The position numbers were made by a program, and so were the translations under genes. Shown one piece after another: positions 1-64,000 of a stretch of DNA of 64,000 nt. Origin of the DNA: a virus (lineage: Duplodnaviria > Caudoviricetes); the IMG/VR virus record IMGVR_UViG_3300034061_004620; one strand, given 5' to 3'. Positions within the stretch are counted from its first letter, which is position 1. Every line of letters begins with the position of its first letter. Below the pieces are notes generated by a model that did no database searches, had not been told where the DNA came from, and worked only from the letters and a program-made list of their open reading frames with translations.

Positions 1-187
1 CTTTGGTTCTGACTTCAATGGTATCGAATGCTTTTGTAACTCGACCTTTGTCATCCAATTGATACAAGCCATACTCTTCTTCGGTAATACCAGCACGATT
101 AAAGGCGTCGTCTTCGCTGTACCCACCATATATGTACCTGTTTACATCATCAAGTTTTTTTTGACTAAATCTTAGCTCTTTTGGCAA
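1..187 (-). CDS. 5' part of a gene running off the left edge (probable baseplate/tail-associated protein)
   Basis: Manual translation from TTG at 187 (AGGAG about 6 nt upstream) gives MPKELRFSQKKLDDVNRYIYGG..., open to the window edge. It follows the gp53-like gene. Confidence 0.5.
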   Translation of the reverse strand, partial: MPKELRFSQKKLDDVNRYIYGGYSEDDAFNRAGITEEEYGLYQLDDKGRVTKAFDTIEVRTK

Positions 188-188
188 A

Positions 189-494
189 TTATACTCCTAA
201 GTCTTGTTGGAGTGTGGCCTTTTTGGGAATGTATATTTGTACTCCGGCGCGGAAGTCAAACAAGGGATCTTTGAGCACATTGGGATTACGCACAGCAAAT
301 ACCCACCATAGCGCACTGTCACCGTACAAGTCCGATGCCAGTATATCTGGTCTGAATTCATATACTTTGTCTATCTCATACAGTACGTCATCTTCTTTTT
401 TGGTTATAGGTCGATTGACCATGACGTCTAAGAAGTTACCAAATGTCCTGGTTTGGGCATACGGACTGCTACTTGAATACGCTACCTTGGCCAT
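189..494 (-). CDS. Baseplate wedge protein, T4 gp53-like (LysM-like fold)
   Basis: Motif RPDILASDLYGDSALWWVFAVRN...G..IYIP is typical of gp53/LysM baseplate proteins. Overlaps the upstream baseplate gene. Confidence 0.75.
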   Translation of the reverse strand: MAKVAYSSSSPYAQTRTFGNFLDVMVNRPITKKEDDVLYEIDKVYEFRPDILASDLYGDSALWWVFAVRNPNVLKDPLFDFRAGVQIYIPKKATLQQDLGV

Positions 495-1393
495 TAGAGC
501 ATTCCTTTGGTAATCATGTCGCCTCTTGCAAATGCAGCAAAATCAAATTCTCTTTGCTTGGTACGACTAAACACCGGCTGCAATGTAATAGAAATTGTGC
601 TTACCAAAGGAAGTCGTGTTTTTGCAGGTAATTCTGCTGTTTCTGTTGTTATTGTGCCTGCACCAGTTTTGGTGGTAGGCAGTTTTGTTGCGGCGTCAAT
701 TGTGGTTTTTGTGGTGGTCTTGCTTTGATAAGTCATTTCAAGATAATCAACGTCGTTTGGCATGGTGTGTGAAAATTGAGTAAGTAGGCAAGGTACATGG
801 GGTAAATAATGAGCACCAAATCCATCTAAATACAAGATGGGTGGCGGAGATCCTTGATAAATTCCAGAATTTCCGTAAAACATTTTTGTAGCAGCTCTAA
901 AGAAATAAAGTACACCCAAAAGATACTGTGCATCAAATTCGTTTTGTACAGAAAATTCACCGTTTATTTGAATTGCCTGCACTTCGCTGGCTTCATAAAA
1001 ATAATTTGTGTAGTTTGAGTGTGTAAGTGGCTGTGATCCATATCTTGCTTGGTACGCCACAGTAACTTGAGGAACGTAAGGAAAAATGACTCCATCTGTA
1101 TCTTTAAGCAAAGACATCACGCCAGGGTTCGGATCTCTATATAATATTTTTGCAGTGGGTGCCACGCTAATTCTAACACGCCATTCTTCGCCAGATCTAT
1201 CAAAACCAACGGTGGGTGCTTGGGTCGCAGACATTCCAGCTGTTCGTGCTGTCCCGTCAGCTTGTAATCCGGCTTTCATTAGTCTTGAATCTTTTGGATC
1301 TCCTGAACCCGAAACTGCTGTTGATACTTGTTGGTTGCTGGGTATCGTAGGAGTTGCAAATATTCCCACTTTTGAATCTTCTACTACAGGCAT
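494..1393 (-). CDS. Baseplate tube-fold protein (gp48/gp54-like)
   Basis: GVIFPYVP, IQINGEF, PPPILYL and DVDY motifs. Coupled to the gp53-like gene and preceded by a late-promoter motif. Confidence 0.6.
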   Translation of the reverse strand: MPVVEDSKVGIFATPTIPSNQQVSTAVSGSGDPKDSRLMKAGLQADGTARTAGMSATQAPTVGFDRSGEEWRVRISVAPTAKILYRDPNPGVMSLLKDTDGVIFPYVPQVTVAYQARYGSQPLTHSNYTNYFYEASEVQAIQINGEFSVQNEFDAQYLLGVLYFFRAATKMFYGNSGIYQGSPPPILYLDGFGAHYLPHVPCLLTQFSHTMPNDVDYLEMTYQSKTTTKTTIDAATKLPTTKTGAGTITTETAELPAKTRLPLVSTISITLQPVFSRTKQREFDFAAFARGDMITKGML

Positions 1394-1417
1394 ATAATTT
1401 TCCTCTTGCTTTTTTAT

Positions 1418-1425
1418 TATTTATT
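1418..1425 (-). promoter_or_regulatory. Late promoter (AATAAATA)
   Basis: NNTAAATA motif upstream of the minus-strand baseplate genes, with a GAGGA RBS at 1401-1405. Confidence 0.55.
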
Positions 1426-1457
1426 TGCTAAATTAACAGCGTATTTTAAGGAATTTA

Positions 1458-2330
1458 ATGAAACACAACTATCTAAATAACCGTGATATTCTTAAAGAAA
1501 TTCACAAAAGTAAACTTACCTACTGTAGTTTTTCGTTGCCCGAAGATGGTGATTACGATATCATACTACCAAGTATAGACAAAATAAACAAAAAAAACAT
1601 CACAGAAGGACGCAAACTACGAGCAGAACGACTGGCCAGAGCAGCATATGATGCGGCGCAGGCCGTTTCAACTGAAAAATTAAAACTTGAAAATTTTGCT
1701 ATAAAACCCAGCAAGATCGCCGACACAGATGTGGTATTTAGAATAATGACCTGGAGTCATGTTCCGCAAGACACATCTAAAAAGAAAAAAGTCATTGATG
1801 ATGAGGAAAATGTGCTTACTGAGTATGACGATCAGTCGGCAGATTCTGCTCCTGCCAAATATGTCAAATGTAATTTTCCTCCTTTTCAACATTATAAAAT
1901 TAACAGCGACGGTAGTACATATTGTGTAGGTAAAAGTCACTGGACAGGTGATTTAGAAAAAGGGCAGTTCTGTAAAGAGCACGGAACAATGACTAAAAAA
2001 TTAGCTCATATGTTTATGAAACTGTGCGAACGTTATGCTACACGTAGCAACTGGCGCGGCTACACTTACAACGATGAAATGCGTAGTCAAGCATTGCTTC
2101 AACTCTCTCAGATAGGACTACAATTTGATGAAAGCAAATCACAAAATCCTTTTGCTTATTATACTGCTGCTATCACTAATTCCTTTACTCGAGTCCTTAA
2201 CATCGAAAAGCGGAATCAAAATCTTAGAGATGATATTTTGGAAATGAACGGCCTTACTCCAAGTTATACCAGACAAGGTATGGGATCTTGGGGAGGTAAT
2301 CCACAATCTGGCGATTATAGCGACGATTAA
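1458..2330 (+). CDS. gp55: Late-transcription sigma factor, T4 gp55-like
   Basis: N-terminal YLNNRDIL and C-terminal NWRGYTYNDEMRSQALLQ...FDESKSQNPFAYYTAAITNSFTRVLNIEKR match gp55 region 2. Confidence 0.85.
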   Translation: MKHNYLNNRDILKEIHKSKLTYCSFSLPEDGDYDIILPSIDKINKKNITEGRKLRAERLARAAYDAAQAVSTEKLKLENFAIKPSKIADTDVVFRIMTWSHVPQDTSKKKKVIDDEENVLTEYDDQSADSAPAKYVKCNFPPFQHYKINSDGSTYCVGKSHWTGDLEKGQFCKEHGTMTKKLAHMFMKLCERYATRSNWRGYTYNDEMRSQALLQLSQIGLQFDESKSQNPFAYYTAAITNSFTRVLNIEKRNQNLRDDILEMNGLTPSYTRQGMGSWGGNPQSGDYSDD

Positions 2331-2332
2331 GT

Positions 2333-2362
2333 TTGACTTTACTGTTTAGAAAATAGTAAAAT
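2333..2362 (+). promoter_or_regulatory. Sigma70-like promoter TTGACT-N18-TAAAAT
   Basis: -35 at 2333-2338 and -10 at 2357-2362. The gp47 ATG is 6 nt downstream. Confidence 0.6.
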
Positions 2363-2368
2363 AATACG

Positions 2369-3388
2369 ATGAGTAATCTATTTAAACGAGCAGCAGTCTG
2401 CACAGATATACACTTTGGACTAAAAAGCAACAGTCAGACACACAATGAAGATTGCTTAAACTTCATAAAATGGTTTACAGCCAAAGCCAAAGAGGAAGGT
2501 TGTGAAACAGCTTTCTTTCTTGGTGACTGGCATAACAATCGTGCCAGTATCAATATTGTTACTCTTAACTATAGCCTTAGAGCTTTGGAGCATTTAAATG
2601 ACAATTTTGGCGCTGTTTATTTTATCCCTGGCAATCACGATCTTTATTATCGTGACCGACGTGATGTCCAAAGTGTTGAATGGGCACGGCACTTGCCTAA
2701 CATTCATATATGTAACGATTGGTATCATAGCGGCGACGTGGTTATTGCTCCTTGGCTCGTTGGTGATGATTATAAGCGGATTCCTAAGCTGAGTGCCAAG
2801 TACATGTTTGGACATTTTGAATTACCAACATTCTACATGAATGCAATGGTGCAGATGCCCGATCATGGCGATGTCAAGCGAGAAGACTTTACTGGCATTG
2901 AACATGTATTCACCGGACACTTCCATAAAAGACAGACACAAAAGAATATTACATACATCGGTAACTGTTTCCCGCACAACTATGCAGACAATCACGACGA
3001 TGAACGTGGCATGATGGTGCTGGAGTGGGGCAACGATCCAGTGTACCATTCCTGGCCCGATCAACCCAGATATCGTGTGTATCAACTAAGCGATGTGCTT
3101 ACTAATACAGATAGACTATTGCACAAGGGCATGCATGTGCGTGTGAATCTTGATGTAGACATTAGTTACGAAGAAGCAACCTTTATTAAAGAAACATTTG
3201 TTAGTACCTACGACCTTAGAGAAATTACACTTATTCCTCAAAAAGTAACAAACGAAGATATTAACTACGATATTACAGGAAACATAATGTTTGAAAGTGT
3301 AGACACTATTGTTACCAATCAGCTTACAAATATACAAAGCGAACAGTACAATGCCAAATTGCTAATGGATATATATAAAAATTTATAA
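2369..3388 (+). CDS. gp47: Recombination endonuclease subunit (SbcD/Mre11 family, T4 gp47)
   Basis: Metallophosphoesterase motifs DIH, GDWH, GNHD, GHF and GHFH. Confidence 0.92.
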   Translation: MSNLFKRAAVCTDIHFGLKSNSQTHNEDCLNFIKWFTAKAKEEGCETAFFLGDWHNNRASINIVTLNYSLRALEHLNDNFGAVYFIPGNHDLYYRDRRDVQSVEWARHLPNIHICNDWYHSGDVVIAPWLVGDDYKRIPKLSAKYMFGHFELPTFYMNAMVQMPDHGDVKREDFTGIEHVFTGHFHKRQTQKNITYIGNCFPHNYADNHDDERGMMVLEWGNDPVYHSWPDQPRYRVYQLSDVLTNTDRLLHKGMHVRVNLDVDISYEEATFIKETFVSTYDLREITLIPQKVTNEDINYDITGNIMFESVDTIVTNQLTNIQSEQYNAKLLMDIYKNL

Positions 3389-4926
3389 TGATTAATTTAT
3401 CAAAACATTCAGAATATGGTGATCATTGGTTATATGATAGTTTGGAAGGTTTTAAACAAGAAGAAATATCAGCTAATTTTAAATTAAAGGTATTTTACAC
3501 TTCAGATAATTTTAACAACAACGACTCAATTGGCTTAACGCTTTGGAAATTTTATGAATATATATCAATTATTGACTTTCCGTGTTTTTTTATTCATTTA
3601 TATACCAACAAGTCAGATATAAGTAATGATCTAAAATTTTTAAAGAATACGTTCACTCCTAACGATGTAGACATTAACTTACATAGTATTAGCGGGTCTT
3701 TTAATAAAATATTTAAGAATAAAGATTCATTTTGTATTTTACCATGGATAAGTTTACATATTAACGCTCAGGGACTCGTAGGACCTTGCTGTCAATTTAA
3801 CGAACATTATCCTTTAGGAAATGTAAAAAATGATAATTTACTTGACATCGTTAACAGTGCCAAATTAAAAGAAGTTAGAAAACAAATGTTATCTCAGCAG
3901 AGGCCTAACATTTGTAGTAATTGTTGGGTACAGGAAGACAACAATGCTGTTTCTTTGCGTCAAACAAGTAATCAGGTGTTTAGTAAATACCTTCCTTTTA
4001 AAGAAAATACTAATACAGATGGTTCTATAGATAGTTTTAAATTAAAGTACATTGATTTTCGAGCATCTAATATATGTAACATGAAATGTAGAATGTGCGG
4101 AGGCAATTATAGTTCAAAAATAGCACAAGAAGATCTTATACTATATCCAAACATTACAATTAATAAAAATTTTATAGAAAATAAACTAAACAAACAATCA
4201 ATAAAAAATGTTCTTATCTTCATTGAAAACAACATTGACGAATTAGATACTATATATTTTGCTGGCGGCGAACCATTGATAATGTATGAACATTATAAAA
4301 TTTTAGATTTATTACTTGAACATAATAAACATGATTTAGACATTAGTTACAATTCAAATTTATCAACATTAAAATTTAAAAACTACAATTTATTAGATTA
4401 TTGGCAAAAGTTTACAAATATTACCCTACACGCAAGTATTGATTTGATAGGCGATCGGGCTTCTTATGTACGCTCGGGAGTAAATTATGATACCATTGAA
4501 AACAATTACAACTTAATTAAACACTTAGTTGATTTTAAAATTGATAGCACTTTAACAATTTATAATGCATTTAATTTAATGGACTTACAACAGTATTGGA
4601 TAACAACATACAATATTTCTCCCACGAAATTTAACATAAGATTATCGATGCTGCCCCCGTATGTAATGTCATGCCAAGTATTACCTGATCATTTTAAACA
4701 ACAAGTCACAGAAAAAATAAAAAATCATATAAATTGGTTAGAACAAATAGTTGATAGTAATTCTCTTATACAAAGATGGCACGATGTGTTACAATTTTTA
4801 AATGCTAAAGATCAAAGTCATTTACTTAAAGAATTTTTTAAATTAAATGACACAAAGGATGCGTATAGAAATGAAAAATTTACTGACATTTTTCCAGAAT
4901 ATAAAGACTTAAAAAAATATGTTTAA
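3388..4926 (+). CDS. Radical SAM protein with an N-terminal SPASM/twitch-like Cys domain
   Basis: CNMKCRMC (CX3CX2C), YFAGGEPL, and upstream FCILPW...PCC...CSNCW. Visibly AT-rich. Confidence 0.85.
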   Translation: MINLSKHSEYGDHWLYDSLEGFKQEEISANFKLKVFYTSDNFNNNDSIGLTLWKFYEYISIIDFPCFFIHLYTNKSDISNDLKFLKNTFTPNDVDINLHSISGSFNKIFKNKDSFCILPWISLHINAQGLVGPCCQFNEHYPLGNVKNDNLLDIVNSAKLKEVRKQMLSQQRPNICSNCWVQEDNNAVSLRQTSNQVFSKYLPFKENTNTDGSIDSFKLKYIDFRASNICNMKCRMCGGNYSSKIAQEDLILYPNITINKNFIENKLNKQSIKNVLIFIENNIDELDTIYFAGGEPLIMYEHYKILDLLLEHNKHDLDISYNSNLSTLKFKNYNLLDYWQKFTNITLHASIDLIGDRASYVRSGVNYDTIENNYNLIKHLVDFKIDSTLTIYNAFNLMDLQQYWITTYNISPTKFNIRLSMLPPYVMSCQVLPDHFKQQVTEKIKNHINWLEQIVDSNSLIQRWHDVLQFLNAKDQSHLLKEFFKLNDTKDAYRNEKFTDIFPEYKDLKKYV

Positions 4927-6688
4927 GATTAAAACACTCGCAGTTAAAAATTTTATGAGCGTGGGCAATGCTACCCAGGCTGTTCAGTTTGATCGCAAGG
5001 ATCTTACTCTTGTATTGGGGCAAAATTTAGATCTTGGCGGAGATGACACGGGAGCAAGAAATGGAACTGGCAAAACAACCATTATCAATGCACTCAGCTA
5101 TGCGCTATATGGTTCAGCTTTAACCAACATTAAAAAAGATAATCTTATCAACAAAACAAATGGTAAGAACATGTTGGTTACCATTGAATTTGAAAAAGAT
5201 GGTATTGATTACAAGATTGAACGCGGTCGTAAATCAAACACAATGGCTTTTTATGTAGGCGGACAAGAGCAGCAGATTACAGACGAAAGTCAAGGGGATA
5301 GTAGAGAAACACAAGCAGAGATTGAACGCATGCTGGGTATGAGCCACGACATGTTCAAACATATTGTGGCACTTAATACCTATACCGAGCCTTTCCTTGC
5401 ACTGAAAGCAAACGATCAAAGAGCTATCATTGAGCAGCTACTTGGTATCACTATGCTTAGTGAAAAAGCAGATTCTCTTAAGGAACAATTAAAAGCAACC
5501 AAAGATACCATAACACAAGAAGAATATCGTATTAAAGCAGTTACAGATGCTAACGCTCGAATACAAGAACAAATTGAAGCTACACGCCGTAGACAAACCA
5601 TGTGGCGTACAAAAAACACCAATGACTTGTTAGAACTTGAAAGAGCGTTGAGTGTCATTGGCGATTTGGATATTGATCAAGAACTACGTAATCATGATTT
5701 ACTCAATGAACACAATGAAAAAACAAATAAAATAAGAGAGATATCTCGTTGGCGAATAGCTTGTGAAACTGACCAAGTAAAACTATTAGTACAATTAGAC
5801 AAATTAAAAGCAGAAATAGAAAAACTTAAAAAACACGAGTGCTATGCTTGCGGGCAAGCAATACATGATACCAAGCATGAACAGGTCTTAGAAGAAAAAC
5901 GAAATACACTTAAAGAAACTTCTTTGCAGTATCTTGCTAATGACGAACAACTACACGCACACATTGAAGCTATTAATCTATTAGGCGAACCGGGATTGAT
6001 ACCAAAAGTTTTTTACGACAATAAAGAAGATGCTATTAATCATAAAAATACTGTAGCAAATTTAAAACAACAACTAACAACAAAACAGAACGAGGTAGAT
6101 CCGTATGCAGAACAGATTCAAGAAATGGAAACGCAGGCTGTTGAAGAAATTAATTATGACTTAATCAATGAGCTGTCTAATGTTCGCGAGCACCAAGAAT
6201 TTTTATTAAAGTTATTAACCAACAAAGACAGTTTTATTCGCAAACGTATCATTGATCAAAATTTAAGTTATCTTAATGCAAGACTCAGCCAATATCTTGA
6301 TCGCATTGGGTTGCCGCATACTGTCAAGTTCCAAAATGATCTTACAGTGAGTATCGAAGAGTTGGGCCGTGAACTTGATTTTGATAATTTGAGTCGAGGA
6401 GAACGTAATAGGCTTATTTTAAGTTTATCATGGGCTTTTAGAGACGTTTGGGAAAGTTTATATCAACCAATCAATCTCTTGTTTATAGACGAAGTAATTG
6501 ATACTGGTATGGACAGTTCAGGTGTAGAAAACAGTTTGGCTATTCTAAAGAAAATGGCCAGAGAAGGTAATCGTAGCGTGTGGTTAGTCAGTCACAAAGA
6601 CGAACTGGCCGGTCGCGTGAACAACGTGCTAAGTGTTGTTAAAGAAAATGGATTTACCAGTTATAATACAGATGTTGATATAAAATAA
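4919..6688 (+). CDS. gp46: Recombination ATPase subunit (SbcC/Rad50 family, T4 gp46)
   Basis: Walker A NGTGKT, zinc hook CYAC, signature LSRGE, Walker B LLFIDE, H-loop SHK. Confidence 0.93.
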   Translation: MFKIKTLAVKNFMSVGNATQAVQFDRKDLTLVLGQNLDLGGDDTGARNGTGKTTIINALSYALYGSALTNIKKDNLINKTNGKNMLVTIEFEKDGIDYKIERGRKSNTMAFYVGGQEQQITDESQGDSRETQAEIERMLGMSHDMFKHIVALNTYTEPFLALKANDQRAIIEQLLGITMLSEKADSLKEQLKATKDTITQEEYRIKAVTDANARIQEQIEATRRRQTMWRTKNTNDLLELERALSVIGDLDIDQELRNHDLLNEHNEKTNKIREISRWRIACETDQVKLLVQLDKLKAEIEKLKKHECYACGQAIHDTKHEQVLEEKRNTLKETSLQYLANDEQLHAHIEAINLLGEPGLIPKVFYDNKEDAINHKNTVANLKQQLTTKQNEVDPYAEQIQEMETQAVEEINYDLINELSNVREHQEFLLKLLTNKDSFIRKRIIDQNLSYLNARLSQYLDRIGLPHTVKFQNDLTVSIEELGRELDFDNLSRGERNRLILSLSWAFRDVWESLYQPINLLFIDEVIDTGMDSSGVENSLAILKKMAREGNRSVWLVSHKDELAGRVNNVLSVVKENGFTSYNTDVDIK

Positions 6689-8187
6689 TGTATGCAGTAA
6701 TATTAACCGTTCCAAGAGTGGCAGCATTACGACCGGCAGCGGCTCCGGCAATTATCAAAAGCTTATTCACAAATTTAAATTTAGAAAGTAAAATACTTGA
6801 TATAAATTTAGATTACTTTACAGATTTTAAAAACAGTATTGATACCAATTTGTTTGCACAAGTAGATGAATTCTTATTTGTAAAAAATAAAAATTTAAAT
6901 AGCGAAGGTCAAGCAGTTCTTGACAGTTTTATTGTTAAATGGATAGACACAGTCATTTCTTATAAACCACAAAAATTATTCATTAGTGTGTTCAGCTGGC
7001 AAGCGCAAAAGTTTACAGAAGAATTTTTAAGAAATTTTAGACAAACTTGTGATATTGAAGTTATAATTGGGGGGCAAGGTTTAATTAGAGAAGAAAACGG
7101 AAGTTACAGTACCAGGCCAGAATTTGCTCATTACCTTAAAAAACAAGGCTTAATAGATCATTGGATACGTGGCGAAGCAGAAACTACCATACCCGAGATT
7201 GTCAAAGGCAACTACAACGTTGCAGGAGTTGACACAGATTTTTTGGCAGAACGCAGTGTAGTACAAGATCATACTTATATGGATTTTTCAGATTTTGATA
7301 TTTTAAAATATCAAAGTGGATATGAAACTGGTGTGTTACCCATGGAAACCAGCAGAGGTTGTGTTCGCCATTGTGTGTTTTGTGACATACCCACAATGGC
7401 CGGAGGTTTTAGATTCAAACGCGGAGACCGCTTGGCTGCAGAAATGATTCATTACTATGAAACTTATGGTGTGCGTAACTATTTTTTCCATGACGCTTTA
7501 TGCAACGGCAGTGTGAGAGATTTTAGACAATTTAATCAGGTACTTGTAGATTACTATGCAAAAAATAACTTGCCCGATCGTTATTTGACTTATAGCAGCC
7601 ATGCAATTGTACACAATAGACAAGCAATGAAACCTATAGATTTTGAGTTAATGGGTCGTGCAGGTGCCGAAACTCTTGTGATTGGCGTAGAGACAGGTAG
7701 TGATCGTGTACGCCAACATATGAAAAAAGGTTATGTTGGTGTTGATCTTGATTACAACATGCAACAGTATAGTGCAAACAAAATGCAGGTATACTTGTTG
7801 ATCATTGTGGGTTTTCCTACTGAAACTGATCAAGATTTCCAAGAAACCTTAGACATGTTAACCAAGTATCAACGATATGTGGCAGACGGGACCATAATTG
7901 GTGTAAATCTTGGTACCACATTGACTATTGAACAAGGTACAGAGATGTACAACAAACCTGATACTCTTAAAATTATTGGCATTGACAACAAACATCCGCA
8001 AGGTACTGAATGGATATGTCAAGACAATCCAGAATTAACCTACAAAAAACGTATCATGCGTAGGATACAGGCACAAGAACATGCTGTCAATTTGGGTTAC
8101 ACTTTCTGGAAAGGTGACGATCAAATGAAAATCTTAATGGACAAATATCAAGAACGTTTATCTAAATTGGCCGGAGTAATTCATTGA
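6688..8187 (+). CDS. Cobalamin-binding (class B-like) radical SAM protein
   Basis: N-terminal B12-binding-like pattern (ISVFS...VIIGG...IRGEAE), METSRGCVRHCVFC, IGVETGS, and IVGFPTETDQDF. Confidence 0.85.
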   Translation: MYAVILTVPRVAALRPAAAPAIIKSLFTNLNLESKILDINLDYFTDFKNSIDTNLFAQVDEFLFVKNKNLNSEGQAVLDSFIVKWIDTVISYKPQKLFISVFSWQAQKFTEEFLRNFRQTCDIEVIIGGQGLIREENGSYSTRPEFAHYLKKQGLIDHWIRGEAETTIPEIVKGNYNVAGVDTDFLAERSVVQDHTYMDFSDFDILKYQSGYETGVLPMETSRGCVRHCVFCDIPTMAGGFRFKRGDRLAAEMIHYYETYGVRNYFFHDALCNGSVRDFRQFNQVLVDYYAKNNLPDRYLTYSSHAIVHNRQAMKPIDFELMGRAGAETLVIGVETGSDRVRQHMKKGYVGVDLDYNMQQYSANKMQVYLLIIVGFPTETDQDFQETLDMLTKYQRYVADGTIIGVNLGTTLTIEQGTEMYNKPDTLKIIGIDNKHPQGTEWICQDNPELTYKKRIMRRIQAQEHAVNLGYTFWKGDDQMKILMDKYQERLSKLAGVIH

Positions 8188-8699
8188 AATTAGATATCAA
8201 TTTCGTGGTAGAAAGAAGATTGGGTGTACCACAAATAAAAATTATCATTGACGATTACATAACCTTATACAACGGCGACACACTTGATAATTATGAATTT
8301 GATATAGATTTAACCAATGGTGGTCATGATTTAAAAATTATTCATTACGATAAAAAACCCGAACATCATGTACATGATCCATATGGTAATATTGTTATAG
8401 ACCGGCATATTGAAATAAAACGTATTGCATTTGATCAAGTTGATTTAGAACAAGAATTATGGGACGGAAAATTTTACCCGGTATACATGCACCGAGCAGA
8501 CAATGAACCGTACTATATTTGTCCTAATTTATACCTTGGTCACAACGGTACCTGGAAGTACGAATTTGTTACTCCGATACTACCGTGGCTGATTGCCAGT
8601 AGAAATCAAGGGCCCAAGTTGGCTAATACGATTTTTCAAACCAACGCCAGCATACTTGAACAAGCCAAGAACTTTTTTAAAGATTTACCTGATGTTTGA
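8184..8699 (+). CDS. Hypothetical protein coupled between radical SAM genes
   Basis: 171-aa ORF whose start and stop overlap both neighbours. Confidence 0.65.
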   Translation: MKLDINFVVERRLGVPQIKIIIDDYITLYNGDTLDNYEFDIDLTNGGHDLKIIHYDKKPEHHVHDPYGNIVIDRHIEIKRIAFDQVDLEQELWDGKFYPVYMHRADNEPYYICPNLYLGHNGTWKYEFVTPILPWLIASRNQGPKLANTIFQTNASILEQAKNFFKDLPDV

Positions 8700-9807
8700 T
8701 TACAAAAAAATTAAAGAGTACCAATTAGAAATCACGACATACTGTAATGCTGCATGTCCGCAATGTCCTCGAAATATTCAGGGTGGTGCTATAAATCCTC
8801 ACATGCCACTATTACATCTAAGTAGAGAATCAATTGACGTCACTTTTGATGTTGATCTATGCAATCACGTAGAACGTATATTTTTTTGTGGTAGTTATGG
8901 CGATCCTATAATGCACCCGGATTTCTTAGACATTCTACAAGATTTTAGAAATAAAAATCCCACGTTGTGGTTATATATACACACCAACGGCGGGGTGCAT
9001 GATGAAGCTTATTGGCAAGAAATAGCCACAATAATGAATGGGTATGGCCAGATTGATTTTGGCTTCGACGGCTTAGAAGATACTTTACATCTGTACAGAC
9101 GTAACGTAAAATATGCTGTTGCTATGCGTAATGCTCGTGCATTTATCAAAGCAGGAGGTAGAGCGCAATGGAATTACATTGTGTTTAAACACAACGAACA
9201 TCAGGTCGAACAGGCAAAATCATTAAGCCAAGACTACGGATTTTTTAATTTCTTGCCAAGAAGGACCGGACGTTTTTATGATCATACCAATGAGTGCGCC
9301 TATCTAAATTGGCCTGTACATGATCGAGCCGGGCACACTGAATATGTATTAGAAGAACCTGTAAGCGAGCAATGGCGCAACCCAAGTGTACAAAGAATAG
9401 CAGTGATTAAAAAGATGCACGGCAGTTTTAAAGAATATCTAAAAACAACACCAATACGATGCGATGCACTATTAGGTAATAAAGTTGTAATCACAGCCGA
9501 AGGGTTGGTATTGCCTTGCAACTTTTTTGAACACAATCTGTATGATGCAAGATTTTACAGCTTCGCTCGACCTGGAGCCAATCAAGCAAGTTTTACTGCC
9601 ACTGGTAAAGTACAAGTTAAAGAATTTGTCGATCAATATAAAAATGAATTAGATATAAACAAAAAATATCTGTCAGACATTTTTAAAAGTCATTTTTGGC
9701 GCGACTTAGTTGACAGTTGGACAGATAATAATAGAATAATGGAATGTGCTATGACATGTGGCGAAAAGTTTACTAAAGTATGGGATCAAGGAGGATCTAT
9801 TAGATGA
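8692..9807 (+). CDS. Radical SAM protein with C-terminal twitch/SPASM-like Cys residues
   Basis: LEITTYCNAACPQC, GSYGDP, and C-terminal C...PC...CAMTC. Start moved to ATG 8692 (MFDYKK), which overlaps the upstream stop. Confidence 0.85.
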   Translation: MFDYKKIKEYQLEITTYCNAACPQCPRNIQGGAINPHMPLLHLSRESIDVTFDVDLCNHVERIFFCGSYGDPIMHPDFLDILQDFRNKNPTLWLYIHTNGGVHDEAYWQEIATIMNGYGQIDFGFDGLEDTLHLYRRNVKYAVAMRNARAFIKAGGRAQWNYIVFKHNEHQVEQAKSLSQDYGFFNFLPRRTGRFYDHTNECAYLNWPVHDRAGHTEYVLEEPVSEQWRNPSVQRIAVIKKMHGSFKEYLKTTPIRCDALLGNKVVITAEGLVLPCNFFEHNLYDARFYSFARPGANQASFTATGKVQVKEFVDQYKNELDINKKYLSDIFKSHFWRDLVDSWTDNNRIMECAMTCGEKFTKVWDQGGSIR

Positions 9808-17252: not shown

Positions 17253-18203
17253 ATGAACAAATATGAACAGCTAATAGAACACATTATAAACGATGACGAA
17301 GCGAAAGCTCGTGCATTGTTTCACGATATTGTAGTAGAAAAATCACGCGACATTTATGAAAGCCTAATGGACGAAGATTACACTGAAGAAGACATTGGTG
17401 GTAATCAAGTACAGGGTTTAGTAGATGAAATCGCTATGGACGAAACTGACGGTATCGGAGAAGGCAACGACGAAGATGACGGCGAATTAGACATGGGCGA
17501 CATGGGCGGTGATGACATGGGCGACATGGGCGACATGGGCGGCGAAGAAGACTTAGAACAAAAAGTTATGGATCTTGAGTCAGAGTTAGAAGCACTTAAG
17601 GCTGAATTTGAACAGCTGATGGGTGACGAAGGCGATGATGATATGGGCGACATGGATGACATGGGCGACATGGATGACATGGGCGACGGTGATGATGACG
17701 ACGATAACGACATGGGCGACGATGATGAATTTAAAATGATGGAAGCCGATGATGACAACGAAGAAGATGGAGAAATGACCGAAAGCCGTCGTCCTATGCA
17801 AAAAACAGCAGTTGATCTAATGCGTGAATACGTAGAGAAAATCAACACACCCAGCAACACCGAATTTACTCCAGTGGGAACCGGTGCAGGTGGCGACAAA
17901 CCAGCTGGTAACACCAAGAACCCACTTGCTGGTAAAAACGACATGGGCGGTAGCGCAGCTAATATTGCAAAAGGCGGAAATGAAAGTGCACCAGATGGTC
18001 AACGTCCGCATGGCAAAGCCGGCGGCTTTCTTAAAGGCGCACAAGAAATTGATGTAGCAAAACGCAATGTTAACAAGCCAGGCGGCAACAAAGGCGCACA
18101 AAACTGGTATAGTAACAAGGCAAAAGCTAAATCTGGTGAAGGCCAAACTACTGATGGATCAGTTCCAGTTCAGAAGAAAAGCATTGAACCAGGCGGCAAC
18201 TAA
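17253..18203 (+). CDS. Acidic prohead core protein
   Basis: Very D/E-rich with DMG repeats. Lies between portal and protease and has an AAGGAG RBS. Confidence 0.7.
   Translation: MNKYEQLIEHIINDDEAKARALFHDIVVEKSRDIYESLMDEDYTEEDIGGNQVQGLVDEIAMDETDGIGEGNDEDDGELDMGDMGGDDMGDMGDMGGEEDLEQKVMDLESELEALKAEFEQLMGDEGDDDMGDMDDMGDMDDMGDGDDDDDNDMGDDDEFKMMEADDDNEEDGEMTESRRPMQKTAVDLMREYVEKINTPSNTEFTPVGTGAGGDKPAGNTKNPLAGKNDMGGSAANIAKGGNESAPDGQRPHGKAGGFLKGAQEIDVAKRNVNKPGGNKGAQNWYSNKAKAKSGEGQTTDGSVPVQKKSIEPGGN
17490..17720 (+). repeat. GACATGGGC / GACATGGAT microrepeats encoding DMG/DMD
   Basis: Two clusters, about 17490-17545 and 17636-17720. Confidence 0.8.
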
Positions 18204-18217
18204 GTTAGGGCAATAAT

Positions 18218-18859
18218 ATGGCTTTGTACCTAAAAGAGAATCTTACTTTCGACCGAGCTCAGATAGAGGTCCTAACCGAAGACTCTACAATCGGCGAAGG
18301 TAAGAATCTATATATGAAAGGGATATTCATTGAGGGAGGCGTAAAAAATGCCAACCAACGTGTTTATCCTATTTCTGAAATTCAGAAAGCCGTAACACAA
18401 ATCAATGAACAAATTAAAACAGGACATTCTGTTTTAGGCGAAGTTGATCACCCTGATGACCTAAAGATTAATTTGGATCGTGTTAGCCACATGATTACTG
18501 AAATGTGGATGGACGGTCCTTGCGGCCACGGTAAGCTAAAAATCCTGCCAACACCCATGGGCAAGCTTGTCGAAGCAATGATTACTTCAGGCGTTAAATT
18601 AGGTGTTAGTAGTCGTGGTAGTGGCGAAGTTAATGAAAGTACAGGACATGTCAGCGGTTTTGATATTATCACCGTTGACATTGTAGCACAGCCTTCGGCT
18701 CCGCATGCATATCCTAAAGCAATCTATGAGGGCTTGATGAATATGCGTCACGGACACCGAGTGTTAGATGTGGCTCGTGATGCCACACAAGATCAAAAAG
18801 TACAGAAGTACCTGAAAGAAGGCATTACACGCCTTATCAAAGACCTTAAGTTAAAATAG
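18218..18859 (+). CDS. gp21: Prohead core protease
   Basis: GIFIEGGVKNANQRVY, LGEVDHPD, LDRVSH, GVSSRGSG and PSAP motifs. Confidence 0.95.
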   Translation: MALYLKENLTFDRAQIEVLTEDSTIGEGKNLYMKGIFIEGGVKNANQRVYPISEIQKAVTQINEQIKTGHSVLGEVDHPDDLKINLDRVSHMITEMWMDGPCGHGKLKILPTPMGKLVEAMITSGVKLGVSSRGSGEVNESTGHVSGFDIITVDIVAQPSAPHAYPKAIYEGLMNMRHGHRVLDVARDATQDQKVQKYLKEGITRLIKDLKLK

Positions 18860-18869
18860 GAGAAACCTG

Positions 18870-19976
18870 ATGTTATTAGATGCTATCAAACCATTGGTAG
18901 ACAGCGGCATCATAAACGAAGATACGCAACAGGCGATCACGGAAGCGTGGGAAGCAAAGCTTCTTGAAGCTCGTGAAAGTGTTCGTGCAGAACTTCGTGA
19001 AGAATTTGCTACTCGCTATCAGCATGACAAACAAGTTATGGTTGAAGCTCTGGACAAAATGGTAACTGAATCTCTACACAGTGAACTTGAAGAGTTTGCA
19101 GCAGAGAAACAAGCATTAGCAGAAGATCGTGCGAAATTCAAAGTTCACATGATGGAAAGCAGCGAAAGGTTCAACAATTTCTTAGTTGGTAAGTTAGCCG
19201 AAGAAATTAAAGAACTACGTGAAGATCGTAAACAATATGAAAACAGTGTTAGTAAGCTTGAATCATTTGTGATCAAATCACTCGCAGAAGAAATTCAAGA
19301 GTTTGAGCAAGACAAGCAAGCAGTAGTTGAGACAAAAGTTCGTCTAATTGCTGGTGCTAAAGATAAACTTGCCGAACTGCAACAGAATTTCATTGCTCGT
19401 TCTGCAGAACTTGTTAAAGAATCAATTACCAGAAAACTGGAGTCAGAAATGACTCAACTCAAAGAAGACATCCAACTTGCTCGTGAGAACATGTTTGGTC
19501 GTCAAATCTTTGAAGCTTTTGCAAGTGAATTTGCAGTTACTCACCTAAATGAGAACAAAGAAATTCGCAAGCTACAAGCTGTTGTTGCTGCTAAAGAGCA
19601 AGCTTTACAAGAAGCACAAGCTCATGTAGAAAAAGCTGCAATGATTGTTGAATCAAAAGAAAAAGAAATTAAAGTTATTAAGGAATCAGCAGAACGCAAA
19701 GAAATACTTGCAAGTCTGTTAAAACCTTTAAACAAGGAGAAAGCTACAGTAATGAGCGAACTTCTTGAAAGTGTGCAAACTGTAAAGTTACAGAGCGCAT
19801 ACGACAAGTATCTACCAGCTGTTTTAAACAACACAGCACAGAAGCCAACACAGCAAAAAACTGTATTGTCAGAAAGCCGTGTAGAAGTAACTGGTGATAA
19901 ATCTGCTAATTCACTCGCTGTGGAAGAAAACGCCAATAACGTTTTTGAAATCAAGCGATTAGCAGGGCTAAAGTGA
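18870..19976 (+). CDS. gp22: Prohead scaffolding protein
   Basis: Glu-rich coiled-coil protein between gp21 and gp23, ending EIKRLAGLK. Confidence 0.8.
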   Translation: MLLDAIKPLVDSGIINEDTQQAITEAWEAKLLEARESVRAELREEFATRYQHDKQVMVEALDKMVTESLHSELEEFAAEKQALAEDRAKFKVHMMESSERFNNFLVGKLAEEIKELREDRKQYENSVSKLESFVIKSLAEEIQEFEQDKQAVVETKVRLIAGAKDKLAELQQNFIARSAELVKESITRKLESEMTQLKEDIQLARENMFGRQIFEAFASEFAVTHLNENKEIRKLQAVVAAKEQALQEAQAHVEKAAMIVESKEKEIKVIKESAERKEILASLLKPLNKEKATVMSELLESVQTVKLQSAYDKYLPAVLNNTAQKPTQQKTVLSESRVEVTGDKSANSLAVEENANNVFEIKRLAGLK

Positions 19977-20002
19977 ACCCTAAATAGGAGAAAAGGAAAA
20001 TT

Positions 20003-21214
20003 ATGTCACAAGCACTATTAGAAAGCCGTTGGGGCGAAACAAAAGACGCTCTGCTCGAAGGCTTAAACGGTTCGAAAAGAACCACAATGGGTGTAATTCT
20101 TGAAAATACCCGCAAGCACTTGATGGAAACTGCAACTGCAGGTGCCACTGCTGCTTCAAATGTAGCTACACTTAACCGTGTAATTCTACCAGTAATTCGT
20201 CGTGTAATGCCGACAGTTATTGCTAACGAAATCGTTGGTGTTCAGCCAATGACTGGACCTGTTGCTCAGATCCACACACTACGTGTTCGTTATGCTGACA
20301 ACACTACTGATACCACAAGTGGATACTATCCAGCAGGTGAAAACGGTAGCACAACAGCAGGCGACGAAGCACTAAGTCCGTTCAAGATTGCTGTTGCTTA
20401 TTCTGGTTTAACCAATGGTGGCACTGCTACTAACGGTAGAGCAGCTTCAACAAGCACACTTGAAGGTGTAACAGGTAACAGAATCAACGTTCAGATTCTA
20501 AAGCAAGTTGTGGAAGCCAAGACTCGTAAGTTATCAGCTCGCTGGACTTTCGAAGCTGCACAAGATGCACAAGCCATGCATGGTTTAGACATCGAAGCAG
20601 AAATCATGGCAGCTCTTGCACAAGAGATCACTGTTGAGATCGACCAAGAAATTTTAGGTTCACTACGTAGCCTTGCAGCAACTGAGTTTACATTTGACCA
20701 AGCTGCTGTTAGTGGTACTGCTACTTTCGTTGGTGACGAACACGCTGCTTTGGCTGTTCTAATCAATCGTACAGCAAACCTAATCGCTTCACGTACACGT
20801 CGTGGCGCTGGTAACTGGGCAGTTGTAAGTCCAGCAGCTCTAACTGTGTTACAGAGCGCAACAACTTCAGCATTTGCTCGTACAACTGAAGGTACATTTG
20901 AAGCACCTACTAACACTAAGTTTGTTGGTACACTAAACGGTGCAATGCGTATCTATGTTGACAGCTATGCACGCGACAGCCAGGCTGTTTTAGTTGGTTA
21001 TAAGGGTTCAAGCGAGGCTGATGCAGCCGCGTTCTACTGCCCATATATTCCTCTAATGAGTTCTGGTGTTGTGTTAGATCCAAGTACATTTGAGCCAGTA
21101 GTTGGTTTCATGACTCGTTATGGTTATATCGAGTTAACAAACACAGCGTCATCGTTTGGTAACGCTGCTGACTACCTTGGCGAAATTGCTGTTTCAAATC
21201 TATCGTTCCAGTAA
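20003..21214 (+). CDS. gp23: Major capsid protein
   Basis: VGVQPMTGP, KTRKLSARWTFEAAQDAQAMHGLDIEAE, FYCPYIPL and GFMTRYG motifs. Confidence 0.96.
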   Translation: MSQALLESRWGETKDALLEGLNGSKRTTMGVILENTRKHLMETATAGATAASNVATLNRVILPVIRRVMPTVIANEIVGVQPMTGPVAQIHTLRVRYADNTTDTTSGYYPAGENGSTTAGDEALSPFKIAVAYSGLTNGGTATNGRAASTSTLEGVTGNRINVQILKQVVEAKTRKLSARWTFEAAQDAQAMHGLDIEAEIMAALAQEITVEIDQEILGSLRSLAATEFTFDQAAVSGTATFVGDEHAALAVLINRTANLIASRTRRGAGNWAVVSPAALTVLQSATTSAFARTTEGTFEAPTNTKFVGTLNGAMRIYVDSYARDSQAVLVGYKGSSEADAAAFYCPYIPLMSSGVVLDPSTFEPVVGFMTRYGYIELTNTASSFGNAADYLGEIAVSNLSFQ

Positions 21215-21238
21215 TTTCCACTCGGGATGGGAAACATT

Positions 21239-21261
21239 AAACCGCCGCAAGGCGGTTTTTT
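21239..21261 (+). terminator. Intrinsic terminator after gp23
   Basis: AAACCGCC-GCAA-GGCGGTTT followed by a T-run. Confidence 0.9.
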
Positions 21262-21280
21262 GTTGAGTACAGTTTCTGTT

Positions 21281-21288
21281 AATAAATA
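21281..21288 (+). promoter_or_regulatory. Late promoter (AATAAATA)
   Basis: Lies directly after the gp23 terminator. Confidence 0.6.
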
Positions 21289-21345
21289 TCTTTGTAGCAA
21301 CAGCTACAGCTCGTGTTTACACACATACACACAAGGAGGAAAAAT

Positions 21346-21573
21346 ATGAGCAAAACACCATACGAGATCCGTCTCGAACTTTTACATTTGGCACAAAGTA
21401 TTTTACAAACGCCAGTCTATCAAACCCGAGAAGCAAAAATTAATGAATATCATTCTAAGTTAACTGATGCCAATCGAGGAACTCTTCCGTATCCAACTCT
21501 GCCAGATTTTCCAACCAGCACTGATATTATCAGCAAGGCCGAGGAGCTTAAGAAGTTTGTAGATCAAGCGTAA
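21346..21573 (+). CDS. Small hypothetical protein in its own transcription unit
   Basis: MSKTPYEIRLELL.... Start moved to ATG 21346, which has an AAGGAGG RBS. Confidence 0.75.
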   Translation: MSKTPYEIRLELLHLAQSILQTPVYQTREAKINEYHSKLTDANRGTLPYPTLPDFPTSTDIISKAEELKKFVDQA

Positions 21574-21576
21574 AAG

Positions 21577-21596
21577 AGCCCCGCAAGGGGCTTTTT
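21577..21596 (+). terminator. Intrinsic terminator
   Basis: AGCCCC-GCAA-GGGGCT-TTTT. Confidence 0.9.
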
Positions 21597-21607
21597 GTTA
21601 TCCGTAC

Positions 21608-21615
21608 TATAAATA
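21608..21615 (+). promoter_or_regulatory. Late promoter (TATAAATA)
   Basis: Exact T4 late consensus. Confidence 0.7.
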
Positions 21616-21620
21616 TACTT

Positions 21621-21664
21621 GTTCATAAGAACTTATGCGGAGCCAACCGCGTAGGCCTGGAACG
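21621..21664 (+). ncRNA. Putative structured 5' leader (multi-stem RNA)
   Basis: GTTC/GAAC closes ATAAG-AA-CTTAT and GCGG-AGCCAA-CCGC. It begins at the expected late start site. Confidence 0.4.
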
Positions 21665-21686
21665 CCAATTTTAAGGAGACAACAAA

Positions 21687-22178
21687 ATGGCACGTGGTTT
21701 AAAAATCAGTCACGAAAGAAGTGACGGCACATTAGTAGATCAAGAAGTTAGTACAACAATTAGTTCAATTGGTGGCACCGGCGGCATACCGCAATGGGTT
21801 ACCGTACAAGGTGTAAAAACTGTAAAAGTACAATATAGAACAGATGCAGGGATCCTTCATGCAAATGCTTACATTATTGCTCAAAAAGGTTCCAAGCAAT
21901 TTTTAGTAGCAAACGCAACCGGTGCAGTAAACGGCGCAACACACAGTAATGCAAGTGTAACCGTAGGTACTTTAACCGCAGGCGCTGATGCTGCTAACGC
22001 AACTCCAGCAACAGGATCAAGCACTATGACTGTAACTGGATATAATACAAGTAACACTCGTTTTTATGTAAGCAGAATTTCCAACAAGTATGTTTGGGAT
22101 CAAAGCAACAACAGGTATCGCTGGAGAACAAGCGATAGTGTTGCTACATCCACATTTGCCAACGTTGAATGTCATTGA
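21687..22178 (+). CDS. Hypothetical virion protein
   Basis: AAGGAG RBS, late promoter and its own terminator. T/S/A-rich. Confidence 0.7.
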   Translation: MARGLKISHERSDGTLVDQEVSTTISSIGGTGGIPQWVTVQGVKTVKVQYRTDAGILHANAYIIAQKGSKQFLVANATGAVNGATHSNASVTVGTLTAGADAANATPATGSSTMTVTGYNTSNTRFYVSRISNKYVWDQSNNRYRWRTSDSVATSTFANVECH

Positions 22179-22195
22179 TCAAAATGTTGTAAAAG

Positions 22196-22220
22196 AAACC
22201 CGCCAATGGCGGGTTTTTTT
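22196..22220 (+). terminator. Intrinsic terminator
   Basis: AAACCCGCC-AAT-GGCGGGTTT-TTTT. Confidence 0.9.
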
Positions 22221-22244
22221 ATGGAAACACAAACTATTTCTCAG

Positions 22245-22252
22245 CATAAATA
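22245..22252 (+). promoter_or_regulatory. Late promoter (CATAAATA)
   Basis: Heads the fibre gene block. Confidence 0.6.
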
Positions 22253-22273
22253 CACTGAATAAGGATAGTATAA

Positions 22274-22915
22274 ATGCCTTCTGTACAAAATTTTAATACA
22301 GATTTATTAATTAGCACTCAGGTAAATCCAGCAGCGGATATTACATTAGCTACCCGTACGGTTTTTATTGACGGAAATCTTCAAGTTGGCGGAAACACTA
22401 CCACTGTAACTAAAACTGAATTGGAAGTTAGCGACAATATAATCACCATTAACAAAGGTGGTGGCGGCGCAAGTGGTGTGGTTTTGGGTACAGCCGGTAT
22501 TGAAATTGATAGAAAAAACAGTGCAGGATCAGGACTTGCAAATGTATCAATACGTTGGAATGAAACGTTTGATAAATGGCAGCTGACAACAGATGGCACA
22601 ACTTACGGTAATATTGGATCAAGTTCGGGTTCAGGAGCCAGCGCAGTGGCTGATGATCCTAACCCAAGCTTAGGTGGTAATCTCAACACGTTGGCAAGGA
22701 CAATTTATAGTGGTAATGTTGCTGTAGTCACTTTTGATAGTAATTTATCAGTAAAAAATACCGCAGTGGTTCCCAGTGCCATAGCAGGCTACAATGTCAT
22801 ATATTCACAGACTCCCAATGCAGGAGGTTCTGGCTTATATGTAACCAATACCACAAATACAAATAGAGAACTTGCCAGTGTTAAAAAAGCAATTGTATAC
22901 TCACTGGTATTATAA
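22274..22915 (+). CDS. Virion fibre/structural protein
   Basis: IDGNLQVGGNTTTV...LEVSDNIITINKG module, which recurs in other fibre genes here. Confidence 0.7.
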   Translation: MPSVQNFNTDLLISTQVNPAADITLATRTVFIDGNLQVGGNTTTVTKTELEVSDNIITINKGGGGASGVVLGTAGIEIDRKNSAGSGLANVSIRWNETFDKWQLTTDGTTYGNIGSSSGSGASAVADDPNPSLGGNLNTLARTIYSGNVAVVTFDSNLSVKNTAVVPSAIAGYNVIYSQTPNAGGSGLYVTNTTNTNRELASVKKAIVYSLVL

Positions 22916-22924
22916 GGAATAAAA

Positions 22925-23248
22925 ATGGCAATTCATAATAGCGTTTTATTAGATTCAGGACAAGCAGCAGCAAATGTATTTGCTTGTGCTTCAACCAATG
23001 GTGATGCAATTACTACAATGTATTTTTGTAATCGTAACGGTTCAACAACCACATTTAATTTATATGTAGTACCAGCTGGATTTGAAGCTAACTCAAACAA
23101 TATTGCATATACTAATAAAACAATTACAGCCGGCGACACTTATATTATAGATTGGGAAAAATTAGTGTTAGGCCCCGGTGATAGCATCAGAGCTAATGCT
23201 AATGTAGGTAATGCAATTGTAGCGACCGTAAGTACCATAGGCTTATAA
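22925..23248 (+). CDS. Small virion structural protein
   Basis: 107-aa beta-rich ORF in the fibre block, with an AAGGA RBS. Confidence 0.65.
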   Translation: MAIHNSVLLDSGQAAANVFACASTNGDAITTMYFCNRNGSTTTFNLYVVPAGFEANSNNIAYTNKTITAGDTYIIDWEKLVLGPGDSIRANANVGNAIVATVSTIGL

Positions 23249-23250
23249 CA

Positions 23251-23673
23251 ATGGGAAGATATTTAAAAAATACTCAACTTGAAGGAGGCAGCTATGCAGT
23301 TCAACTGCCGCTTGGTAGTAGCAGCGTAGGCCCAGATGTACCTATAAACGGCCAGATAAGATTTAACACATCTAACAACAAGGTAGAATTATTTTTTGCT
23401 GGGGTTTGGAATCAAGTGGCAAAAATTGGATCTGTCAATATTGTTGTTGATGAATTTACCGGCGACGGAGTTACAACTAACTTTACTATGAGTCAGTCTG
23501 AAAGTTCAGACAATGCTGTATTAGTATCAATTGGCGGAGTTTATCAACAACCTACTACAGCGTACACAGTATCGGCAACCACAATCAGTTTTACCAGCCC
23601 CCCGCCTGCACCAGGGATAAACCCAAACAAAATTGTTGTTGTTCATAATTTAAACAGCACAAACGCTGCATAA
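23251..23673 (+). CDS. Small virion structural protein
   Basis: GQIRFNTS motif plus the GDGVTTNFT...VSIGGVYQQP module. Confidence 0.65.
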   Translation: MGRYLKNTQLEGGSYAVQLPLGSSSVGPDVPINGQIRFNTSNNKVELFFAGVWNQVAKIGSVNIVVDEFTGDGVTTNFTMSQSESSDNAVLVSIGGVYQQPTTAYTVSATTISFTSPPPAPGINPNKIVVVHNLNSTNAA

Positions 23674-23681
23674 GGAACACA

Positions 23682-25589
23682 ATGGCAATTGGGCGTATAT
23701 CCGGACCAATGCTGTTTAGCAACCTTGAACGACAAGGTGTTGATCTTGCATTTCAATCAAATCTTCTTTATCTGGATGTTAACAACCTAAGAGTAGGTGT
23801 TCTTAATGCCAGTCCGCAATATGTATTTGACAGTTCTGGAAATGTCAAGATGGCAAATATTGTCATACTTGGTAATACTATAACAAGTAATACCGGTGTT
23901 ATTAATCTTGGCAGCACGTCTAATATTGTAATTACCGGTGGATCTTCAAACAATGTTTTATACACAGATGGTTTAGGTAATCTACGATGGGGACAGATTA
24001 GTGAACTTGATATTACCTATGACAATTTTACGGTAACAACCGGCAACGCAGGTGTATGGTATGCTACAACGCTAAATTCAACTACAGCAAATGTATCAGA
24101 CACACTATATACAGGAAATTTTAATACTGCTAATGCAGTAATTTCTGGTGGCTACATCAATAACTTAGCCAATCTTACAGCGACCACTGCACAAGTTAAT
24201 AATCTAAGTTCTGCTAATGCAGTAATTTCTGGTGGTTATATTAATAGTCTATCTAATCTTACAGCGACCACTGCACAAGTTAATAATCTAAGTTCTGCTA
24301 ATGCAGTAATTTCTGGTGGTTATATTAATAGTCTATCTAATCTTACAGCGACAACAAGTAATGTAGGTGATTTATATGTAACTACACTTAATGCAACTTC
24401 GGCAAACATATCAGGGTCGTTGTTTACTTCAAATTTATATACCGCTAATGCAGTAATTAGCGGCGGATATTTTGATGGATTATCTAATATTACAGTAAAC
24501 ACCGGAAACTCGAGCGCATGGTACACTACAGTTATAAACTCGTCCAGTGCCAACATAGCGACAGGAAATATAACTAATTTTAGCACAGCCAATGCAGTAA
24601 TCACTGGTGGATATTTTACAGAGATATCCAACATAACATCCAGCACAGGAAATGTTAGTAGTTGGTACGCAACAACTTTAAATTCAACAACAGCAAACAT
24701 AACTTCGGCCACTGTTACAAATTTGAGTACGTCAAATATTATAATTGGAGGAGGTAATGTCACCGCCAATTTGACAGGAAACATTTCGGGCACCAATGCA
24801 ACGTTTACAGGAAATATTGATGCCAGCTGGTTTGTTGGAAATGTACAAGGCACAACGGGTAATTTTGGTAATATAAATGTTTCGTCAAATATCAATGTTA
24901 CCGGCACTGTAACTGCTACAGGTAACATTGTTGCTCAAAAAATTACCAGCTCAACTGGCGATTTGCATATAAGTGCGGCAACAAATAATCCTAATAACAT
25001 CATAAGATTTGACAGCGTGAGCGCATTTGATATACCGTCGGGCACCACAGCAGAAAGACCACCAAATCCAGATTATGGATATGTTAGGTACAATACCGAC
25101 CTTGGATCAATCGAATGGTGGGGCGGATCAAGTTGGGTAGCTGGAGCAAACTTAATTAGTACTCAACAAATTGTGCCCGACGGTCTCAACACTGTTTATA
25201 CTCTTACACAAGCCACAGTAGAAAATGCTATCTTGGTCAATATCAATGGTACAATTCAACAAGCCGGAGCTGGAGCCTATAGTGTAAGTGGCAATCAAAT
25301 CACGTTTTCAGAATTACCATTAGTCACTGATATTATTGAAATAAGATATTTGGCCTCTGGTGTGGCGGCACTCACAGTTAATTTTGCAAATATTGCCAGC
25401 AACGTAAGTCCTGCTGCAAATGTAACCTACGATCTTGGGTCTATAAACAATCAATGGGCTAATTTACATGTCGGCGGAAACGTAAATCTTAGTTCCACTA
25501 CAGGAACACCAAGCAATACTGCAAGTCCAGCAAGCTGGCTAAAAATTTACGTAAGCGGCACGCAATATTTCCTTCCTTTGTATCAATAG
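23682..25589 (+). CDS. Tail fibre-like protein with 28-aa repeats
   Basis: N/T/S-rich, with NAVISGGY repeats and P.GTTAERP...G..RYNT. Confidence 0.75.
   Translation: MAIGRISGPMLFSNLERQGVDLAFQSNLLYLDVNNLRVGVLNASPQYVFDSSGNVKMANIVILGNTITSNTGVINLGSTSNIVITGGSSNNVLYTDGLGNLRWGQISELDITYDNFTVTTGNAGVWYATTLNSTTANVSDTLYTGNFNTANAVISGGYINNLANLTATTAQVNNLSSANAVISGGYINSLSNLTATTAQVNNLSSANAVISGGYINSLSNLTATTSNVGDLYVTTLNATSANISGSLFTSNLYTANAVISGGYFDGLSNITVNTGNSSAWYTTVINSSSANIATGNITNFSTANAVITGGYFTEISNITSSTGNVSSWYATTLNSTTANITSATVTNLSTSNIIIGGGNVTANLTGNISGTNATFTGNIDASWFVGNVQGTTGNFGNINVSSNINVTGTVTATGNIVAQKITSSTGDLHISAATNNPNNIIRFDSVSAFDIPSGTTAERPPNPDYGYVRYNTDLGSIEWWGGSSWVAGANLISTQQIVPDGLNTVYTLTQATVENAILVNINGTIQQAGAGAYSVSGNQITFSELPLVTDIIEIRYLASGVAALTVNFANIASNVSPAANVTYDLGSINNQWANLHVGGNVNLSSTTGTPSNTASPASWLKIYVSGTQYFLPLYQ
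24171..24352 (+). repeat. Exact 84-bp tandem duplication (2 copies plus a partial third)
   Basis: AATCTTACAGCGAC starts at 24171, 24255 and 24339. Confidence 0.9.
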
Positions 25590-25615
25590 TAGCCAATCAA
25601 TAACATTGTTCTTTT

Positions 25616-25623
25616 GGTAAATA
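25616..25623 (+). promoter_or_regulatory. Late promoter (GGTAAATA)
   Basis: NNTAAATA motif upstream of ATG 25656. Confidence 0.6.
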
Positions 25624-25655
25624 CTACAATTACAGTATAAACCAAGGACTTTGCG

Positions 25656-28600
25656 ATGGCCGTTACAAGAATTAAGAATAATCAGATTACTGATAGTACA
25701 ATTACTTTCCAAAAAATTGCGCCAGGAACACTGGTGGGGTCAGTTTTTAACGCCAATCTTAACTTAAATTCTAATGTTACAATTACTGGAAATCTTTCGG
25801 TCAGCGGTAACACTACCACTGTTAATTCAATTGACACTACAGTTAACGATCCATTGATTGTTTTTAATAGTGGTTATGTTGGAGTACCTGCTTACGATGT
25901 AGGATTTTTAGCAGATCGAAGTTTAGGTACACTCGATAACTATGGTGGCGTAAATGCAGCCTTGGTATGGTCAGAATCTGATGGCGCATTTATCACAGTT
26001 TTAACCACCGAAACAGGAGCCACTAAAGGCTCTATTAACAGAAAATTTCAAGCAAATTTAATAACTGGAAATCTTACAGTTTCAAATGCAGCCACAATTC
26101 AGACAGCCAGAATTACCAATTTATCAGTTAGTAGTATTGCTGCTGTCAGTGGCAATCTTGTAGCAGCATCAGGCACAAATGCAACCAATTACACAACTGG
26201 TGCTATTGTAGTACCAGGCGGCGGTGGTGTAGGAATAACTGGCGACCTATGGGTGCAAGGACCAAGCACATTTGCCGGAAATATCACAGCTGGTAATATT
26301 CAACTTAGCGGCAATATTAATGTTCCTGTAGGTGGCACATTCTCTAACACTGGTGTATTCTTTGGTAATGCCGGCGGCATTGGTGCGTTATATGCAGGTA
26401 CTACCACATACACAGCGTTACCAACTACTGTGCTTCAGATGTCTGGCAATGTTGACACTTATGCACAGGTTAACTTTCAGAATATCAATAGTGGGACCAA
26501 AGCATCAACAGACTTTGTACTAACGGCAGACAACGGTAACGACACCGATGGATTTATTGATTTAGGTATAAATTCAAGCACTTATAACGATGCCAATTAC
26601 CCAGGATCATATGCAAACGACGGCTATCTAATTCATCATTCAGGATTAAGTACCGGTAATTTAGTAATCTTTTCACATACTGAAGGTTCAGCAATCAAAC
26701 TTCACGTTGGGGATTATGGCGATGCCAACACCAAGGCCACCGTTACCAATATAGGATTCAGGGTAAACACCTCTACAGCCAGTTCGTCAACCACATCAGG
26801 TGCATTGATAGTGGATGGAGGAGCAGGAATCGCTGGTGCGGTGTATGCCGGCAGTATACAAAATACACCCATAGGCACAAGCACTGCCTCAAGTGGTTAT
26901 TTTACAACATTAAATGCAACAAATGCCAGTACTGGCAACATTGTAATTTCTGGCGGATATATTAGTGCATTAACTAATGCTTACATAACTACTGGCAGAA
27001 CTGAAAACTTCAGCACAGGTAATGCACGAATCAGTGGCGGTAATATTGTAATGATTACAGGTGCTGGTGGCAACACATATGTCACGGCCGATCATGTTGA
27101 AGCATTTGATACTAATTTTGGCAATGTTAATACAGAAAATGCTTATATTGCCAATATAATGGCACTAAACGGAACCATAACAGGAATTACAAATTTTGCA
27201 ACCAGTTTTGCGAATATTGCAGGCGGGTATCTTGATAATGTTGCCATTGGTGCAAATGTAGCAGGACCTGCATCGTTTACTACAGCCAATGTTAGCAGCA
27301 CGTTTAATGTTACCAACAGTACCGAGTCTACATCATCATCAACAGGCGCAGTGCAGATTACTGGTGGTGTTGGTATAGCCAAAAACTTGTATGTTGGGGG
27401 TAACGCAGTAGTAGCAGGCAACTTGGTGGTATTAGGAACTACAGCGAGCGTTGATAGCATTGATCTGATAGTAAAAGACAGTTCAGTTAAATTACATACC
27501 TTTGCCAATGGGGCACCTTTAACTACCAATGATGGCAGAGATATTGGTGTACTTGGAAACTATTATCTTGGATCAGACAAATATTTCTTCTTTGGTCAAA
27601 AGAATAGTTCAACATACTTTGAATATTTTGCAGACGCCACTGAAGATAGTAGTAATGTTGTTAGTGGCACTTACGGTACAATTAAGTCTGGCGGGCTAAT
27701 TATATCAAATTCAACATCGTCGACTAATACTATTACAGGTGCAGTGACAGTAGCAGGCGGTGTGGGCATCACAGGCAACCTTAATGCCGGCACTATATAT
27801 GCAGGTAGTATAAATGCCACACCAATTGGTAACGCTACTCCAAGCACTGGTGTGTTTACTACTTTGGTATCGACCGGTGCTTCTACCCTTAACAGTTTAA
27901 CAGTAAACAATCAAGCTGTCATTGCGACACTTAACGGTACTGCAAATGTATATCTTGCACCACAATCAGGCGCAGCCACAGTAACAATTAACCCATTAAT
28001 TATTGGTACTATTGACAATATGTCAATTGGTGCCACTGCTGCTGCAAACGCATATGTTACCAATCAACGAGTGTCTACCAGTATCAATGCTCCTACCACC
28101 GGACCAATTTGGTTAAGTGCAGGCACAGGTACCAGCGGAATTCAAAACATTCCAATTGGTAGCGTTACTCCAAGCACTGGCGTATTTACACAAGCCAATG
28201 TACAAGGTCTATATGCAACAATATTGAATTCTACAACTGCCAATATCACAACGTTAGCAGTCACTTCTGGCCTAAGTACAGGTAATGCGGTAATTTCAGG
28301 TGGATATATTTCTGCGTTATCTAATGCTACTATCACTACAGGTAATGCAGCATCATTCTATGCAACGTCACTGAATGCTACCACCGCCAATATCACAGGT
28401 GCAGTAACATTTGGAAGTTTTACTACAGCAAATGCAGTTATCAGTGGCGGATTTATTTCAACAGTGGCCAATATAACTGTTACAGATATTATTACTGCAT
28501 CAACTGCAAATATTGGAACTTTAGTTACTACAGGCACAACAACTTCAGCCGGTAATATAGTTGGTAACAGCAGCACAACAAGTACCAGCACAACTACTGG

Positions 28601-29900
28601 TGCATTGGTATTAACCGGGTCTGGTGGCGCAGGTATTGGTGGAAATATCAATGTTGGGTTAGGTGCAACAATTAACAGTACTAAGTCTGCGTTTGACACC
28701 ACTATTAGTGGACGTAATGAAAATACTTTATTATGGGCACACTCAGACTCTGTATACGACCAGGTGGTAATTGGCGGAAATTTAACTGTAGCAAATACAA
28801 CTCAAGGCGCCAAACTGATAGTAAAAAGCAATGATTCGTTTATTGTTCCAGTAGGAACAAGCGCACAACGGCCAAGCGGTCAAGGATATACTGACGTTGA
28901 TGGTATGTTAAGATTTAATTCAACCACCGGTATACTTGAGTATTACGGCAGTGGTCAATGGAATAATACCGGATCAGCATTTACTGTTATTACAGCAAGA
29001 ACTTTTGATGTAAGTACAGGCAATCCGTATGGTAATGTAGATGGAGTCAATTCAACTTTTACTTTAGCAGCAAATGCAACAACATCTGGCACATTGGTTA
29101 CAATTAACGGTGTTGTACAAATTCCAAGCTCTGCATACTCAGTAAGCGGAGCACAGTTGGTGTTTACCGAAGCACCTGCTCTTGGTGACGTAATAGACAC
29201 AAGAGTGTTAGCCACTACTTCTGTTGTAACTCAATTAGCAAGTGACAACGGATTTAATCAATTTGTTGCTAATAATACCTGTTTAAGTTTTTATACTGGT
29301 AATGTTTCATTGGGCACTATTGAAAATTGGCGCATTGATACAAACGGTGATTTTTATCCAATTACACAATCAAACATTGGAGCACCAAGTAATCGAGTTG
29401 ATTATTTGTTCGCAAGTAATATCAATCTGAGTGGCGGCACAATCAGCGGAGTGGCACTAACTGGCGGTCCTATTGATGACACACCAATTGGTGGTAATGT
29501 TGGTAACACTGGTAACTTCACTACCTTGACTGCTAATGTATTCCAGGCTAATACAAGTGTAACTATCATTGCAGGTTTAATGACCATTGATAATACCGCT
29601 AACACATCTATCGTAGGCGGAACAACAGGTATTATTGACACATTTGATAAAACTGTACATCGTAGTGGTAAATTCTTTGTACAGGTAAGCAATGAAGGTA
29701 CTGGCGAATATCAAGCCACAGAAGTTATTTGTGTACACGATGGCACAACTCCACAAGTGGCAACTTACGGTGTCACATTCACTGGCGCAGCTAATTTGGC
29801 TACATTTAGTGCAAATATTTCAGGTAACGATGTGAACTTAAATGCCACACCAGTTGGTAATGTAAACATAAAGACATTTGCTACACTAATGAAGATATAA
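25656..29900 (+). CDS. Long tail fibre-like protein (1414 aa)
   Basis: Repeated TGALxVxGGxGI and NAVISGGY shaft motifs. G/T/N/S-rich. Confidence 0.8.
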   Translation: MAVTRIKNNQITDSTITFQKIAPGTLVGSVFNANLNLNSNVTITGNLSVSGNTTTVNSIDTTVNDPLIVFNSGYVGVPAYDVGFLADRSLGTLDNYGGVNAALVWSESDGAFITVLTTETGATKGSINRKFQANLITGNLTVSNAATIQTARITNLSVSSIAAVSGNLVAASGTNATNYTTGAIVVPGGGGVGITGDLWVQGPSTFAGNITAGNIQLSGNINVPVGGTFSNTGVFFGNAGGIGALYAGTTTYTALPTTVLQMSGNVDTYAQVNFQNINSGTKASTDFVLTADNGNDTDGFIDLGINSSTYNDANYPGSYANDGYLIHHSGLSTGNLVIFSHTEGSAIKLHVGDYGDANTKATVTNIGFRVNTSTASSSTTSGALIVDGGAGIAGAVYAGSIQNTPIGTSTASSGYFTTLNATNASTGNIVISGGYISALTNAYITTGRTENFSTGNARISGGNIVMITGAGGNTYVTADHVEAFDTNFGNVNTENAYIANIMALNGTITGITNFATSFANIAGGYLDNVAIGANVAGPASFTTANVSSTFNVTNSTESTSSSTGAVQITGGVGIAKNLYVGGNAVVAGNLVVLGTTASVDSIDLIVKDSSVKLHTFANGAPLTTNDGRDIGVLGNYYLGSDKYFFFGQKNSSTYFEYFADATEDSSNVVSGTYGTIKSGGLIISNSTSSTNTITGAVTVAGGVGITGNLNAGTIYAGSINATPIGNATPSTGVFTTLVSTGASTLNSLTVNNQAVIATLNGTANVYLAPQSGAATVTINPLIIGTIDNMSIGATAAANAYVTNQRVSTSINAPTTGPIWLSAGTGTSGIQNIPIGSVTPSTGVFTQANVQGLYATILNSTTANITTLAVTSGLSTGNAVISGGYISALSNATITTGNAASFYATSLNATTANITGAVTFGSFTTANAVISGGFISTVANITVTDIITASTANIGTLVTTGTTTSAGNIVGNSSTTSTSTTTGALVLTGSGGAGIGGNINVGLGATINSTKSAFDTTISGRNENTLLWAHSDSVYDQVVIGGNLTVANTTQGAKLIVKSNDSFIVPVGTSAQRPSGQGYTDVDGMLRFNSTTGILEYYGSGQWNNTGSAFTVITARTFDVSTGNPYGNVDGVNSTFTLAANATTSGTLVTINGVVQIPSSAYSVSGAQLVFTEAPALGDVIDTRVLATTSVVTQLASDNGFNQFVANNTCLSFYTGNVSLGTIENWRIDTNGDFYPITQSNIGAPSNRVDYLFASNINLSGGTISGVALTGGPIDDTPIGGNVGNTGNFTTLTANVFQANTSVTIIAGLMTIDNTANTSIVGGTTGIIDTFDKTVHRSGKFFVQVSNEGTGEYQATEVICVHDGTTPQVATYGVTFTGAANLATFSANISGNDVNLNATPVGNVNIKTFATLMKI

Positions 29901-29930
29901 TAAGAATAATACATAGGGGAATATGGAACC

Positions 29931-30980
29931 ATGGCTAATAAAAATTTTGTAGTACACAATGGCTTAGAAGTAGGCGGAGTAAAAATATTTGCTGCCAATA
30001 GTGATATTGTTCTAAGCGGCAATGTTACATCTACTAATTCTGCCAGTGTGACTCAAATTGCAGTAACAAAATATGTTATGCAGTTGCCTCCTGCATTAGG
30101 AGCTGGTGCGTGGTATAATTTAGGCACATTCAGTGTAAACAGCGGTGCAGGAGCAGGCGAGGCAGTAGAAATTACTGTTATTGCTGGACAAGGTTATGCT
30201 GGCGACGCACAAGTTAAAGATATAATATCTGTTCGCTTTCAAAACGGTTCAAGTCCCAATATAGAGGCAAACTATTACAGTCAAGGTTATCGTGAAGGCA
30301 TCCAAGGTGTAAAAGTTAAGAGTGTTAACGGAGTCGGAACTGGAACAAGTTGGGATGTATTTGTTTATATAGCAACAGACCTTGGAAAAGGTTTTGCCGA
30401 AGTAAAAACAACTACCGATGCCAAATTTACTTGGATTCAAACTGCAGATAGTGATCCGGGAACTGCTGCGGCTAATTTGGTCGTGGCAACAAACAAGTTT
30501 GTCACTGCAACCAGTAATGTTGTAATTACAACTGGTAATTTGTATGTAGGCGGTAACATCTATCAACAAGGTCAACAGGTATCAACCAGTGTAGGAAACG
30601 GATTGACCACAGTTGTTATTAACGGTAATGGCACAAGCGGACCATTTAACTTAGGACAAACACCAGCCAATTCCGATCAGATTCAAGTTTGGTGGAACGG
30701 TATATATCAACCCAAAAGCACATATAGTTTAGCAGGCACCAATCTAACATTTACGGAACCAATTCCGTCTGGTTCGCGGGCCGAAGTTAAAATTTTAGCT
30801 GGTACAGGTGCCCAACAGTTAGGAACCTTAGAAGATGTTAATTTTACTCCATCGCCCACAGACGGGCAGTTCTTATCATACAATGCTGCCACTGGTAAAT
30901 GGATTCCTGCAACTTCTGCAGCACAAGCAAGCGTTACAAGAACAGCTATTACCTATGCGGTTGTTTTTGGTGGGTTTTAA
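29931..30980 (+). CDS. Virion fibre/baseplate-associated protein
   Basis: MANKNFVVHNGL start, GNGTSGPF...NGIYQP module and LGTLEDV...GQFLSY...KW module. Confidence 0.7.
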   Translation: MANKNFVVHNGLEVGGVKIFAANSDIVLSGNVTSTNSASVTQIAVTKYVMQLPPALGAGAWYNLGTFSVNSGAGAGEAVEITVIAGQGYAGDAQVKDIISVRFQNGSSPNIEANYYSQGYREGIQGVKVKSVNGVGTGTSWDVFVYIATDLGKGFAEVKTTTDAKFTWIQTADSDPGTAAANLVVATNKFVTATSNVVITTGNLYVGGNIYQQGQQVSTSVGNGLTTVVINGNGTSGPFNLGQTPANSDQIQVWWNGIYQPKSTYSLAGTNLTFTEPIPSGSRAEVKILAGTGAQQLGTLEDVNFTPSPTDGQFLSYNAATGKWIPATSAAQASVTRTAITYAVVFGGF

Positions 30981-30985
30981 AATAC

Positions 30986-30993
30986 GATAAATA
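30986..30993 (+). promoter_or_regulatory. Late promoter (GATAAATA)
   Basis: NNTAAATA motif followed by a GAGGA RBS. Confidence 0.55.
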
Positions 30994-31014
30994 TGGCATA
31001 GAGGAAAATTTATA

Positions 31015-33609
31015 ATGGCAAAGAAAACTTATTCATCGGGGTACATTTTTACAACAGGTACCAGTGGCAACACACAGATTACATTACCGGATCGAGTATC
31101 TCCGGAACAGTTATTACTGATTATTCACGTACCAAGTAAAACTGTCTTATACAATTTTAATGATACCACATTTAATGCGGTAACCTTTACAAATATACAA
31201 AGAGCTCTCACAGTTGCCGGAACCACTGCAAGCGGTAACACAGCAATAAGTATGACGAGTGGGCAGTTCAATACATTAAACTATAATAGTACCGGTGTAC
31301 AGCAAGGATGGCGTGTAACCGGCACAGGTATGCCCTCAAACGGTAATACTGTTGACTATACTGATGGCACAAATATTATCTATTTGGATACACCTGCTAC
31401 TGCAACAGGTACCAATGTCAGCCTCACGTACACTGATCGAAATTATCAAACCAGAGTAGGCAATATACCAGTAGATACAAGTGCTTACAGCTCTACTGAT
31501 AAACTATTAATCATTGCAGATTCAGAACCGGCTCCTTTAGTATCATTTAGAGACTTTTTAGTTGATCCGGTTGGAAAATTACGGGTTAGTCAACCACAAA
31601 GTTTGATTGATACCGACTTTGAATACGGTCCACAGTCTACAAAATGGCAAACTATGAAGTTTATTAACAACTATTTTGCCAGTTACGGCCGTAATACTGA
31701 TGCACCCCTGAGTCAAACAGCCAACATAAGCACTATAGCCGGTAACGGTACATCTATAGTATCAATTACTACGTCTGCTTCTCACGGGCTAATAGAAGGA
31801 CAACCCATTACGGTCGTTGGTACCACTGATGAACAAGCCAACGGAGAATTTTTAGTTTCTTTAATTAATTCAACCACTTTCAGATATACCGGCACAGGAA
31901 CCGTCACTGCAGGCAGCATAAATCAAAACGGAGTTGCAATTTATCCAGGGGCGTTTTTTACCGGAGCCAATATTGGATTTGCAGCCGTAAAAACATTTGG
32001 TAACACCACAGTACAAGTTATTACAAATAGCAATCACGGATTAAAAGTCAACAACACATTGTCGGTGGTCAACTTTAGTTGGGCAAACATTACAGGCGCT
32101 CAAACTATTGCCACAGTATCAAATACCAAGGCATTTGAATATACAGTTGGCACAACTTTAGGTACTACTTCATTTGCAGCCAGTGCAGGTAATGTTTATG
32201 TTAGGCCGCAAGGGGTAGCATATGCCGCTCCGGTTGATGGCGGTATTACAATGACCACAAACGACACACAACCTAATAGTCGTATCATTAGACAAAGCCG
32301 TAAGTATTTTCGGTATCAGTCTGGTAAAGGTGTTCAAGTTTCGTTTGCTGTGGCATTTAATAATCCAGCACAGGCTGCAAGCAATATTCAAAACAGAGCT
32401 GGTGTATACGATGATCAAAACGGTGCATTCTGGGAATGGGATGGCTCTACGTTATGGGCAGTTCGTAGATCAAGTACAAGGCAGTTGTCAGGCACAATTA
32501 CTGTGACCCGAGACTCGGGGGTTTTTTCAGGCAGTGGTACAGCATTTGACACCGAACTCAAGGCCGGAGATTTCATTGTGGTAAAAGGAAACAGTTACAA
32601 AGTTGTGTCGGTAAACAGTGCAACCAGTATTGATGTGGCTCCGGCCTATCGTGCAGACACATCAATTACGTCATTGTCGGGCGTTAAAGTAAGCGTCACT
32701 ATTGATGCACGTATTCCACAGAGTGGGTTTAACATTGACAAGGCTGATGGTACAGGCCCAACTGGTTTCAATTTGGACATCAACAAGATTCTCATGTATT
32801 ACATTGATTATGCCTGGTATGGTGCGGGTACAATCCGTTACGGTGTCAAAGATCAAGACGGTGAAATTGCCTACCTACACAAGTTTGTACACGGAAATAA
32901 CAAAGTGGAAGCATACTTCCGTTCTGGTAACCTACCTGTAAGATACGAAGTGTTAAATGGAGAGACAGCACCAAGTGCACCACCTACCCTGTTCCATTGG
33001 GGTACTTCCATGATCATGGATGGTTTGTTTAACGAAGACCGCGGCTATACATTTAGTGCCACTGGACAATTAAATACTATTAACCAATTTAGTCCATATA
33101 CTATTTTGAATCTTAGATTGGCACCAACTGCGGATTCCGGCATTCCGGGCGGGTTTGGCGTAAGAGACTTGTGTAACCACATGCAAGTATGGCCGTTGAG
33201 TCTCGAAGTGGCAGCAAGTGATGCGTGTCAGATGCAAGTAATTTTAAATGGAATATTGAGTAATCCTGCACCAACCTGGATAAATGTTGGAGGTAACAGT
33301 TTGTGTCAGTACGATGATTCGGCAACATTGACCACTGGCGGTGAAATAGTATGGCAAGGAATTATACCAGCGCCAGCACCACGACAAAATGCTGTAAATT
33401 ATTCTGGTTCTCTTACTACTGGTGGAGTTAATTACAGTACCATTGTGTATGATTTATCAAAGGTAAAAGAACTTAACAACAGTTTGTTGGGTGGATTCAA
33501 CACATTCCCAGACGGCCCAGACACACTTAGTGTAGTAGTTACTCCACTTAACAATAATATTCGTGTGTTTTCAAGAGCAGTGCTACGTTGGCAGGAAAAT
33601 CAGGCCTAA
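31015..33609 (+). CDS. Large virion structural protein (beta-sandwich/lectin-like domains)
   Basis: Two TSASHGL/TNSNHGL-type modules and YFRYQSGKG...YAWYGAG segments. Beta-rich. Confidence 0.65.
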   Translation: MAKKTYSSGYIFTTGTSGNTQITLPDRVSPEQLLLIIHVPSKTVLYNFNDTTFNAVTFTNIQRALTVAGTTASGNTAISMTSGQFNTLNYNSTGVQQGWRVTGTGMPSNGNTVDYTDGTNIIYLDTPATATGTNVSLTYTDRNYQTRVGNIPVDTSAYSSTDKLLIIADSEPAPLVSFRDFLVDPVGKLRVSQPQSLIDTDFEYGPQSTKWQTMKFINNYFASYGRNTDAPLSQTANISTIAGNGTSIVSITTSASHGLIEGQPITVVGTTDEQANGEFLVSLINSTTFRYTGTGTVTAGSINQNGVAIYPGAFFTGANIGFAAVKTFGNTTVQVITNSNHGLKVNNTLSVVNFSWANITGAQTIATVSNTKAFEYTVGTTLGTTSFAASAGNVYVRPQGVAYAAPVDGGITMTTNDTQPNSRIIRQSRKYFRYQSGKGVQVSFAVAFNNPAQAASNIQNRAGVYDDQNGAFWEWDGSTLWAVRRSSTRQLSGTITVTRDSGVFSGSGTAFDTELKAGDFIVVKGNSYKVVSVNSATSIDVAPAYRADTSITSLSGVKVSVTIDARIPQSGFNIDKADGTGPTGFNLDINKILMYYIDYAWYGAGTIRYGVKDQDGEIAYLHKFVHGNNKVEAYFRSGNLPVRYEVLNGETAPSAPPTLFHWGTSMIMDGLFNEDRGYTFSATGQLNTINQFSPYTILNLRLAPTADSGIPGGFGVRDLCNHMQVWPLSLEVAASDACQMQVILNGILSNPAPTWINVGGNSLCQYDDSATLTTGGEIVWQGIIPAPAPRQNAVNYSGSLTTGGVNYSTIVYDLSKVKELNNSLLGGFNTFPDGPDTLSVVVTPLNNNIRVFSRAVLRWQENQA

Positions 33610-33630
33610 TAGAAAAAGGAAACAAGAGCT

Positions 33631-34149
33631 ATGGCATTACAAAGAATTGATACAGCGTTTGGGCCTAATCCAATTAGATTTAATGGAAACATTCAGCCAC
33701 AAGCAAACGCAAACGTATATTTAGGCAATTTAACCTTTCGTTTTGCAACCATATATGGTGTTTCTCACAATGCCTTATATGCTGACTTGGCAGAAATGTA
33801 TACTGCAGATCAGCTGTACGGTCCGGGCACTGTGGTGCAGTTTGGCGGCACTGAAGAAATTACTCAAGCACAAGCAGGCACAACCAGAGTAGCTGGAGTA
33901 GTTTCTACTAACCCTGCTTATTTGATGAACGACAGCTTGACTGGTAGTCATATAACAGCAGTGGCGCTTATTGGGCGGGTTCCGTGCCGAGTAGTAGGTC
34001 CAGTGGAAAAAGGCGATATGCTTGTGTCGGCTGGCAACGGATTTGCAAGTGCTTGCAGCACTCCAACCATTGGATCAGTTATTGGTAAAGCATTAGAGAA
34101 ATTTGATGGCGAAACAGGTACTGTGGAAGTGGTAGTTGGCCGGTTATAA
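33631..34149 (+). CDS. Fibre protein with a peptidase G2-like intramolecular chaperone domain
   Basis: YADLAEMY...RVAGVVSTNPAYLMN...VALIGRVPC..VG.V.KGD.LV...IGKALE. Confidence 0.7.
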   Translation: MALQRIDTAFGPNPIRFNGNIQPQANANVYLGNLTFRFATIYGVSHNALYADLAEMYTADQLYGPGTVVQFGGTEEITQAQAGTTRVAGVVSTNPAYLMNDSLTGSHITAVALIGRVPCRVVGPVEKGDMLVSAGNGFASACSTPTIGSVIGKALEKFDGETGTVEVVVGRL

Positions 34150-34167
34150 TTTGGGCAATTTTGTAAC

Positions 34168-34197
34168 AAGGGCTCTTAGGAGCCCTTTTATTTTTTC
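34168..34197 (+). terminator. Intrinsic terminator
   Basis: AAGGGCTC-TTAG-GAGCCCTT followed by a T-rich tail. Confidence 0.8.
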
Positions 34198-34205
34198 CAT
34201 AAATA
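34198..34205 (+). promoter_or_regulatory. Late promoter (CATAAATA)
   Basis: Lies immediately after the terminator and upstream of ATG 34226. Confidence 0.6.
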
Positions 34206-34225
34206 CAAAATATTATGGATAAAAG

Positions 34226-36103
34226 ATGGCATTAACCCGAGCACGCCTTGCACAAGTAAACACTACCGTAGCCAGCCTGCAGGATCCTATTACACTAATT
34301 AATAGGGGCGCAGACACTGCCAATGTTGATGTTGGCTTTGTTTTTAATAGAGATGCCGGCAGTAACTCAAATGTTGCCATAATTTGGGACGAAACAAATG
34401 ATCTCTTTACTACTGTTTTCACTGATAGCACAGGTGGAACAAACAGTAATATTAACGTTGTAAACTTTGCTAACCTAAAAATAAACAATCTTTTTGCTAA
34501 TATAGGTGGCGGCACCTCGCAAGCAAACATATATGTCACAGGTTCTTTATTACCAAGTGCAAATATAACTTATGATTTAGGATCTGCTACTAACCGATTT
34601 AAAACTTTGTGGTTGGCAGGTAATACTTTGGACATAGGTGGCGAAACTATTTCTGTTGGCGAAAGCGGTACCTGGAACTTTAGTAGCAACGGCACCGTGA
34701 TCAGTTTAGGGCATTCTGCCCCCTTTAACCCTGTATCGATAAACAGTACAAGCGGTACCTTTACCATACTCACGACTACTGGTACAACAGTTTTAGCTAA
34801 TACAAGCGGTAACACAGTAGTAGCATCAACTACTCAAAGTACCGGAGCCACATTGGGTGCCTTGGTTGTAAAAGGTGGTGTAGGTATAGCCAAAGATCTT
34901 TGGGTGGATGGCAATTTGATTGTAGCAGGAACATCTACTACACTCAATACTGCAACTTTGGATGTGACTGATCTCAATGTTACATTAGCCAAAGGTGCTC
35001 CAACTGCGTTTGCTGCTGATGGTGCCGGAATTACCATTGATGGCGCTGGTGCCACGTTGTTGTACAACAATGCAAATGATGCTTTTGATTTTAATAAAGT
35101 TGTACGTGGACCAGGGTTGTATCTTACAACAGCAAATGTTACCACAGGAAACATAGTCACAGCTGATGTAGTGACACTTAATGCATCAACGGGTAACATA
35201 ACTACTCTCACTGGTTCAACTGTAAATGTGCAGTCCACCACATCAACGGTGTTGAATGTAACAACTGCCAACATTGGATCAACAATCACAGCCAGTGGCA
35301 ATATTGTTGCTGCATCGGGAACAGAAAGTGTAAGCACTACTACTGGTGCAGTAGTTGTTGTTGGCGGTGTTGGTGCCAGCGGCAATGTTACTGCATCAAA
35401 ATTGTACACCGGCGGCGGATTATTTTGGTCGGCAAACGGTGTCAGTGCGCTATCAGCAGCAGGTACTACAGCAAGCACAAGCCCACCTGGCAGTGCCAAA
35501 TACGGTGACTTATGGTACAATACCGCCACCGACGTGGTATATCAATATCTAAATGATGGTGTTAGTGACTACTGGATTGATATATCATCACAGACTATTG
35601 CAGCCAATACATCAAATGTTGTTAGTGGTAATTTAAGTATCACTGGAACATATCAAGTTGGTGGCAAACAAGCTGTCAATGGTCCTGCTTTTAGAGCCTA
35701 CATAGCTACTGAACAAGCGATCACTTCGGGCAGTCAACAAAAAGTAACATTTGGTACAGAAACATTTGATACTAACAGTAACTTTAGTTCAAGCCGCTTT
35801 ACTCCTACCATAGAAGGCTATTATCAACTCAACGCCACAGTTCGTATTGAAGGTAATTCAGGCACAGGCGAGTGTATGATCACTATATGGAAAAACGGCA
35901 GTGAATATGCTCGTGGCACCAATGAACAAGGCACTGAACAAGGTGCAAACTGGTATTCAATGCAGGTATCAGACTTGGCCTATGCCAACGGCACTGGAGA
36001 CTATTTTGAGATTTATATACAACAAGGCAGTGGTGGCAATAGAAATACAACTGCTGGCACAAACATCTCGTACTTCAGTGGCGCCATGGTAAGAGGAGCA
36101 TAA
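34226..36103 (+). CDS. Tail fibre with a C-terminal C1q/TNF-like head
   Basis: C-terminus PAFRAY...KVTFGTETFDTNSNF..SRFTPTIEGYYQLNA...IWKNG...FSGAMV. Confidence 0.75.
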   Translation: MALTRARLAQVNTTVASLQDPITLINRGADTANVDVGFVFNRDAGSNSNVAIIWDETNDLFTTVFTDSTGGTNSNINVVNFANLKINNLFANIGGGTSQANIYVTGSLLPSANITYDLGSATNRFKTLWLAGNTLDIGGETISVGESGTWNFSSNGTVISLGHSAPFNPVSINSTSGTFTILTTTGTTVLANTSGNTVVASTTQSTGATLGALVVKGGVGIAKDLWVDGNLIVAGTSTTLNTATLDVTDLNVTLAKGAPTAFAADGAGITIDGAGATLLYNNANDAFDFNKVVRGPGLYLTTANVTTGNIVTADVVTLNASTGNITTLTGSTVNVQSTTSTVLNVTTANIGSTITASGNIVAASGTESVSTTTGAVVVVGGVGASGNVTASKLYTGGGLFWSANGVSALSAAGTTASTSPPGSAKYGDLWYNTATDVVYQYLNDGVSDYWIDISSQTIAANTSNVVSGNLSITGTYQVGGKQAVNGPAFRAYIATEQAITSGSQQKVTFGTETFDTNSNFSSSRFTPTIEGYYQLNATVRIEGNSGTGECMITIWKNGSEYARGTNEQGTEQGANWYSMQVSDLAYANGTGDYFEIYIQQGSGGNRNTTAGTNISYFSGAMVRGA

Positions 36104-36112
36104 GGATAAACA

Positions 36113-37372
36113 ATGGCATTTCCAACAACACCAACAAACGGCCAAATTGCCACAGTAAACGGAATAACATTTTCCTATAGCTCGTCTACAAACAGCTGGA
36201 CCAGAGTAAGCAGTGCTTTATACAATATCGCAAACATTGTTATTACCAGTAATGCCAACGTAGGTAATCTCAATGCAATCAACAATGTAACTGGTAGTAC
36301 TGGTAATTTTAGTGGCAATGTTTTTGCTGCAGGCGTAGTAGGAACTACCTACTACGGTCAGATTAACTTAGGTACTACCAGTGTCAACTTAGATCGTACA
36401 AGCGGAAGTCAAATCCTTAATGGCGTGGGTATTGGTGGCACTGCCGCCACTGCAACTGTTGCTATTAATAATCAAATTACAGCGAACACCAACGCCGGTA
36501 CAGCCTACATAACATTTGTAGACAAAACTTCTGGCAATGCAGGAGAAAATGCAACAACCAGCCTGACATTTAATCCAGCAACAGGCAATATTACTGCACA
36601 AGGCATGTTTACTGCCACTGGCGTATATTGGGCAGGAAATGGCGCAGCATTTGCTTCTGCACCTGGCGGAACCACTGGGCAAATACAATTTAACAATGCT
36701 TCAACATTTGCTGGTGCTGCAGGTTTGACATATTTTCCAGTATCAGGGAACTTGTATCTCTCTACAAATACTCAATCTACCAGCGTTACTACCGGAGCAT
36801 TAGTAATTGAAGGTGGACTGGGATTAGATTCTAATTTGTATATTCAAGGCTCTGCAGGAAATTCAATTGTGGCCACTGGTAATGTAAATGTACGTGGTAA
36901 TCTTGTTCCATTTGGTTGGGCATCGGGATCAGGTAACATTGGCAGTCCAGGCCGAGCCTGGAACACAGTATTTGCAAAAGCTACATCTGCTCAGTATGCT
37001 GACTTGGCAGAAAATTACATCGCAGACAGTGATTATGCTCCAGGCACTGTGTTAATTTTTGGTGGCGACAAAGAAGTTACTGTTACAGAACTTTCGCACG
37101 ATACCAGAGTAGCCGGTGTGGTATCAACTGAACCTGCATATTTAATGAACTCGATGAATGGTAATGTGCCTGTTGCATTAACTGGTAGAGTGCCGTGTTT
37201 TGTTCGCGGGCCAATTTATAAAGGATCACTATTAGTGACCAGTGACATACCAGGTGTAGCCGAAGCTATGTCTACCGGTCTTTATAGACCAGGTTGTGTA
37301 ATTGGTAAAAGTTTAGAAGAAATACAAACAAACGAAATACAAACTATCGAAGTTGTAGTAGGGAGAACATGA
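36113..37372 (+). CDS. Tail fibre with a C-terminal peptidase G2-like chaperone domain
   Basis: MAFPTTPTNGQ start. The YADLAENY...VAGVVSTEPAYLMN...ALTGRVPC domain is paralogous to 33631-34149. Confidence 0.75.
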   Translation: MAFPTTPTNGQIATVNGITFSYSSSTNSWTRVSSALYNIANIVITSNANVGNLNAINNVTGSTGNFSGNVFAAGVVGTTYYGQINLGTTSVNLDRTSGSQILNGVGIGGTAATATVAINNQITANTNAGTAYITFVDKTSGNAGENATTSLTFNPATGNITAQGMFTATGVYWAGNGAAFASAPGGTTGQIQFNNASTFAGAAGLTYFPVSGNLYLSTNTQSTSVTTGALVIEGGLGLDSNLYIQGSAGNSIVATGNVNVRGNLVPFGWASGSGNIGSPGRAWNTVFAKATSAQYADLAENYIADSDYAPGTVLIFGGDKEVTVTELSHDTRVAGVVSTEPAYLMNSMNGNVPVALTGRVPCFVRGPIYKGSLLVTSDIPGVAEAMSTGLYRPGCVIGKSLEEIQTNEIQTIEVVVGRT

Positions 37373-38130
37373 TGCAAAAATTAACTAAAATTTATAGAAA
37401 AGATTATCGCGGCGAAGATGTGATTATAGATAGAATCTACAAAAATTCAGAGTGGAATCCTCGAGCTGAATTTGTACCCAAGACATTTAATTTTATCCCC
37501 GAACAACCTCGTGCAGTTGTTATTGGTAACGGAACGTCAAGGTTAGATTTTGATCTACGTATGTTCTTAGAGTATAGAGAAGGTAATTTTCAAAATTGGA
37601 AGCCAGCATCAATAAAAAGAACATTTTATACCTACGGATGTAACGCAATTTTTAGAGATTATGTGACCGACTTTATCGCAATTACTGGCGAAGGTTTATT
37701 AGATGAATTTGTTAGTACTGTACAAAGACAGGAAGTTATTGCCTACGCTAACAATCAATTTTTGTATAAACATCCATCAAAGTTTAGTTTGATTCCACAA
37801 AATCCCAATCTAAATAGCGGAGCCATTGCTTCTTATCTGGCCGCCTTTGATGGCCATAGTCAAATTTACATGTTAGGATTTGATGGTAACGATACGCCAA
37901 ATTACAATTATAATGTATATGCTAACACATCTTATTATCCAACCTTGTATGAAAACGTACAAGAAGATTTTTGGGTTAAAAGCCTGTCAACAATAATGAA
38001 AGTTTACAACGATACAGAATTTGTTAGAGTGATGCCAACCAGCAGTTCAAGAATTCCTGAACCATGGAAGTATTTTACTAATTTTAGACAAGTAAATTTT
38101 AATCAATTTGCATCTGAGATTGGTTTATAA
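37369..38130 (+). CDS. MptE-like / sialyltransferase-like Rossmann protein
   Basis: AVVIGNGTSR, YGCNAIFRDY..D, NSGAIA.YLA..DGH..IYMLGFD motifs. Confidence 0.55.
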   Translation: MMQKLTKIYRKDYRGEDVIIDRIYKNSEWNPRAEFVPKTFNFIPEQPRAVVIGNGTSRLDFDLRMFLEYREGNFQNWKPASIKRTFYTYGCNAIFRDYVTDFIAITGEGLLDEFVSTVQRQEVIAYANNQFLYKHPSKFSLIPQNPNLNSGAIASYLAAFDGHSQIYMLGFDGNDTPNYNYNVYANTSYYPTLYENVQEDFWVKSLSTIMKVYNDTEFVRVMPTSSSRIPEPWKYFTNFRQVNFNQFASEIGL

Positions 38131-38545
38131 CCTGTTCCACCGTTTTAATCTTGTCGATAATTGATTTAAAGCTAAAGGTACGCCATACCCCTGGATGCAA
38201 TGGTTTTGGATGATCCTCTAAACCGGTCCAAGCATACCCGCGATGTTCGGTATTTAACCGTGGTATAAATTCGTCGTCTACAACAATCAAATAGGTATGA
38301 TATTCAAAGTTGTTGGTATCACTGGTAAATTTTTCTAAGGGTATAATTTTGGTAGTCGTAATTTGACCAATTTCTTCGCAGATTTCTCGTTGTAATCCTT
38401 CAATTGGGGTTTCATGTTGTTCCAATCCACCACCTACCAATCCCCAAGACCCTGCATGACGTTTTTGATTACGTAGTAAAAAAAGATATCTTTGAGTTGA
38501 CTTACTGTAAATTAAAGCACCACAACCTATATGATTAGACTCCAC
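38099..38545 (-). CDS. NUDIX hydrolase
   Basis: Complete Nudix box GGLEQHETPIEGLQREICEEIG (GX5EX7REUXEEXG). Confidence 0.9.
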   Translation of the reverse strand: MESNHIGCGALIYSKSTQRYLFLLRNQKRHAGSWGLVGGGLEQHETPIEGLQREICEEIGQITTTKIIPLEKFTSDTNNFEYHTYLIVVDDEFIPRLNTEHRGYAWTGLEDHPKPLHPGVWRTFSFKSIIDKIKTVEQVINQSQMQID

Positions 38546-39882
38546 TCACCACCTCGATAAACACCTTCTACACTCTTGACCCACTCCTCACCAGTCCATC
38601 TGTACTGTGTGTTGGTATTGGTATTGGTTACATATTCTATTTGATCGTTAGCTGCACTGTTAAATACCACTGTCCACTGCGAGCCATTGTATTCTATTAT
38701 ATCGTTCTGATACGCAACTATTTCACCCCATTCGCTGTAAAACTGATTTTCAGCTGATCCAACATTGTCTGTAAGCAGGTATCTTGTACCTGCTGTGGGT
38801 GTTAGTAGAGCACTGTCAACATCTATGTTCAAAGGATTAATGATAGCATCAACTGGATCTATAGTATTCAAGGGCATGGTATCTTCAATTGCCGTGAACA
38901 AAAGAATGTTTGGATCCGATGGGTGATAGGTAATTGATCCTATCAGTTCGTTGCCAGTGGGCAATTCTATTCTGATTTCACTTTGCCCAGTTACCAGACT
39001 ACCATAAATGTCAATAAAAGCACGCCATGTATCTGGAGCACCCACATTGGTAATGTTTGCTTGATCGTCTACCACTTCCTGCGGTTTCAGCAAGCGCAAT
39101 TGATTACCAGCAAAGAATATGCCATAGTTCATAGGAGTTACTCGAACTCTACTTACCAAATTAGATAACACTGTTTCTTCACTGAATGCGCCTTGCTCGT
39201 CGTAAATGTTAGCGATGAATTTTTGTATCACACCAAGACGTTTGACCTTGGCCGGTGCACTGATCCAGATTGGCATTTCAAAAGTCAATGTTGCAACATC
39301 AATTGGTTCTTCAGTGCTGGTTGGAATAGTGCGCGAACTCCACATCATCTCGGTCAATTGCACGTAAGTTAAACTGGTCCAATCTATATAATTGTCAGTG
39401 CTTTGTATTTCCAGACTGGGATTGAACAGCACAGCCAATTGTTCAATGATCTGCATTTTTTGTTCGGTATTACTGGTCCATATATCTAACTTTGCTGTAA
39501 GTTTGTAAGGAACCGGCATCAAGCGTTCAATAGTGTAACTGTCACCTTGATTGGAGTTATACAAACCGGTATCAGGATCAAATTCACGTTCACGCAAATG
39601 CATCTTGCTTACAAAGTTTGGCTCTTGCATGCGAGCTTGATCGTAATTTAAACCGTCGATGTAGACAGCCATTGCAGGAACTGCATTCAGTGTATTCTCG
39701 CTGTTACCCTTGAGTATTACAGCAGCCTGTCTACTTTGGTCTCCATAGTACACTGGTACACGTTGCAAAGATCTCACGCCTTGACTGTTTTTACCAAATT
39801 CCACATCAATTCCGCTCACAATTCGCATGAATTGAACCAAGAATCTACGTAACTGACCATCATAAAAAAATTGTTGAGCCAT
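38527..39882 (-). CDS. gp15: Tail terminator / sheath stabiliser
   Basis: FFYDGQLRRFLVQF, RVPVYYG, PVPY.L...LDIW...EQ..QIIEQL..LFNP motifs. Confidence 0.8.
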   Translation of the reverse strand: MAQQFFYDGQLRRFLVQFMRIVSGIDVEFGKNSQGVRSLQRVPVYYGDQSRQAAVILKGNSENTLNAVPAMAVYIDGLNYDQARMQEPNFVSKMHLREREFDPDTGLYNSNQGDSYTIERLMPVPYKLTAKLDIWTSNTEQKMQIIEQLAVLFNPSLEIQSTDNYIDWTSLTYVQLTEMMWSSRTIPTSTEEPIDVATLTFEMPIWISAPAKVKRLGVIQKFIANIYDEQGAFSEETVLSNLVSRVRVTPMNYGIFFAGNQLRLLKPQEVVDDQANITNVGAPDTWRAFIDIYGSLVTGQSEIRIELPTGNELIGSITYHPSDPNILLFTAIEDTMPLNTIDPVDAIINPLNIDVDSALLTPTAGTRYLLTDNVGSAENQFYSEWGEIVAYQNDIIEYNGSQWTVVFNSAANDQIEYVTNTNTNTQYRWTGEEWVKSVEGVYRGGEWSLII

Positions 39883-41267
39883 TAGTTATCTGCCTTTGGT
39901 CTAAGTGCCTGACTTAAACTTTGTCTAATTGTAACATTGCCGGTGTTGTTGACATAAGTTTCGGTATTGTTAACAAAGCCGCTGCGTTGTGTCTTGTTGT
40001 CTGCACCAAGGGTGAGTGTTGTGCGTACATTGTCTTCAATCTTGACCCATCTACGACCCTCCCATCTAAATAGCCTGTTAGGCAAATAGTCGGTTCTTAA
40101 TGCATAATCACCAATTTGCGGATTGACAGGAAAGGCTATACCGGTGGTCATTGGCAAGCCGTTTGGCGGCCCTCCTACACCAGTTAGATAACCATGTACA
40201 GTATCGTCTGGTGACAAAATACCCGTATCTGTTCCTATGATCCCAGTGTCGCCGGTTACTGCATCGCTATCTGTTGTGATTCCGGCAGGATCGCCAGGCG
40301 CCTCATCAACTGTTTTAGATTTAATATAAAGATGGCTGATATCATAACCACTGTAAGGTACATTGGTTTCTGCTTCTTCAAGAATAGCATTGTTGATGGT
40401 TTGGTACTTGCTGATAATACTGGAAACAGAGCCTAATGAAATATTACCCAAAGTTGGATCACCCTCAGGAGCATCAACTTTGATCTGATTGAGAATGTCT
40501 TTGTATTCTTGACTGTCAGTCAACGGATTAATCTTGCAACGCCATAAATGCGGCCACCAGGTAGGACTAAATCCTTCAGAAGCATTGTTACAGTCGCTTA
40601 TTACATAAAATCTTTTCAGTGCCACTGGTAACGTGTCGTCCAGCGGATAATAGTCTTTGAGATGCATGAGTTCAATGACATCGCCAGGCATCAACTTGCG
40701 TCCTATTGTTTCAATCATGTCGTTGATATGAAAAACTATAAACAAGGTACCTGTTTGCAAGAACATACCAAATTGGCTAAGATCAAAGGTTACATCTTGT
40801 GTTTGATAGATACCACGCATGGCATACACGCTGGTATCATATTTTCTATCGCGATTTTCTAAGAAAAACAGATCTTGAATGTTTTGTGCGCTTTGATTGA
40901 TATAACTTGGTTTACTGGCATTTTCATAAAACTTTACAGTTGAATTACTGGTCAGCGCAGTAGTGGTATTTGAGCTCAATGTCACTGTGTTTGCGGTTTT
41001 TGCAATTACAGTTGTGTTGGCTGCTATACCAGTACCAACAACAAAGTTACCAAGCATGACATCGCCTGTAGCGCCAAAATTCAAAATTGGACTTGCATTT
41101 GCTTGAGATACTGAAGTGATTTTTACCGTGTTCTGTTCGTTTATACCAAGATATTTGTGAACCAAAATACCAGTGCCGCCCAGAGTAAACATTTCGCTTA
41201 TTCTGCGATCAAAAAATTTATAGTCGTTGCTGTGACGTCCGTCTTTCCAAAGTGATAATCTTGGCAC
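39882..41267 (-). CDS. gp14: Neck protein
   Basis: DLFFLENRDRKYD and QFGMFL...GDVIEL motifs. Coupled to gp15. Confidence 0.75.
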   Translation of the reverse strand: MPRLSLWKDGRHSNDYKFFDRRISEMFTLGGTGILVHKYLGINEQNTVKITSVSQANASPILNFGATGDVMLGNFVVGTGIAANTTVIAKTANTVTLSSNTTTALTSNSTVKFYENASKPSYINQSAQNIQDLFFLENRDRKYDTSVYAMRGIYQTQDVTFDLSQFGMFLQTGTLFIVFHINDMIETIGRKLMPGDVIELMHLKDYYPLDDTLPVALKRFYVISDCNNASEGFSPTWWPHLWRCKINPLTDSQEYKDILNQIKVDAPEGDPTLGNISLGSVSSIISKYQTINNAILEEAETNVPYSGYDISHLYIKSKTVDEAPGDPAGITTDSDAVTGDTGIIGTDTGILSPDDTVHGYLTGVGGPPNGLPMTTGIAFPVNPQIGDYALRTDYLPNRLFRWEGRRWVKIEDNVRTTLTLGADNKTQRSGFVNNTETYVNNTGNVTIRQSLSQALRPKADN

Positions 41268-41287
41268 AATTGTATCCTGTTATTTTA

Positions 41288-41295
41288 TATTTAGC
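41288..41295 (-). promoter_or_regulatory. Late promoter (GCTAAATA) for gp14-gp15-NUDIX
   Basis: NNTAAATA motif on the minus strand, 20 nt upstream of the start. Confidence 0.5.
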
Positions 41296-41306
41296 GGACT
41301 CCTACT

Positions 41307-41335
41307 TTGACATAAATTAGGGTATACTATATAAT
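41307..41335 (+). promoter_or_regulatory. Perfect sigma70 promoter TTGACA-N17-TATAAT
   Basis: -35 at 41307-41312 and -10 at 41330-41335. Confidence 0.9.
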
Positions 41336-41342
41336 ACACACA

Positions 41343-41624
41343 ATGAGTGAATTTAAAAGTTTACACGACTGGCAAGAAATTGAAACGCAAATCAAGCGTT
41401 CGTTATGGTCCTTGTACAATTTACAGCACAAACGAGAGCTGGAACGCATGTACAAAAACTTAATGAACACTGTGACTGATTTGAGCCGAGCAGATGTAGA
41501 CAGACGCAGGTATGGGCATAGCATTAAGTATGACGAACAGTTAGCAAAAGTGCAACAACAGTTGCAAGAATTGCAATCCTGGCTCATGTTTGCAACACTA
41601 CTTGACGAAAAACCCAAAGAATAG
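41343..41624 (+). CDS. Small early hypothetical protein
   Basis: 93-aa helical ORF whose ATG is at the predicted transcription start. Confidence 0.7.
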   Translation: MSEFKSLHDWQEIETQIKRSLWSLYNLQHKRELERMYKNLMNTVTDLSRADVDRRRYGHSIKYDEQLAKVQQQLQELQSWLMFATLLDEKPKE

Positions 41625-41630
41625 TATAAT
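41602..41630 (+). promoter_or_regulatory. Sigma70 promoter TTGACG-N17-TATAAT
   Basis: -35 at 41602-41607 and -10 at 41625-41630. Confidence 0.85.
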
Positions 41631-41660
41631 TGTAAAGTTGTAAATATCAAGGAGCCTGCT

Positions 41661-42848
41661 ATGGCATTAGCACAATCTGTTAAAGCACCTAAAAAAGCAC
41701 CACCAAAAAAACGTGATCCGCTATTTGCTGATGAAAAGTACACCGGACGTGAACCAGTCTGGGATACAGAACGAGCACTTGCAATGACACAAGAGGAGTT
41801 TGATCATCACTTGCGTAAAAGTTTTTTTTACTACAACTACTTTTATGTACAAAAAGATCTCAAAAAACATGCAGTAAAGTGGATGCAAGACAACAAATAC
41901 AGCAAAGCAGAAGTTTCTGCCTTTGTTCGCAGCCCAGACCGCGCAGTTACAATGACTGCTTACAGTCTGCTTATGTCAAGTCTGCAAGGTATGCCGTTCC
42001 GTGAAAAAGAACTTGCTTACTTCAAGCAACAAATTGCCAATGCCATCAGTTCAGCTGACGCAGAGCCAGCAGAAACTGTGACAGGCGCAAAAGCAGCGGT
42101 GCCGATTGCGGCAGTGCGAGTGCCCACTATTCAGGACAGGCTCAACGAAAAAACCAGCGAGCATCTGGCACACTTTGAAGGACTGTATGACGAAGTGTGC
42201 ATGGGCACCACTGTTGATCCCAAAGCCTACGATTATCTGGTTTCAAACGCAGTGCCACAAAGCCAGATTAAAAAGTTTGAAGACCTGTTCATGCGGCGCA
42301 AGACCGAGTTGGGCGAAGCTGTAGGTAAAGTTGACGAACAAATAGTGGAAGCGTACCGGCATTACAAAACTGCGGACTTTAAACGGTTGCATGCGTTTAT
42401 TCAATGCATCTTAGACGCTCTGGACCAATACCGTTCAGTTAAAAAAGCTACAAAGAAGGCTCGCGTAAAACGTGCGCCCAACAAGGAAAAAGTTGTCAGC
42501 AAGCTCAAGTACATGAAGGAAGAAAAGACACTCAAGCTGGTGAGTATTAATCCAGTTGATATCATTGGCGCACAAGAGTTGTGGACATACAACACAAAGA
42601 CCCGTAAACTGTACAAGTACATTGCCGACAGCTTGCACGGACCGTTGGGTGTAAAAGGTACCAGCCTAACCGGATTTGATGACGCCAAATCTGTAGGTAA
42701 AACTTTGCGTAAACCCGATGAAAAGCTCAAGGAGTTTGGCCGAGCCAGCAAGGTACAGCTACGCAAGTTCTTGGACGAAATCAAAGCCACAGAAACTGTA
42801 GGTAACGGGCGTATCAATGCTGACATGATTCTGCTTCGAATCAACTAA
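41661..42848 (+). CDS. Early hypothetical protein
   Basis: 395-aa basic ORF with an AAGGAG RBS and its own sigma70 promoter. Confidence 0.8.
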   Translation: MALAQSVKAPKKAPPKKRDPLFADEKYTGREPVWDTERALAMTQEEFDHHLRKSFFYYNYFYVQKDLKKHAVKWMQDNKYSKAEVSAFVRSPDRAVTMTAYSLLMSSLQGMPFREKELAYFKQQIANAISSADAEPAETVTGAKAAVPIAAVRVPTIQDRLNEKTSEHLAHFEGLYDEVCMGTTVDPKAYDYLVSNAVPQSQIKKFEDLFMRRKTELGEAVGKVDEQIVEAYRHYKTADFKRLHAFIQCILDALDQYRSVKKATKKARVKRAPNKEKVVSKLKYMKEEKTLKLVSINPVDIIGAQELWTYNTKTRKLYKYIADSLHGPLGVKGTSLTGFDDAKSVGKTLRKPDEKLKEFGRASKVQLRKFLDEIKATETVGNGRINADMILLRIN

Positions 42849-42854
42849 GAGCAA

Positions 42855-42885
42855 GGTGTCCTGGTAAATACACTATCAGGACACC
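42855..42885 (+). promoter_or_regulatory. Late promoter (GGTAAATA) in the loop of a 9-bp inverted repeat
   Basis: GGTGTCCTG-GTAAATACACTAT-CAGGACACC. Confidence 0.65.
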
Positions 42886-42888
42886 CAA

Positions 42889-43815
42889 ATGGCCACAGCA
42901 GATACAACCAACTTTTACGCCAATGGCGTAATGATTACAGACAGTCTTTACAATCCAGTTACTGGAACAGGCACTGGGCACATTGCCTATGATCCCAACG
43001 AAACACTCGGGAACATTTCTGCGCCCGAACTTGACACAGTCAATAATAAACGTACCGAAATCACGGACTATATTAGACTGCGTTTAGCCGACGGTATAGT
43101 AGACGTAGAATTAGATAAAGAGCATTATGATTTAGCCATTAACCAAGCTCTTATCAAATATAGACAACGTGCCGCCAACAGCCAAGAAGAGTCTTACGCT
43201 TTCTTAAAACTAAAACCTGAAACACAAGAATATATATTACCCAACGAAGTTATGGAGGTACGTGCTGCCTATCGCAGAGGTATAGGATCAGTTACTGGTA
43301 CTACAGCCAGCCAATTTGAGCCATTTAGTTCCGGGTACCTGAACACCTACATGCTTGTAGCTGGCAGAGTGGGCGGACTGTTAAGCTATGAACTATTTGT
43401 TGATTATCAGAAAATGTCAATGAAGATGTTTGGCGGATACTTAAATTTTTATTTTAATAAAACAACTAAAAAGTTAACTCTTATACGTAAAATTCCATAT
43501 GCTGGTGCAAATCAACAAGAAGAACAAATGGAAGATTGTTTGCTGCACATATACAATTACAAACCTGACAGCATGTTGTTAAACGATTTCCAAGCGTTTC
43601 CTTGGATCCAAGAGTATGCATACAGCTTTGCCAAACGTATCCTGGGCGAAGCAAGAGAAAAGTTTGGCAGTATTGCAGGTCCACAAGGCGGAACGCAACT
43701 GAACGGTGCCAGTTTAAAAGCAGAAGCAGTAAATGAAATTACCGAATTAGAAAAGCAACTGTTAGACGCAGTAGATGGCTCTATTCCTACGTCAGCATTT
43801 TTTGTTATAGGTTAA
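42889..43815 (+). CDS. gp13: Neck protein
   Basis: YIRLRLADGIVDVELDKEHYD.AI..AL and W.QEY..S..K.ILGEAR.KF.SI.GP.GG..LNG motifs. Confidence 0.85.
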   Translation: MATADTTNFYANGVMITDSLYNPVTGTGTGHIAYDPNETLGNISAPELDTVNNKRTEITDYIRLRLADGIVDVELDKEHYDLAINQALIKYRQRAANSQEESYAFLKLKPETQEYILPNEVMEVRAAYRRGIGSVTGTTASQFEPFSSGYLNTYMLVAGRVGGLLSYELFVDYQKMSMKMFGGYLNFYFNKTTKKLTLIRKIPYAGANQQEEQMEDCLLHIYNYKPDSMLLNDFQAFPWIQEYAYSFAKRILGEAREKFGSIAGPQGGTQLNGASLKAEAVNEITELEKQLLDAVDGSIPTSAFFVIG

Positions 43816-43816
43816 C

Positions 43817-44191
43817 ATGAAAATCAAAGACATTATCATTGAGCAAAAAGGTGTGTTAAAAGATCGGGCACGATTGGCCACACGTGGGTTAAATAAGTTC
43901 TCAGACGCAAAAAAATGGAACGGCGATTACACACTTTATAGACTTGGTTTGGCGTTGGCGTCCACAGACGGTAAAGAAATGCCAGATGTTGACGAAGAAT
44001 CTTGGATTGGTAAGTGGAAACTGGCAGCACCCTATACTCAAGCTGAGCAAGACATGCTAAACTTGGCATACAAAGCAGTGGATGCAAATGTTGAAGATAT
44101 GAATCACGGAGATATGAAAAGTCAAGAATGTCACACTGTGAACAAATCCAGTCCGGTAGCTGTAAACAAAAAGAACAAATATGGTGTTTGA
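43817..44191 (+). CDS. Hypothetical protein, possibly capsid-internal
   Basis: 124-aa ORF starting MKIKDIIIE, which resembles a capsid targeting sequence. Confidence 0.65.
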   Translation: MKIKDIIIEQKGVLKDRARLATRGLNKFSDAKKWNGDYTLYRLGLALASTDGKEMPDVDEESWIGKWKLAAPYTQAEQDMLNLAYKAVDANVEDMNHGDMKSQECHTVNKSSPVAVNKKNKYGV

Positions 44192-44216
44192 CTTGTGCTT
44201 AAAAATAAATTAAAAT
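44188..44216 (+). promoter_or_regulatory. Sigma70-like promoter TTGACT-N17-TAAAAT
   Basis: -35 at 44188-44193 and -10 at 44211-44216, upstream of the dNMP kinase. Confidence 0.7.
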
Positions 44217-44237
44217 GCTCCTTAGGGGGCATTTTTT
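44212..44237 (+). terminator. Intrinsic terminator overlapping the promoter -10
   Basis: AAAATGCTCC-TTAG-GGGGCATTTT-TT. Confidence 0.7.
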
Positions 44238-44903
44238 ATGATCATAGGTATTACAGGTTTTATTGGATCTGGTAAAGACACAGTAGCAAATTATCTTGTT
44301 GCCAAACATGGATTTGTAAGAGACAGTTATGCTGGTACGCTTAAAGATGCTGTAGCCAGAGTATTTGGGTGGGATAGAGAACTGTTAGAAGGACTAACAC
44401 CCGAAGCCAGAGAATGGCGAGAACAAGTAGACCCGTGGTGGGCAAAACGACTGGACATGCCCCGACTCACTCCTCGGTATATGCTGCAACTTTGGGGGAC
44501 AGAAGTTTGCCGTAAAGCATTTCATAATGATATATGGATTGCCAGCTTAGAAAATAGACTCCGTAAAACCACTGAAGATATTGTTATCAGTGATGTGCGT
44601 TTTCCTAATGAAATAGCTGCTATTAGAAAACACGGTGGAATCTGTGTATGGGTAAAACGTGGATCATTACCACAGTGGTATGATTGTGCGTTACGTGAAA
44701 ACACCACACACGAACATAGCCAATGGCTATTAGAAGATGCCGGACAGCTTATGCCGCAACAGTATCCTGATGTGCATCACAGCGAGTGGGCTTGGATTGG
44801 GCAAGCATTCGACTACGAACTGGACAACAACGGCACAGTAGAAGATTTATACCAGCAAGTTAATAATCTGCTACAAGCGGACTCTCACGCCAAGTTGTTT
44901 TAG
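44238..44903 (+). CDS. gp1: Deoxynucleoside monophosphate kinase
   Basis: IIGITGFIGSGKDTVA P-loop, PRYMLQLWGTE and ISDVRFPNE motifs. Confidence 0.92.
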   Translation: MIIGITGFIGSGKDTVANYLVAKHGFVRDSYAGTLKDAVARVFGWDRELLEGLTPEAREWREQVDPWWAKRLDMPRLTPRYMLQLWGTEVCRKAFHNDIWIASLENRLRKTTEDIVISDVRFPNEIAAIRKHGGICVWVKRGSLPQWYDCALRENTTHEHSQWLLEDAGQLMPQQYPDVHHSEWAWIGQAFDYELDNNGTVEDLYQQVNNLLQADSHAKLF

Positions 44904-45204
44904 AGTTATCAATATCAATTCTACAGTTAGCACAAACTGACCGTAGATTTGTCCAATCATTGTTCTTGAGATTGCCGTCAATGTGAAAAACAAACATTTG
45001 ATTGGCGGTTTTTGCTTTAAAATTGCAACGGTCACACGCTAATTTTTTCTTATACCCGGTCTTGATCCAACCGGGCGAAACACGATTCTTTTTACCCTTG
45101 CGTAAACAACCTGCACACATTTTCCTGTAGCGTGTTTTTTCACCTGAATGATAATTAATAGCTACAGGATTGCCATGACATGCTGCACATAATGGTCTAT
45201 TCAT
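44860..45204 (-). CDS. HNH endonuclease-like zinc-binding protein
   Basis: Four CXXC motifs and FHIDGNLKNNDWTNL..VCANC. Start likely ATG 45204. Confidence 0.75.
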   Translation of the reverse strand: MNRPLCAACHGNPVAINYHSGEKTRYRKMCAGCLRKGKKNRVSPGWIKTGYKKKLACDRCNFKAKTANQMFVFHIDGNLKNNDWTNLRSVCANCRIDIDNSKTTWRESPLVADY

Positions 45205-45209
45205 AGTCA

Positions 45210-45217
45210 TATTTATA
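45210..45217 (-). promoter_or_regulatory. Late promoter (TATAAATA), leaderless geometry
   Basis: Exact consensus, then 5 nt, then ATG 45204. Confidence 0.65.
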
Positions 45218-45266
45218 TATAAACCTTTCGAAAGGCACCTGTACAGCCATAAAATAATATCCTTTT

Positions 45267-45274
45267 AATAAATA
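45267..45274 (+). promoter_or_regulatory. Late promoter (AATAAATA) for the sheath gene
   Basis: NNTAAATA motif followed by an AAGGA RBS. Confidence 0.6.
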
Positions 45275-45303
45275 CACAAAATGTTTGTTAAAAGGAAAAA
45301 AAC

Positions 45304-48300
45304 ATGGCACTCGTATCCGCAGGTTTAGAAATTAGCGTAACAGACGAAAGTCAATACGTACCAGGAGCAGTGGGCACTATCCCACTTATTATAATGGCCA
45401 CAGCGCAAGATAAAACAAATCCGTCTGGCGCTATTGCAACTGACACTACATCGGCAAGAGCTGGCAAATTATTAGCATTTAGTAGTCAGCGAGAACTTAT
45501 CAGTGCTATGGGCTATCCAAGCTTTAAGCAAAGTGCAGCTGGCACCCCATTACATGGCGATGAACGCAATGAATACGGTTTGATGGCAGCTTATAGTGCG
45601 CTGGGCAACGTTAATAGAATCTATGCCATACGTGCAGACGTTGATTTAAATGCCTTAGAAGGTACCAGTGTCAGACCTACCAACCCAGTTGCTAATGGTA
45701 CACATTGGTTAGACTTGTCAGAATCAACCTGGGGCATTAACGAATGGGATGCTGTAAATTCTACTTTTAGTTTAAAATCTCCTTTATTAGTAACAGACAA
45801 TGCCAATGACACAACTTCAGTAGGTGGAATTAATACACCTAAAAGCAGTATTGGACAAATTGGACAGTATGCAATTGCTTGGACAGGTACCAATGCACAT
45901 ATGTTTTACAAAGCAGGCTCAAGTTTGCCAGTTCAAGGCGTGGTACAGGCACCTGCGACAGATTCTAAATATAACGTATGGGTAAGATTAGGTACAGCAG
46001 ATTGGCAAAGATCTTGGGCCACTGTCAAAGGCACAGTTACAGTTACAGATGGTAATGCAGATCTTATTCCTGCAAGTACACCGGCTGCATCTATTACAAT
46101 TAATGGCACCACAATCACGGTTGGTAATACCGGTGCAGCCAGAAGTCTAAATCAGGTGGTTACAGCTATTACTGGTATCACAGGTGTCACAGCAGCTAAT
46201 GTAGGTGGTAAGCTGTTCTTGTATGCCACAAGTTTGGCAGAAAGCGTTCCAGGTACCGCAGATGGTAAAATTTTAATTGGTAACAGCTCAGGGACTCCGT
46301 TGGCTACGTTAGGAATTACAGCCGGCGAATACGCAAACACACAACTTGAATATGGAAATTTTGCTCAAATTCCAAGTTGGAGAAGCACAGATACTACACC
46401 ACGACCAAGTGGTAGTGTATTTGTCAAAATTGGGGCAACAGGTAGCGGTGCCGATCAAGTAATTAAACGATACAGTGCATCAACTGGTCAGTGGTTGACT
46501 CTTGCTACAGAATTTTACGAGAGAGCCGAAGATGCGCTATTTGGTTTAGATCCAAGCGGTGGCGGTAATGGTATTGCAGCAGGCACAGTATGGGTAGGAT
46601 ACGATCCATTAAGAACACAAACTGGAGGATACAAGCCATTTAGACGCAGGGTTTCTGGACAAACAGTAGTAAGCGGTAGCGCCACAGCAGCCAATCCATT
46701 TACAGCAGCCGATGCGTTAATTATTGGCGTAACAGAAATTGGTTCTGCCGATATCACGGAATACACTGTGACACTGACTGGTACAAGCACAGGCAGTTTT
46801 GTAAGTGACGTATTAGCTACAAATATTCCTGAAATAAACGTAAGTGTGAGCACTTCTAATGTGATCACATTTACTCATATCTATGGAGGTGACATCTATC
46901 TTACCGACGATGTTGGAACTCCAACAGCTGATGCAGGATTTACCAGTACCACAACAGGAACTATCGTATATGGGTCAACTCTGGCACTAACTAATTGGGA
47001 AATTCCTAACAGCACCAGTTTTATTGTAACTTACAGTACCACAGAACCGTACCAAGAGCCAGCAGACGGTACTTTATGGTACTACAGTGATCCTGCTACA
47101 GTTGACATCATGATTAATGAAATTGGTGGTTGGAGATCTTATCATAGCAGCTATTACGACGGCTCTACCACAGACGCAAGAGGCTTTGATCTAAGTCTAA
47201 CCGATCCTGAAGGTGTTATTATCAGTGCAAGTCAGCCTACACAACAAAGTGATGGCGTAACGGCATTAGCAGCAGGAGATTTATGGTTAGACAGTGGTGA
47301 CCTTGAAAATTATCCAGTGCTGTACAGATATGATGGCTCAGACTGGATTCTGATTGATAACACCGATCAGGTAGGGCAAAATGGTATATTATTTGCTGAT
47401 GCCCGTTGGGATACATCAGGTACAACTGATATTATCACTGACAGTTTACCATCAATTACTGATCTATTAGAAAGCGATTATTTAGATCAAGATGCACCTG
47501 ACTTTAGATTGTATCCGCGTGGTATGTTATTGTTTAACACAAGACGCAGTGGTTACAATATCAAACAGTATGTGAGTAATAAATTTAATGCAACAGCATA
47601 CCCTGATTTACCAGCCGTGCCAGGCGCCGGAGGTAGTTTGCCAGCAGTGAAAAATACATGGCAAACAGCCAGTGGGTTGAAAGACAACGGAAGTCCGTAC
47701 ATGGGTCGCCAAGCACAGCGTAGAATGATTACAGCAGCTATGCAGGCAGCGTTGATAGCCAGTACCGAAGTCCGTGAAGAACAATTTGCATTCAATATTA
47801 TTTGTGCACCAGGTTATCCAGAAGTAATTGATGAGATGGTAGCATTAAATAACGATCGTGCAAACACAGCATTTATCATTGGCGACACACCGATGCGACT
47901 TGCACCAAATGCAATTGACATTGCCAATTGGAGCAACAACGCCAACGGTGACGGTCTGGCAATATCTGATCCTTACCTGGGCGTGTATTATCCATGCGGT
48001 CAGACAAGTGATTTGCAAGGCAACTCGATTGTAGTACCAGCCAGTCATATGGCATTACGTACAATGATTTTTAATGACAATGTAGCCTATCAATGGTTTG
48101 CTCCAGCCGGAACACGAAGAGGCTTAATTGATAATGCCAGCAGCATTGGTTATATTGATGCCAATACTGGTGAGTTTAATTTTAACAGCATACGTGTGGG
48201 ACTAAGAGACACATTGTATGAAAATAGAATTAATCCTATTACAAACTTACCTGGTGTTGGTCTTGTTGTATGGGGGCAGAAAACTCGTAACCCAACTGCA

Positions 48301-48630
48301 AGCAGTCTGGATCGTATCAATGTTGCAAGACTGGTCAACTATATAAGAACTATTCTTGCAAATGTGGGCAATGGTTTCTTGTTTGAACCAAACGATAAAA
48401 TCACTCGTGATCAGATCAAGAACGTAATTAGCGGAGCTATTAACGATCTTGTGTCAAAACGCGGTATTTACGACTATCTTGTTGTTTGTGACGATACTAA
48501 CAATACACCAACACGTATTGCACGTAATGAATTGTACGTTGATATTGCAATTGAGCCTATGAAAGATGTAGAGTTTATTTACATTCCAATTCGTTTAAAG
48601 AACCCAGGTGACATTGCAGCAGGAGTATAA
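45304..48630 (+). CDS. gp18: Tail sheath protein
   Basis: MALVSAGLEISVTDES start. C-terminal WFAPAG.RRG, RINPI, LDRINVARL, FEPND and IDIAIEP motifs. Confidence 0.92.
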   Translation: MALVSAGLEISVTDESQYVPGAVGTIPLIIMATAQDKTNPSGAIATDTTSARAGKLLAFSSQRELISAMGYPSFKQSAAGTPLHGDERNEYGLMAAYSALGNVNRIYAIRADVDLNALEGTSVRPTNPVANGTHWLDLSESTWGINEWDAVNSTFSLKSPLLVTDNANDTTSVGGINTPKSSIGQIGQYAIAWTGTNAHMFYKAGSSLPVQGVVQAPATDSKYNVWVRLGTADWQRSWATVKGTVTVTDGNADLIPASTPAASITINGTTITVGNTGAARSLNQVVTAITGITGVTAANVGGKLFLYATSLAESVPGTADGKILIGNSSGTPLATLGITAGEYANTQLEYGNFAQIPSWRSTDTTPRPSGSVFVKIGATGSGADQVIKRYSASTGQWLTLATEFYERAEDALFGLDPSGGGNGIAAGTVWVGYDPLRTQTGGYKPFRRRVSGQTVVSGSATAANPFTAADALIIGVTEIGSADITEYTVTLTGTSTGSFVSDVLATNIPEINVSVSTSNVITFTHIYGGDIYLTDDVGTPTADAGFTSTTTGTIVYGSTLALTNWEIPNSTSFIVTYSTTEPYQEPADGTLWYYSDPATVDIMINEIGGWRSYHSSYYDGSTTDARGFDLSLTDPEGVIISASQPTQQSDGVTALAAGDLWLDSGDLENYPVLYRYDGSDWILIDNTDQVGQNGILFADARWDTSGTTDIITDSLPSITDLLESDYLDQDAPDFRLYPRGMLLFNTRRSGYNIKQYVSNKFNATAYPDLPAVPGAGGSLPAVKNTWQTASGLKDNGSPYMGRQAQRRMITAAMQAALIASTEVREEQFAFNIICAPGYPEVIDEMVALNNDRANTAFIIGDTPMRLAPNAIDIANWSNNANGDGLAISDPYLGVYYPCGQTSDLQGNSIVVPASHMALRTMIFNDNVAYQWFAPAGTRRGLIDNASSIGYIDANTGEFNFNSIRVGLRDTLYENRINPITNLPGVGLVVWGQKTRNPTASSLDRINVARLVNYIRTILANVGNGFLFEPNDKITRDQIKNVISGAINDLVSKRGIYDYLVVCDDTNNTPTRIARNELYVDIAIEPMKDVEFIYIPIRLKNPGDIAAGV

Positions 48631-48679
48631 TATGGGTAAGGGGGTGTAAAATACCCCCGAAAAATTTTGGAAAAAATTT

Positions 48680-48687
48680 GATAAATA
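48680..48687 (+). promoter_or_regulatory. Late promoter (GATAAATA) for the tube gene
   Basis: NNTAAATA motif followed by an AGGAG RBS. Confidence 0.6.
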
Positions 48688-48707
48688 CCTATAACAGGAG
48701 AATATAA

Positions 48708-49331
48708 ATGGCAATAGCCTCATTAAACAGATTTACAGTACCTTTAGCAACTAATCAAAGTGCGAGCACCCAAGGTCTGCTAATGCCTAAACTAAAGTAT
48801 CGCTTCCGTGCGATATTTGAAAACTTTGGTGTAAGCAGCGACAGAGTTGAACTAACAAAACAAGTGGCAAGTATTAGCCGTCCTAACGTAAACTTCAATC
48901 CTTTTGTCATTGAGGCTTATAACAGTAAGGTTAACTTGGTTGGTAAACCAAGTTGGGAACCAGTCACTGTCACATTACGTGACGATGCCGGCGGCAATGT
49001 GAGCAAATTGGTTGGTGAGCAGATTCAGAAACAATTTGATTTTATGGAACAGGCATCAGCAAGCTCTGGCATTGATTACAAATTCCTTTTAAAGTTTGAA
49101 ATGTTAGATGGTGGCAATGGTGCTAACCAGCCTACCGTATTAGAAACTTGGGAACTGTATGGAGCGTTTGTTAATCAAGTAAATTATGGTGAAATGGCAT
49201 ATACTGAGAGTTCTCCAGCAGATATTACATTGACAGTGACTTACGATAATGCAATCCAGACTCCAACTGGAACAGGAGTAGGAACATTGGTAGGACGTAC
49301 ACTGGGAACATTGGTTACTGGTGTAAGTTAA
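48708..49331 (+). CDS. gp19: Tail tube protein
   Basis: Follows the sheath. Motifs GKPSWEPVTVTLRDD, WELYGAF and ITLTVTYD. Confidence 0.85.
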   Translation: MAIASLNRFTVPLATNQSASTQGLLMPKLKYRFRAIFENFGVSSDRVELTKQVASISRPNVNFNPFVIEAYNSKVNLVGKPSWEPVTVTLRDDAGGNVSKLVGEQIQKQFDFMEQASASSGIDYKFLLKFEMLDGGNGANQPTVLETWELYGAFVNQVNYGEMAYTESSPADITLTVTYDNAIQTPTGTGVGTLVGRTLGTLVTGVS

Positions 49332-49346
49332 TTATTTTGATTGTAG

Positions 49347-49379
49347 AAAAAATACCCGGTCAAATCCGGGTATTTTTTT
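49347..49379 (+). terminator. Intrinsic terminator, likely bidirectional
   Basis: AAAAAATACCCGG-TCAAAT-CCGGGTATTTTTT. Confidence 0.9.
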
Positions 49380-49381
49380 GG

Positions 49382-49389
49382 CATAAATA
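49382..49389 (+). promoter_or_regulatory. Late promoter (CATAAATA)
   Basis: Lies immediately after the terminator. Confidence 0.6.
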
Positions 49390-49406
49390 TCTAAAAGGTA
49401 ATCATA

Positions 49407-51071
49407 ATGGGAATATTTGACGGTTTCTTAAAGCAACTTGCCACTGGCGATCAAATAAAAGATTTCAAACATGCCAGTCGTTTGTATGTTGACAATAACT
49501 ACGCTCTAAGCCCTAAATATGATTGGCTTTATCATGTGTACTTTGATTTAGATCCTACCTTGACCAAGGTAGCAAGAGATAGAGTATTAGAAGCAGGTAT
49601 GCTGGTCAAGTCGGTTGATTTACCCAAGTTTAATATAGACACCAAAACTTTCAACATGTATAACAGACCAGATGTTATACAAACAAAAATAAAATATGAC
49701 AACATACAAATAACTTTTCATGACGATCAGTCTGATGTGGTAAGAAATTTTTGGTTTGATTACATGCATCATTACTACAGAGATATGGATGCAAGTTATT
49801 CAGACAGTTCGGGTCAAATTCATCCGTTATATCATTCAAAAACACAGTATAGACTTGGTCAAAGGGATGTACTTAACAATTTTGGATATAAGCCAAGAAA
49901 TGGTGGCGGAGTCAACGGCGCACAGTATATCCAAGCAATAAGAATTTACAGTTTACATCAAAAAAGATTTAGTGAATATACACTTGTAAATCCCACTATA
50001 ATTAGTTTCAGTCACGGACAGCATCAGGCCAGCAGCAACGGGAGCCTGGAACATTCAATGACATTGGCCTATACTACCTTGCTTTATGCCAGCGGATATG
50101 TCACAAGAAACACTGTCAAAGGCTTTGCAGACTTACACTATGACAAATCGCCAAGTCCTTTAACCGCAGCGGGCGGCGGTACTAACAGCATATTAGGCCC
50201 TGGTGGTATAGTATCGGCGCTGGACAGTTTTGTACAAAACCCAGTGCGCGGAGCATTTGGATTATTTAGATCTTTTGAAAAAAATCAGAATGTTGACTTG
50301 GGTGGATTGGCAGCGGCAGAATTGTTGTCCGCCGGAACCGATATCTTGAATGGCAGAGATCCCAGAGACAGATTTTTTGTACCTTCAATTGGCAGTTTAG
50401 CCAATAGACCATCATCGGGTGGTTTTAGTCTTCCTGGCATACCCGGAGTATCGTCGGGCTCGGTCAACAGTAACGGATCGTCAATTGGACTTGGAACAGG
50501 TCTGGCTATTGGTGGTGCAGCACTGGCACTGACAGGCAAACCAGAATTGGGTGTAGGTGTGGCCATTGCAGGCTTACTGGTTAATAATAAAAATCAAATC
50601 ACCGGCGGTGAATTGGATAAAACTGTTGTAACAGACAAACCCGGCACTCCTGGAGCAGCAGAAACTGCAACAGCACTTACAGCGGTAGGCAGTGAATCTC
50701 CGTTCGCTGCGTTTAGTTTTGGAGGAGCAATCTTGAAAGTGGCCAAAGAACGCGAAGCCAAGGCCAAAGCAGAACAAGAGAAAAAGAATCAAGAACAAGC
50801 AGATGCTTATAGAAATTATTTTAGTTCTCCATCAAATGCTCCTACATATTTTTCAGGCACAAACCAAGTTGCATCAACAACTGGTGCATTAGCTCAAACA
50901 CCATATGGCGGCACTGTGATAGCCAGCAGCGGTCAGTTTACCGAAGTGGCAGCATTTAGAAATGTAGCAGGTGCTGAAGCAGGACAATTTATTCAAAATG
51001 GTAATCCACAACCGGCTTTGAGTTATGCAGGATACCCAACGTCGACTAATGCTGCAAAAGGAAACGCATAA
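49407..51071 (+). CDS. Tube-fold baseplate / tube-initiator protein with a Gly-rich C-terminal extension
   Basis: SVDLPKF...YNR...QTKIKYDNIQITFHDD resembles gp19/gp54 folds. Confidence 0.6.
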   Translation: MGIFDGFLKQLATGDQIKDFKHASRLYVDNNYALSPKYDWLYHVYFDLDPTLTKVARDRVLEAGMLVKSVDLPKFNIDTKTFNMYNRPDVIQTKIKYDNIQITFHDDQSDVVRNFWFDYMHHYYRDMDASYSDSSGQIHPLYHSKTQYRLGQRDVLNNFGYKPRNGGGVNGAQYIQAIRIYSLHQKRFSEYTLVNPTIISFSHGQHQASSNGSLEHSMTLAYTTLLYASGYVTRNTVKGFADLHYDKSPSPLTAAGGGTNSILGPGGIVSALDSFVQNPVRGAFGLFRSFEKNQNVDLGGLAAAELLSAGTDILNGRDPRDRFFVPSIGSLANRPSSGGFSLPGIPGVSSGSVNSNGSSIGLGTGLAIGGAALALTGKPELGVGVAIAGLLVNNKNQITGGELDKTVVTDKPGTPGAAETATALTAVGSESPFAAFSFGGAILKVAKEREAKAKAEQEKKNQEQADAYRNYFSSPSNAPTYFSGTNQVASTTGALAQTPYGGTVIASSGQFTEVAAFRNVAGAEAGQFIQNGNPQPALSYAGYPTSTNAAKGNA

Positions 51072-51253
51072 TGACAGCCAACAGTGCTATATTTTCAACT
51101 TCGTTGTTTGGAAACAGCAGTGGTAGTACTGCCGCCGAACAGGCAGAAATAGATACACATGCTAAAGAAATATTCTTGGCAAAAACAAGCACAAACAATT
51201 TACGTACAAAAGTACCTGTTGTGCCAAGCAATCAAAAGTACATGAGAGATTAA
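51071..51253 (+). CDS. Small hypothetical protein
   Basis: 60-aa ORF coupled between neighbours. Confidence 0.45.
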   Translation: MTANSAIFSTSLFGNSSGSTAAEQAEIDTHAKEIFLAKTSTNNLRTKVPVVPSNQKYMRD

Positions 51254-51254
51254 A

Positions 51255-51656
51255 ATGGCAAACATTTTAAAAAAAACAGTCACTGAACCAACCAATTTAG
51301 AACGTATCAACTTAAATACCTTTGATCCACCAAATGTGACCAAGTATTTTAATAATTTTTTTGAAATACCAGTAAACGTAAGCAGTAATGTTGACGCTGC
51401 AATTGTTGCTTATTTTCAGCAAATAGCAGATAACGAAATTGAAGCTCGAGCCCTGGCCAGTGCTGTAATTTATACCAGTGTCAAACAAGGTATCAATCCT
51501 ATGGAAACACTGAAACAGTTTCAGCGTCTACCGCCAGGTGAACTTGATGCATACACAGCATTATTTTTAAACTTTGAACGTAAGGGCACAAGTTATCTTG
51601 GTGTTACCAATCAGCCTGTGCAGAACAAATATATACAACGCAGTATAAGACCCTAA
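51255..51656 (+). CDS. Hypothetical virion protein
   Basis: 133-aa ORF coupled to gp4. Confidence 0.65.
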   Translation: MANILKKTVTEPTNLERINLNTFDPPNVTKYFNNFFEIPVNVSSNVDAAIVAYFQQIADNEIEARALASAVIYTSVKQGINPMETLKQFQRLPPGELDAYTALFLNFERKGTSYLGVTNQPVQNKYIQRSIRP

Positions 51657-52093
51657 TGGCAGCAAAATTTGCAAATGGTTTTTACCAAATTTTAAACCCA
51701 GACAAATATGTAGGAAAGAAAGTTCCACATTTCAGAAGCAGTTGGGAACACACATTTATGAGATTTTGTGACACTAATCCGGCGGTGTTGCAGTGGGCCA
51801 GTGAAGCAATACACATACCATATCGCAATCCTTTTACAAACAAAAATACAATTTATGTGCCTGATTTTATGATCATGTACGTGAATAAAAATGGTGACAA
51901 GTATGCAGAACTTATTGAAGTAAAACCTACTAAAGAAACCAATCTTCAAGAAGCACGTAGCGAAAGAGACAAAGCCTCGGCAATTTTAAATATGTACAAA
52001 TGGCAAGCAGCCCAAGCCTGGTGCAGCCAAAATGGTTTACGCTTTCGTGTTATAACTGAAAATGATATCTTCCATCAAGGACGAGCTCGGTAA
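51656..52093 (+). CDS. gp4: Head completion protein (TnsA-like nuclease fold)
   Basis: FRSSWE..FM..CD.NP....WASE...IPY...Y.PDF...IEVKP. Confidence 0.88.
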   Translation: MAAKFANGFYQILNPDKYVGKKVPHFRSSWEHTFMRFCDTNPAVLQWASEAIHIPYRNPFTNKNTIYVPDFMIMYVNKNGDKYAELIEVKPTKETNLQEARSERDKASAILNMYKWQAAQAWCSQNGLRFRVITENDIFHQGRAR

Positions 52094-52101
52094 ATACGAG
52101 C
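52085..52101 (+). promoter_or_regulatory. Late promoter (GGTAAATA) in a hairpin loop, leaderless geometry
   Basis: GCTCG-GTAAATA-CGAGC, followed immediately by ATG 52102. Confidence 0.65.
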
Positions 52102-52599
52102 ATGACCAAAAAACTCTCAGAACTCTTTGATCTTCCTACTAATTTGCCTTCAACAGAATCTGCTGAATCAAACGAAGCTTTGAAAGCCATTGCTGACAAC
52201 AAAGAAATAATTGCCCGAGTAGACGAAGCTATAGACAAAATTGATATAGCATTGCCTACAGTGCGTGATCTCGAAGCCAGTGACCAAGAAATGGACGAAC
52301 TTGCAAACTTGGCTAAAGACAAATTTAACGATCTGATGGATTTAGGCATGAACATGGATCCAAGATTTGGCGGAGTGGTATTTCAAACAGCAGGCACATT
52401 GCTGGGTCATGCTATCACAGCCAAAACAGCCAAAATGGACAAAAAGCTACGTATGGTACAACTACAGCTACAGAAGGCCCGACTGGACCACCAAGTGAGC
52501 AAAGACGCACCAGAGGATCGTCCTATAGATGGACAAGGCATTGTGCTTGACCGTAATGCATTACTGGAACAGATTCTCCAAAAGAACAAAAACACATAA
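52102..52599 (+). CDS. Putative terminase small subunit (gp16-like)
   Basis: Helical protein of suitable size and position, with a PR...V..T...LL segment and C-terminal V.DRNALLEQI. Confidence 0.55.
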   Translation: MTKKLSELFDLPTNLPSTESAESNEALKAIADNKEIIARVDEAIDKIDIALPTVRDLEASDQEMDELANLAKDKFNDLMDLGMNMDPRFGGVVFQTAGTLLGHAITAKTAKMDKKLRMVQLQLQKARLDHQVSKDAPEDRPIDGQGIVLDRNALLEQILQKNKNT

Positions 52600-52602
52600 A
52601 TA
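52595..52602 (+). promoter_or_regulatory. Late promoter (CATAAATA)
   Basis: Heads the internal-protein block. Confidence 0.6.
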
Positions 52603-52624
52603 CTCTATAAACAGGATTTTACCT

Positions 52625-53245
52625 ATGAAAAGTCTCCACGATTATATAGCAGAACGAAACTCAAACTACAGTTTTAGGATCAAGGTAGCAAAACAAAACC
52701 CCAAAGATATCATGGAAGAAATCAAGAACGCTCTTGATGCTTACGAACTTGTAGATATCACCACACCAAAAAGTATGCCGGTACAAGAGCATAGAGAATT
52801 TCCCAAGTGGGGTGCATGCGAATGTTGGCAATTTGAAGCCACAGTGGCATATCCTACTACTACAGTACAAATCGCACAATTACTTAAAGAACGCACAGGC
52901 ATGCAGGCCGAGTGGGTTTGTGTGTACGGCAAACAACAAGCAGATCAAAACGATTATGCCGAAGCTTATGGCAAGGATCACGAAGGCGCACTATTGTTAG
53001 ACGGAGAACTCAAAGACGTACCCGGTGGGCAAGATCTTGTGGCAGAAAAGCGCAAAGACAGCTTATTAAAAGAACTTGATAAGAAGAGTCCATTACTAAC
53101 AGGCCCTGGCGAACCAGACTTAGTGACTACCCACGCAAAAGAAAGAACCAAGCCAGCACAAACAACTAATGCACTTCCGCAAGGTACTAAGAGTCCTGTA
53201 GGTAGCCAACAAAACAAATTACCCCCAATTAAAGGAAGAAAATAA
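52625..53245 (+). CDS. Hypothetical head-internal protein
   Basis: Start moved to ATG 52625 (AGGA RBS). MKSLHDYIAE resembles the T4 capsid targeting sequence MKTYQEFIAE. Confidence 0.7.
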   Translation: MKSLHDYIAERNSNYSFRIKVAKQNPKDIMEEIKNALDAYELVDITTPKSMPVQEHREFPKWGACECWQFEATVAYPTTTVQIAQLLKERTGMQAEWVCVYGKQQADQNDYAEAYGKDHEGALLLDGELKDVPGGQDLVAEKRKDSLLKELDKKSPLLTGPGEPDLVTTHAKERTKPAQTTNALPQGTKSPVGSQQNKLPPIKGRK

Positions 53246-54222
53246 TGAGCAACAATATCTATGACATCTTGAAAAAGATGCAACGCCTTGAGTCACCCAA
53301 GCAGGTTCTTGCAGAAGGTAAAAAAGCAAAACCTGATTTTGCAGACCTTGACAAGGATGGTGACAAAAAAGAGCCTATGAAAAAAGCTGCCAAAGAAAAA
53401 AACAAAGGCGCAATCGCAGAAGCAGTTGCTCGAGTTGAAAAGAATTTAGCAGAAAAGTACATGAGCTACAAGAAACGACTGGGCGAAGAGTCTGACATGA
53501 TTAGAAAAGTTATTCCGGTCAATGTCATTGATGGCCCTGGCGGTTACGAAGAAGCACAAAAGCGTATTAAAGATCATGAATCATCAAAAGTAAAGAGACA
53601 AGAAATGCCAGGTAAAGAGTTACCTCCAGTAGACGATAGATCTCGACCAGCCGACAAGCCCAAGACTAAAGAAGTAGATGAAAGTGGCTTACAAGCGTAT
53701 CTTGGCAAAAAGAAGTATGGCAAAGAAGGTATGCAGGCATTACAGAAAGCAGGCCGCGAAGGTGCAAGTAAAGAAAAAATGGCCAGCATTCGTGCCCGTC
53801 ATGACAAGATGGATGAAGACGCATACAATGAAGACATGCTGAGTCCTAAGCAACAAAAAATTGCTCGTATGGCCGGGGATCCTAAAAAAATTGACGCCAA
53901 CGATCTAAAAGCTTTGCGAGCCGGTAAGAACAAAAAAGCCGAAGGCAATGCTTTTAGTGGCGCTTTAGATGCAGCAAGAGACGCTGGCAAATCTGAATTT
54001 GAAGTCGACGGAAAAAGCTATAAAGTAAAAGAAGGCTGGGACGAAATGCTAAAAGCACAAAAAGAACGTAGCGGTCCACAACCCAGTGGCGGATCAGGCA
54101 TTAAGCAAGGCAAACGTTATGGTGGCGGCGCACAAACCGACGAACCAGACACAGATAACGAAACAGGTGAAGTAGCTAAAAAAGGCCGCGGTCGCCCTAA
54201 AAAAGATAAATTTGCAAAATGA
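53245..54222 (+). CDS. Modular charged head-internal protein with a C-terminal AT-hook
   Basis: K/E-rich. Contains KPDFADLDKDGDKKE and ends KKGRGRPKK. Confidence 0.7.
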   Translation: MSNNIYDILKKMQRLESPKQVLAEGKKAKPDFADLDKDGDKKEPMKKAAKEKNKGAIAEAVARVEKNLAEKYMSYKKRLGEESDMIRKVIPVNVIDGPGGYEEAQKRIKDHESSKVKRQEMPGKELPPVDDRSRPADKPKTKEVDESGLQAYLGKKKYGKEGMQALQKAGREGASKEKMASIRARHDKMDEDAYNEDMLSPKQQKIARMAGDPKKIDANDLKALRAGKNKKAEGNAFSGALDAARDAGKSEFEVDGKSYKVKEGWDEMLKAQKERSGPQPSGGSGIKQGKRYGGGAQTDEPDTDNETGEVAKKGRGRPKKDKFAK

Positions 54223-57200
54223 AAATTCGTGAAATAGCCAAACAGTCTTCATTACAAGAAGGTGCAATATCTAACAAAGTGTTACCTGGTTTGAGTTTTG
54301 CTGACGCTGGTATCAGAGTGGCTGAAAAAGATTATCCCGGTGCCGCCATTGCTGGCACAGCAGCTGGGCTAAGTCTAATACCAACAATACCCACACAAGC
54401 TGCCAGTATTGGTTTAGAGGCATTTAATCAATTACGCGACGAAGCTGCGCGACGCGGTGGTTGGGGAAATCTTGGCAGAGATATGATGAAGTCTGTCAGG
54501 GATGGTGATTTTGATCATATCCATATGCTACCAGAAGAATTTGACAAATTAGATCAATTAGAACGAGCAGGCAAACTTGACGAAGGTGGTTTAACAAGTA
54601 TTCCAGGCTGGATAGCCAAATACGGTGATGATGCTGTTCGGTGGTTAAAAACTGTCGGAAGACGCGATAAACCAGATGCTCCTGCTTCTAAGCCAGAAGT
54701 ACCAGATGCCTCGGTACCTTCTAAGAAGCCATACACCAGAGACGAAGATTTGCCTATTGTGGGGCGAGATACACCTACTCCACCACCGGCCTCAACTCCT
54801 GTAGAATTACCAAAACAAAAACGATTTGAATCAGACAAAGCATATTTAGACAGATTACAAAAAATGGGTCCTGAGTTTGTGCAAAAGAAAACACAAATGG
54901 ATCAAGCTCTGATTAGTGCTAATCAAGCAAAAGAGTTAAGTAAAGGACCAGTTAGAAAAGGATTAGAAACAACTGGAAAATTCTTAGTAAGGAACCCAAT
55001 AACATGGGGTGCAGGGGCATACGGAGGATACGAAGCAGCTAAAGAATACGGACCAGATATAGGACGAAAATCGATTGAATGGTGGCGACAAGGTCCTGAA
55101 AAAGAAATTCTCCAAAAAGCTCCTGAAGGCGAATTGCTGTCAGACATTATAAAAGGTGTAACAGCACAACCTCCAGCCAATGCACCGGCTCCGGTGACAC
55201 CAGAAAAACAGCAAGAACTCCCACCGCATATAGATCCTGCCACCGGCAAAACAAGGGACCAAGGCGCCAGACTTGATGACAAAGAAAAAACATTGACTGA
55301 GAAATATCAACAGTTTCTCAATGACGATAAAAAGCCGCAATACACCAAGGAACAGTTTATTCAATTGGCTGCAAAATATGCCAAGCAGTATGATGTTCCA
55401 TTGCCTGTAGTCTTACATGCCATGCGTAAGGAAACTGGTGCGTATGATGCAAACACCGCAGCCACAGTTCTTGGACCCAAAACCAAATATGGACAAGCAG
55501 TTGGTGTCATGCAGTTGATGCCATCATTCTTTAAAACATTAAAACCTGAAGATCTAACAAATCCAGATCGAAACATTGAAGCTGGTACAAAATTTTTAGC
55601 AAACTTGTACAAGACATACGGCAGTGCCGAAGCAGCCCTGGCAGCATACAACGCCGGACCATATAATAAAAAATTTAAGGCTTGGCTTAAATCCAATGAT
55701 CCAAAAGATTTACCGGCACAGACCAGAGAATATCTCTACGGCGATCCACGAAAGAAAACTGTTGGCTATGTTGATGATGTAGCACAACAAGTTGCGCTAT
55801 TGAATCCACCGAGCACCAGAGATAAAGTTGTAAAGGTAGCTACAGACGTATTGGCTGCTGCCACAGGATCAGGCGACGCACAAGCAGCAAACAGCAAAAA
55901 ATCTAAAGCTGAAGTCATCAGCGGCCCTCAATATCCACCTCACGGTACACCAATAGAGAAAGTACAACTACCTGGTCATTGGACCAATCCTGTATTGAAA
56001 CCTTTAGATGGTAGAGTACACATGCAGTTGCAAGATTTAAGTGGCGAGTTTAAAGCGGCCTTAGATAAAGCCATGGCCGATTATGCCAAAGACAATCCAG
56101 GAGTTACAATTACTGTAACCAGCGGAGTGAGAACTCCCGAAGATCAAAAGGCTTTGGCCAAGCGAGCAGCAATAGAATATGAAAAAATGAAAAGGGGAGA
56201 GCCGAACAATTATATACCTGCCTCAAAAGAATTAGCCGGACATGCAGGATATGCCATTGACATGAACACTCCTGATCTGGTAAAATTTTCCAAATGGTTG
56301 CGAAAAAACGATCCATATGACAAAAAAAATCCAAGCAACACAAAATACGGATTGCAAGACGGATTCGAAATAGCAGACCGTGTGCATTTACAATTGAGAG
56401 GCTACGAGCAATTAGATTCAGAAAAGGCCAGAAGAGCATACAATAAAAACTTGCCTATAGATAAACAAATTCTAACTGCCTCTGATTGGGAATCGTATGT
56501 ACAACGCACAGAAGCCGAAAAACTGGCTTTAGCGCAGCCTAAAGACAAGAAACTAACCGATCCCGGACTTGGTGGTGCTCCAGAAGCCCAGGCTGATACA
56601 ACATCAAAAGCAGATAACAGTAAACCTCTCAAATTTCCTTCTATTAGATCAGATATACCATCCGTTGATTACCAGTCTCAAGGTGATGACACACCGGCTA
56701 AATCAGCTGAAAAGAAAGCAGAAAAGCCAGCTGATAAACCTGCCGACAAAGACAAATCTAAAGCAAAAACTCGCGTTACAACAGATGCAACGGGAAGAGA
56801 AACAACATATACTCAAAATGAAAAAGGCCAATGGGTCGATCCTCGAGGCAATATTATGCCCGCACCCGAAAAACCAGGATCAAGAAAAGATCTTGATATC
56901 ACTGACAAAGGCGGAGACCCCAGTGCAGCAGATTTAGAAAAATCAAGAAACATAACCGGTCGTAAAGATCCTCTCATCGATCCTGACACTGGTTTTCCTA
57001 CCACAGAAAAAGCCTTACGCGACAAACTTACTCAGCGTGCCGCCGACGAAAAGGCAGCAGCAGAACGAGAAGCCAAGCGTATTGCTGACTTAGAAAAAAT
57101 TCAACGAGATGCAGAAGCCAGGAAAAAGGCCGAAAAACCAGCCGACAAAGAAGCAGGTAAAGCAGATGCAGGCACAGGTCTTGCTGGCACAGACACAGGC

Positions 57201-58040
57201 AAAGACAAAGGTAAAGCAGATAAACAACAACGTGTGCCAGCTGCACCTGCTGCTGAAGTTCCTGCTGCAGACGCAAAAGATAAGTCTGCTAAAATAAATG
57301 TACGTAAAGAATTTGAAAAGGCCTTTGCAGCAGCAAGAGCCGCACAGGCGTTAAAGACCGGAAAAGGCAGTGGAGGAACATTCACATGGACAGATCCACG
57401 AACTGGTAAAGAAAGTACATATACTACAGACTACGGTGATGAGGTCAAAGATAAAAAGTCAGTAAAGGTGGTACCTAAAGCTGAACCTAAAGCCGAACCA
57501 AAAGCCGATGCTGGTGCTGACACATACTGGGTAGATCCAAGACTATCAAAAGTGCCATACGATGTTATACGCAAGCAGATTAAACCTGATTATACAGTGG
57601 ATGCAGATCCGGATGCAATAAAAGTTCCACGAGCTACAGAACCTGATACAGATACAAAATTGCCATCACAGACACGTAGTGTGAGCGAGCCAGACCGTGC
57701 CAATGTATTACGTTCCACAGACGGCACCCCAGTTACATCAGGCACAGGCGAACCGTGGGGTACCGGCACCAGTACCAAGAAAGATATAGAACGTGCCAAG
57801 GATGAATTGCAGAAAAAAATTGATGATGAAAAATTCAAAAAAGAATTGCAAAAAATTAGTCCTGATTTGTCAGAACCCGAACAAGGTAATAGATGGATTG
57901 ACAAATGGAATCAAGGCATAGAAGCACTAACTGGTAAAGAAAGAATGACACCCGATGACATGAACAGGATACGTGTTCCAGAATCGGTAAATACAGAACT
58001 GAATGACATATTATGGTTGGCTGGAAGGGTAAAAAGATAA
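54219..58040 (+). CDS. 1273-aa internal protein with lytic transglycosylase (SLT) and peptidase M15-like domains
   Basis: SLT: AMRKETG...GVMQLMP...NIEAGTKFL...ALAAYNAGP. M15-like: ITVTSGVRTPEDQ...GH.G.AID...DRVHLQL. Confidence 0.8.
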   Translation: MKIREIAKQSSLQEGAISNKVLPGLSFADAGIRVAEKDYPGAAIAGTAAGLSLIPTIPTQAASIGLEAFNQLRDEAARRGGWGNLGRDMMKSVRDGDFDHIHMLPEEFDKLDQLERAGKLDEGGLTSIPGWIAKYGDDAVRWLKTVGRRDKPDAPASKPEVPDASVPSKKPYTRDEDLPIVGRDTPTPPPASTPVELPKQKRFESDKAYLDRLQKMGPEFVQKKTQMDQALISANQAKELSKGPVRKGLETTGKFLVRNPITWGAGAYGGYEAAKEYGPDIGRKSIEWWRQGPEKEILQKAPEGELLSDIIKGVTAQPPANAPAPVTPEKQQELPPHIDPATGKTRDQGARLDDKEKTLTEKYQQFLNDDKKPQYTKEQFIQLAAKYAKQYDVPLPVVLHAMRKETGAYDANTAATVLGPKTKYGQAVGVMQLMPSFFKTLKPEDLTNPDRNIEAGTKFLANLYKTYGSAEAALAAYNAGPYNKKFKAWLKSNDPKDLPAQTREYLYGDPRKKTVGYVDDVAQQVALLNPPSTRDKVVKVATDVLAAATGSGDAQAANSKKSKAEVISGPQYPPHGTPIEKVQLPGHWTNPVLKPLDGRVHMQLQDLSGEFKAALDKAMADYAKDNPGVTITVTSGVRTPEDQKALAKRAAIEYEKMKRGEPNNYIPASKELAGHAGYAIDMNTPDLVKFSKWLRKNDPYDKKNPSNTKYGLQDGFEIADRVHLQLRGYEQLDSEKARRAYNKNLPIDKQILTASDWESYVQRTEAEKLALAQPKDKKLTDPGLGGAPEAQADTTSKADNSKPLKFPSIRSDIPSVDYQSQGDDTPAKSAEKKAEKPADKPADKDKSKAKTRVTTDATGRETTYTQNEKGQWVDPRGNIMPAPEKPGSRKDLDITDKGGDPSAADLEKSRNITGRKDPLIDPDTGFPTTEKALRDKLTQRAADEKAAAEREAKRIADLEKIQRDAEARKKAEKPADKEAGKADAGTGLAGTDTGKDKGKADKQQRVPAAPAAEVPAADAKDKSAKINVRKEFEKAFAAARAAQALKTGKGSGGTFTWTDPRTGKESTYTTDYGDEVKDKKSVKVVPKAEPKAEPKADAGADTYWVDPRLSKVPYDVIRKQIKPDYTVDADPDAIKVPRATEPDTDTKLPSQTRSVSEPDRANVLRSTDGTPVTSGTGEPWGTGTSTKKDIERAKDELQKKIDDEKFKKELQKISPDLSEPEQGNRWIDKWNQGIEALTGKERMTPDDMNRIRVPESVNTELNDILWLAGRVKR
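57986..57993 (+). promoter_or_regulatory. Possible late promoter (GGTAAATA) inside the end of the upstream gene
   Basis: About 50 nt upstream of ATG 58042. Confidence 0.4.
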
Positions 58041-58041
58041 A

Positions 58042-61000
58042 ATGAACATGCGAGAACTAATAAATCTAATAGAGGCACCGGCTCCTAAACAAGGTGTTAC
58101 TGGACAAAAACTTGCTCAAACAAGTGGCGGCCAATTTATGAATCGAGCCGATAGAACCAATCAAGCCAAAGTTGATGCAGCGTTAGGCCCAGGATTCAAA
58201 GCAGGAAGTGCAGCAGCCAATCAGGCATTAGCTAAAAAATTCAGTCAGCCACAAGCTGTACCGGCAGCAAACACAGCAAGTGCTCAACAATCAGCAGCAT
58301 TAGACACTTCCAAGGCAAATGCAATTGGTGGGCAACAGGCAGCAACCACGGCAGCAGCACCAGAACCAGACACAAGAGGTGCAGCAGCGATGGCAAGTAG
58401 ATCGGCCCCGGCCGCTGCAAATACAGAGCCAGTTCAAGCAGCAGCTCCTGCTCAAACTTCAGATCAGATTGCAACCGCTGCACTAAATGCACAAGATTCA
58501 ACACCACAAGCTGACACAAGAGGTGCAGCAGCAATGGCCAGTAGATCAACAAGTACTCCTGCTCAAACTTCAGATCAGATTGCAACCGCTGCACTAAATG
58601 CACAAGATTCAACACCACAAGCTGACACAAGAGGTGCAGCAGCAATGGCCAGTAGATCAACAAGTACTCCTGCTCAAACAACTCCGGATCAAATACCAAC
58701 TCAAACAGCAACAGCTCAAAGTATAGGTGCTACTAATTTGCAAGGCGAAAATCCAGCAGCACCAGCACAACAAAATACAGCAGCACCTGCTCAAGCAGGC
58801 GGATATGCTCAGAGTGCCACTGCCGCCACCAATAATCCTGCACCCAAGAGTGACTATCAGCCTGTAGCTGGAAGTTCTAATTTAGTCTCAAGAACCTCCG
58901 ATAAAATTGCAGCAGACGCAAAAGCTGGGCCTGGTGGGCAAAATCCTGCAACAAAAAGTTATGCCAGTTTTGGTGATTTTGCCAGTGCTGTAGGAAACAA
59001 AGTTAAAGGTTTTTTTGGTGGCAATCAACCAGCACCAGACGCAACTGCAGGTACTGGTCCTAATTTAGGTACAGGAACATTAGGCAGCACACCAAATGCA
59101 CAACAGCCGCCTGCATTTGTGCCGTCAGCTACAACAGCCGGCACCCCAGCTGCGTTTGGTAAAGTTGCCGAAGCTGATGCGCCAGTGAATTCCGCACCTC
59201 AGCAGCCGGCAGCAAAAACTCAAAAAGCACCAAGCATGTACGATGTTGACAAGGCCAACAGAAAAGAAATAGCAAGTCAATTTGACCCTAATTCAACTTA
59301 TGTAAATCCCCATGACAAAGATACACGAGCGTCTGCTCCAGGATCAAAGGCAGTAAACACCATGGCTGACTTTGAAGAAGATGTTGATCATGCATTGGCA
59401 GAGATGATGCGCTTGAGTGGTTTAACTTTGAGTGAAAAAGCACCACCAGGCAAGAAGGCCGAACGCATGGTTAAACACATTAAAAAAGGTTATGCCAAGG
59501 ACGGTAAACTCACAGACAAAGAAAAGTCAATTGCATTTGCAACTGCATGGAAACAGCACAACAAAGAAAAGGTAAACGAAGGCATGGACATTATGTTAGA
59601 CGAAGATGGGCATACACTAAAACATATCGTTAATAGATTCAAACATGAAACTAAAAATTTCATGAATACAGGATTTATGGCAGAGAACTTGTATGATGCA
59701 TTATATGATTATTATCTGGATAGAGGCGACATGCCTTACGGTATTGCCAAGGCAAGAGAAGGTGATCCATACGAGTGGGTAGAAGAACACTTCTATGCAG
59801 ACATGGGCAGTCAAATGAGTGAAGGTGCTGTAGCAGAACAAACTGTGGACCCACTGAGTGAATTAGCACGTTTGGCTGGATTGTCAGAAGACGGTCCTGG
59901 ATCTGCTATGCTAAATGCCCCAAAGAAAGACACTGATTCATTTGCAGACAGAATGAGAAGTGCAGGAAAAGAAATTAGGCGTACGATTGATCGCGCAACA
60001 TTGCCAGCTGCAATGAGAGCAGATTATGATAGAATTGAAGCAGAAAAAGAAAGAGCCTCAGCTCCTGTAGCAACACCAGCAGTCGCTAAAGCTGATGCAT
60101 TTAAAGATGCAATGGGTTCTGGATCCAACAAAGCACAAGCAGATGACAAATTGAAAGAAATGGGCGACAGTCCATTGGCAAGACTCAATCAAATGCCACA
60201 AACTAAAGGACAAGAACCAAGTTCGGGTGCAGCGAGCTCGTTCGCACCACGTGAGCGCGAGCGTGTGGTTAGCCCCAAGATTGACAAATACGAAAAAGAC
60301 AAAGAACGTGCAGAAAAAGCCAGAAGAGATATTGTTGATAGAGAAAGTCCAGATGCTAATACATTTGGTCGTAAAATAGGCAAAGCAGTATCAGAACCAG
60401 TTGCAGCAATCAAGAGTGCATGGCACGGTGCAACAGATGCCTGGGATCATACTATGGGCAATGATACAGCCCCAGATCCAAAACCACCAGTTAGTGTTGT
60501 TAACAAAAGAGACTGGAAAGGTGACAAGGATAATCCTGCACTAAAAGAAAATGACGAGTTAAATCGTATGCGTAAAATTGCCGGACTACAGGAATGTGGA
60601 GATATGGGCATGGAACGCGATCATATGCAACAAAAAGATCGATTGAATGTTACCACAAACATGAGCAGTGATGGTACCAAGGACGTCACTATCAATGCAC
60701 AAGGTGACGCCGCAGAAGATCTACTGTCTATGTTGAAACTGGCAGGTATGGAAAGACATCATCAGCCTACAATGGTCATGATTGACCGCGATGAAGAAAT
60801 GATGGAACGAGAAGAAACTCCTGTACCTGATGATGGTAATGTATTAGGTGGTATGGGAGATTTTGAACAAATAGATGCAATAGACGAAGCCAAGAAGAAG
60901 CGTATTACACGTCATAGCAACACACCCGACGAAGAATATCAAACCGTAGATAGTATTCTACGTCAAGGCAATGATCTCAACAGAGAAAAACGCCAGTACA

Positions 61001-61575
61001 AGAAAGAATACCCCGGCGACAATCCAATGTCTGAAAGCATGCTTGATCAAGACTTAAACGACATCCTTGAGAGCATCTTGATTCGCGAAGAACCTATTCC
61101 AACTACTACAGATCCTGAGACAGGACGAGTAAAAGCAACATTACCCTCAAATTTTTTCCGTCCTGGTAAAAAACGTGATCGTGCCAGTCAAGAGATACCA
61201 ATGGAACCTGAATCGCCAGAATCTCGTGTAACTGGGCCACGCAGTATGAAAATACCTGGTGAGCGAACAGGTACAGAAAACTTTGGTAAAGACAAAGAAG
61301 TTGACGAAGGTTGGGAAGATGTAAAAACAGGTGTATCTAACTTTGTTGGAGATCTTTTTAACACAGACGACAGTATACGCAGAAGAAGCGGGCAGTTTCG
61401 TGATCTTGAAGCTATGCAACAAAAGTATAAACCTGGAACTCCAGAGTATGATCAATTGGAAATGCGTAAGACCAAGCAAAAAGAAAGGTATTACGGAGAC
61501 CAAGGTGAAGTGGTAGGTAAAGACGGCGAACCAATTAAAGTATTACCACCTGATCAATGGAAAGGTGGCAAGTGA
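58042..61575 (+). CDS. 1177-aa low-complexity modular internal protein
   Basis: A/Q/P/T-rich N-terminal half followed by charged modules. Starts MNMRELINLIE. Confidence 0.75.
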   Translation: MNMRELINLIEAPAPKQGVTGQKLAQTSGGQFMNRADRTNQAKVDAALGPGFKAGSAAANQALAKKFSQPQAVPAANTASAQQSAALDTSKANAIGGQQAATTAAAPEPDTRGAAAMASRSAPAAANTEPVQAAAPAQTSDQIATAALNAQDSTPQADTRGAAAMASRSTSTPAQTSDQIATAALNAQDSTPQADTRGAAAMASRSTSTPAQTTPDQIPTQTATAQSIGATNLQGENPAAPAQQNTAAPAQAGGYAQSATAATNNPAPKSDYQPVAGSSNLVSRTSDKIAADAKAGPGGQNPATKSYASFGDFASAVGNKVKGFFGGNQPAPDATAGTGPNLGTGTLGSTPNAQQPPAFVPSATTAGTPAAFGKVAEADAPVNSAPQQPAAKTQKAPSMYDVDKANRKEIASQFDPNSTYVNPHDKDTRASAPGSKAVNTMADFEEDVDHALAEMMRLSGLTLSEKAPPGKKAERMVKHIKKGYAKDGKLTDKEKSIAFATAWKQHNKEKVNEGMDIMLDEDGHTLKHIVNRFKHETKNFMNTGFMAENLYDALYDYYLDRGDMPYGIAKAREGDPYEWVEEHFYADMGSQMSEGAVAEQTVDPLSELARLAGLSEDGPGSAMLNAPKKDTDSFADRMRSAGKEIRRTIDRATLPAAMRADYDRIEAEKERASAPVATPAVAKADAFKDAMGSGSNKAQADDKLKEMGDSPLARLNQMPQTKGQEPSSGAASSFAPRERERVVSPKIDKYEKDKERAEKARRDIVDRESPDANTFGRKIGKAVSEPVAAIKSAWHGATDAWDHTMGNDTAPDPKPPVSVVNKRDWKGDKDNPALKENDELNRMRKIAGLQECGDMGMERDHMQQKDRLNVTTNMSSDGTKDVTINAQGDAAEDLLSMLKLAGMERHHQPTMVMIDRDEEMMEREETPVPDDGNVLGGMGDFEQIDAIDEAKKKRITRHSNTPDEEYQTVDSILRQGNDLNREKRQYKKEYPGDNPMSESMLDQDLNDILESILIREEPIPTTTDPETGRVKATLPSNFFRPGKKRDRASQEIPMEPESPESRVTGPRSMKIPGERTGTENFGKDKEVDEGWEDVKTGVSNFVGDLFNTDDSIRRRSGQFRDLEAMQQKYKPGTPEYDQLEMRKTKQKERYYGDQGEVVGKDGEPIKVLPPDQWKGGK
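58445..58679 (+). repeat. Exact 111-bp tandem duplication (37 aa)
   Basis: CTCCTGCTCAAAC starts at 58445, 58556 and 58667. Confidence 0.9.
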
Positions 61576-62633
61576 TGAAAACGTTTCGCGAATATCTCAA
61601 CGAAGCAGAACTGACAGAAGGAAATCCTGCTGTTGGGGATATTTTTGAGTTAGAAATAGCCAGAGACGAAACTTTGCTCGAAACTTATATTGTTGATGTG
61701 TTTGAGGATGGAATAGTATTAGAAGCAGACGACACCATGATGAGAATTTTAACGCATGTTGGATATATAACAGAAGATTCAAACATGCCCACTGCTCGAG
61801 ATTCTATCAGTCCAATACATTCAAATGTGAACAGAGACAAAAGCTCCGATGACGACCTCATGGACAAAGACTCAGGTGCCACACCACCTGCTCGTCCTAC
61901 ACGCGATGCGGTAGACACTAAGCCGCTAACCGAGCCAAAAAACAAAAAAGATCCCAAAGACTACATGGTGCATGAGGCGCCCGAAGGATGGGGACAAGAT
62001 ACCATGACCAACAAAGACGGTTCGGTGATGAAATACAACCCCGATGATGACAGTTACAGCATGGTATCTCCTCCTACGGTAAAGCCTACTAAAACGTCAA
62101 TGTCGGTGATTGATACTCATAGATCACAAGATCGCAGCTCGTCTAAAGGAGATAGTACACACAAGCAGGAATTTACATCTGCTTCGTTTGCAAGAGATCC
62201 CAAAACTGGCGCAGGCGATTATTACATATCTCGATCAACAGATGATGATTACGACGATGACTTTCAGCAAGATGTAAGTGCCCCTTGGATGAACTATACG
62301 CAAGCCAAAGCAAAATATGATTCAGATCTTATGTTTGGTAAAAAAACAGCCATGCCTCAAGGGCCAATGAGTCAGTTCAGAGCACCAACCAATGAAGCCA
62401 AATATCAAGGTCGTGAAGTTCCGTTAGGCAAGAAGATGAAGGGCGATGTTAAGAAGAGTAAAGTGTATGTAAGAGGACCCAAAGGTAATGTAGTTAAAGT
62501 GAACTTTGGCGATCCTAACATGACAATCAAAAAGTCAAATCCAGCCCGTCGTAAAAGTTTCAGAGCAAGACACAATTGCGCCAATCCAGGACCAAGATGG
62601 AAAGCAAGGTACTGGTCATGTAGGAGTTGGTAA
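61575..62633 (+). CDS. Modular internal protein with a basic Cys/His/Trp C-terminal domain
   Basis: Start moved to ATG 61575 (TGATG overlap), giving MKTFREYLNE. Ends RRKSFRARHNC...ARYWSCRSW. Confidence 0.75.
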   Translation: MKTFREYLNEAELTEGNPAVGDIFELEIARDETLLETYIVDVFEDGIVLEADDTMMRILTHVGYITEDSNMPTARDSISPIHSNVNRDKSSDDDLMDKDSGATPPARPTRDAVDTKPLTEPKNKKDPKDYMVHEAPEGWGQDTMTNKDGSVMKYNPDDDSYSMVSPPTVKPTKTSMSVIDTHRSQDRSSSKGDSTHKQEFTSASFARDPKTGAGDYYISRSTDDDYDDDFQQDVSAPWMNYTQAKAKYDSDLMFGKKTAMPQGPMSQFRAPTNEAKYQGREVPLGKKMKGDVKKSKVYVRGPKGNVVKVNFGDPNMTIKKSNPARRKSFRARHNCANPGPRWKARYWSCRSW

Positions 62634-63418
62634 TGACAGATCCAAGATTTTTTAGACAGTATTTAGAGATATTAAAAGAAGGCCCTCCTGCAGGTGTTGG
62701 TCCTAATGCACCTATAAAACAACCTGTGCAGCAGCCAGCTAATACCAGTCAAGAACCAAGCCAATTTCAACAGGCCAAGGATGCAGTAGGGCAACAATAT
62801 CAAAATTACAAAGATATATCGGGACAACTTGATCAAGGTGTACAACAAGGATTAATCAGCAAAGATGTGGCCGATAAAACAAGAAGTTATGCACAAGGTT
62901 CAATGTTAAGAGGTGGTTGGGAGGCAGGTAAAGCAGCAATGCAAGGTCGTGATCCATCATCGGCCTATGTAGGTAGCTTGATTAGATCAATGGGTAATTT
63001 GGCTGCTGATTCTGGTCTTGATGATGCTGCAAAAAAACTTGGACAATTTGCAAGTCAGTATCGAGGTCCTAATGCCAAAGATATAACAAAAGATCCCGCA
63101 TACCTAAAAGCATCACCGGAACAACAAGCACAAGCCCGTAAAGATTTTGAAGCAATTAAATCATTGCCTGATGATGAATACAATTATATTTTTGGTGGCA
63201 ATGCGTTTAAGGAACGTGGCGCACAGGCAGCTCAAGTTGGTCAAGACATGATTGATCAAAAAGATTGGGGTACAGGTCGTAGCGCAGGGTTTTCACCAAA
63301 AGCAAATGAACTTTTTGGATTAGATCCAACTCGTCAGGCAACTGATGCAGAAATGCAAGCGGCAGCAACAGGTACCAACGAAGAATTAGATAGACTCAAA
63401 CAACTTATTAGAAGATAA
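62633..63418 (+). CDS. Hypothetical internal protein
   Basis: Starts MTDPRFFRQYLEILKE (TAATG overlap) and ends EELDRLKQLIRR. Confidence 0.7.
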   Translation: MTDPRFFRQYLEILKEGPPAGVGPNAPIKQPVQQPANTSQEPSQFQQAKDAVGQQYQNYKDISGQLDQGVQQGLISKDVADKTRSYAQGSMLRGGWEAGKAAMQGRDPSSAYVGSLIRSMGNLAADSGLDDAAKKLGQFASQYRGPNAKDITKDPAYLKASPEQQAQARKDFEAIKSLPDDEYNYIFGGNAFKERGAQAAQVGQDMIDQKDWGTGRSAGFSPKANELFGLDPTRQATDAEMQAAATGTNEELDRLKQLIRR

Positions 63419-63873
63419 TGAGCGATCCAAGATTTTTTAGACGATACTTAGATATTCTTGACGAACAACCTGTCACTGCAAACATTGATGACTACACAAG
63501 CGTGACTGTTGATCCTACAGCAAAAAATCTTGCAATGCAAACCAAGATTGGGGACTTGGATCTCAAAGCAACGCATGACCGTTCCGCAATCCCGGCCAAT
63601 CAAATTTCAGCCAATTACCAAGTGGACCCTAAATTAAAGGTTGGCGGCACACACACTCAAGCAGGATATAAAGGACAAATGACTCCTACCACTCAAATTT
63701 CAGCCAACTACGACGATCCTGATGTTGGTAAAGCTGATCTACAAGTAGATAAAGGTGCCATGTTCCAGGGTGCAGGAAAAAATATTCAGCAAGGAAATCC
63801 CGCTATCGTAACTGCCAAATTTACAAACCCACAAGGCCAAACAGCCACTTACAATACAAACAGAAACTTATAA
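63418..63873 (+). CDS. Hypothetical internal protein
   Basis: Starts MSDPRFFRRYLDILDE, nearly identical to the N-terminus of the upstream gene. Confidence 0.7.
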   Translation: MSDPRFFRRYLDILDEQPVTANIDDYTSVTVDPTAKNLAMQTKIGDLDLKATHDRSAIPANQISANYQVDPKLKVGGTHTQAGYKGQMTPTTQISANYDDPDVGKADLQVDKGAMFQGAGKNIQQGNPAIVTAKFTNPQGQTATYNTNRNL

Positions 63874-63882
63874 GGAAAATCA

Positions 63883-64000
63883 ATGAAAAAATTATTAGCA
63901 ATTCTATTATTAGCACCTACTCTTGCACTTGCTCAAAAACAACCACAAGGTGTTATGTATGATGCACAAATTGTGAGAGTAAACGATGGCGACACAGTAG
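63883..64000 (+). CDS. 5' part of a signal-peptide-bearing SNase/thermonuclease-like protein
   Basis: MKKLLAILLLAPTLALA-QKQ...IVRVNDGDTV, with an AAGGA RBS. Truncated by the window edge. Confidence 0.6.
   Translation, partial: MKKLLAILLLAPTLALAQKQPQGVMYDAQIVRVNDGDTV

What the first reader, a model, noticed from the sequence alone, without database searches (positions are those of the whole stretch)
52625..63873. ~11-kb block of probable capsid-packaged internal proteins sharing a T4-like capsid targeting sequence
Seven consecutive coupled late genes start with a short helix ending in Glu: MKSLHDYIAE, MSNNIYDILKKMQRLE, MKIREIAKQSSLQE, MNMRELINLIE, MKTFREYLNE, MTDPRFFRQYLEILKE and MSDPRFFRRYLDILDE. 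MKIKDIIIE at 43817 has the same form. T4 internal proteins use MKTYQEFIAE, which gp21 removes after Glu. The cargo here is about 3,700 aa, far larger than T4 IPI-III, and would be delivered at infection.
Basis: partly seen in the sequence, partly recalled or inferred. Interest (0 to 1): 0.7.

Follow-up and report, generated by a model that had tools for sequence, protein, structure and literature searches.

The report
Leader-tagged virion cargo operon, jumbo phage
An uncultured T4-related giant phage has a seven-gene late operon whose very variable proteins, including a large cell-wall-cutting enzyme, all begin with short tags like the one phage T4 uses to load proteins into its head, so they are probably packed in the capsid, although no experiment shows this.

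Summary
Observation confirmed. Genes at 52625-63873 form one tightly coupled operon behind a late-type promoter motif. Each product starts with a short leader ending in Glu, and 6 of 7 match M-x(4-13)-[LI]-x-E against 5 of 48 other genes (Fisher p = 1e-4).

The window is from a jumbo myophage of the PA5oct/RaK2 clade, with a T4-type head module. That module includes an S77 (gp21-like) protease that keeps the catalytic His and Ser.

In 46 metagenomic relatives the leaders are kept at the amino-acid level, while the protein bodies swap domains and change length several-fold. Syntenic proteins of PA5oct and CBB are virion proteins by mass spectrometry.

New here: a second motif, the "LAG helix", forms the invariant C-terminal end of the clade's scaffolding protein. 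It also ends every cell-wall-hydrolase protein of the block and occurs four times inside the 1177-aa protein.

Interpretation partly supported. Loading into the prohead, with the leader then cut off, is the best reading (about 0.6). Head location, cleavage and delivery into the host are all untested. Glu10 of the first protein is not conserved, and the second protein probably cleaves at Glu24, not Glu16.

This scan has noted similar T4-like leaders on other phage DNA before. Novelty: a new variant of a known kind.

The parts
52596..52602 (+). Late-promoter-like motif ATAAATA, 22 nt before the start codon of gene A
   Evidence: All 13 copies in the window lie in intergenic DNA just upstream of genes (MCP region, sheath, tube and others). 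None lies inside the block.
52625..53245 (+). Gene A, 206 aa. It has the leader MKSLHDYIAE, then a ferredoxin-like domain, then a disordered Lys/Pro tail. It is conserved across the clade.
   Evidence: Homologues PA5oct gp202 and CBB_210 (13 peptides, 60% coverage) are virion proteins.
53245..54222 (+). Gene B, 325 aa, pI 9.5, 18% Lys. Residues 1-11 of the leader are nearly invariant. The likely cleavage site is L-A-E at residue 24.
   Evidence: Length ranges from 233 to 668 aa in relatives.
54219..58040 (+). Gene C, 1273 aa, with a 14-aa leader ending in LQE, followed by cell-wall-degrading domains and long disordered stretches
   Evidence: Relatives carry SLT, GH19, LysM, PG_binding_1 or GDSL domains at this position.
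55365..55679 (+). SLT lytic transglycosylase domain of C (aa 383-487)
   Evidence: Pfam PF01464, E = 1.1e-16, 60.9 bits.
56055..56312 (+). Possible VanY/M15 peptidase domain of C (aa 613-698)
   Evidence: Pfam VanY E = 0.0032, 17.7 bits, below the 25-bit cut-off. No PDB sequence match. Tentative.
57999..58037 (+). C-terminal LAG helix of C (..LNDILWLAGRVKR, the end of the protein)
   Evidence: This is the same motif as the scaffold's C-terminal end.
58042..61575 (+). Gene D, 1177 aa. It has an 11-aa leader ending in LIE and an Ala/Thr/Gln-rich repeat region. Folded modules follow, separated by four LAG helices at aa 452, 605, 840 and 894.
   Evidence: A perfect 111-bp tandem duplication lies at 58445-58679.
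59428..59589 (+). DUF6321-like module of D (aa 463-516)
   Evidence: About 75% identical to small proteins of T4-like cyanophages. Those proteins themselves begin MKTFKQFRE. phrog_30733, E = 8e-11.
61575..62633 (+). Gene E, 352 aa, with the leader MKTFREYLNE. The N-terminal domain is conserved. The C-terminal 80-aa module is widespread in aquatic phages.
62633..63418 (+). Gene F, 261 aa, with a 16-aa leader ending in LKE
   Evidence: The leader holds the protein's only L/I-x-E site.
63418..63873 (+). Gene G, 151 aa, with a 16-aa leader ending in LDE
43817..44191 (+). Gene H, 124 aa, with the leader MKIKDIIIE, lying after the gp14-like neck gene
   Evidence: The leader is kept in relatives as MKI-x-[DE]-I-[IV]-x-E. 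The same leader heads a 73-aa virion protein next to the portal gene in PA5oct.
17253..18203 (+). gp67-like acidic prohead-core protein, with the leader MNKYEQLIE
   Evidence: It holds the position of T4 gp67/68 between the portal and protease genes. Its N-terminus resembles T4 gp67.
18218..18859 (+). Prohead protease of the gp21 / Peptidase_S77 family
   Evidence: phrog_207, E = 2e-56. Pfam S77, E = 3e-25. 38% identical to T4 gp21 and keeps the His and Ser that are Ala in PDB 5jbl.
18870..19976 (+). Scaffolding protein with 20 L/I-x-E sites. Its C-terminal end (nt 19941-19973) is the LAG helix ..FEIKRLAGLK.
20003..21214 (+). Major capsid protein (gp23 family), with L-M-E at residue 42 just before the mature region

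Best explanation
The seven genes encode proteins that are built into the prohead and stay inside the finished capsid. This is shown only to the level of 'virion-associated' for homologues.

Proposed mechanism (inferred):
1. Each protein carries a short N-terminal amphipathic leader. It plays the role of the T4 capsid-targeting sequence and docks the protein on the scaffolding core during prohead assembly.
2. Several of the proteins also carry one or more copies of the 'LAG helix', the peptide that ends the scaffolding protein itself. This probably uses the scaffold's own contact inside the shell.
3. The gp21-family protease then removes the leader at its L/I-x-E site. It may also cut the 1177-aa protein D after its LAG helices.
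4. The cargo leaves with the DNA at infection. It includes a basic Lys-rich protein, a large cell-wall hydrolase and modular disordered proteins. The hydrolase would widen the path through the cell wall. This last step is the least supported.
For: Phage background:
- The window has a T4-type head module: portal, gp67-like protein, S77 protease with catalytic His and Ser kept, scaffold and gp23-family MCP.
- The scaffold and the protease are enriched in L/I-x-E sites: 5.4 and 4.7 per 100 aa, against 2.3 and 1.1 expected.
- The MCP keeps an L-x-E just before its mature region across the clade.

Leaders:
- E and A match the real T4 leaders read from NC_000866 at positions 1-4, 7, 8 and 10. Positions 4 and 7 matter for targeting and 8 and 10 for processing (PMC9026906).
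- Head-core genes of this phage and of PA5oct carry the same leader types.
- Enrichment in the block has p = 1e-4.
- In relatives, leader identity against the next 40 aa is 0.85 vs 0.51 for B, 0.70 vs 0.18 for D2 and 0.82 vs 0.24 for F/G. Synonymous changes are present.
- When the hydrolase protein is split into two genes, each half has its own leader.

LAG helix:
- It forms the C-terminal end of the scaffold in 49 of 49 relatives, and in PA5oct and Atu_ph07. CBB and RaK2 have a degenerate form.
- It is also the C-terminal end of 16 distinct hydrolase-type proteins.
- From gene A onward there are 75 hits in 68.6k aa, against 4 in 100k aa upstream.

Virion data:
- PA5oct gp202, 203, 205 and 206, and CBB_210, 213 and 214, were detected in virions by MS. 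gp203, CBB_213 and CBB_214 carry LAG helices.

Other:
- D's DUF6321 module is homologous to cyanomyophage proteins that start MKTFKQFRE.
- One late promoter motif precedes the operon.
Against: - There are no data on where in the virion any of these proteins sits, or on their mature N-termini.
- A's Glu10 is not conserved, and PA5oct gp202 has no Glu there.
- B's first Glu is not in an L/I-x-E context.
- The leaders form at least five different classes rather than one tag. Only two of them closely resemble T4's.
- A peptidoglycan hydrolase has no obvious use inside the head of a contractile-tailed phage, whose tube is thought to deliver its contents past the wall.
- Most of the cargo is not small and basic like the T4 IPs (pI 5.4-9.5).
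- The motif definitions were made after seeing the data.
- The leader families in relatives were collected partly by leader pattern, which inflates the leader identity figures.
Confidence: 0.6

Rival explanations
1. The products are virion proteins that sit outside the head lumen, for example in the tail-tube lumen, the baseplate or the neck. The hydrolase protein C would then act like a tape-measure or tail-tip lysin. The leaders and LAG helices would be docking peptides for tail assembly or for a chaperone.
For: - The block lies just downstream of the sheath, tube and tube-like genes.
- SLT and other wall-binding domains are typical of tape-measure and tail-tip proteins. The best database matches to C's SLT region are annotated as tape-measure or lytic tail proteins.
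- The MS data show only 'virion'.
Against: - The length of C-type proteins ranges from 495 to 1490 aa among relatives. The window and a near-identical strain (A 100% identical) differ by in-frame indels of 49 to 130 aa. A length ruler should not behave this way.
- A separate tape-measure candidate lies next to the baseplate hub gene at 12350-14623 (a lead only).
- The LAG tail is shared with the head scaffold, not with any tail protein.
- The same leader types sit on head-core genes.
- The block's neighbours are the head-completion gene and, in relatives, a gene that looks like the large terminase by eye only, with no family search run.
Confidence: 0.2
2. The conserved N-termini are not sorting signals. 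They would be kept for gene expression (translational coupling, mRNA structure at the start) or as homology arms for exchanging gene cassettes between phages.
For: - Starts overlap the preceding stop codons.
- The bodies are exchanged between relatives while the gene boundaries stay put.
Against: - Conservation is at the peptide level, with many synonymous codon changes: 17 DNA versions give 2 peptide versions for B.
- Leaders end in the protease motif.
- The same peptide classes recur on genes at unlinked places: 17253 and 43817 in the window, and the PA5oct gene next to the portal.
Confidence: 0.07
3. The leaders are recognition handles for a modifying enzyme such as one of the phage's radical-SAM proteins, as proposed elsewhere in this scan for a serine-rich tag.
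For: The window encodes radical-SAM proteins at 3388-4926 and 8593-9807. Earlier notes report more of them in this genome.
Against: - The serine-rich tag of those reports is absent from all six frames of the window.
- The leaders here have no Cys/Ser/Thr-rich core.
- The radical-SAM genes lie about 43 kb away, in a different module.
Confidence: 0.03

Closest known systems
Phage T4 internal proteins IPI, IPII, IPIII and Alt, with their capsid-targeting sequence, processed by gp21
   Same: - A short N-terminal leader ends in L/I-x-E, and two leaders match T4's almost position by position.
- A gp21-family protease and a T4-type head module are present.
- The cargo is hypervariable behind a conserved leader.
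- The genes are late genes.
   Different: - The cargo is 151-1273 aa (3745 aa in all) against 95-193 aa for the IPs (Alt is 682 aa).
- There are several leader classes.
- A second signal (the LAG helix) is shared with the scaffold, and T4 gp22 lacks it.
- The cargo includes cell-wall hydrolases.
- All seven genes form one operon next to the head-completion gene.
Ejection (E) and inner-body proteins of phiKZ-like giant phages (phiKZ, 201phi2-1, SPN3US)
   Same: Many large proteins are packed in the head of a jumbo myophage. A gp21-related protease processes them after Glu, at several sites per protein.
   Different: - There is no sequence homology.
- The cleavage motif there is S/A/G-x-E (PMC9026906), whereas here it is L/I-x-E.
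- It is a different phage clade.
Internal core / ejection proteins of podophages (T7 gp16 with its SLT domain; P22 gp7, gp16, gp20)
   Same: A large internal virion protein carries a lytic transglycosylase and hydrophobic segments, and is released at infection to cross the envelope.
   Different: Those phages have short non-contractile tails and no protease-removed leader. No homology was detected beyond the SLT domain.
C-terminal coat-binding helix of scaffolding proteins (P22 gp8, phi29 gp7; from my own knowledge)
   Same: A short conserved helix at the very C-terminal end of the scaffold is the element expected to hold the coat protein.
   Different: Here the same helix is copied onto non-scaffold proteins. 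Binding to the MCP was not shown.
Unassigned 'structural proteins' PA5oct gp202-206 and CBB_210-214 (GAP32_204-208)
   Same: They are syntenic, partly homologous (gene A), and carry the same leader and LAG features.
   Different: They are shorter and lack SLT domains. The published papers assign them no location or function.

Membership tests
T4-type CTS-bearing internal head proteins | N-terminal 10-19-aa propeptide resembling MKTYQEFIAE or MKTFKEF.., with hydrophobic or aromatic residues at positions 4 and 7 | tested here: met
   E (MKTFREYLNE) and A (MKSLHDYIAE) were compared with the leaders read from the T4 record. The other five leaders are of the same kind but in different sequence classes.
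T4-type CTS-bearing internal head proteins | The leader ends in a gp21 cleavage site, L/I-x-E | tested here: met
   6 of 7 meet this at the first Glu, and B has a conserved L-x-E at residue 24. A's Glu10 is variable in relatives.
T4-type CTS-bearing internal head proteins | The phage encodes a gp21-family (S77) prohead protease with catalytic residues | tested here: met
   Pfam S77, E = 3e-25. 38% identity to T4 gp21, with His and Ser kept.
T4-type CTS-bearing internal head proteins | Conserved leader on divergent, exchangeable cargo | tested here: met
   46 related loci.
T4-type CTS-bearing internal head proteins | The protein is physically inside the capsid | not testable with these tools
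   Only 'virion-associated' by MS, and only for PA5oct and CBB homologues.
T4-type CTS-bearing internal head proteins | The leader is absent from the mature protein, and the protein is ejected into the host | not testable with these tools
   No N-terminal or infection data were found.
T4-type CTS-bearing internal head proteins | Small basic proteins | tested here: not met
   Sizes are 151-1273 aa and pI is 5.4-9.5. Only B (9.5) and C (8.9) are basic.
Tail tape-measure protein (considered for gene C) | Length is conserved among phages with the same tail, with one such protein per genome beside the tail or baseplate genes | tested here: not met
   C-type proteins range from 495 to 1490 aa, with large indels between near-identical strains. 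Another candidate lies at 12350-14623.
SLT lytic transglycosylase (PF01464) | Match above Pfam's gathering score | tested here: met
   60.9 bits against a 21.3-bit cut-off, at aa 383-487 of C.
VanY / peptidase M15 | Match above Pfam's gathering score | tested here: inconclusive
   17.7 bits against a 25-bit cut-off. No PDB sequence match.
Scaffold-type coat-binding C-terminal helix | The same conserved helix at the extreme C-terminus as in the phage's own scaffold | tested here: met
Scaffold-type coat-binding C-terminal helix | The helix binds the major capsid protein | not testable with these tools
   No binding data exist. The one modelling job gave no answer and is listed under Tried and rejected.
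Radical-SAM-linked serine-rich N-terminal tag (earlier notes of this scan) | A serine-rich 16-aa tag next to a dedicated radical-SAM gene | tested here: not met
   The tag is absent from all six frames of the window.

The most novel reading that the evidence does not exclude
This clade of jumbo myophages loads proteins into the capsid with two portable signals. One is a protease-removable N-terminal leader. The other is a copy of the scaffold's own C-terminal helix. With them it packs and ejects giant modular proteins, among them exchangeable cell-wall hydrolases. A contractile-tailed phage would then breach the wall partly with enzymes stored in its head, as podophages do.
Probability: 0.3. 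Interest if true: 0.7.

Novelty: new variant of a known kind. Interest (0 to 1): 0.55.

Why it matters
Proteins that a phage injects along with its DNA are its first tools against host defences and barriers. Outside T4 and the phiKZ group they are mostly unknown.

If these leaders and the LAG helix are loading signals, the internal cargo of a whole clade of jumbo phages could be read from sequence alone. That clade includes PA5oct, RaK2 and CBB, and many lake phages.

It would also assign a role to a set of 'structural proteins' that have none so far. The scaffold-derived helix would be a second, previously undescribed way to address proteins to a capsid, and such tags can be used to package foreign proteins.

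Tried and rejected
- Megablast of the block against 50,697 phage records found no match.
- tblastn of C and D found only the SLT domain and the DUF6321 module.
- PDB sequence searches for A, for C 560-760 and for the 757-aa protein found nothing useful.
- The AlphaFold model of A (aa 1-115 confident) gave only generic ferredoxin-like matches (S6, PII, ACT), so no function follows from it.
- Complex prediction of the MCP with the C-terminal 74 aa of C gave a score of 0.00 and no verdict.
- The supplements of the PA5oct paper are not held, so peptide-level coverage could not be checked.
- Literature searches found no paper on targeting leaders in the PA5oct/RaK2 clade and nothing on the LAG motif.
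- The strict T4 late promoter TATAAATA is not enriched, with 3 sites. The shorter ATAAATA is the motif that marks gene starts.
- 'Polyprotein' reading: only D (12 L/I-x-E sites, about twice the expected number) fits. 34 of 55 internal or N-terminal LAG helices in relatives are followed within 7 residues by [LIVM]-x-E. C is not enriched. This is kept as a sub-hypothesis for D only.
- The radical-SAM tag rival was rejected.
Full report
**What the window is.** The 64-kb window has no DNA-level match among deposited phages, and no whole genome is held for it.

Its proteins place it in the T4 superfamily:
- a gp55-like late sigma factor, gp46/47-like nuclease subunits, and a gp20-type portal
- a gp21-type protease, a scaffold, and a gp23-family MCP
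- gp13/14/15-like neck and terminator proteins, sheath, tube, and a gp4-like head-completion protein

The MCP is 65-70% identical to those of the PA5oct, Vibrio 2.275.O, Sinorhizobium Phosso and Erwinia jumbo phages. The scaffold is 44% identical to PA5oct's and 32-33% identical to those of the RaK2, CBB and 121Q phages. Earlier notes of this scan call it a roughly 346-kb uncultured lake phage (I did not check this).

The genes, with lengths and start positions:

| Gene | Start | Length (aa) |
|---|---|---|
| A | 52625 | 206 |
| B | 53245 | 325 |
| C | 54219 | 1273 |
| D | 58042 | 1177 |
| E | 61575 | 352 |
| F | 62633 | 261 |
| G | 63418 | 151 |

- Successive genes overlap by 1-4 nt or are 1 nt apart.
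- The heptamer ATAAATA occurs 13 times in the window. Every copy lies in intergenic DNA just upstream of a gene, including the sheath and tube genes. The copy nearest the MCP gene (21282-21288) lies downstream of it, before the gene at 21313; the MCP start is preceded only by the shorter TAAATA.
- One copy lies at 52596-52602, before A, and none lies inside the block. The seven genes therefore look like one late operon.
- A pattern written after seeing the data, M-x(4-13)-[LI]-x-E in the first 20 residues, fits 6 of 7 block genes and 5 of 48 others (p = 1e-4). Two of those five others are the gp67-like core protein and the scaffold.

**Comparison with T4, from the T4 record itself.**
- IPII and IPIII start MKTYQEFIAE, and IPI starts MKTFKEF...
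- Alt, gp67, gp21, gp22 and gp24 also start with short helices ending in L/I-x-E.
- E (MKTFREYLNE) and A (MKSLHDYIAE) match the IP leader at positions 1-4, 7, 8 and 10. According to the review PMC9026906, positions 4 and 7 matter for targeting and positions 8 and 10 for processing.
- The ORF at 17253 sits where T4 has gp67/68, resembles gp67, and starts MNKYEQLIE.

The protease:
- It belongs to Pfam S77 (E = 3e-25) and is 38% identical to gp21.
- It keeps His and Ser at the two positions that are Ala in the crystallised T4 enzyme 5jbl.
- Like the scaffold, it is enriched two- to four-fold in L/I-x-E sites.

The MCP keeps an L-x-E just before the segment that aligns with the mature gp23 N-terminus. 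This holds in this phage, PA5oct, CBB and RaK2. T4-like cleavage specificity is therefore plausible for the clade.

**Relatives.** A search with A found 46 IMG/VR loci. The gene order is constant: gp4-like gene, an acidic 165-aa gene, A, B, one or two hydrolase-type genes, a D-type gene, E, zero to two F/G-type genes, then a secreted nuclease.

- A is 47-89% identical to the window's copy across the 13 aligned relatives. E's N-terminal domain is also conserved.
- The other bodies change several-fold in length: B from 233 to 668 aa, and the C-type from 495 to 1490 aa.
- The C-type domain content also changes: SLT, GH19, LysM, PG_binding_1, GDSL, and weak holin-like hydrophobic hits.
- The leaders stay. 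Leader identity against the next 40 residues is 0.85 vs 0.51 for B, 0.57 vs 0.27 for D, 0.70 vs 0.18 for the D2 class and 0.82 vs 0.24 for F/G.
- This comparison is partly circular, because the families were gathered by leader pattern. Synteny gives the same assignment.
- B's first 11 codons have 17 DNA versions and 2 peptide versions. Selection therefore acts on the peptide.
- When the hydrolase protein is split into two genes, each half begins with its own MK-x-x-[DE]-I leader.
- A contig whose A is 100% identical to the window's differs by in-frame indels of 96 aa (B), 49 aa (C) and 30, 37 and 130 aa (D).
- D also holds a perfect 111-bp tandem duplication.

- A's Glu10 is E, Q, S, A or D in relatives and is absent in PA5oct gp202. 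CBB and Vibrio homologues, however, have I-L-T-E there.
- B's Glu16 follows R-L, which is not a canonical site. A conserved L-x-E followed by Gly or Ser lies at residue 24.
- The leaders form at least five classes.

**A second shared element.**
- The motif h-x-x-h-x-x-[LIVM]-[AS]-G-h, where h is a hydrophobic residue (the LAG helix), is the very C-terminal end of the scaffold (..FEIKRLAGLK).
- It is invariant in 49 of 49 metagenomic scaffolds. It is present in PA5oct and Atu_ph07, degenerate in CBB and RaK2, and absent from T4 gp22.
- The same helix is the C-terminal end of C and of 16 distinct hydrolase-type proteins of relatives. In those proteins only the last 20 or so residues are conserved.
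- It occurs four times inside D.
- It occurs in the MS-confirmed virion proteins PA5oct gp203, CBB_213 and CBB_214.
- In the window there are 5 hits in the block's 3745 aa, against 2 in the other 16,637 aa. One of those two is the scaffold itself.
- In relatives there are 75 hits from A onward, against 4 upstream.
- By analogy with scaffolds of other phages (my own knowledge), this end is the likely coat-binding element. Copying it onto cargo would be a second way into the prohead.
- A complex prediction gave no verdict, so binding is untested.

**Other links to heads.**
- PA5oct's 73-aa virion protein next to the portal gene starts MKINDIITE. That is the leader of H (43817) and of C-type proteins.
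- D's residues 463-516 are about 75% identical to small proteins of T4-like cyanophages, which themselves begin MKTFKQFRE.
- The syntenic proteins PA5oct gp202, 203, 205 and 206, and CBB_210 (13 peptides, 60% coverage), 213 and 214, are virion proteins by ESI-MS/MS. The papers assign them no location.

**Rivals.**
- *Tail-lumen or tape-measure role for C.* The SLT domain and the nearby tail genes suggest it. Against it stand the length variation, the scaffold-type tail, and a separate tape-measure-like protein at 12350-14623 (a lead only).
- *Expression or recombination constraint.* Synonymous variation and the recurrence of leaders at unlinked loci argue against it.
- *Radical-SAM recognition tag, raised by earlier notes of this scan.* It does not apply, because that serine-rich tag is absent from the window.

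**Verdict.** The pattern is real and non-random. The best reading is a T4-type loading and processing system, extended in this jumbo-phage clade to very large, modular, fast-changing cargo and supplemented by a scaffold-derived helix. Head location, cleavage and ejection are inferred, not shown.

Similar T4-like leaders were noted by this scan on other phage DNA. The link to the scaffold's C-terminus and the hydrolase cargo are the particular points of this case.

Noticed in passing
window 12312-12318, 21282-21288, 21609-21615, 22246-22252, 30987-30993, 34199-34205, 45268-45274, 48681-48687, 49383-49389, 52596-52602 (+); 1418-1424, 12333-12339, 45210-45216 (-): ATAAATA occurs 13 times, fewer than the 20 expected by chance. 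Every copy is intergenic and lies 20-40 nt upstream of a gene start. It is probably the late promoter core of this phage, one base shorter than T4's TATAAATA.
   Followed up: partly
window 12350-14623 (+): A 757-aa protein beside the gp26-like baseplate hub gene has no PHROG or Pfam match. By protein-language-model features it resembles tape-measure families (score 0.93), so it is a candidate tail-length ruler.
   Followed up: partly
window 63883-64000 (+), runs off the end: The gene after the block starts with a signal peptide followed by a staphylococcal-nuclease-like V-N-D-G-D-T motif. It is conserved at this position in most relatives, so it looks like a secreted or periplasmic phage nuclease.
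   Followed up: no
window 52102-52599 (+): An acidic 165-aa protein (phrog_16202) always precedes the block. Its PA5oct (gp201) and CBB (CBB_209) homologues were not found in virions, so it may be an assembly factor for the block proteins.
   Followed up: no
window 18218-18859 (+), C-terminus: The protease ends in a conserved amphipathic helix (..RLIKDLKLK) that loosely resembles the scaffold's LAG tail. It may be the protease's own prohead-targeting tail.
   Followed up: no
window 3388-4926 and 8593-9807 (+): Two radical-SAM-domain proteins lie among the gp46/47-like recombination nuclease genes.
   Followed up: no
window 62391-62630 (+), C-terminal 80 aa of E: A small Lys/Arg/Cys-rich module (phrog_7595) is shared at 42-72% identity with pelagiphages, roseophages, Flavobacterium and Methylophilales phages, and even Nitrosopumilaceae spindle-shaped viruses.
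   Followed up: partly
L136 (S-RSM4) 478-1647 and L137 (S-H9-1) 380-1842: T4-like cyanophages carry a small array of genes starting MKDFKKLRE, MKYQKP and MKTFKQFRE next to a structural-protein gene. This looks like an unannotated internal-protein locus.
   Followed up: no
window 14655-15197 and 10398-10832 (+): Homing-endonuclease-like genes are inserted between the tape-measure candidate and the portal gene, and after the radical-SAM cluster.
   Followed up: no

What the first reader, a model, noticed from the sequence alone, without database searches (positions are those of the whole stretch)
53245..62633. Internal proteins look like polyproteins of small modules separated by gp21-type cleavage sites
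In 53245-54222, hydrophobic-X-E sites (VLAE/G, LGEE/S, VDE/S, MDE/D, YNE/D, KAE/G, VKE/G) delimit 25-60-aa blocks. These include an EF-hand-like DLDKDGD block, a FSGALDAARDAGKSEFEVDGKSY block (echoed by FEKAFAAARAA...TFTW in the next gene) and an AT-hook GRGRPKK. The same punctuation appears in 58042-61575 (LSE/K, VNE/G, MSE/G, LKE/N, LQE/C, IDE/A, VDE/G) and in 61575-62633 (LTE/G, ITE/D, VHE/A, TNE/A). Inference: the prohead protease releases a library of mini-effectors for DNA condensation or anti-defence, as T4 IPI does against GmrSD.
Basis: inference. Interest (0 to 1): 0.7.

Follow-up and report, generated by a model that had tools for sequence, protein, structure and literature searches.

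The report
Capsid-addressed, protease-cuttable phage cargo polyproteins
An uncultured giant T4-related lake phage has an operon of proteins that begin with a T4-style "load me into the head" peptide; three of them are strings of small interchangeable modules joined at the cutting motif of the phage's own head protease, so they are probably packed into the capsid and cut into pieces, though no cut has been measured.

Summary
The listed hydrophobic-x-Glu sites are all present and exceed chance. [LIVM]-x-E-[GAS] is enriched in A (53245-54222), C (58042-61575) and D (61575-62633), as it is in this phage's own scaffold and its gp21-type (Peptidase_S77) protease; control motifs are not enriched. All seven consecutive genes (52625-63873) start with a T4 capsid-targeting-like leader ending in h-x-E.

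- Indel boundaries in the A family and local-homology boundaries in the C family cluster on these sites.
- One relative carries a single 720-aa protein that interleaves A and C modules, each still preceded by h-x-E.
- D's 78-aa, +19 basic C-module starts at Met-Ala in viruses outside the T4 group. In about 105 extended forms it is always preceded by Glu, usually L/V/I/M-x-E.

B (SLT plus a weak VanY/M15-like match) is not a polyprotein. It carries a leader but avoids the motif in its body.

Cleavage, packaging and any effector role remain unmeasured, and no module function was found. This is a new variant of the T4 internal-protein/CTS system. The scan has already flagged the same kind of system in several other genomes.

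The parts
18218..18859 (+). gp21-type prohead serine protease, the presumed cutting enzyme
   Evidence: Pfam Peptidase_S77 E=3.3e-25, above cut-off; phrog_207. It is itself enriched in [LIVM].E, 11 vs 4.1 expected.
18870..19976 (+). Scaffold/core-like protein, used as positive control for the motif
   Evidence: Lies between protease and MCP; phrog_10922. [LIVM].E 28 vs 14.2 and [LIVM].E[GAS] 12 vs 2.9.
20003..21214 (+). Gp23-type major capsid protein with an N-terminal propeptide carrying LLE|S, LLE|G, ILE|N and LME|T
   Evidence: Pfam Gp23 E=1e-100, domain starting at residue 54; sites.
52625..53245 (+). First leader-bearing gene (pre2), starting MKSLHDYIAE|R
   Evidence: Homologous and syntenic to PA5oct gp202, an MS-detected structural protein. 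The Glu at position 10 is not conserved in L010 or PA5oct.
53245..53316 (+). A leader, residues 1-24, ending VLAE|G
   Evidence: M1-K10, L22 and E24 are invariant in 14 diverged homologs.
53317..54219 (+). A body: mostly basic modules 25-81, 82-146, 147-191, 192-233, 234-263 and 264-325 (AT-hook-like end)
   Evidence: Sites. E191, E196, E233 and E263 are invariant or nearly so. Inserted modules in relatives are bounded by h-x-E on both sides. Fragment charges +6, -1, +5, +5, -1, +4.
54219..58040 (+). B: leader (1-14, SLQE|G), conserved LTE|KY junction (359-363), SLT domain (383-487), weak VanY/M15-like match (618-693), C-terminal DILWLAGR motif
   Evidence: Pfam SLT 1.1e-16; VanY 0.038, below cut-off. 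Orthologs are 944-1386 aa at 25% identity. Motif avoidance in the body: 4 vs 11.4 expected, P=0.007.
58042..59361 (+). C leader (MNMRELINLIE|A) and a 430-aa A/Q/T/P-rich low-complexity region with a perfect 111-bp tandem duplication
   Evidence: The leader is conserved as ..LDLFE(E)|A in relatives.
59437..59580 (+). C module 466-513 (phrog_30733; its cyanophage relative is annotated DUF6321), bounded by LSE| and VNE|
   Evidence: PHROG hit 464-513. Occurs as a 68-aa stand-alone gene in T4-like cyanophages. Occurs inside an A-type protein in L011, bounded by VSE| and VEE|.
59605..59889 (+). C folded helical domain 522-594, followed by the LSELARLAGLSE| helix (595-616)
   Evidence: AF2 pLDDT above 90. 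Homology ends peak at 617. The domain is tandemly duplicated or reordered in relatives.
59890..60594 (+). C insert 617-851, absent from most relatives, flanked by LAGLSE| and IAGLQE|
   Evidence: Most relatives join query residue 617 directly to 849.
60595..61572 (+). C distal modules 852-922, 950-998 and 1090-1177, with junctions MME|, IDE|, MSE|, IRE| and VDE|
   Evidence: Boundary peaks at 924, 952-957, 998-1003, 1017-1019 and 1089. AF2 predicts folded parts at 867-900 and 1096-1151.
61575..61775 (+). D leader (MKTFREYLNE|AELTE|G) and acidic N-domain 16-67
   Evidence: E10 is invariant, and h-x-E at residues 13-15 is kept in the 16 full-length homologs aligned. AF2 gives a helix at 4-11 and a beta domain with pLDDT about 80. 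Net charge -11.
61776..62396 (+). D hypervariable middle (disordered 68-135; beta domain 143-253), ending in the nearly invariant TNE|A
62397..62630 (+). D C-module: 78 aa, net +19, pI 11.1 (phrog_7595)
   Evidence: Stand-alone forms start M-AKYQGR. T4-like forms carry a leader plus LxE|A. About 105 distinct N-extensions all end in E.
62633..63873 (+). E and F: two unrelated bodies behind a shared 18-aa leader (M[TS]DPRFFRxYLxIL[KD]E|)
   Evidence: 13/18 identical in the leader and no other similarity. An ortholog in L010 has the same leader.

Best explanation
Genes 52625-63873 form a tightly packed late operon of head-internal (cargo) proteins in a T4-related jumbo phage of about 350 kb; five of the six gene junctions overlap stop and start. 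Each protein begins with a short amphipathic leader like the T4 capsid-targeting sequence, which would dock it to the scaffolding core during prohead assembly (inferred from T4).

The Peptidase_S77 prohead protease, which in T4 cuts after L/I-x-E, would then remove the leaders. In A, C and D it would also cut at [LIVM]-x-E junctions lying between small modules, so that one precursor yields many pieces of 20 to 140 residues (inferred). These junction-plus-module units behave as evolutionary cassettes: they are inserted, deleted, duplicated and re-ordered between phages with the junction kept (shown by comparison).

Basic pieces probably stay with the packaged DNA and leave with it. These are A's Lys-rich modules with a GRP AT-hook-like end, C 466-513, and D's +19 C-module, which is masked in the precursor by an acidic N-terminal part. 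Acidic carrier pieces may be expelled like T4 core fragments (inferred).

B is a different kind of cargo: a large cell-wall hydrolase that keeps the leader and one conserved LTE|KY junction but avoids the motif elsewhere, so it would survive the protease largely intact.
For: 1. Protease, scaffold and capsid protein are of the T4 type. Published gp21 specificity is L/I-x-E, and T4 internal proteins carry 10-19-residue targeting propeptides (PMC9026906).
2. A leader with h-x-E at positions 8-26 occurs in 7/7 operon genes against 5/44 other window genes, and two of those five are the scaffold and the MCP. Leaders are kept in relatives. E and F share only the leader.
3. The motif is enriched in A, C and D as in the scaffold and protease; controls are flat apart from E.[LIVM] in C.
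4. A family: 44% of 142 indel boundaries lie within 2 residues of [LIVM].E against 12% expected.D and .K controls are flat or depleted. Inserts carry their own terminal site, with a variable P2 residue.
5. C family: 48% of 594 local-homology boundaries lie within 3 residues of a site against 18% under circular shifts, with 0 of about 716 shifts reaching the observed value. The same holds in the target sequences: 43% vs 16%.
6. A 720-aa protein in locus L011 interleaves A and C modules, each preceded by h-x-E: VSE|VAPPG, ITE|GWDDM, MEE|GNEF, MDE|CGPG.
7. D's C-module begins at M-A in a siphovirus and an archaeal spindle virus. It follows a leader plus LxE|A in two Kyanoviridae phages. It is preceded by E in all of about 105 distinct extensions, with L/V/I/M at P3 in about 85%.
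8. B's body avoids the motif: 4 vs 11.4 expected, P=0.007; ortholog L009 6 vs 11.3, P=0.04.
10. The syntenic PA5oct homolog of pre2 was detected in virions by MS.
Against: - There are no proteomic or biochemical data: no cut, no packaging and no ejection has been observed for any of these proteins.
- Boundary statistics count related sequences, so the number of independent events is smaller than the counts suggest.
- Some conserved junctions are not canonical (KAE|G, YNE|D, TNE|A).
- The Glu of pre2's leader is not conserved.
- Several sites lie inside predicted helices or strands (C 548, 582, 785; D 25-50) and are probably not cut.
- By a crude count, sites are not clearly enriched in residues with pLDDT below 50 (9/20 vs 37%).
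- No module matched a known fold or family, and D's C-module was modelled with low confidence.
- Module function is therefore unknown.
Confidence: 0.6

Rival explanations
1. A, C and D are disposable auxiliary core or scaffold proteins, like T4 gp22, gp67 and gp68. They are loaded into the prohead, chopped at many L-x-E sites so that the pieces can leave, and have no role after assembly.
For: - Their motif enrichment mirrors the scaffold's.
- They hold long low-complexity and acidic stretches.
- Their number and size vary freely between relatives: two proteins in L011 against six or more here.
- In T4 and SPN3US, multiple cuts serve to clear fragments from the head (PMC9026906; PMC5694885).
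Against: - Individual modules are conserved at 50-95% identity across widely diverged phages.
- Two modules exist as stand-alone genes, including in viruses outside the T4 group.
- 7544 short proteins carry D's C-module.
- The basic charge of many pieces suits retention on DNA.
- Some pieces may still be expelled, so this rival partly overlaps the best explanation.
Confidence: 0.2
2. The proteins are modular, largely disordered virion or non-virion proteins that are not cut internally. On this view the h-x-E at module edges is a helix-capping or linker habit, or a recombination hot spot.
For: - No cleavage has been measured.
- h-x-E is common in amphipathic helices.
- Repeated junction peptides (KMDE, LAGLxE) could promote illegitimate recombination.
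- Some junctions are non-canonical.
Against: - The excess is specific to Glu: [LIVM].D and [LIVM].K show no excess in the block-shuffle test or at A-family and C-query boundaries, and [LIVM].D only a small one in C-family targets (14% vs 10%); the reversed motif E.[LIVM] is enriched only in C.
- P2 varies freely at equivalent junctions, so selection acts on the peptide pattern rather than on DNA identity.
- The same pattern marks this phage's known protease substrates.
- B shows motif avoidance, which is expected only if the protease sees these proteins.
Confidence: 0.12
3. The block is tail-associated. B would be a tape-measure or tail-lumen lysin, and its neighbours tail-internal proteins ejected ahead of the DNA.
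For: - The operon follows the sheath, tube and gp4-like genes.
- tblastn hits to B's SLT region fall in annotated tape-measure proteins of siphoviruses.
- B has Gly/Ala-rich hydrophobic stretches.
Against: - B orthologs range from 944 to 1386 aa in close relatives whose tube (207 aa) and sheath (1088-1108 aa) are the same size, which is unlike a length ruler.
- In relatives the block lies between a TerS-like gene and TerL.
- CTS-like leaders and motif statistics tie the genes to the head protease.
- B is not helix-dominated by eye. This point is weak, because B was not modelled.
Confidence: 0.08

Closest known systems
Phage T4 internal proteins IPI, IPII, IPIII and Alt: capsid targeting sequence (CTS) plus gp21 processing
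   Same: - A short N-terminal leader ending in L/I-x-E.
- A phage with an S77 protease, a core and a Gp23 shell.
- Leaders conserved on unrelated, fast-evolving bodies.
- Basic, Lys-rich cargo.
(PMC9026906, PMC3012670.)
   Different: - T4 internal proteins are single small proteins cut once (Alt is cut at both ends).
- Here the precursors are up to 1177 aa and string many modules at internal sites.
- There is no sequence homology to T4 internal proteins.
- The genes form one operon that, in relatives, lies between the TerS-like gene and TerL.
T4 prohead core proteins gp22, gp67 and gp68, which are cut into multiple fragments, a few of which are retained
   Same: Many L/I-x-E sites in one chain; some fragments stay in the head and most leave (table).
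   Different: - Those proteins are essential shape-determining scaffolds with no mobile, separately conserved modules.
- Here the modules recur as stand-alone genes and in shuffled orders.
Ejection and inner-body proteins of phiKZ, 201phi2-1 and SPN3US, processed by S80 proteases
   Same: Giant-phage head cargo cut after Glu; long propeptides cut at several motif copies (PMC5694885, PMC10052503).
   Different: - The protease family differs (S80 there, S77 here).
- The motif differs (A/S/G-x-E there).
- In those phages the multiple cuts destroy one N-terminal propeptide and do not separate interchangeable modules.
- There is no homology.
Polyvalent proteins of phages and conjugative elements (Iyer et al. 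2017, PMC5512222)
   Same: Multi-domain, virion-delivered proteins proposed to be split into separate units after or before delivery.
   Different: - Those carry their own embedded peptidase (MPTase) and mostly enzymatic conflict domains.
- Here no embedded processing peptidase was found.
- Cutting would be done in trans by the prohead protease.
- Most modules are tiny and non-enzymatic.
Polyproteins of RNA viruses
   Same: One chain, many products, with a protease motif at each junction.
   Different: This is an operational analogy only. Here cutting would take place inside a DNA-phage prohead and the products would be cargo, not replication or structural proteins.

Membership tests
T4-type capsid-targeted internal proteins (CTS class) | N-terminal leader of about 10-20 residues ending in L/I-x-E | tested here: met
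   Present in 7/7 operon genes and kept in relatives. pre2's Glu is not conserved.
T4-type capsid-targeted internal proteins (CTS class) | Encoded by a phage with a gp21-type (S77) prohead protease and a Gp23 shell | tested here: met
   Pfam Peptidase_S77 3.3e-25; Gp23 1.1e-100.
T4-type capsid-targeted internal proteins (CTS class) | Conserved leader on unrelated or hypervariable mature parts | tested here: met
   E and F share only the 18-aa leader. D has a hypervariable middle. The A and C families are mosaics.
T4-type capsid-targeted internal proteins (CTS class) | Physically packaged in the head and ejected with the DNA | not testable with these tools
   Only an indirect hint: the PA5oct homolog of pre2 was MS-detected in virions.
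T4-type capsid-targeted internal proteins (CTS class) | Cleaved after Glu by the prohead protease | not testable with these tools
   Indirect only: motif enrichment, conservation, junction position, and avoidance in B.
T4-type capsid-targeted internal proteins (CTS class) | Sequence homology to T4 IPI, IPII, IPIII or Alt | tested here: not met
   No such Pfam or PHROG family matched. T-even internal proteins are themselves mutually unrelated, so this is a weak criterion.
Polyvalent proteins (Iyer et al. 2017) | Embedded processing peptidase (MPTase or similar) in the same chain | tested here: not met
   Pfam finds only SLT and a weak VanY-type cell-wall peptidase match in B, and nothing in A, C or D.
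Polyvalent proteins (Iyer et al. 2017) | Several distinct effector or enzymatic domains in one virion-context protein | tested here: inconclusive
   B has SLT plus an M15-like domain. The modules of A, C and D have no assignable activity.
phiKZ-like ejection / inner-body proteins | S80 protease and A/S/G-x-E motif | tested here: not met
   The protease is S77. P3 at the junctions is mostly L/V/I/M.
Tail tape-measure protein (for B) | Length conserved among close relatives and acting as a tail ruler; sits with tail-assembly genes | tested here: not met
   Orthologs are 944, 1273 and 1386 aa while the tube and sheath are equal in size. B is flanked by leader-bearing genes between the TerS-like gene and TerL.
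T4 core proteins gp22/gp67/gp68 | Multiple L/I-x-E sites in one chain | tested here: met
   C 23 sites vs 13.2 expected; D 9 vs 4.2.
T4 core proteins gp22/gp67/gp68 | Homology to gp22, gp67 or gp68, or an essential scaffolding role | tested here: not met
   No family match. Essentiality cannot be tested here.

The most novel reading that the evidence does not exclude
T4-related jumbo phages of lakes and oceans use the prohead protease as a release enzyme for a combinatorial cargo system. A capsid-address leader is followed by a string of [LIVM]-x-E-delimited cassettes that are exchanged between phages like beads. One precursor then delivers dozens of mini-proteins with the DNA, including a protamine-like +19 module kept inert by an acidic pro-region.
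Probability: 0.4. Interest if true: 0.8.

Novelty: new variant of a known kind. Interest (0 to 1): 0.62.

Why it matters
T4's capsid-targeting sequence and its diverse internal proteins are textbook material, but they are single small proteins. If long precursors are cut into many exchangeable modules, three things follow.
- The cargo space of giant-phage heads would be far richer than gene counts suggest.
- The rule "leader plus L-x-E-bounded cassette" would give a sequence-only way to predict injected proteins in thousands of uncultured phages. That matters because injected proteins are where first-minute counter-defence functions sit.
- It would explain the very abundant orphan mini-genes of aquatic phages: the DUF6321-annotated proteins of T4-like cyanophages, and phrog_7595 with 7544 short homologs here.

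The idea can be tested directly by virion mass spectrometry or by an in-vitro protease assay.

Tried and rejected
- The whole genome is not held for this window.
- Megablast of the block against cultured phages found nothing. tblastn of A found nothing.
- tblastn of C and D found only single modules.
- The search for related loci with B returned only two near-identical contigs.
- Pfam on ten separate blocks gave only a sub-threshold AT-hook. PHROGs gave only families of unknown function.
- AF2 models of D and of C 430-1177 matched nothing in the PDB. In BFVD the D model matched only uncharacterised uncultured-phage proteins, and the C model was not searched there.
- D's C-module was modelled with pLDDT below 50.
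- The ESM Atlas returned only unnamed viral clusters. A 25% share of DUF5754 in one cluster is a lead I did not confirm.
- BLASTP did not support the A/B 'echo'.
- A search for the T4 late promoter TATAAATA found no copy in or just upstream of the operon.
- I considered a tape-measure reading for B and rejected it, because ortholog length varies and the gene context does not fit.
- I considered an EF-hand reading for A 31-43 and did not adopt it, because Pfam gives no match and loop positions 8 and 12 are non-canonical.
- No complex prediction was run.

Full report
**What the window is.** The window comes from a T4-related jumbo myovirus.
- It holds a T4-type portal, a Peptidase_S77 (gp21-type) prohead protease (18218-18859, E=3.3e-25), a scaffold-like gene and a Gp23 capsid protein (E=1e-100).
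- It also holds a sheath about 40% identical to those of PA5oct and Atu_ph07, a tube, and a gp4-like head-completion gene at 51656-52093.
- Identical proteins occur on contigs of 346-352 kb from metagenomes.
- No whole genome is held, and no cultured phage shares the block at the DNA level.

**The unit is wider than the finding.** Seven consecutive genes are involved: pre2 52625-53245, A 53245-54222, B 54219-58040, C 58042-61575, D 61575-62633, E 62633-63418 and F 63418-63873.
- Five of the six junctions have overlapping stop and start codons.
- All seven begin with a short leader ending in hydrophobic-x-Glu: MKSLHDYIAE|R..VLAE|G, MKIREIAKQSSLQE|G, MNMRELINLIE|A, MKTFREYLNE|AELTE|G..YLEILKE|G and ..YLDILDE|Q.
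- In the whole window such a leader occurs in 7/7 of these genes and in 5/44 others, two of which are the scaffold and the capsid protein.
- Relatives keep the leaders even where the bodies differ. E and F share 13 of 18 leader residues and nothing else.
- This is the pattern described for T-even internal proteins: a 10-19-residue capsid targeting sequence on otherwise unrelated proteins, removed by gp21 at L/I-x-E (PMC9026906, PMC3012670).

**Check of the observation.**
- With shuffling inside 60-residue blocks, [LIVM].E[GAS] is enriched in A (4 vs 1.1, p=0.02), C (8 vs 2.8, p=0.002) and D (4 vs 0.6, p=0.003).
- The same motif is enriched in the two expected protease substrates, the scaffold (12 vs 2.9) and the protease itself (5 vs 0.8).
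- [LIVM].D, [LIVM].K, the reversed motif and other spacings are not enriched, apart from E.[LIVM] in C (22 vs 13.4, p=0.007). Sheath, tube, portal and fibre proteins show nothing.
- B is not enriched. Its body (residues 123-1273) holds only 4 [LIVM].E against 11.4 expected (P=0.007), and one ortholog shows the same (6 vs 11.3, P=0.04), while control motifs sit at or above expectation.

*A family (1228 hits).*
- The family is a mosaic. L22/E24, E196, E233/G234 and E263/G264 are invariant, and E191 nearly so.
- Inserted modules sit exactly at the junctions and bring their own terminal site. Examples: KMDE[GD]|insert..KMDED|..SLDEG|..KTDEG|..PLDEQ|; VQE[GED]|insert..SMRE|G..KVKE|G; LTE|GK insert..VDE|SKG.
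- Of 142 indel boundaries, 44% lie within 2 residues of [LIVM].E against 12% expected. [LIVM].D and [LIVM].K boundaries are flat or depleted.

*C family (phmmer against 1.84 billion representatives, 1548 hits).*
- Local-homology ends pile up at 617, 924, 998-1003 and 1017-1019. Starts pile up at 848, 952-957, 524 and 461. These lie next to sites 616, 922, 998, 1016, 851, 949, 521 and 465.
- 48% of 594 boundaries are within 3 residues of a site, against 18% under circular shifts, and no shift reaches the observed value.
- In the target sequences themselves the figure is 43% vs 16%.
- Most relatives join residue 617 directly to 849, so the window's C carries a 231-residue insert flanked by LAGLSE| and IAGLQE|.
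- The 525-592 domain is tandemly repeated two or three times in some relatives and re-ordered in others.

*A chimera in a relative.*
- In L011 the whole cluster is reduced to one 720-aa protein plus a 135-aa D.
- The 720-aa protein has A's leader and interleaves C's 463-513 module (74% identity), A's last module, C's 548-614 domain, A's 233-261 module and C's 849-1013 part.
- Each of these is directly preceded by h-x-E: VSE|VAPPG, ITE|GWDDM, MEE|GNEF, MDE|CGPG.

**D gives the cleanest case.**
- The family has a conserved leader and a small acidic N-domain, then a hypervariable middle, then an invariant E274|A275, then a 78-residue module of net charge +19.
- In a pelagiphage siphovirus and a Nitrosopumilaceae spindle virus the module is a stand-alone gene starting M-AKYQGR or M-AIYRGR, exactly at A275.
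- In two T4-like Kyanoviridae phages it follows a CTS-like start and LTE|A or LEE|A.
- Among the 120 best of 7544 short homologs there are about 105 different N-extensions. All end in Glu, with L/V/I/M at P3 in about 85% and a free P2.
- A cut there would release the same protein that other viruses encode directly.

**Structure predictions.**
The model shows a helix at 4-11, an N-domain at 23-61, disorder at 68-135, a beta domain at 143-253, and a low-confidence C-module.
- In C 430-1177 the folded parts are 524-595, 634-673, 746-804, 867-900 and 1096-1151.
- No fold match was found.

**What B is.**
- B has an SLT domain (E=1e-16) and a weak VanY/M15-type match.
- Its orthologs are only 25% identical and 944-1386 aa long. 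They keep the leader, an L-x-E|KYxxFLN junction and a C-terminal DILRLAGR motif.
- By eye, their enzyme region differs between phages.
- Together with the motif avoidance, this fits a cargo enzyme that meets the protease but must stay whole. It does not fit a polyprotein or a tail ruler.

**Mechanism proposed, and its status.**
- Shown:
  - T4-type protease and core genes are present.
  - The operon genes share CTS-like leaders.
  - The motif is in excess in A, C and D and avoided in B.
  - The junctions are conserved.
  - Modules are exchanged at the junctions.
- Inferred from T4:
  - The leaders dock the proteins to the core.
  - The S77 protease removes the leaders and cuts accessible junctions.
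  - Basic pieces stay on the DNA and are ejected. These are A's modules (+4 to +6), C 466-513 (+8) and D's C-module (+19).
  - Acidic carriers leave the head.
- Unknown: every module's function. 'Anti-defence' is a guess.

**Comparison with what is known.**
- T4 internal proteins and the CTS, T4 core proteins cut into peptides, multi-cut propeptides of phiKZ and SPN3US cargo (S80 protease, A/S-x-E), and the 'polyvalent proteins' with embedded peptidases (PMC5512222) each share part of the logic.
- In the paper searches I ran, no paper described long precursors made of exchangeable small modules joined at the prohead-protease motif.
- Earlier notes of this scan describe the same kind of system in at least eight other genomes. 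I did not test them and they are not independent evidence.

**Verdict.** This is a new variant of a known kind. Interest is moderate to high because it can be tested directly.

Noticed in passing
window 58445-58679: A perfect 111-bp tandem duplication (2.1 copies, 100% match) lies inside C's low-complexity N-terminal region, so a 37-residue unit was copied very recently.
   Followed up: partly
window 59857-59889, 60562-60594, about 60718-60756, 57993-58037: A recurring amphipathic helix x-L-x-x-[LM]-x-[KR]-[LI]-A-G-[LM] appears as ELARLAGLSE|, NRMRKIAGLQE| and LLSMLKLAGM in C, and as DILWLAGRVKR at B's C-terminus. It is nearly invariant in the C family, flanks C's 231-residue insert, and also starts PA5oct gp203 (MFNINDILRLAGV). 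It may be a docking or protease exosite helix. Its function is unknown.
   Followed up: partly
window 43817-44191: A 124-aa gene next to the gp13-like gene starts MKIKDIIIE|Q, which is leader-like. It is 51% identical (E=1e-39) to a gene that sits inside the cargo cluster in relative L011, so it may be another head cargo protein placed elsewhere in this genome.
   Followed up: partly
L010 11674-15831 and L009 11192-14023: By eye, B orthologs carry different wall-active parts at the same position. L010 has a lambda-lysozyme-like YD..GG..HP..G.YQ stretch, a GDS..GGND stretch and a LysM-like YTIKPGDTLDRIA in place of the window's SLT, M15-like domain and FEKAFAAARA..TFTW module. This was not checked with HMMs.
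   Followed up: no
L009 17380-17820; L010 19322-19756: In relatives, a staphylococcal-nuclease (SNase) domain protein with a signal-peptide-like N-terminus sits just downstream of the cargo cluster, before an HNH gene and TerL. The cluster therefore lies between a TerS-like gene (window 52102-52599) and TerL.
   Followed up: no
window 51656-52093: The gp4-like head-completion protein (phrog_218) also matches Pfam Tn7_TnsA-like_N (E=4.5e-21), an endonuclease fold.
   Followed up: no
window 18218-18859: The protease itself carries 11 [LIVM].E sites against 4.1 expected, including LKE|N at residue 7 and LTE|D at 21. This fits self-processing as in T4 gp21.
   Followed up: no
L001 (PA5oct) 26012-28140: PA5oct keeps the same order: gp4-like gene, TerS-like gene, pre2 homolog (gp202), then a 498-aa protein. 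Both gp202 and gp203 are annotated as MS-detected structural proteins.
   Followed up: partly
window 61620-61775: D's small acidic N-domain (GD.F.LEI....E......DG.V.EAD) is fused directly to the basic C-module in very many 132-137-aa proteins of aquatic metagenomes. It may act as a carrier or neutralising domain.
   Followed up: partly
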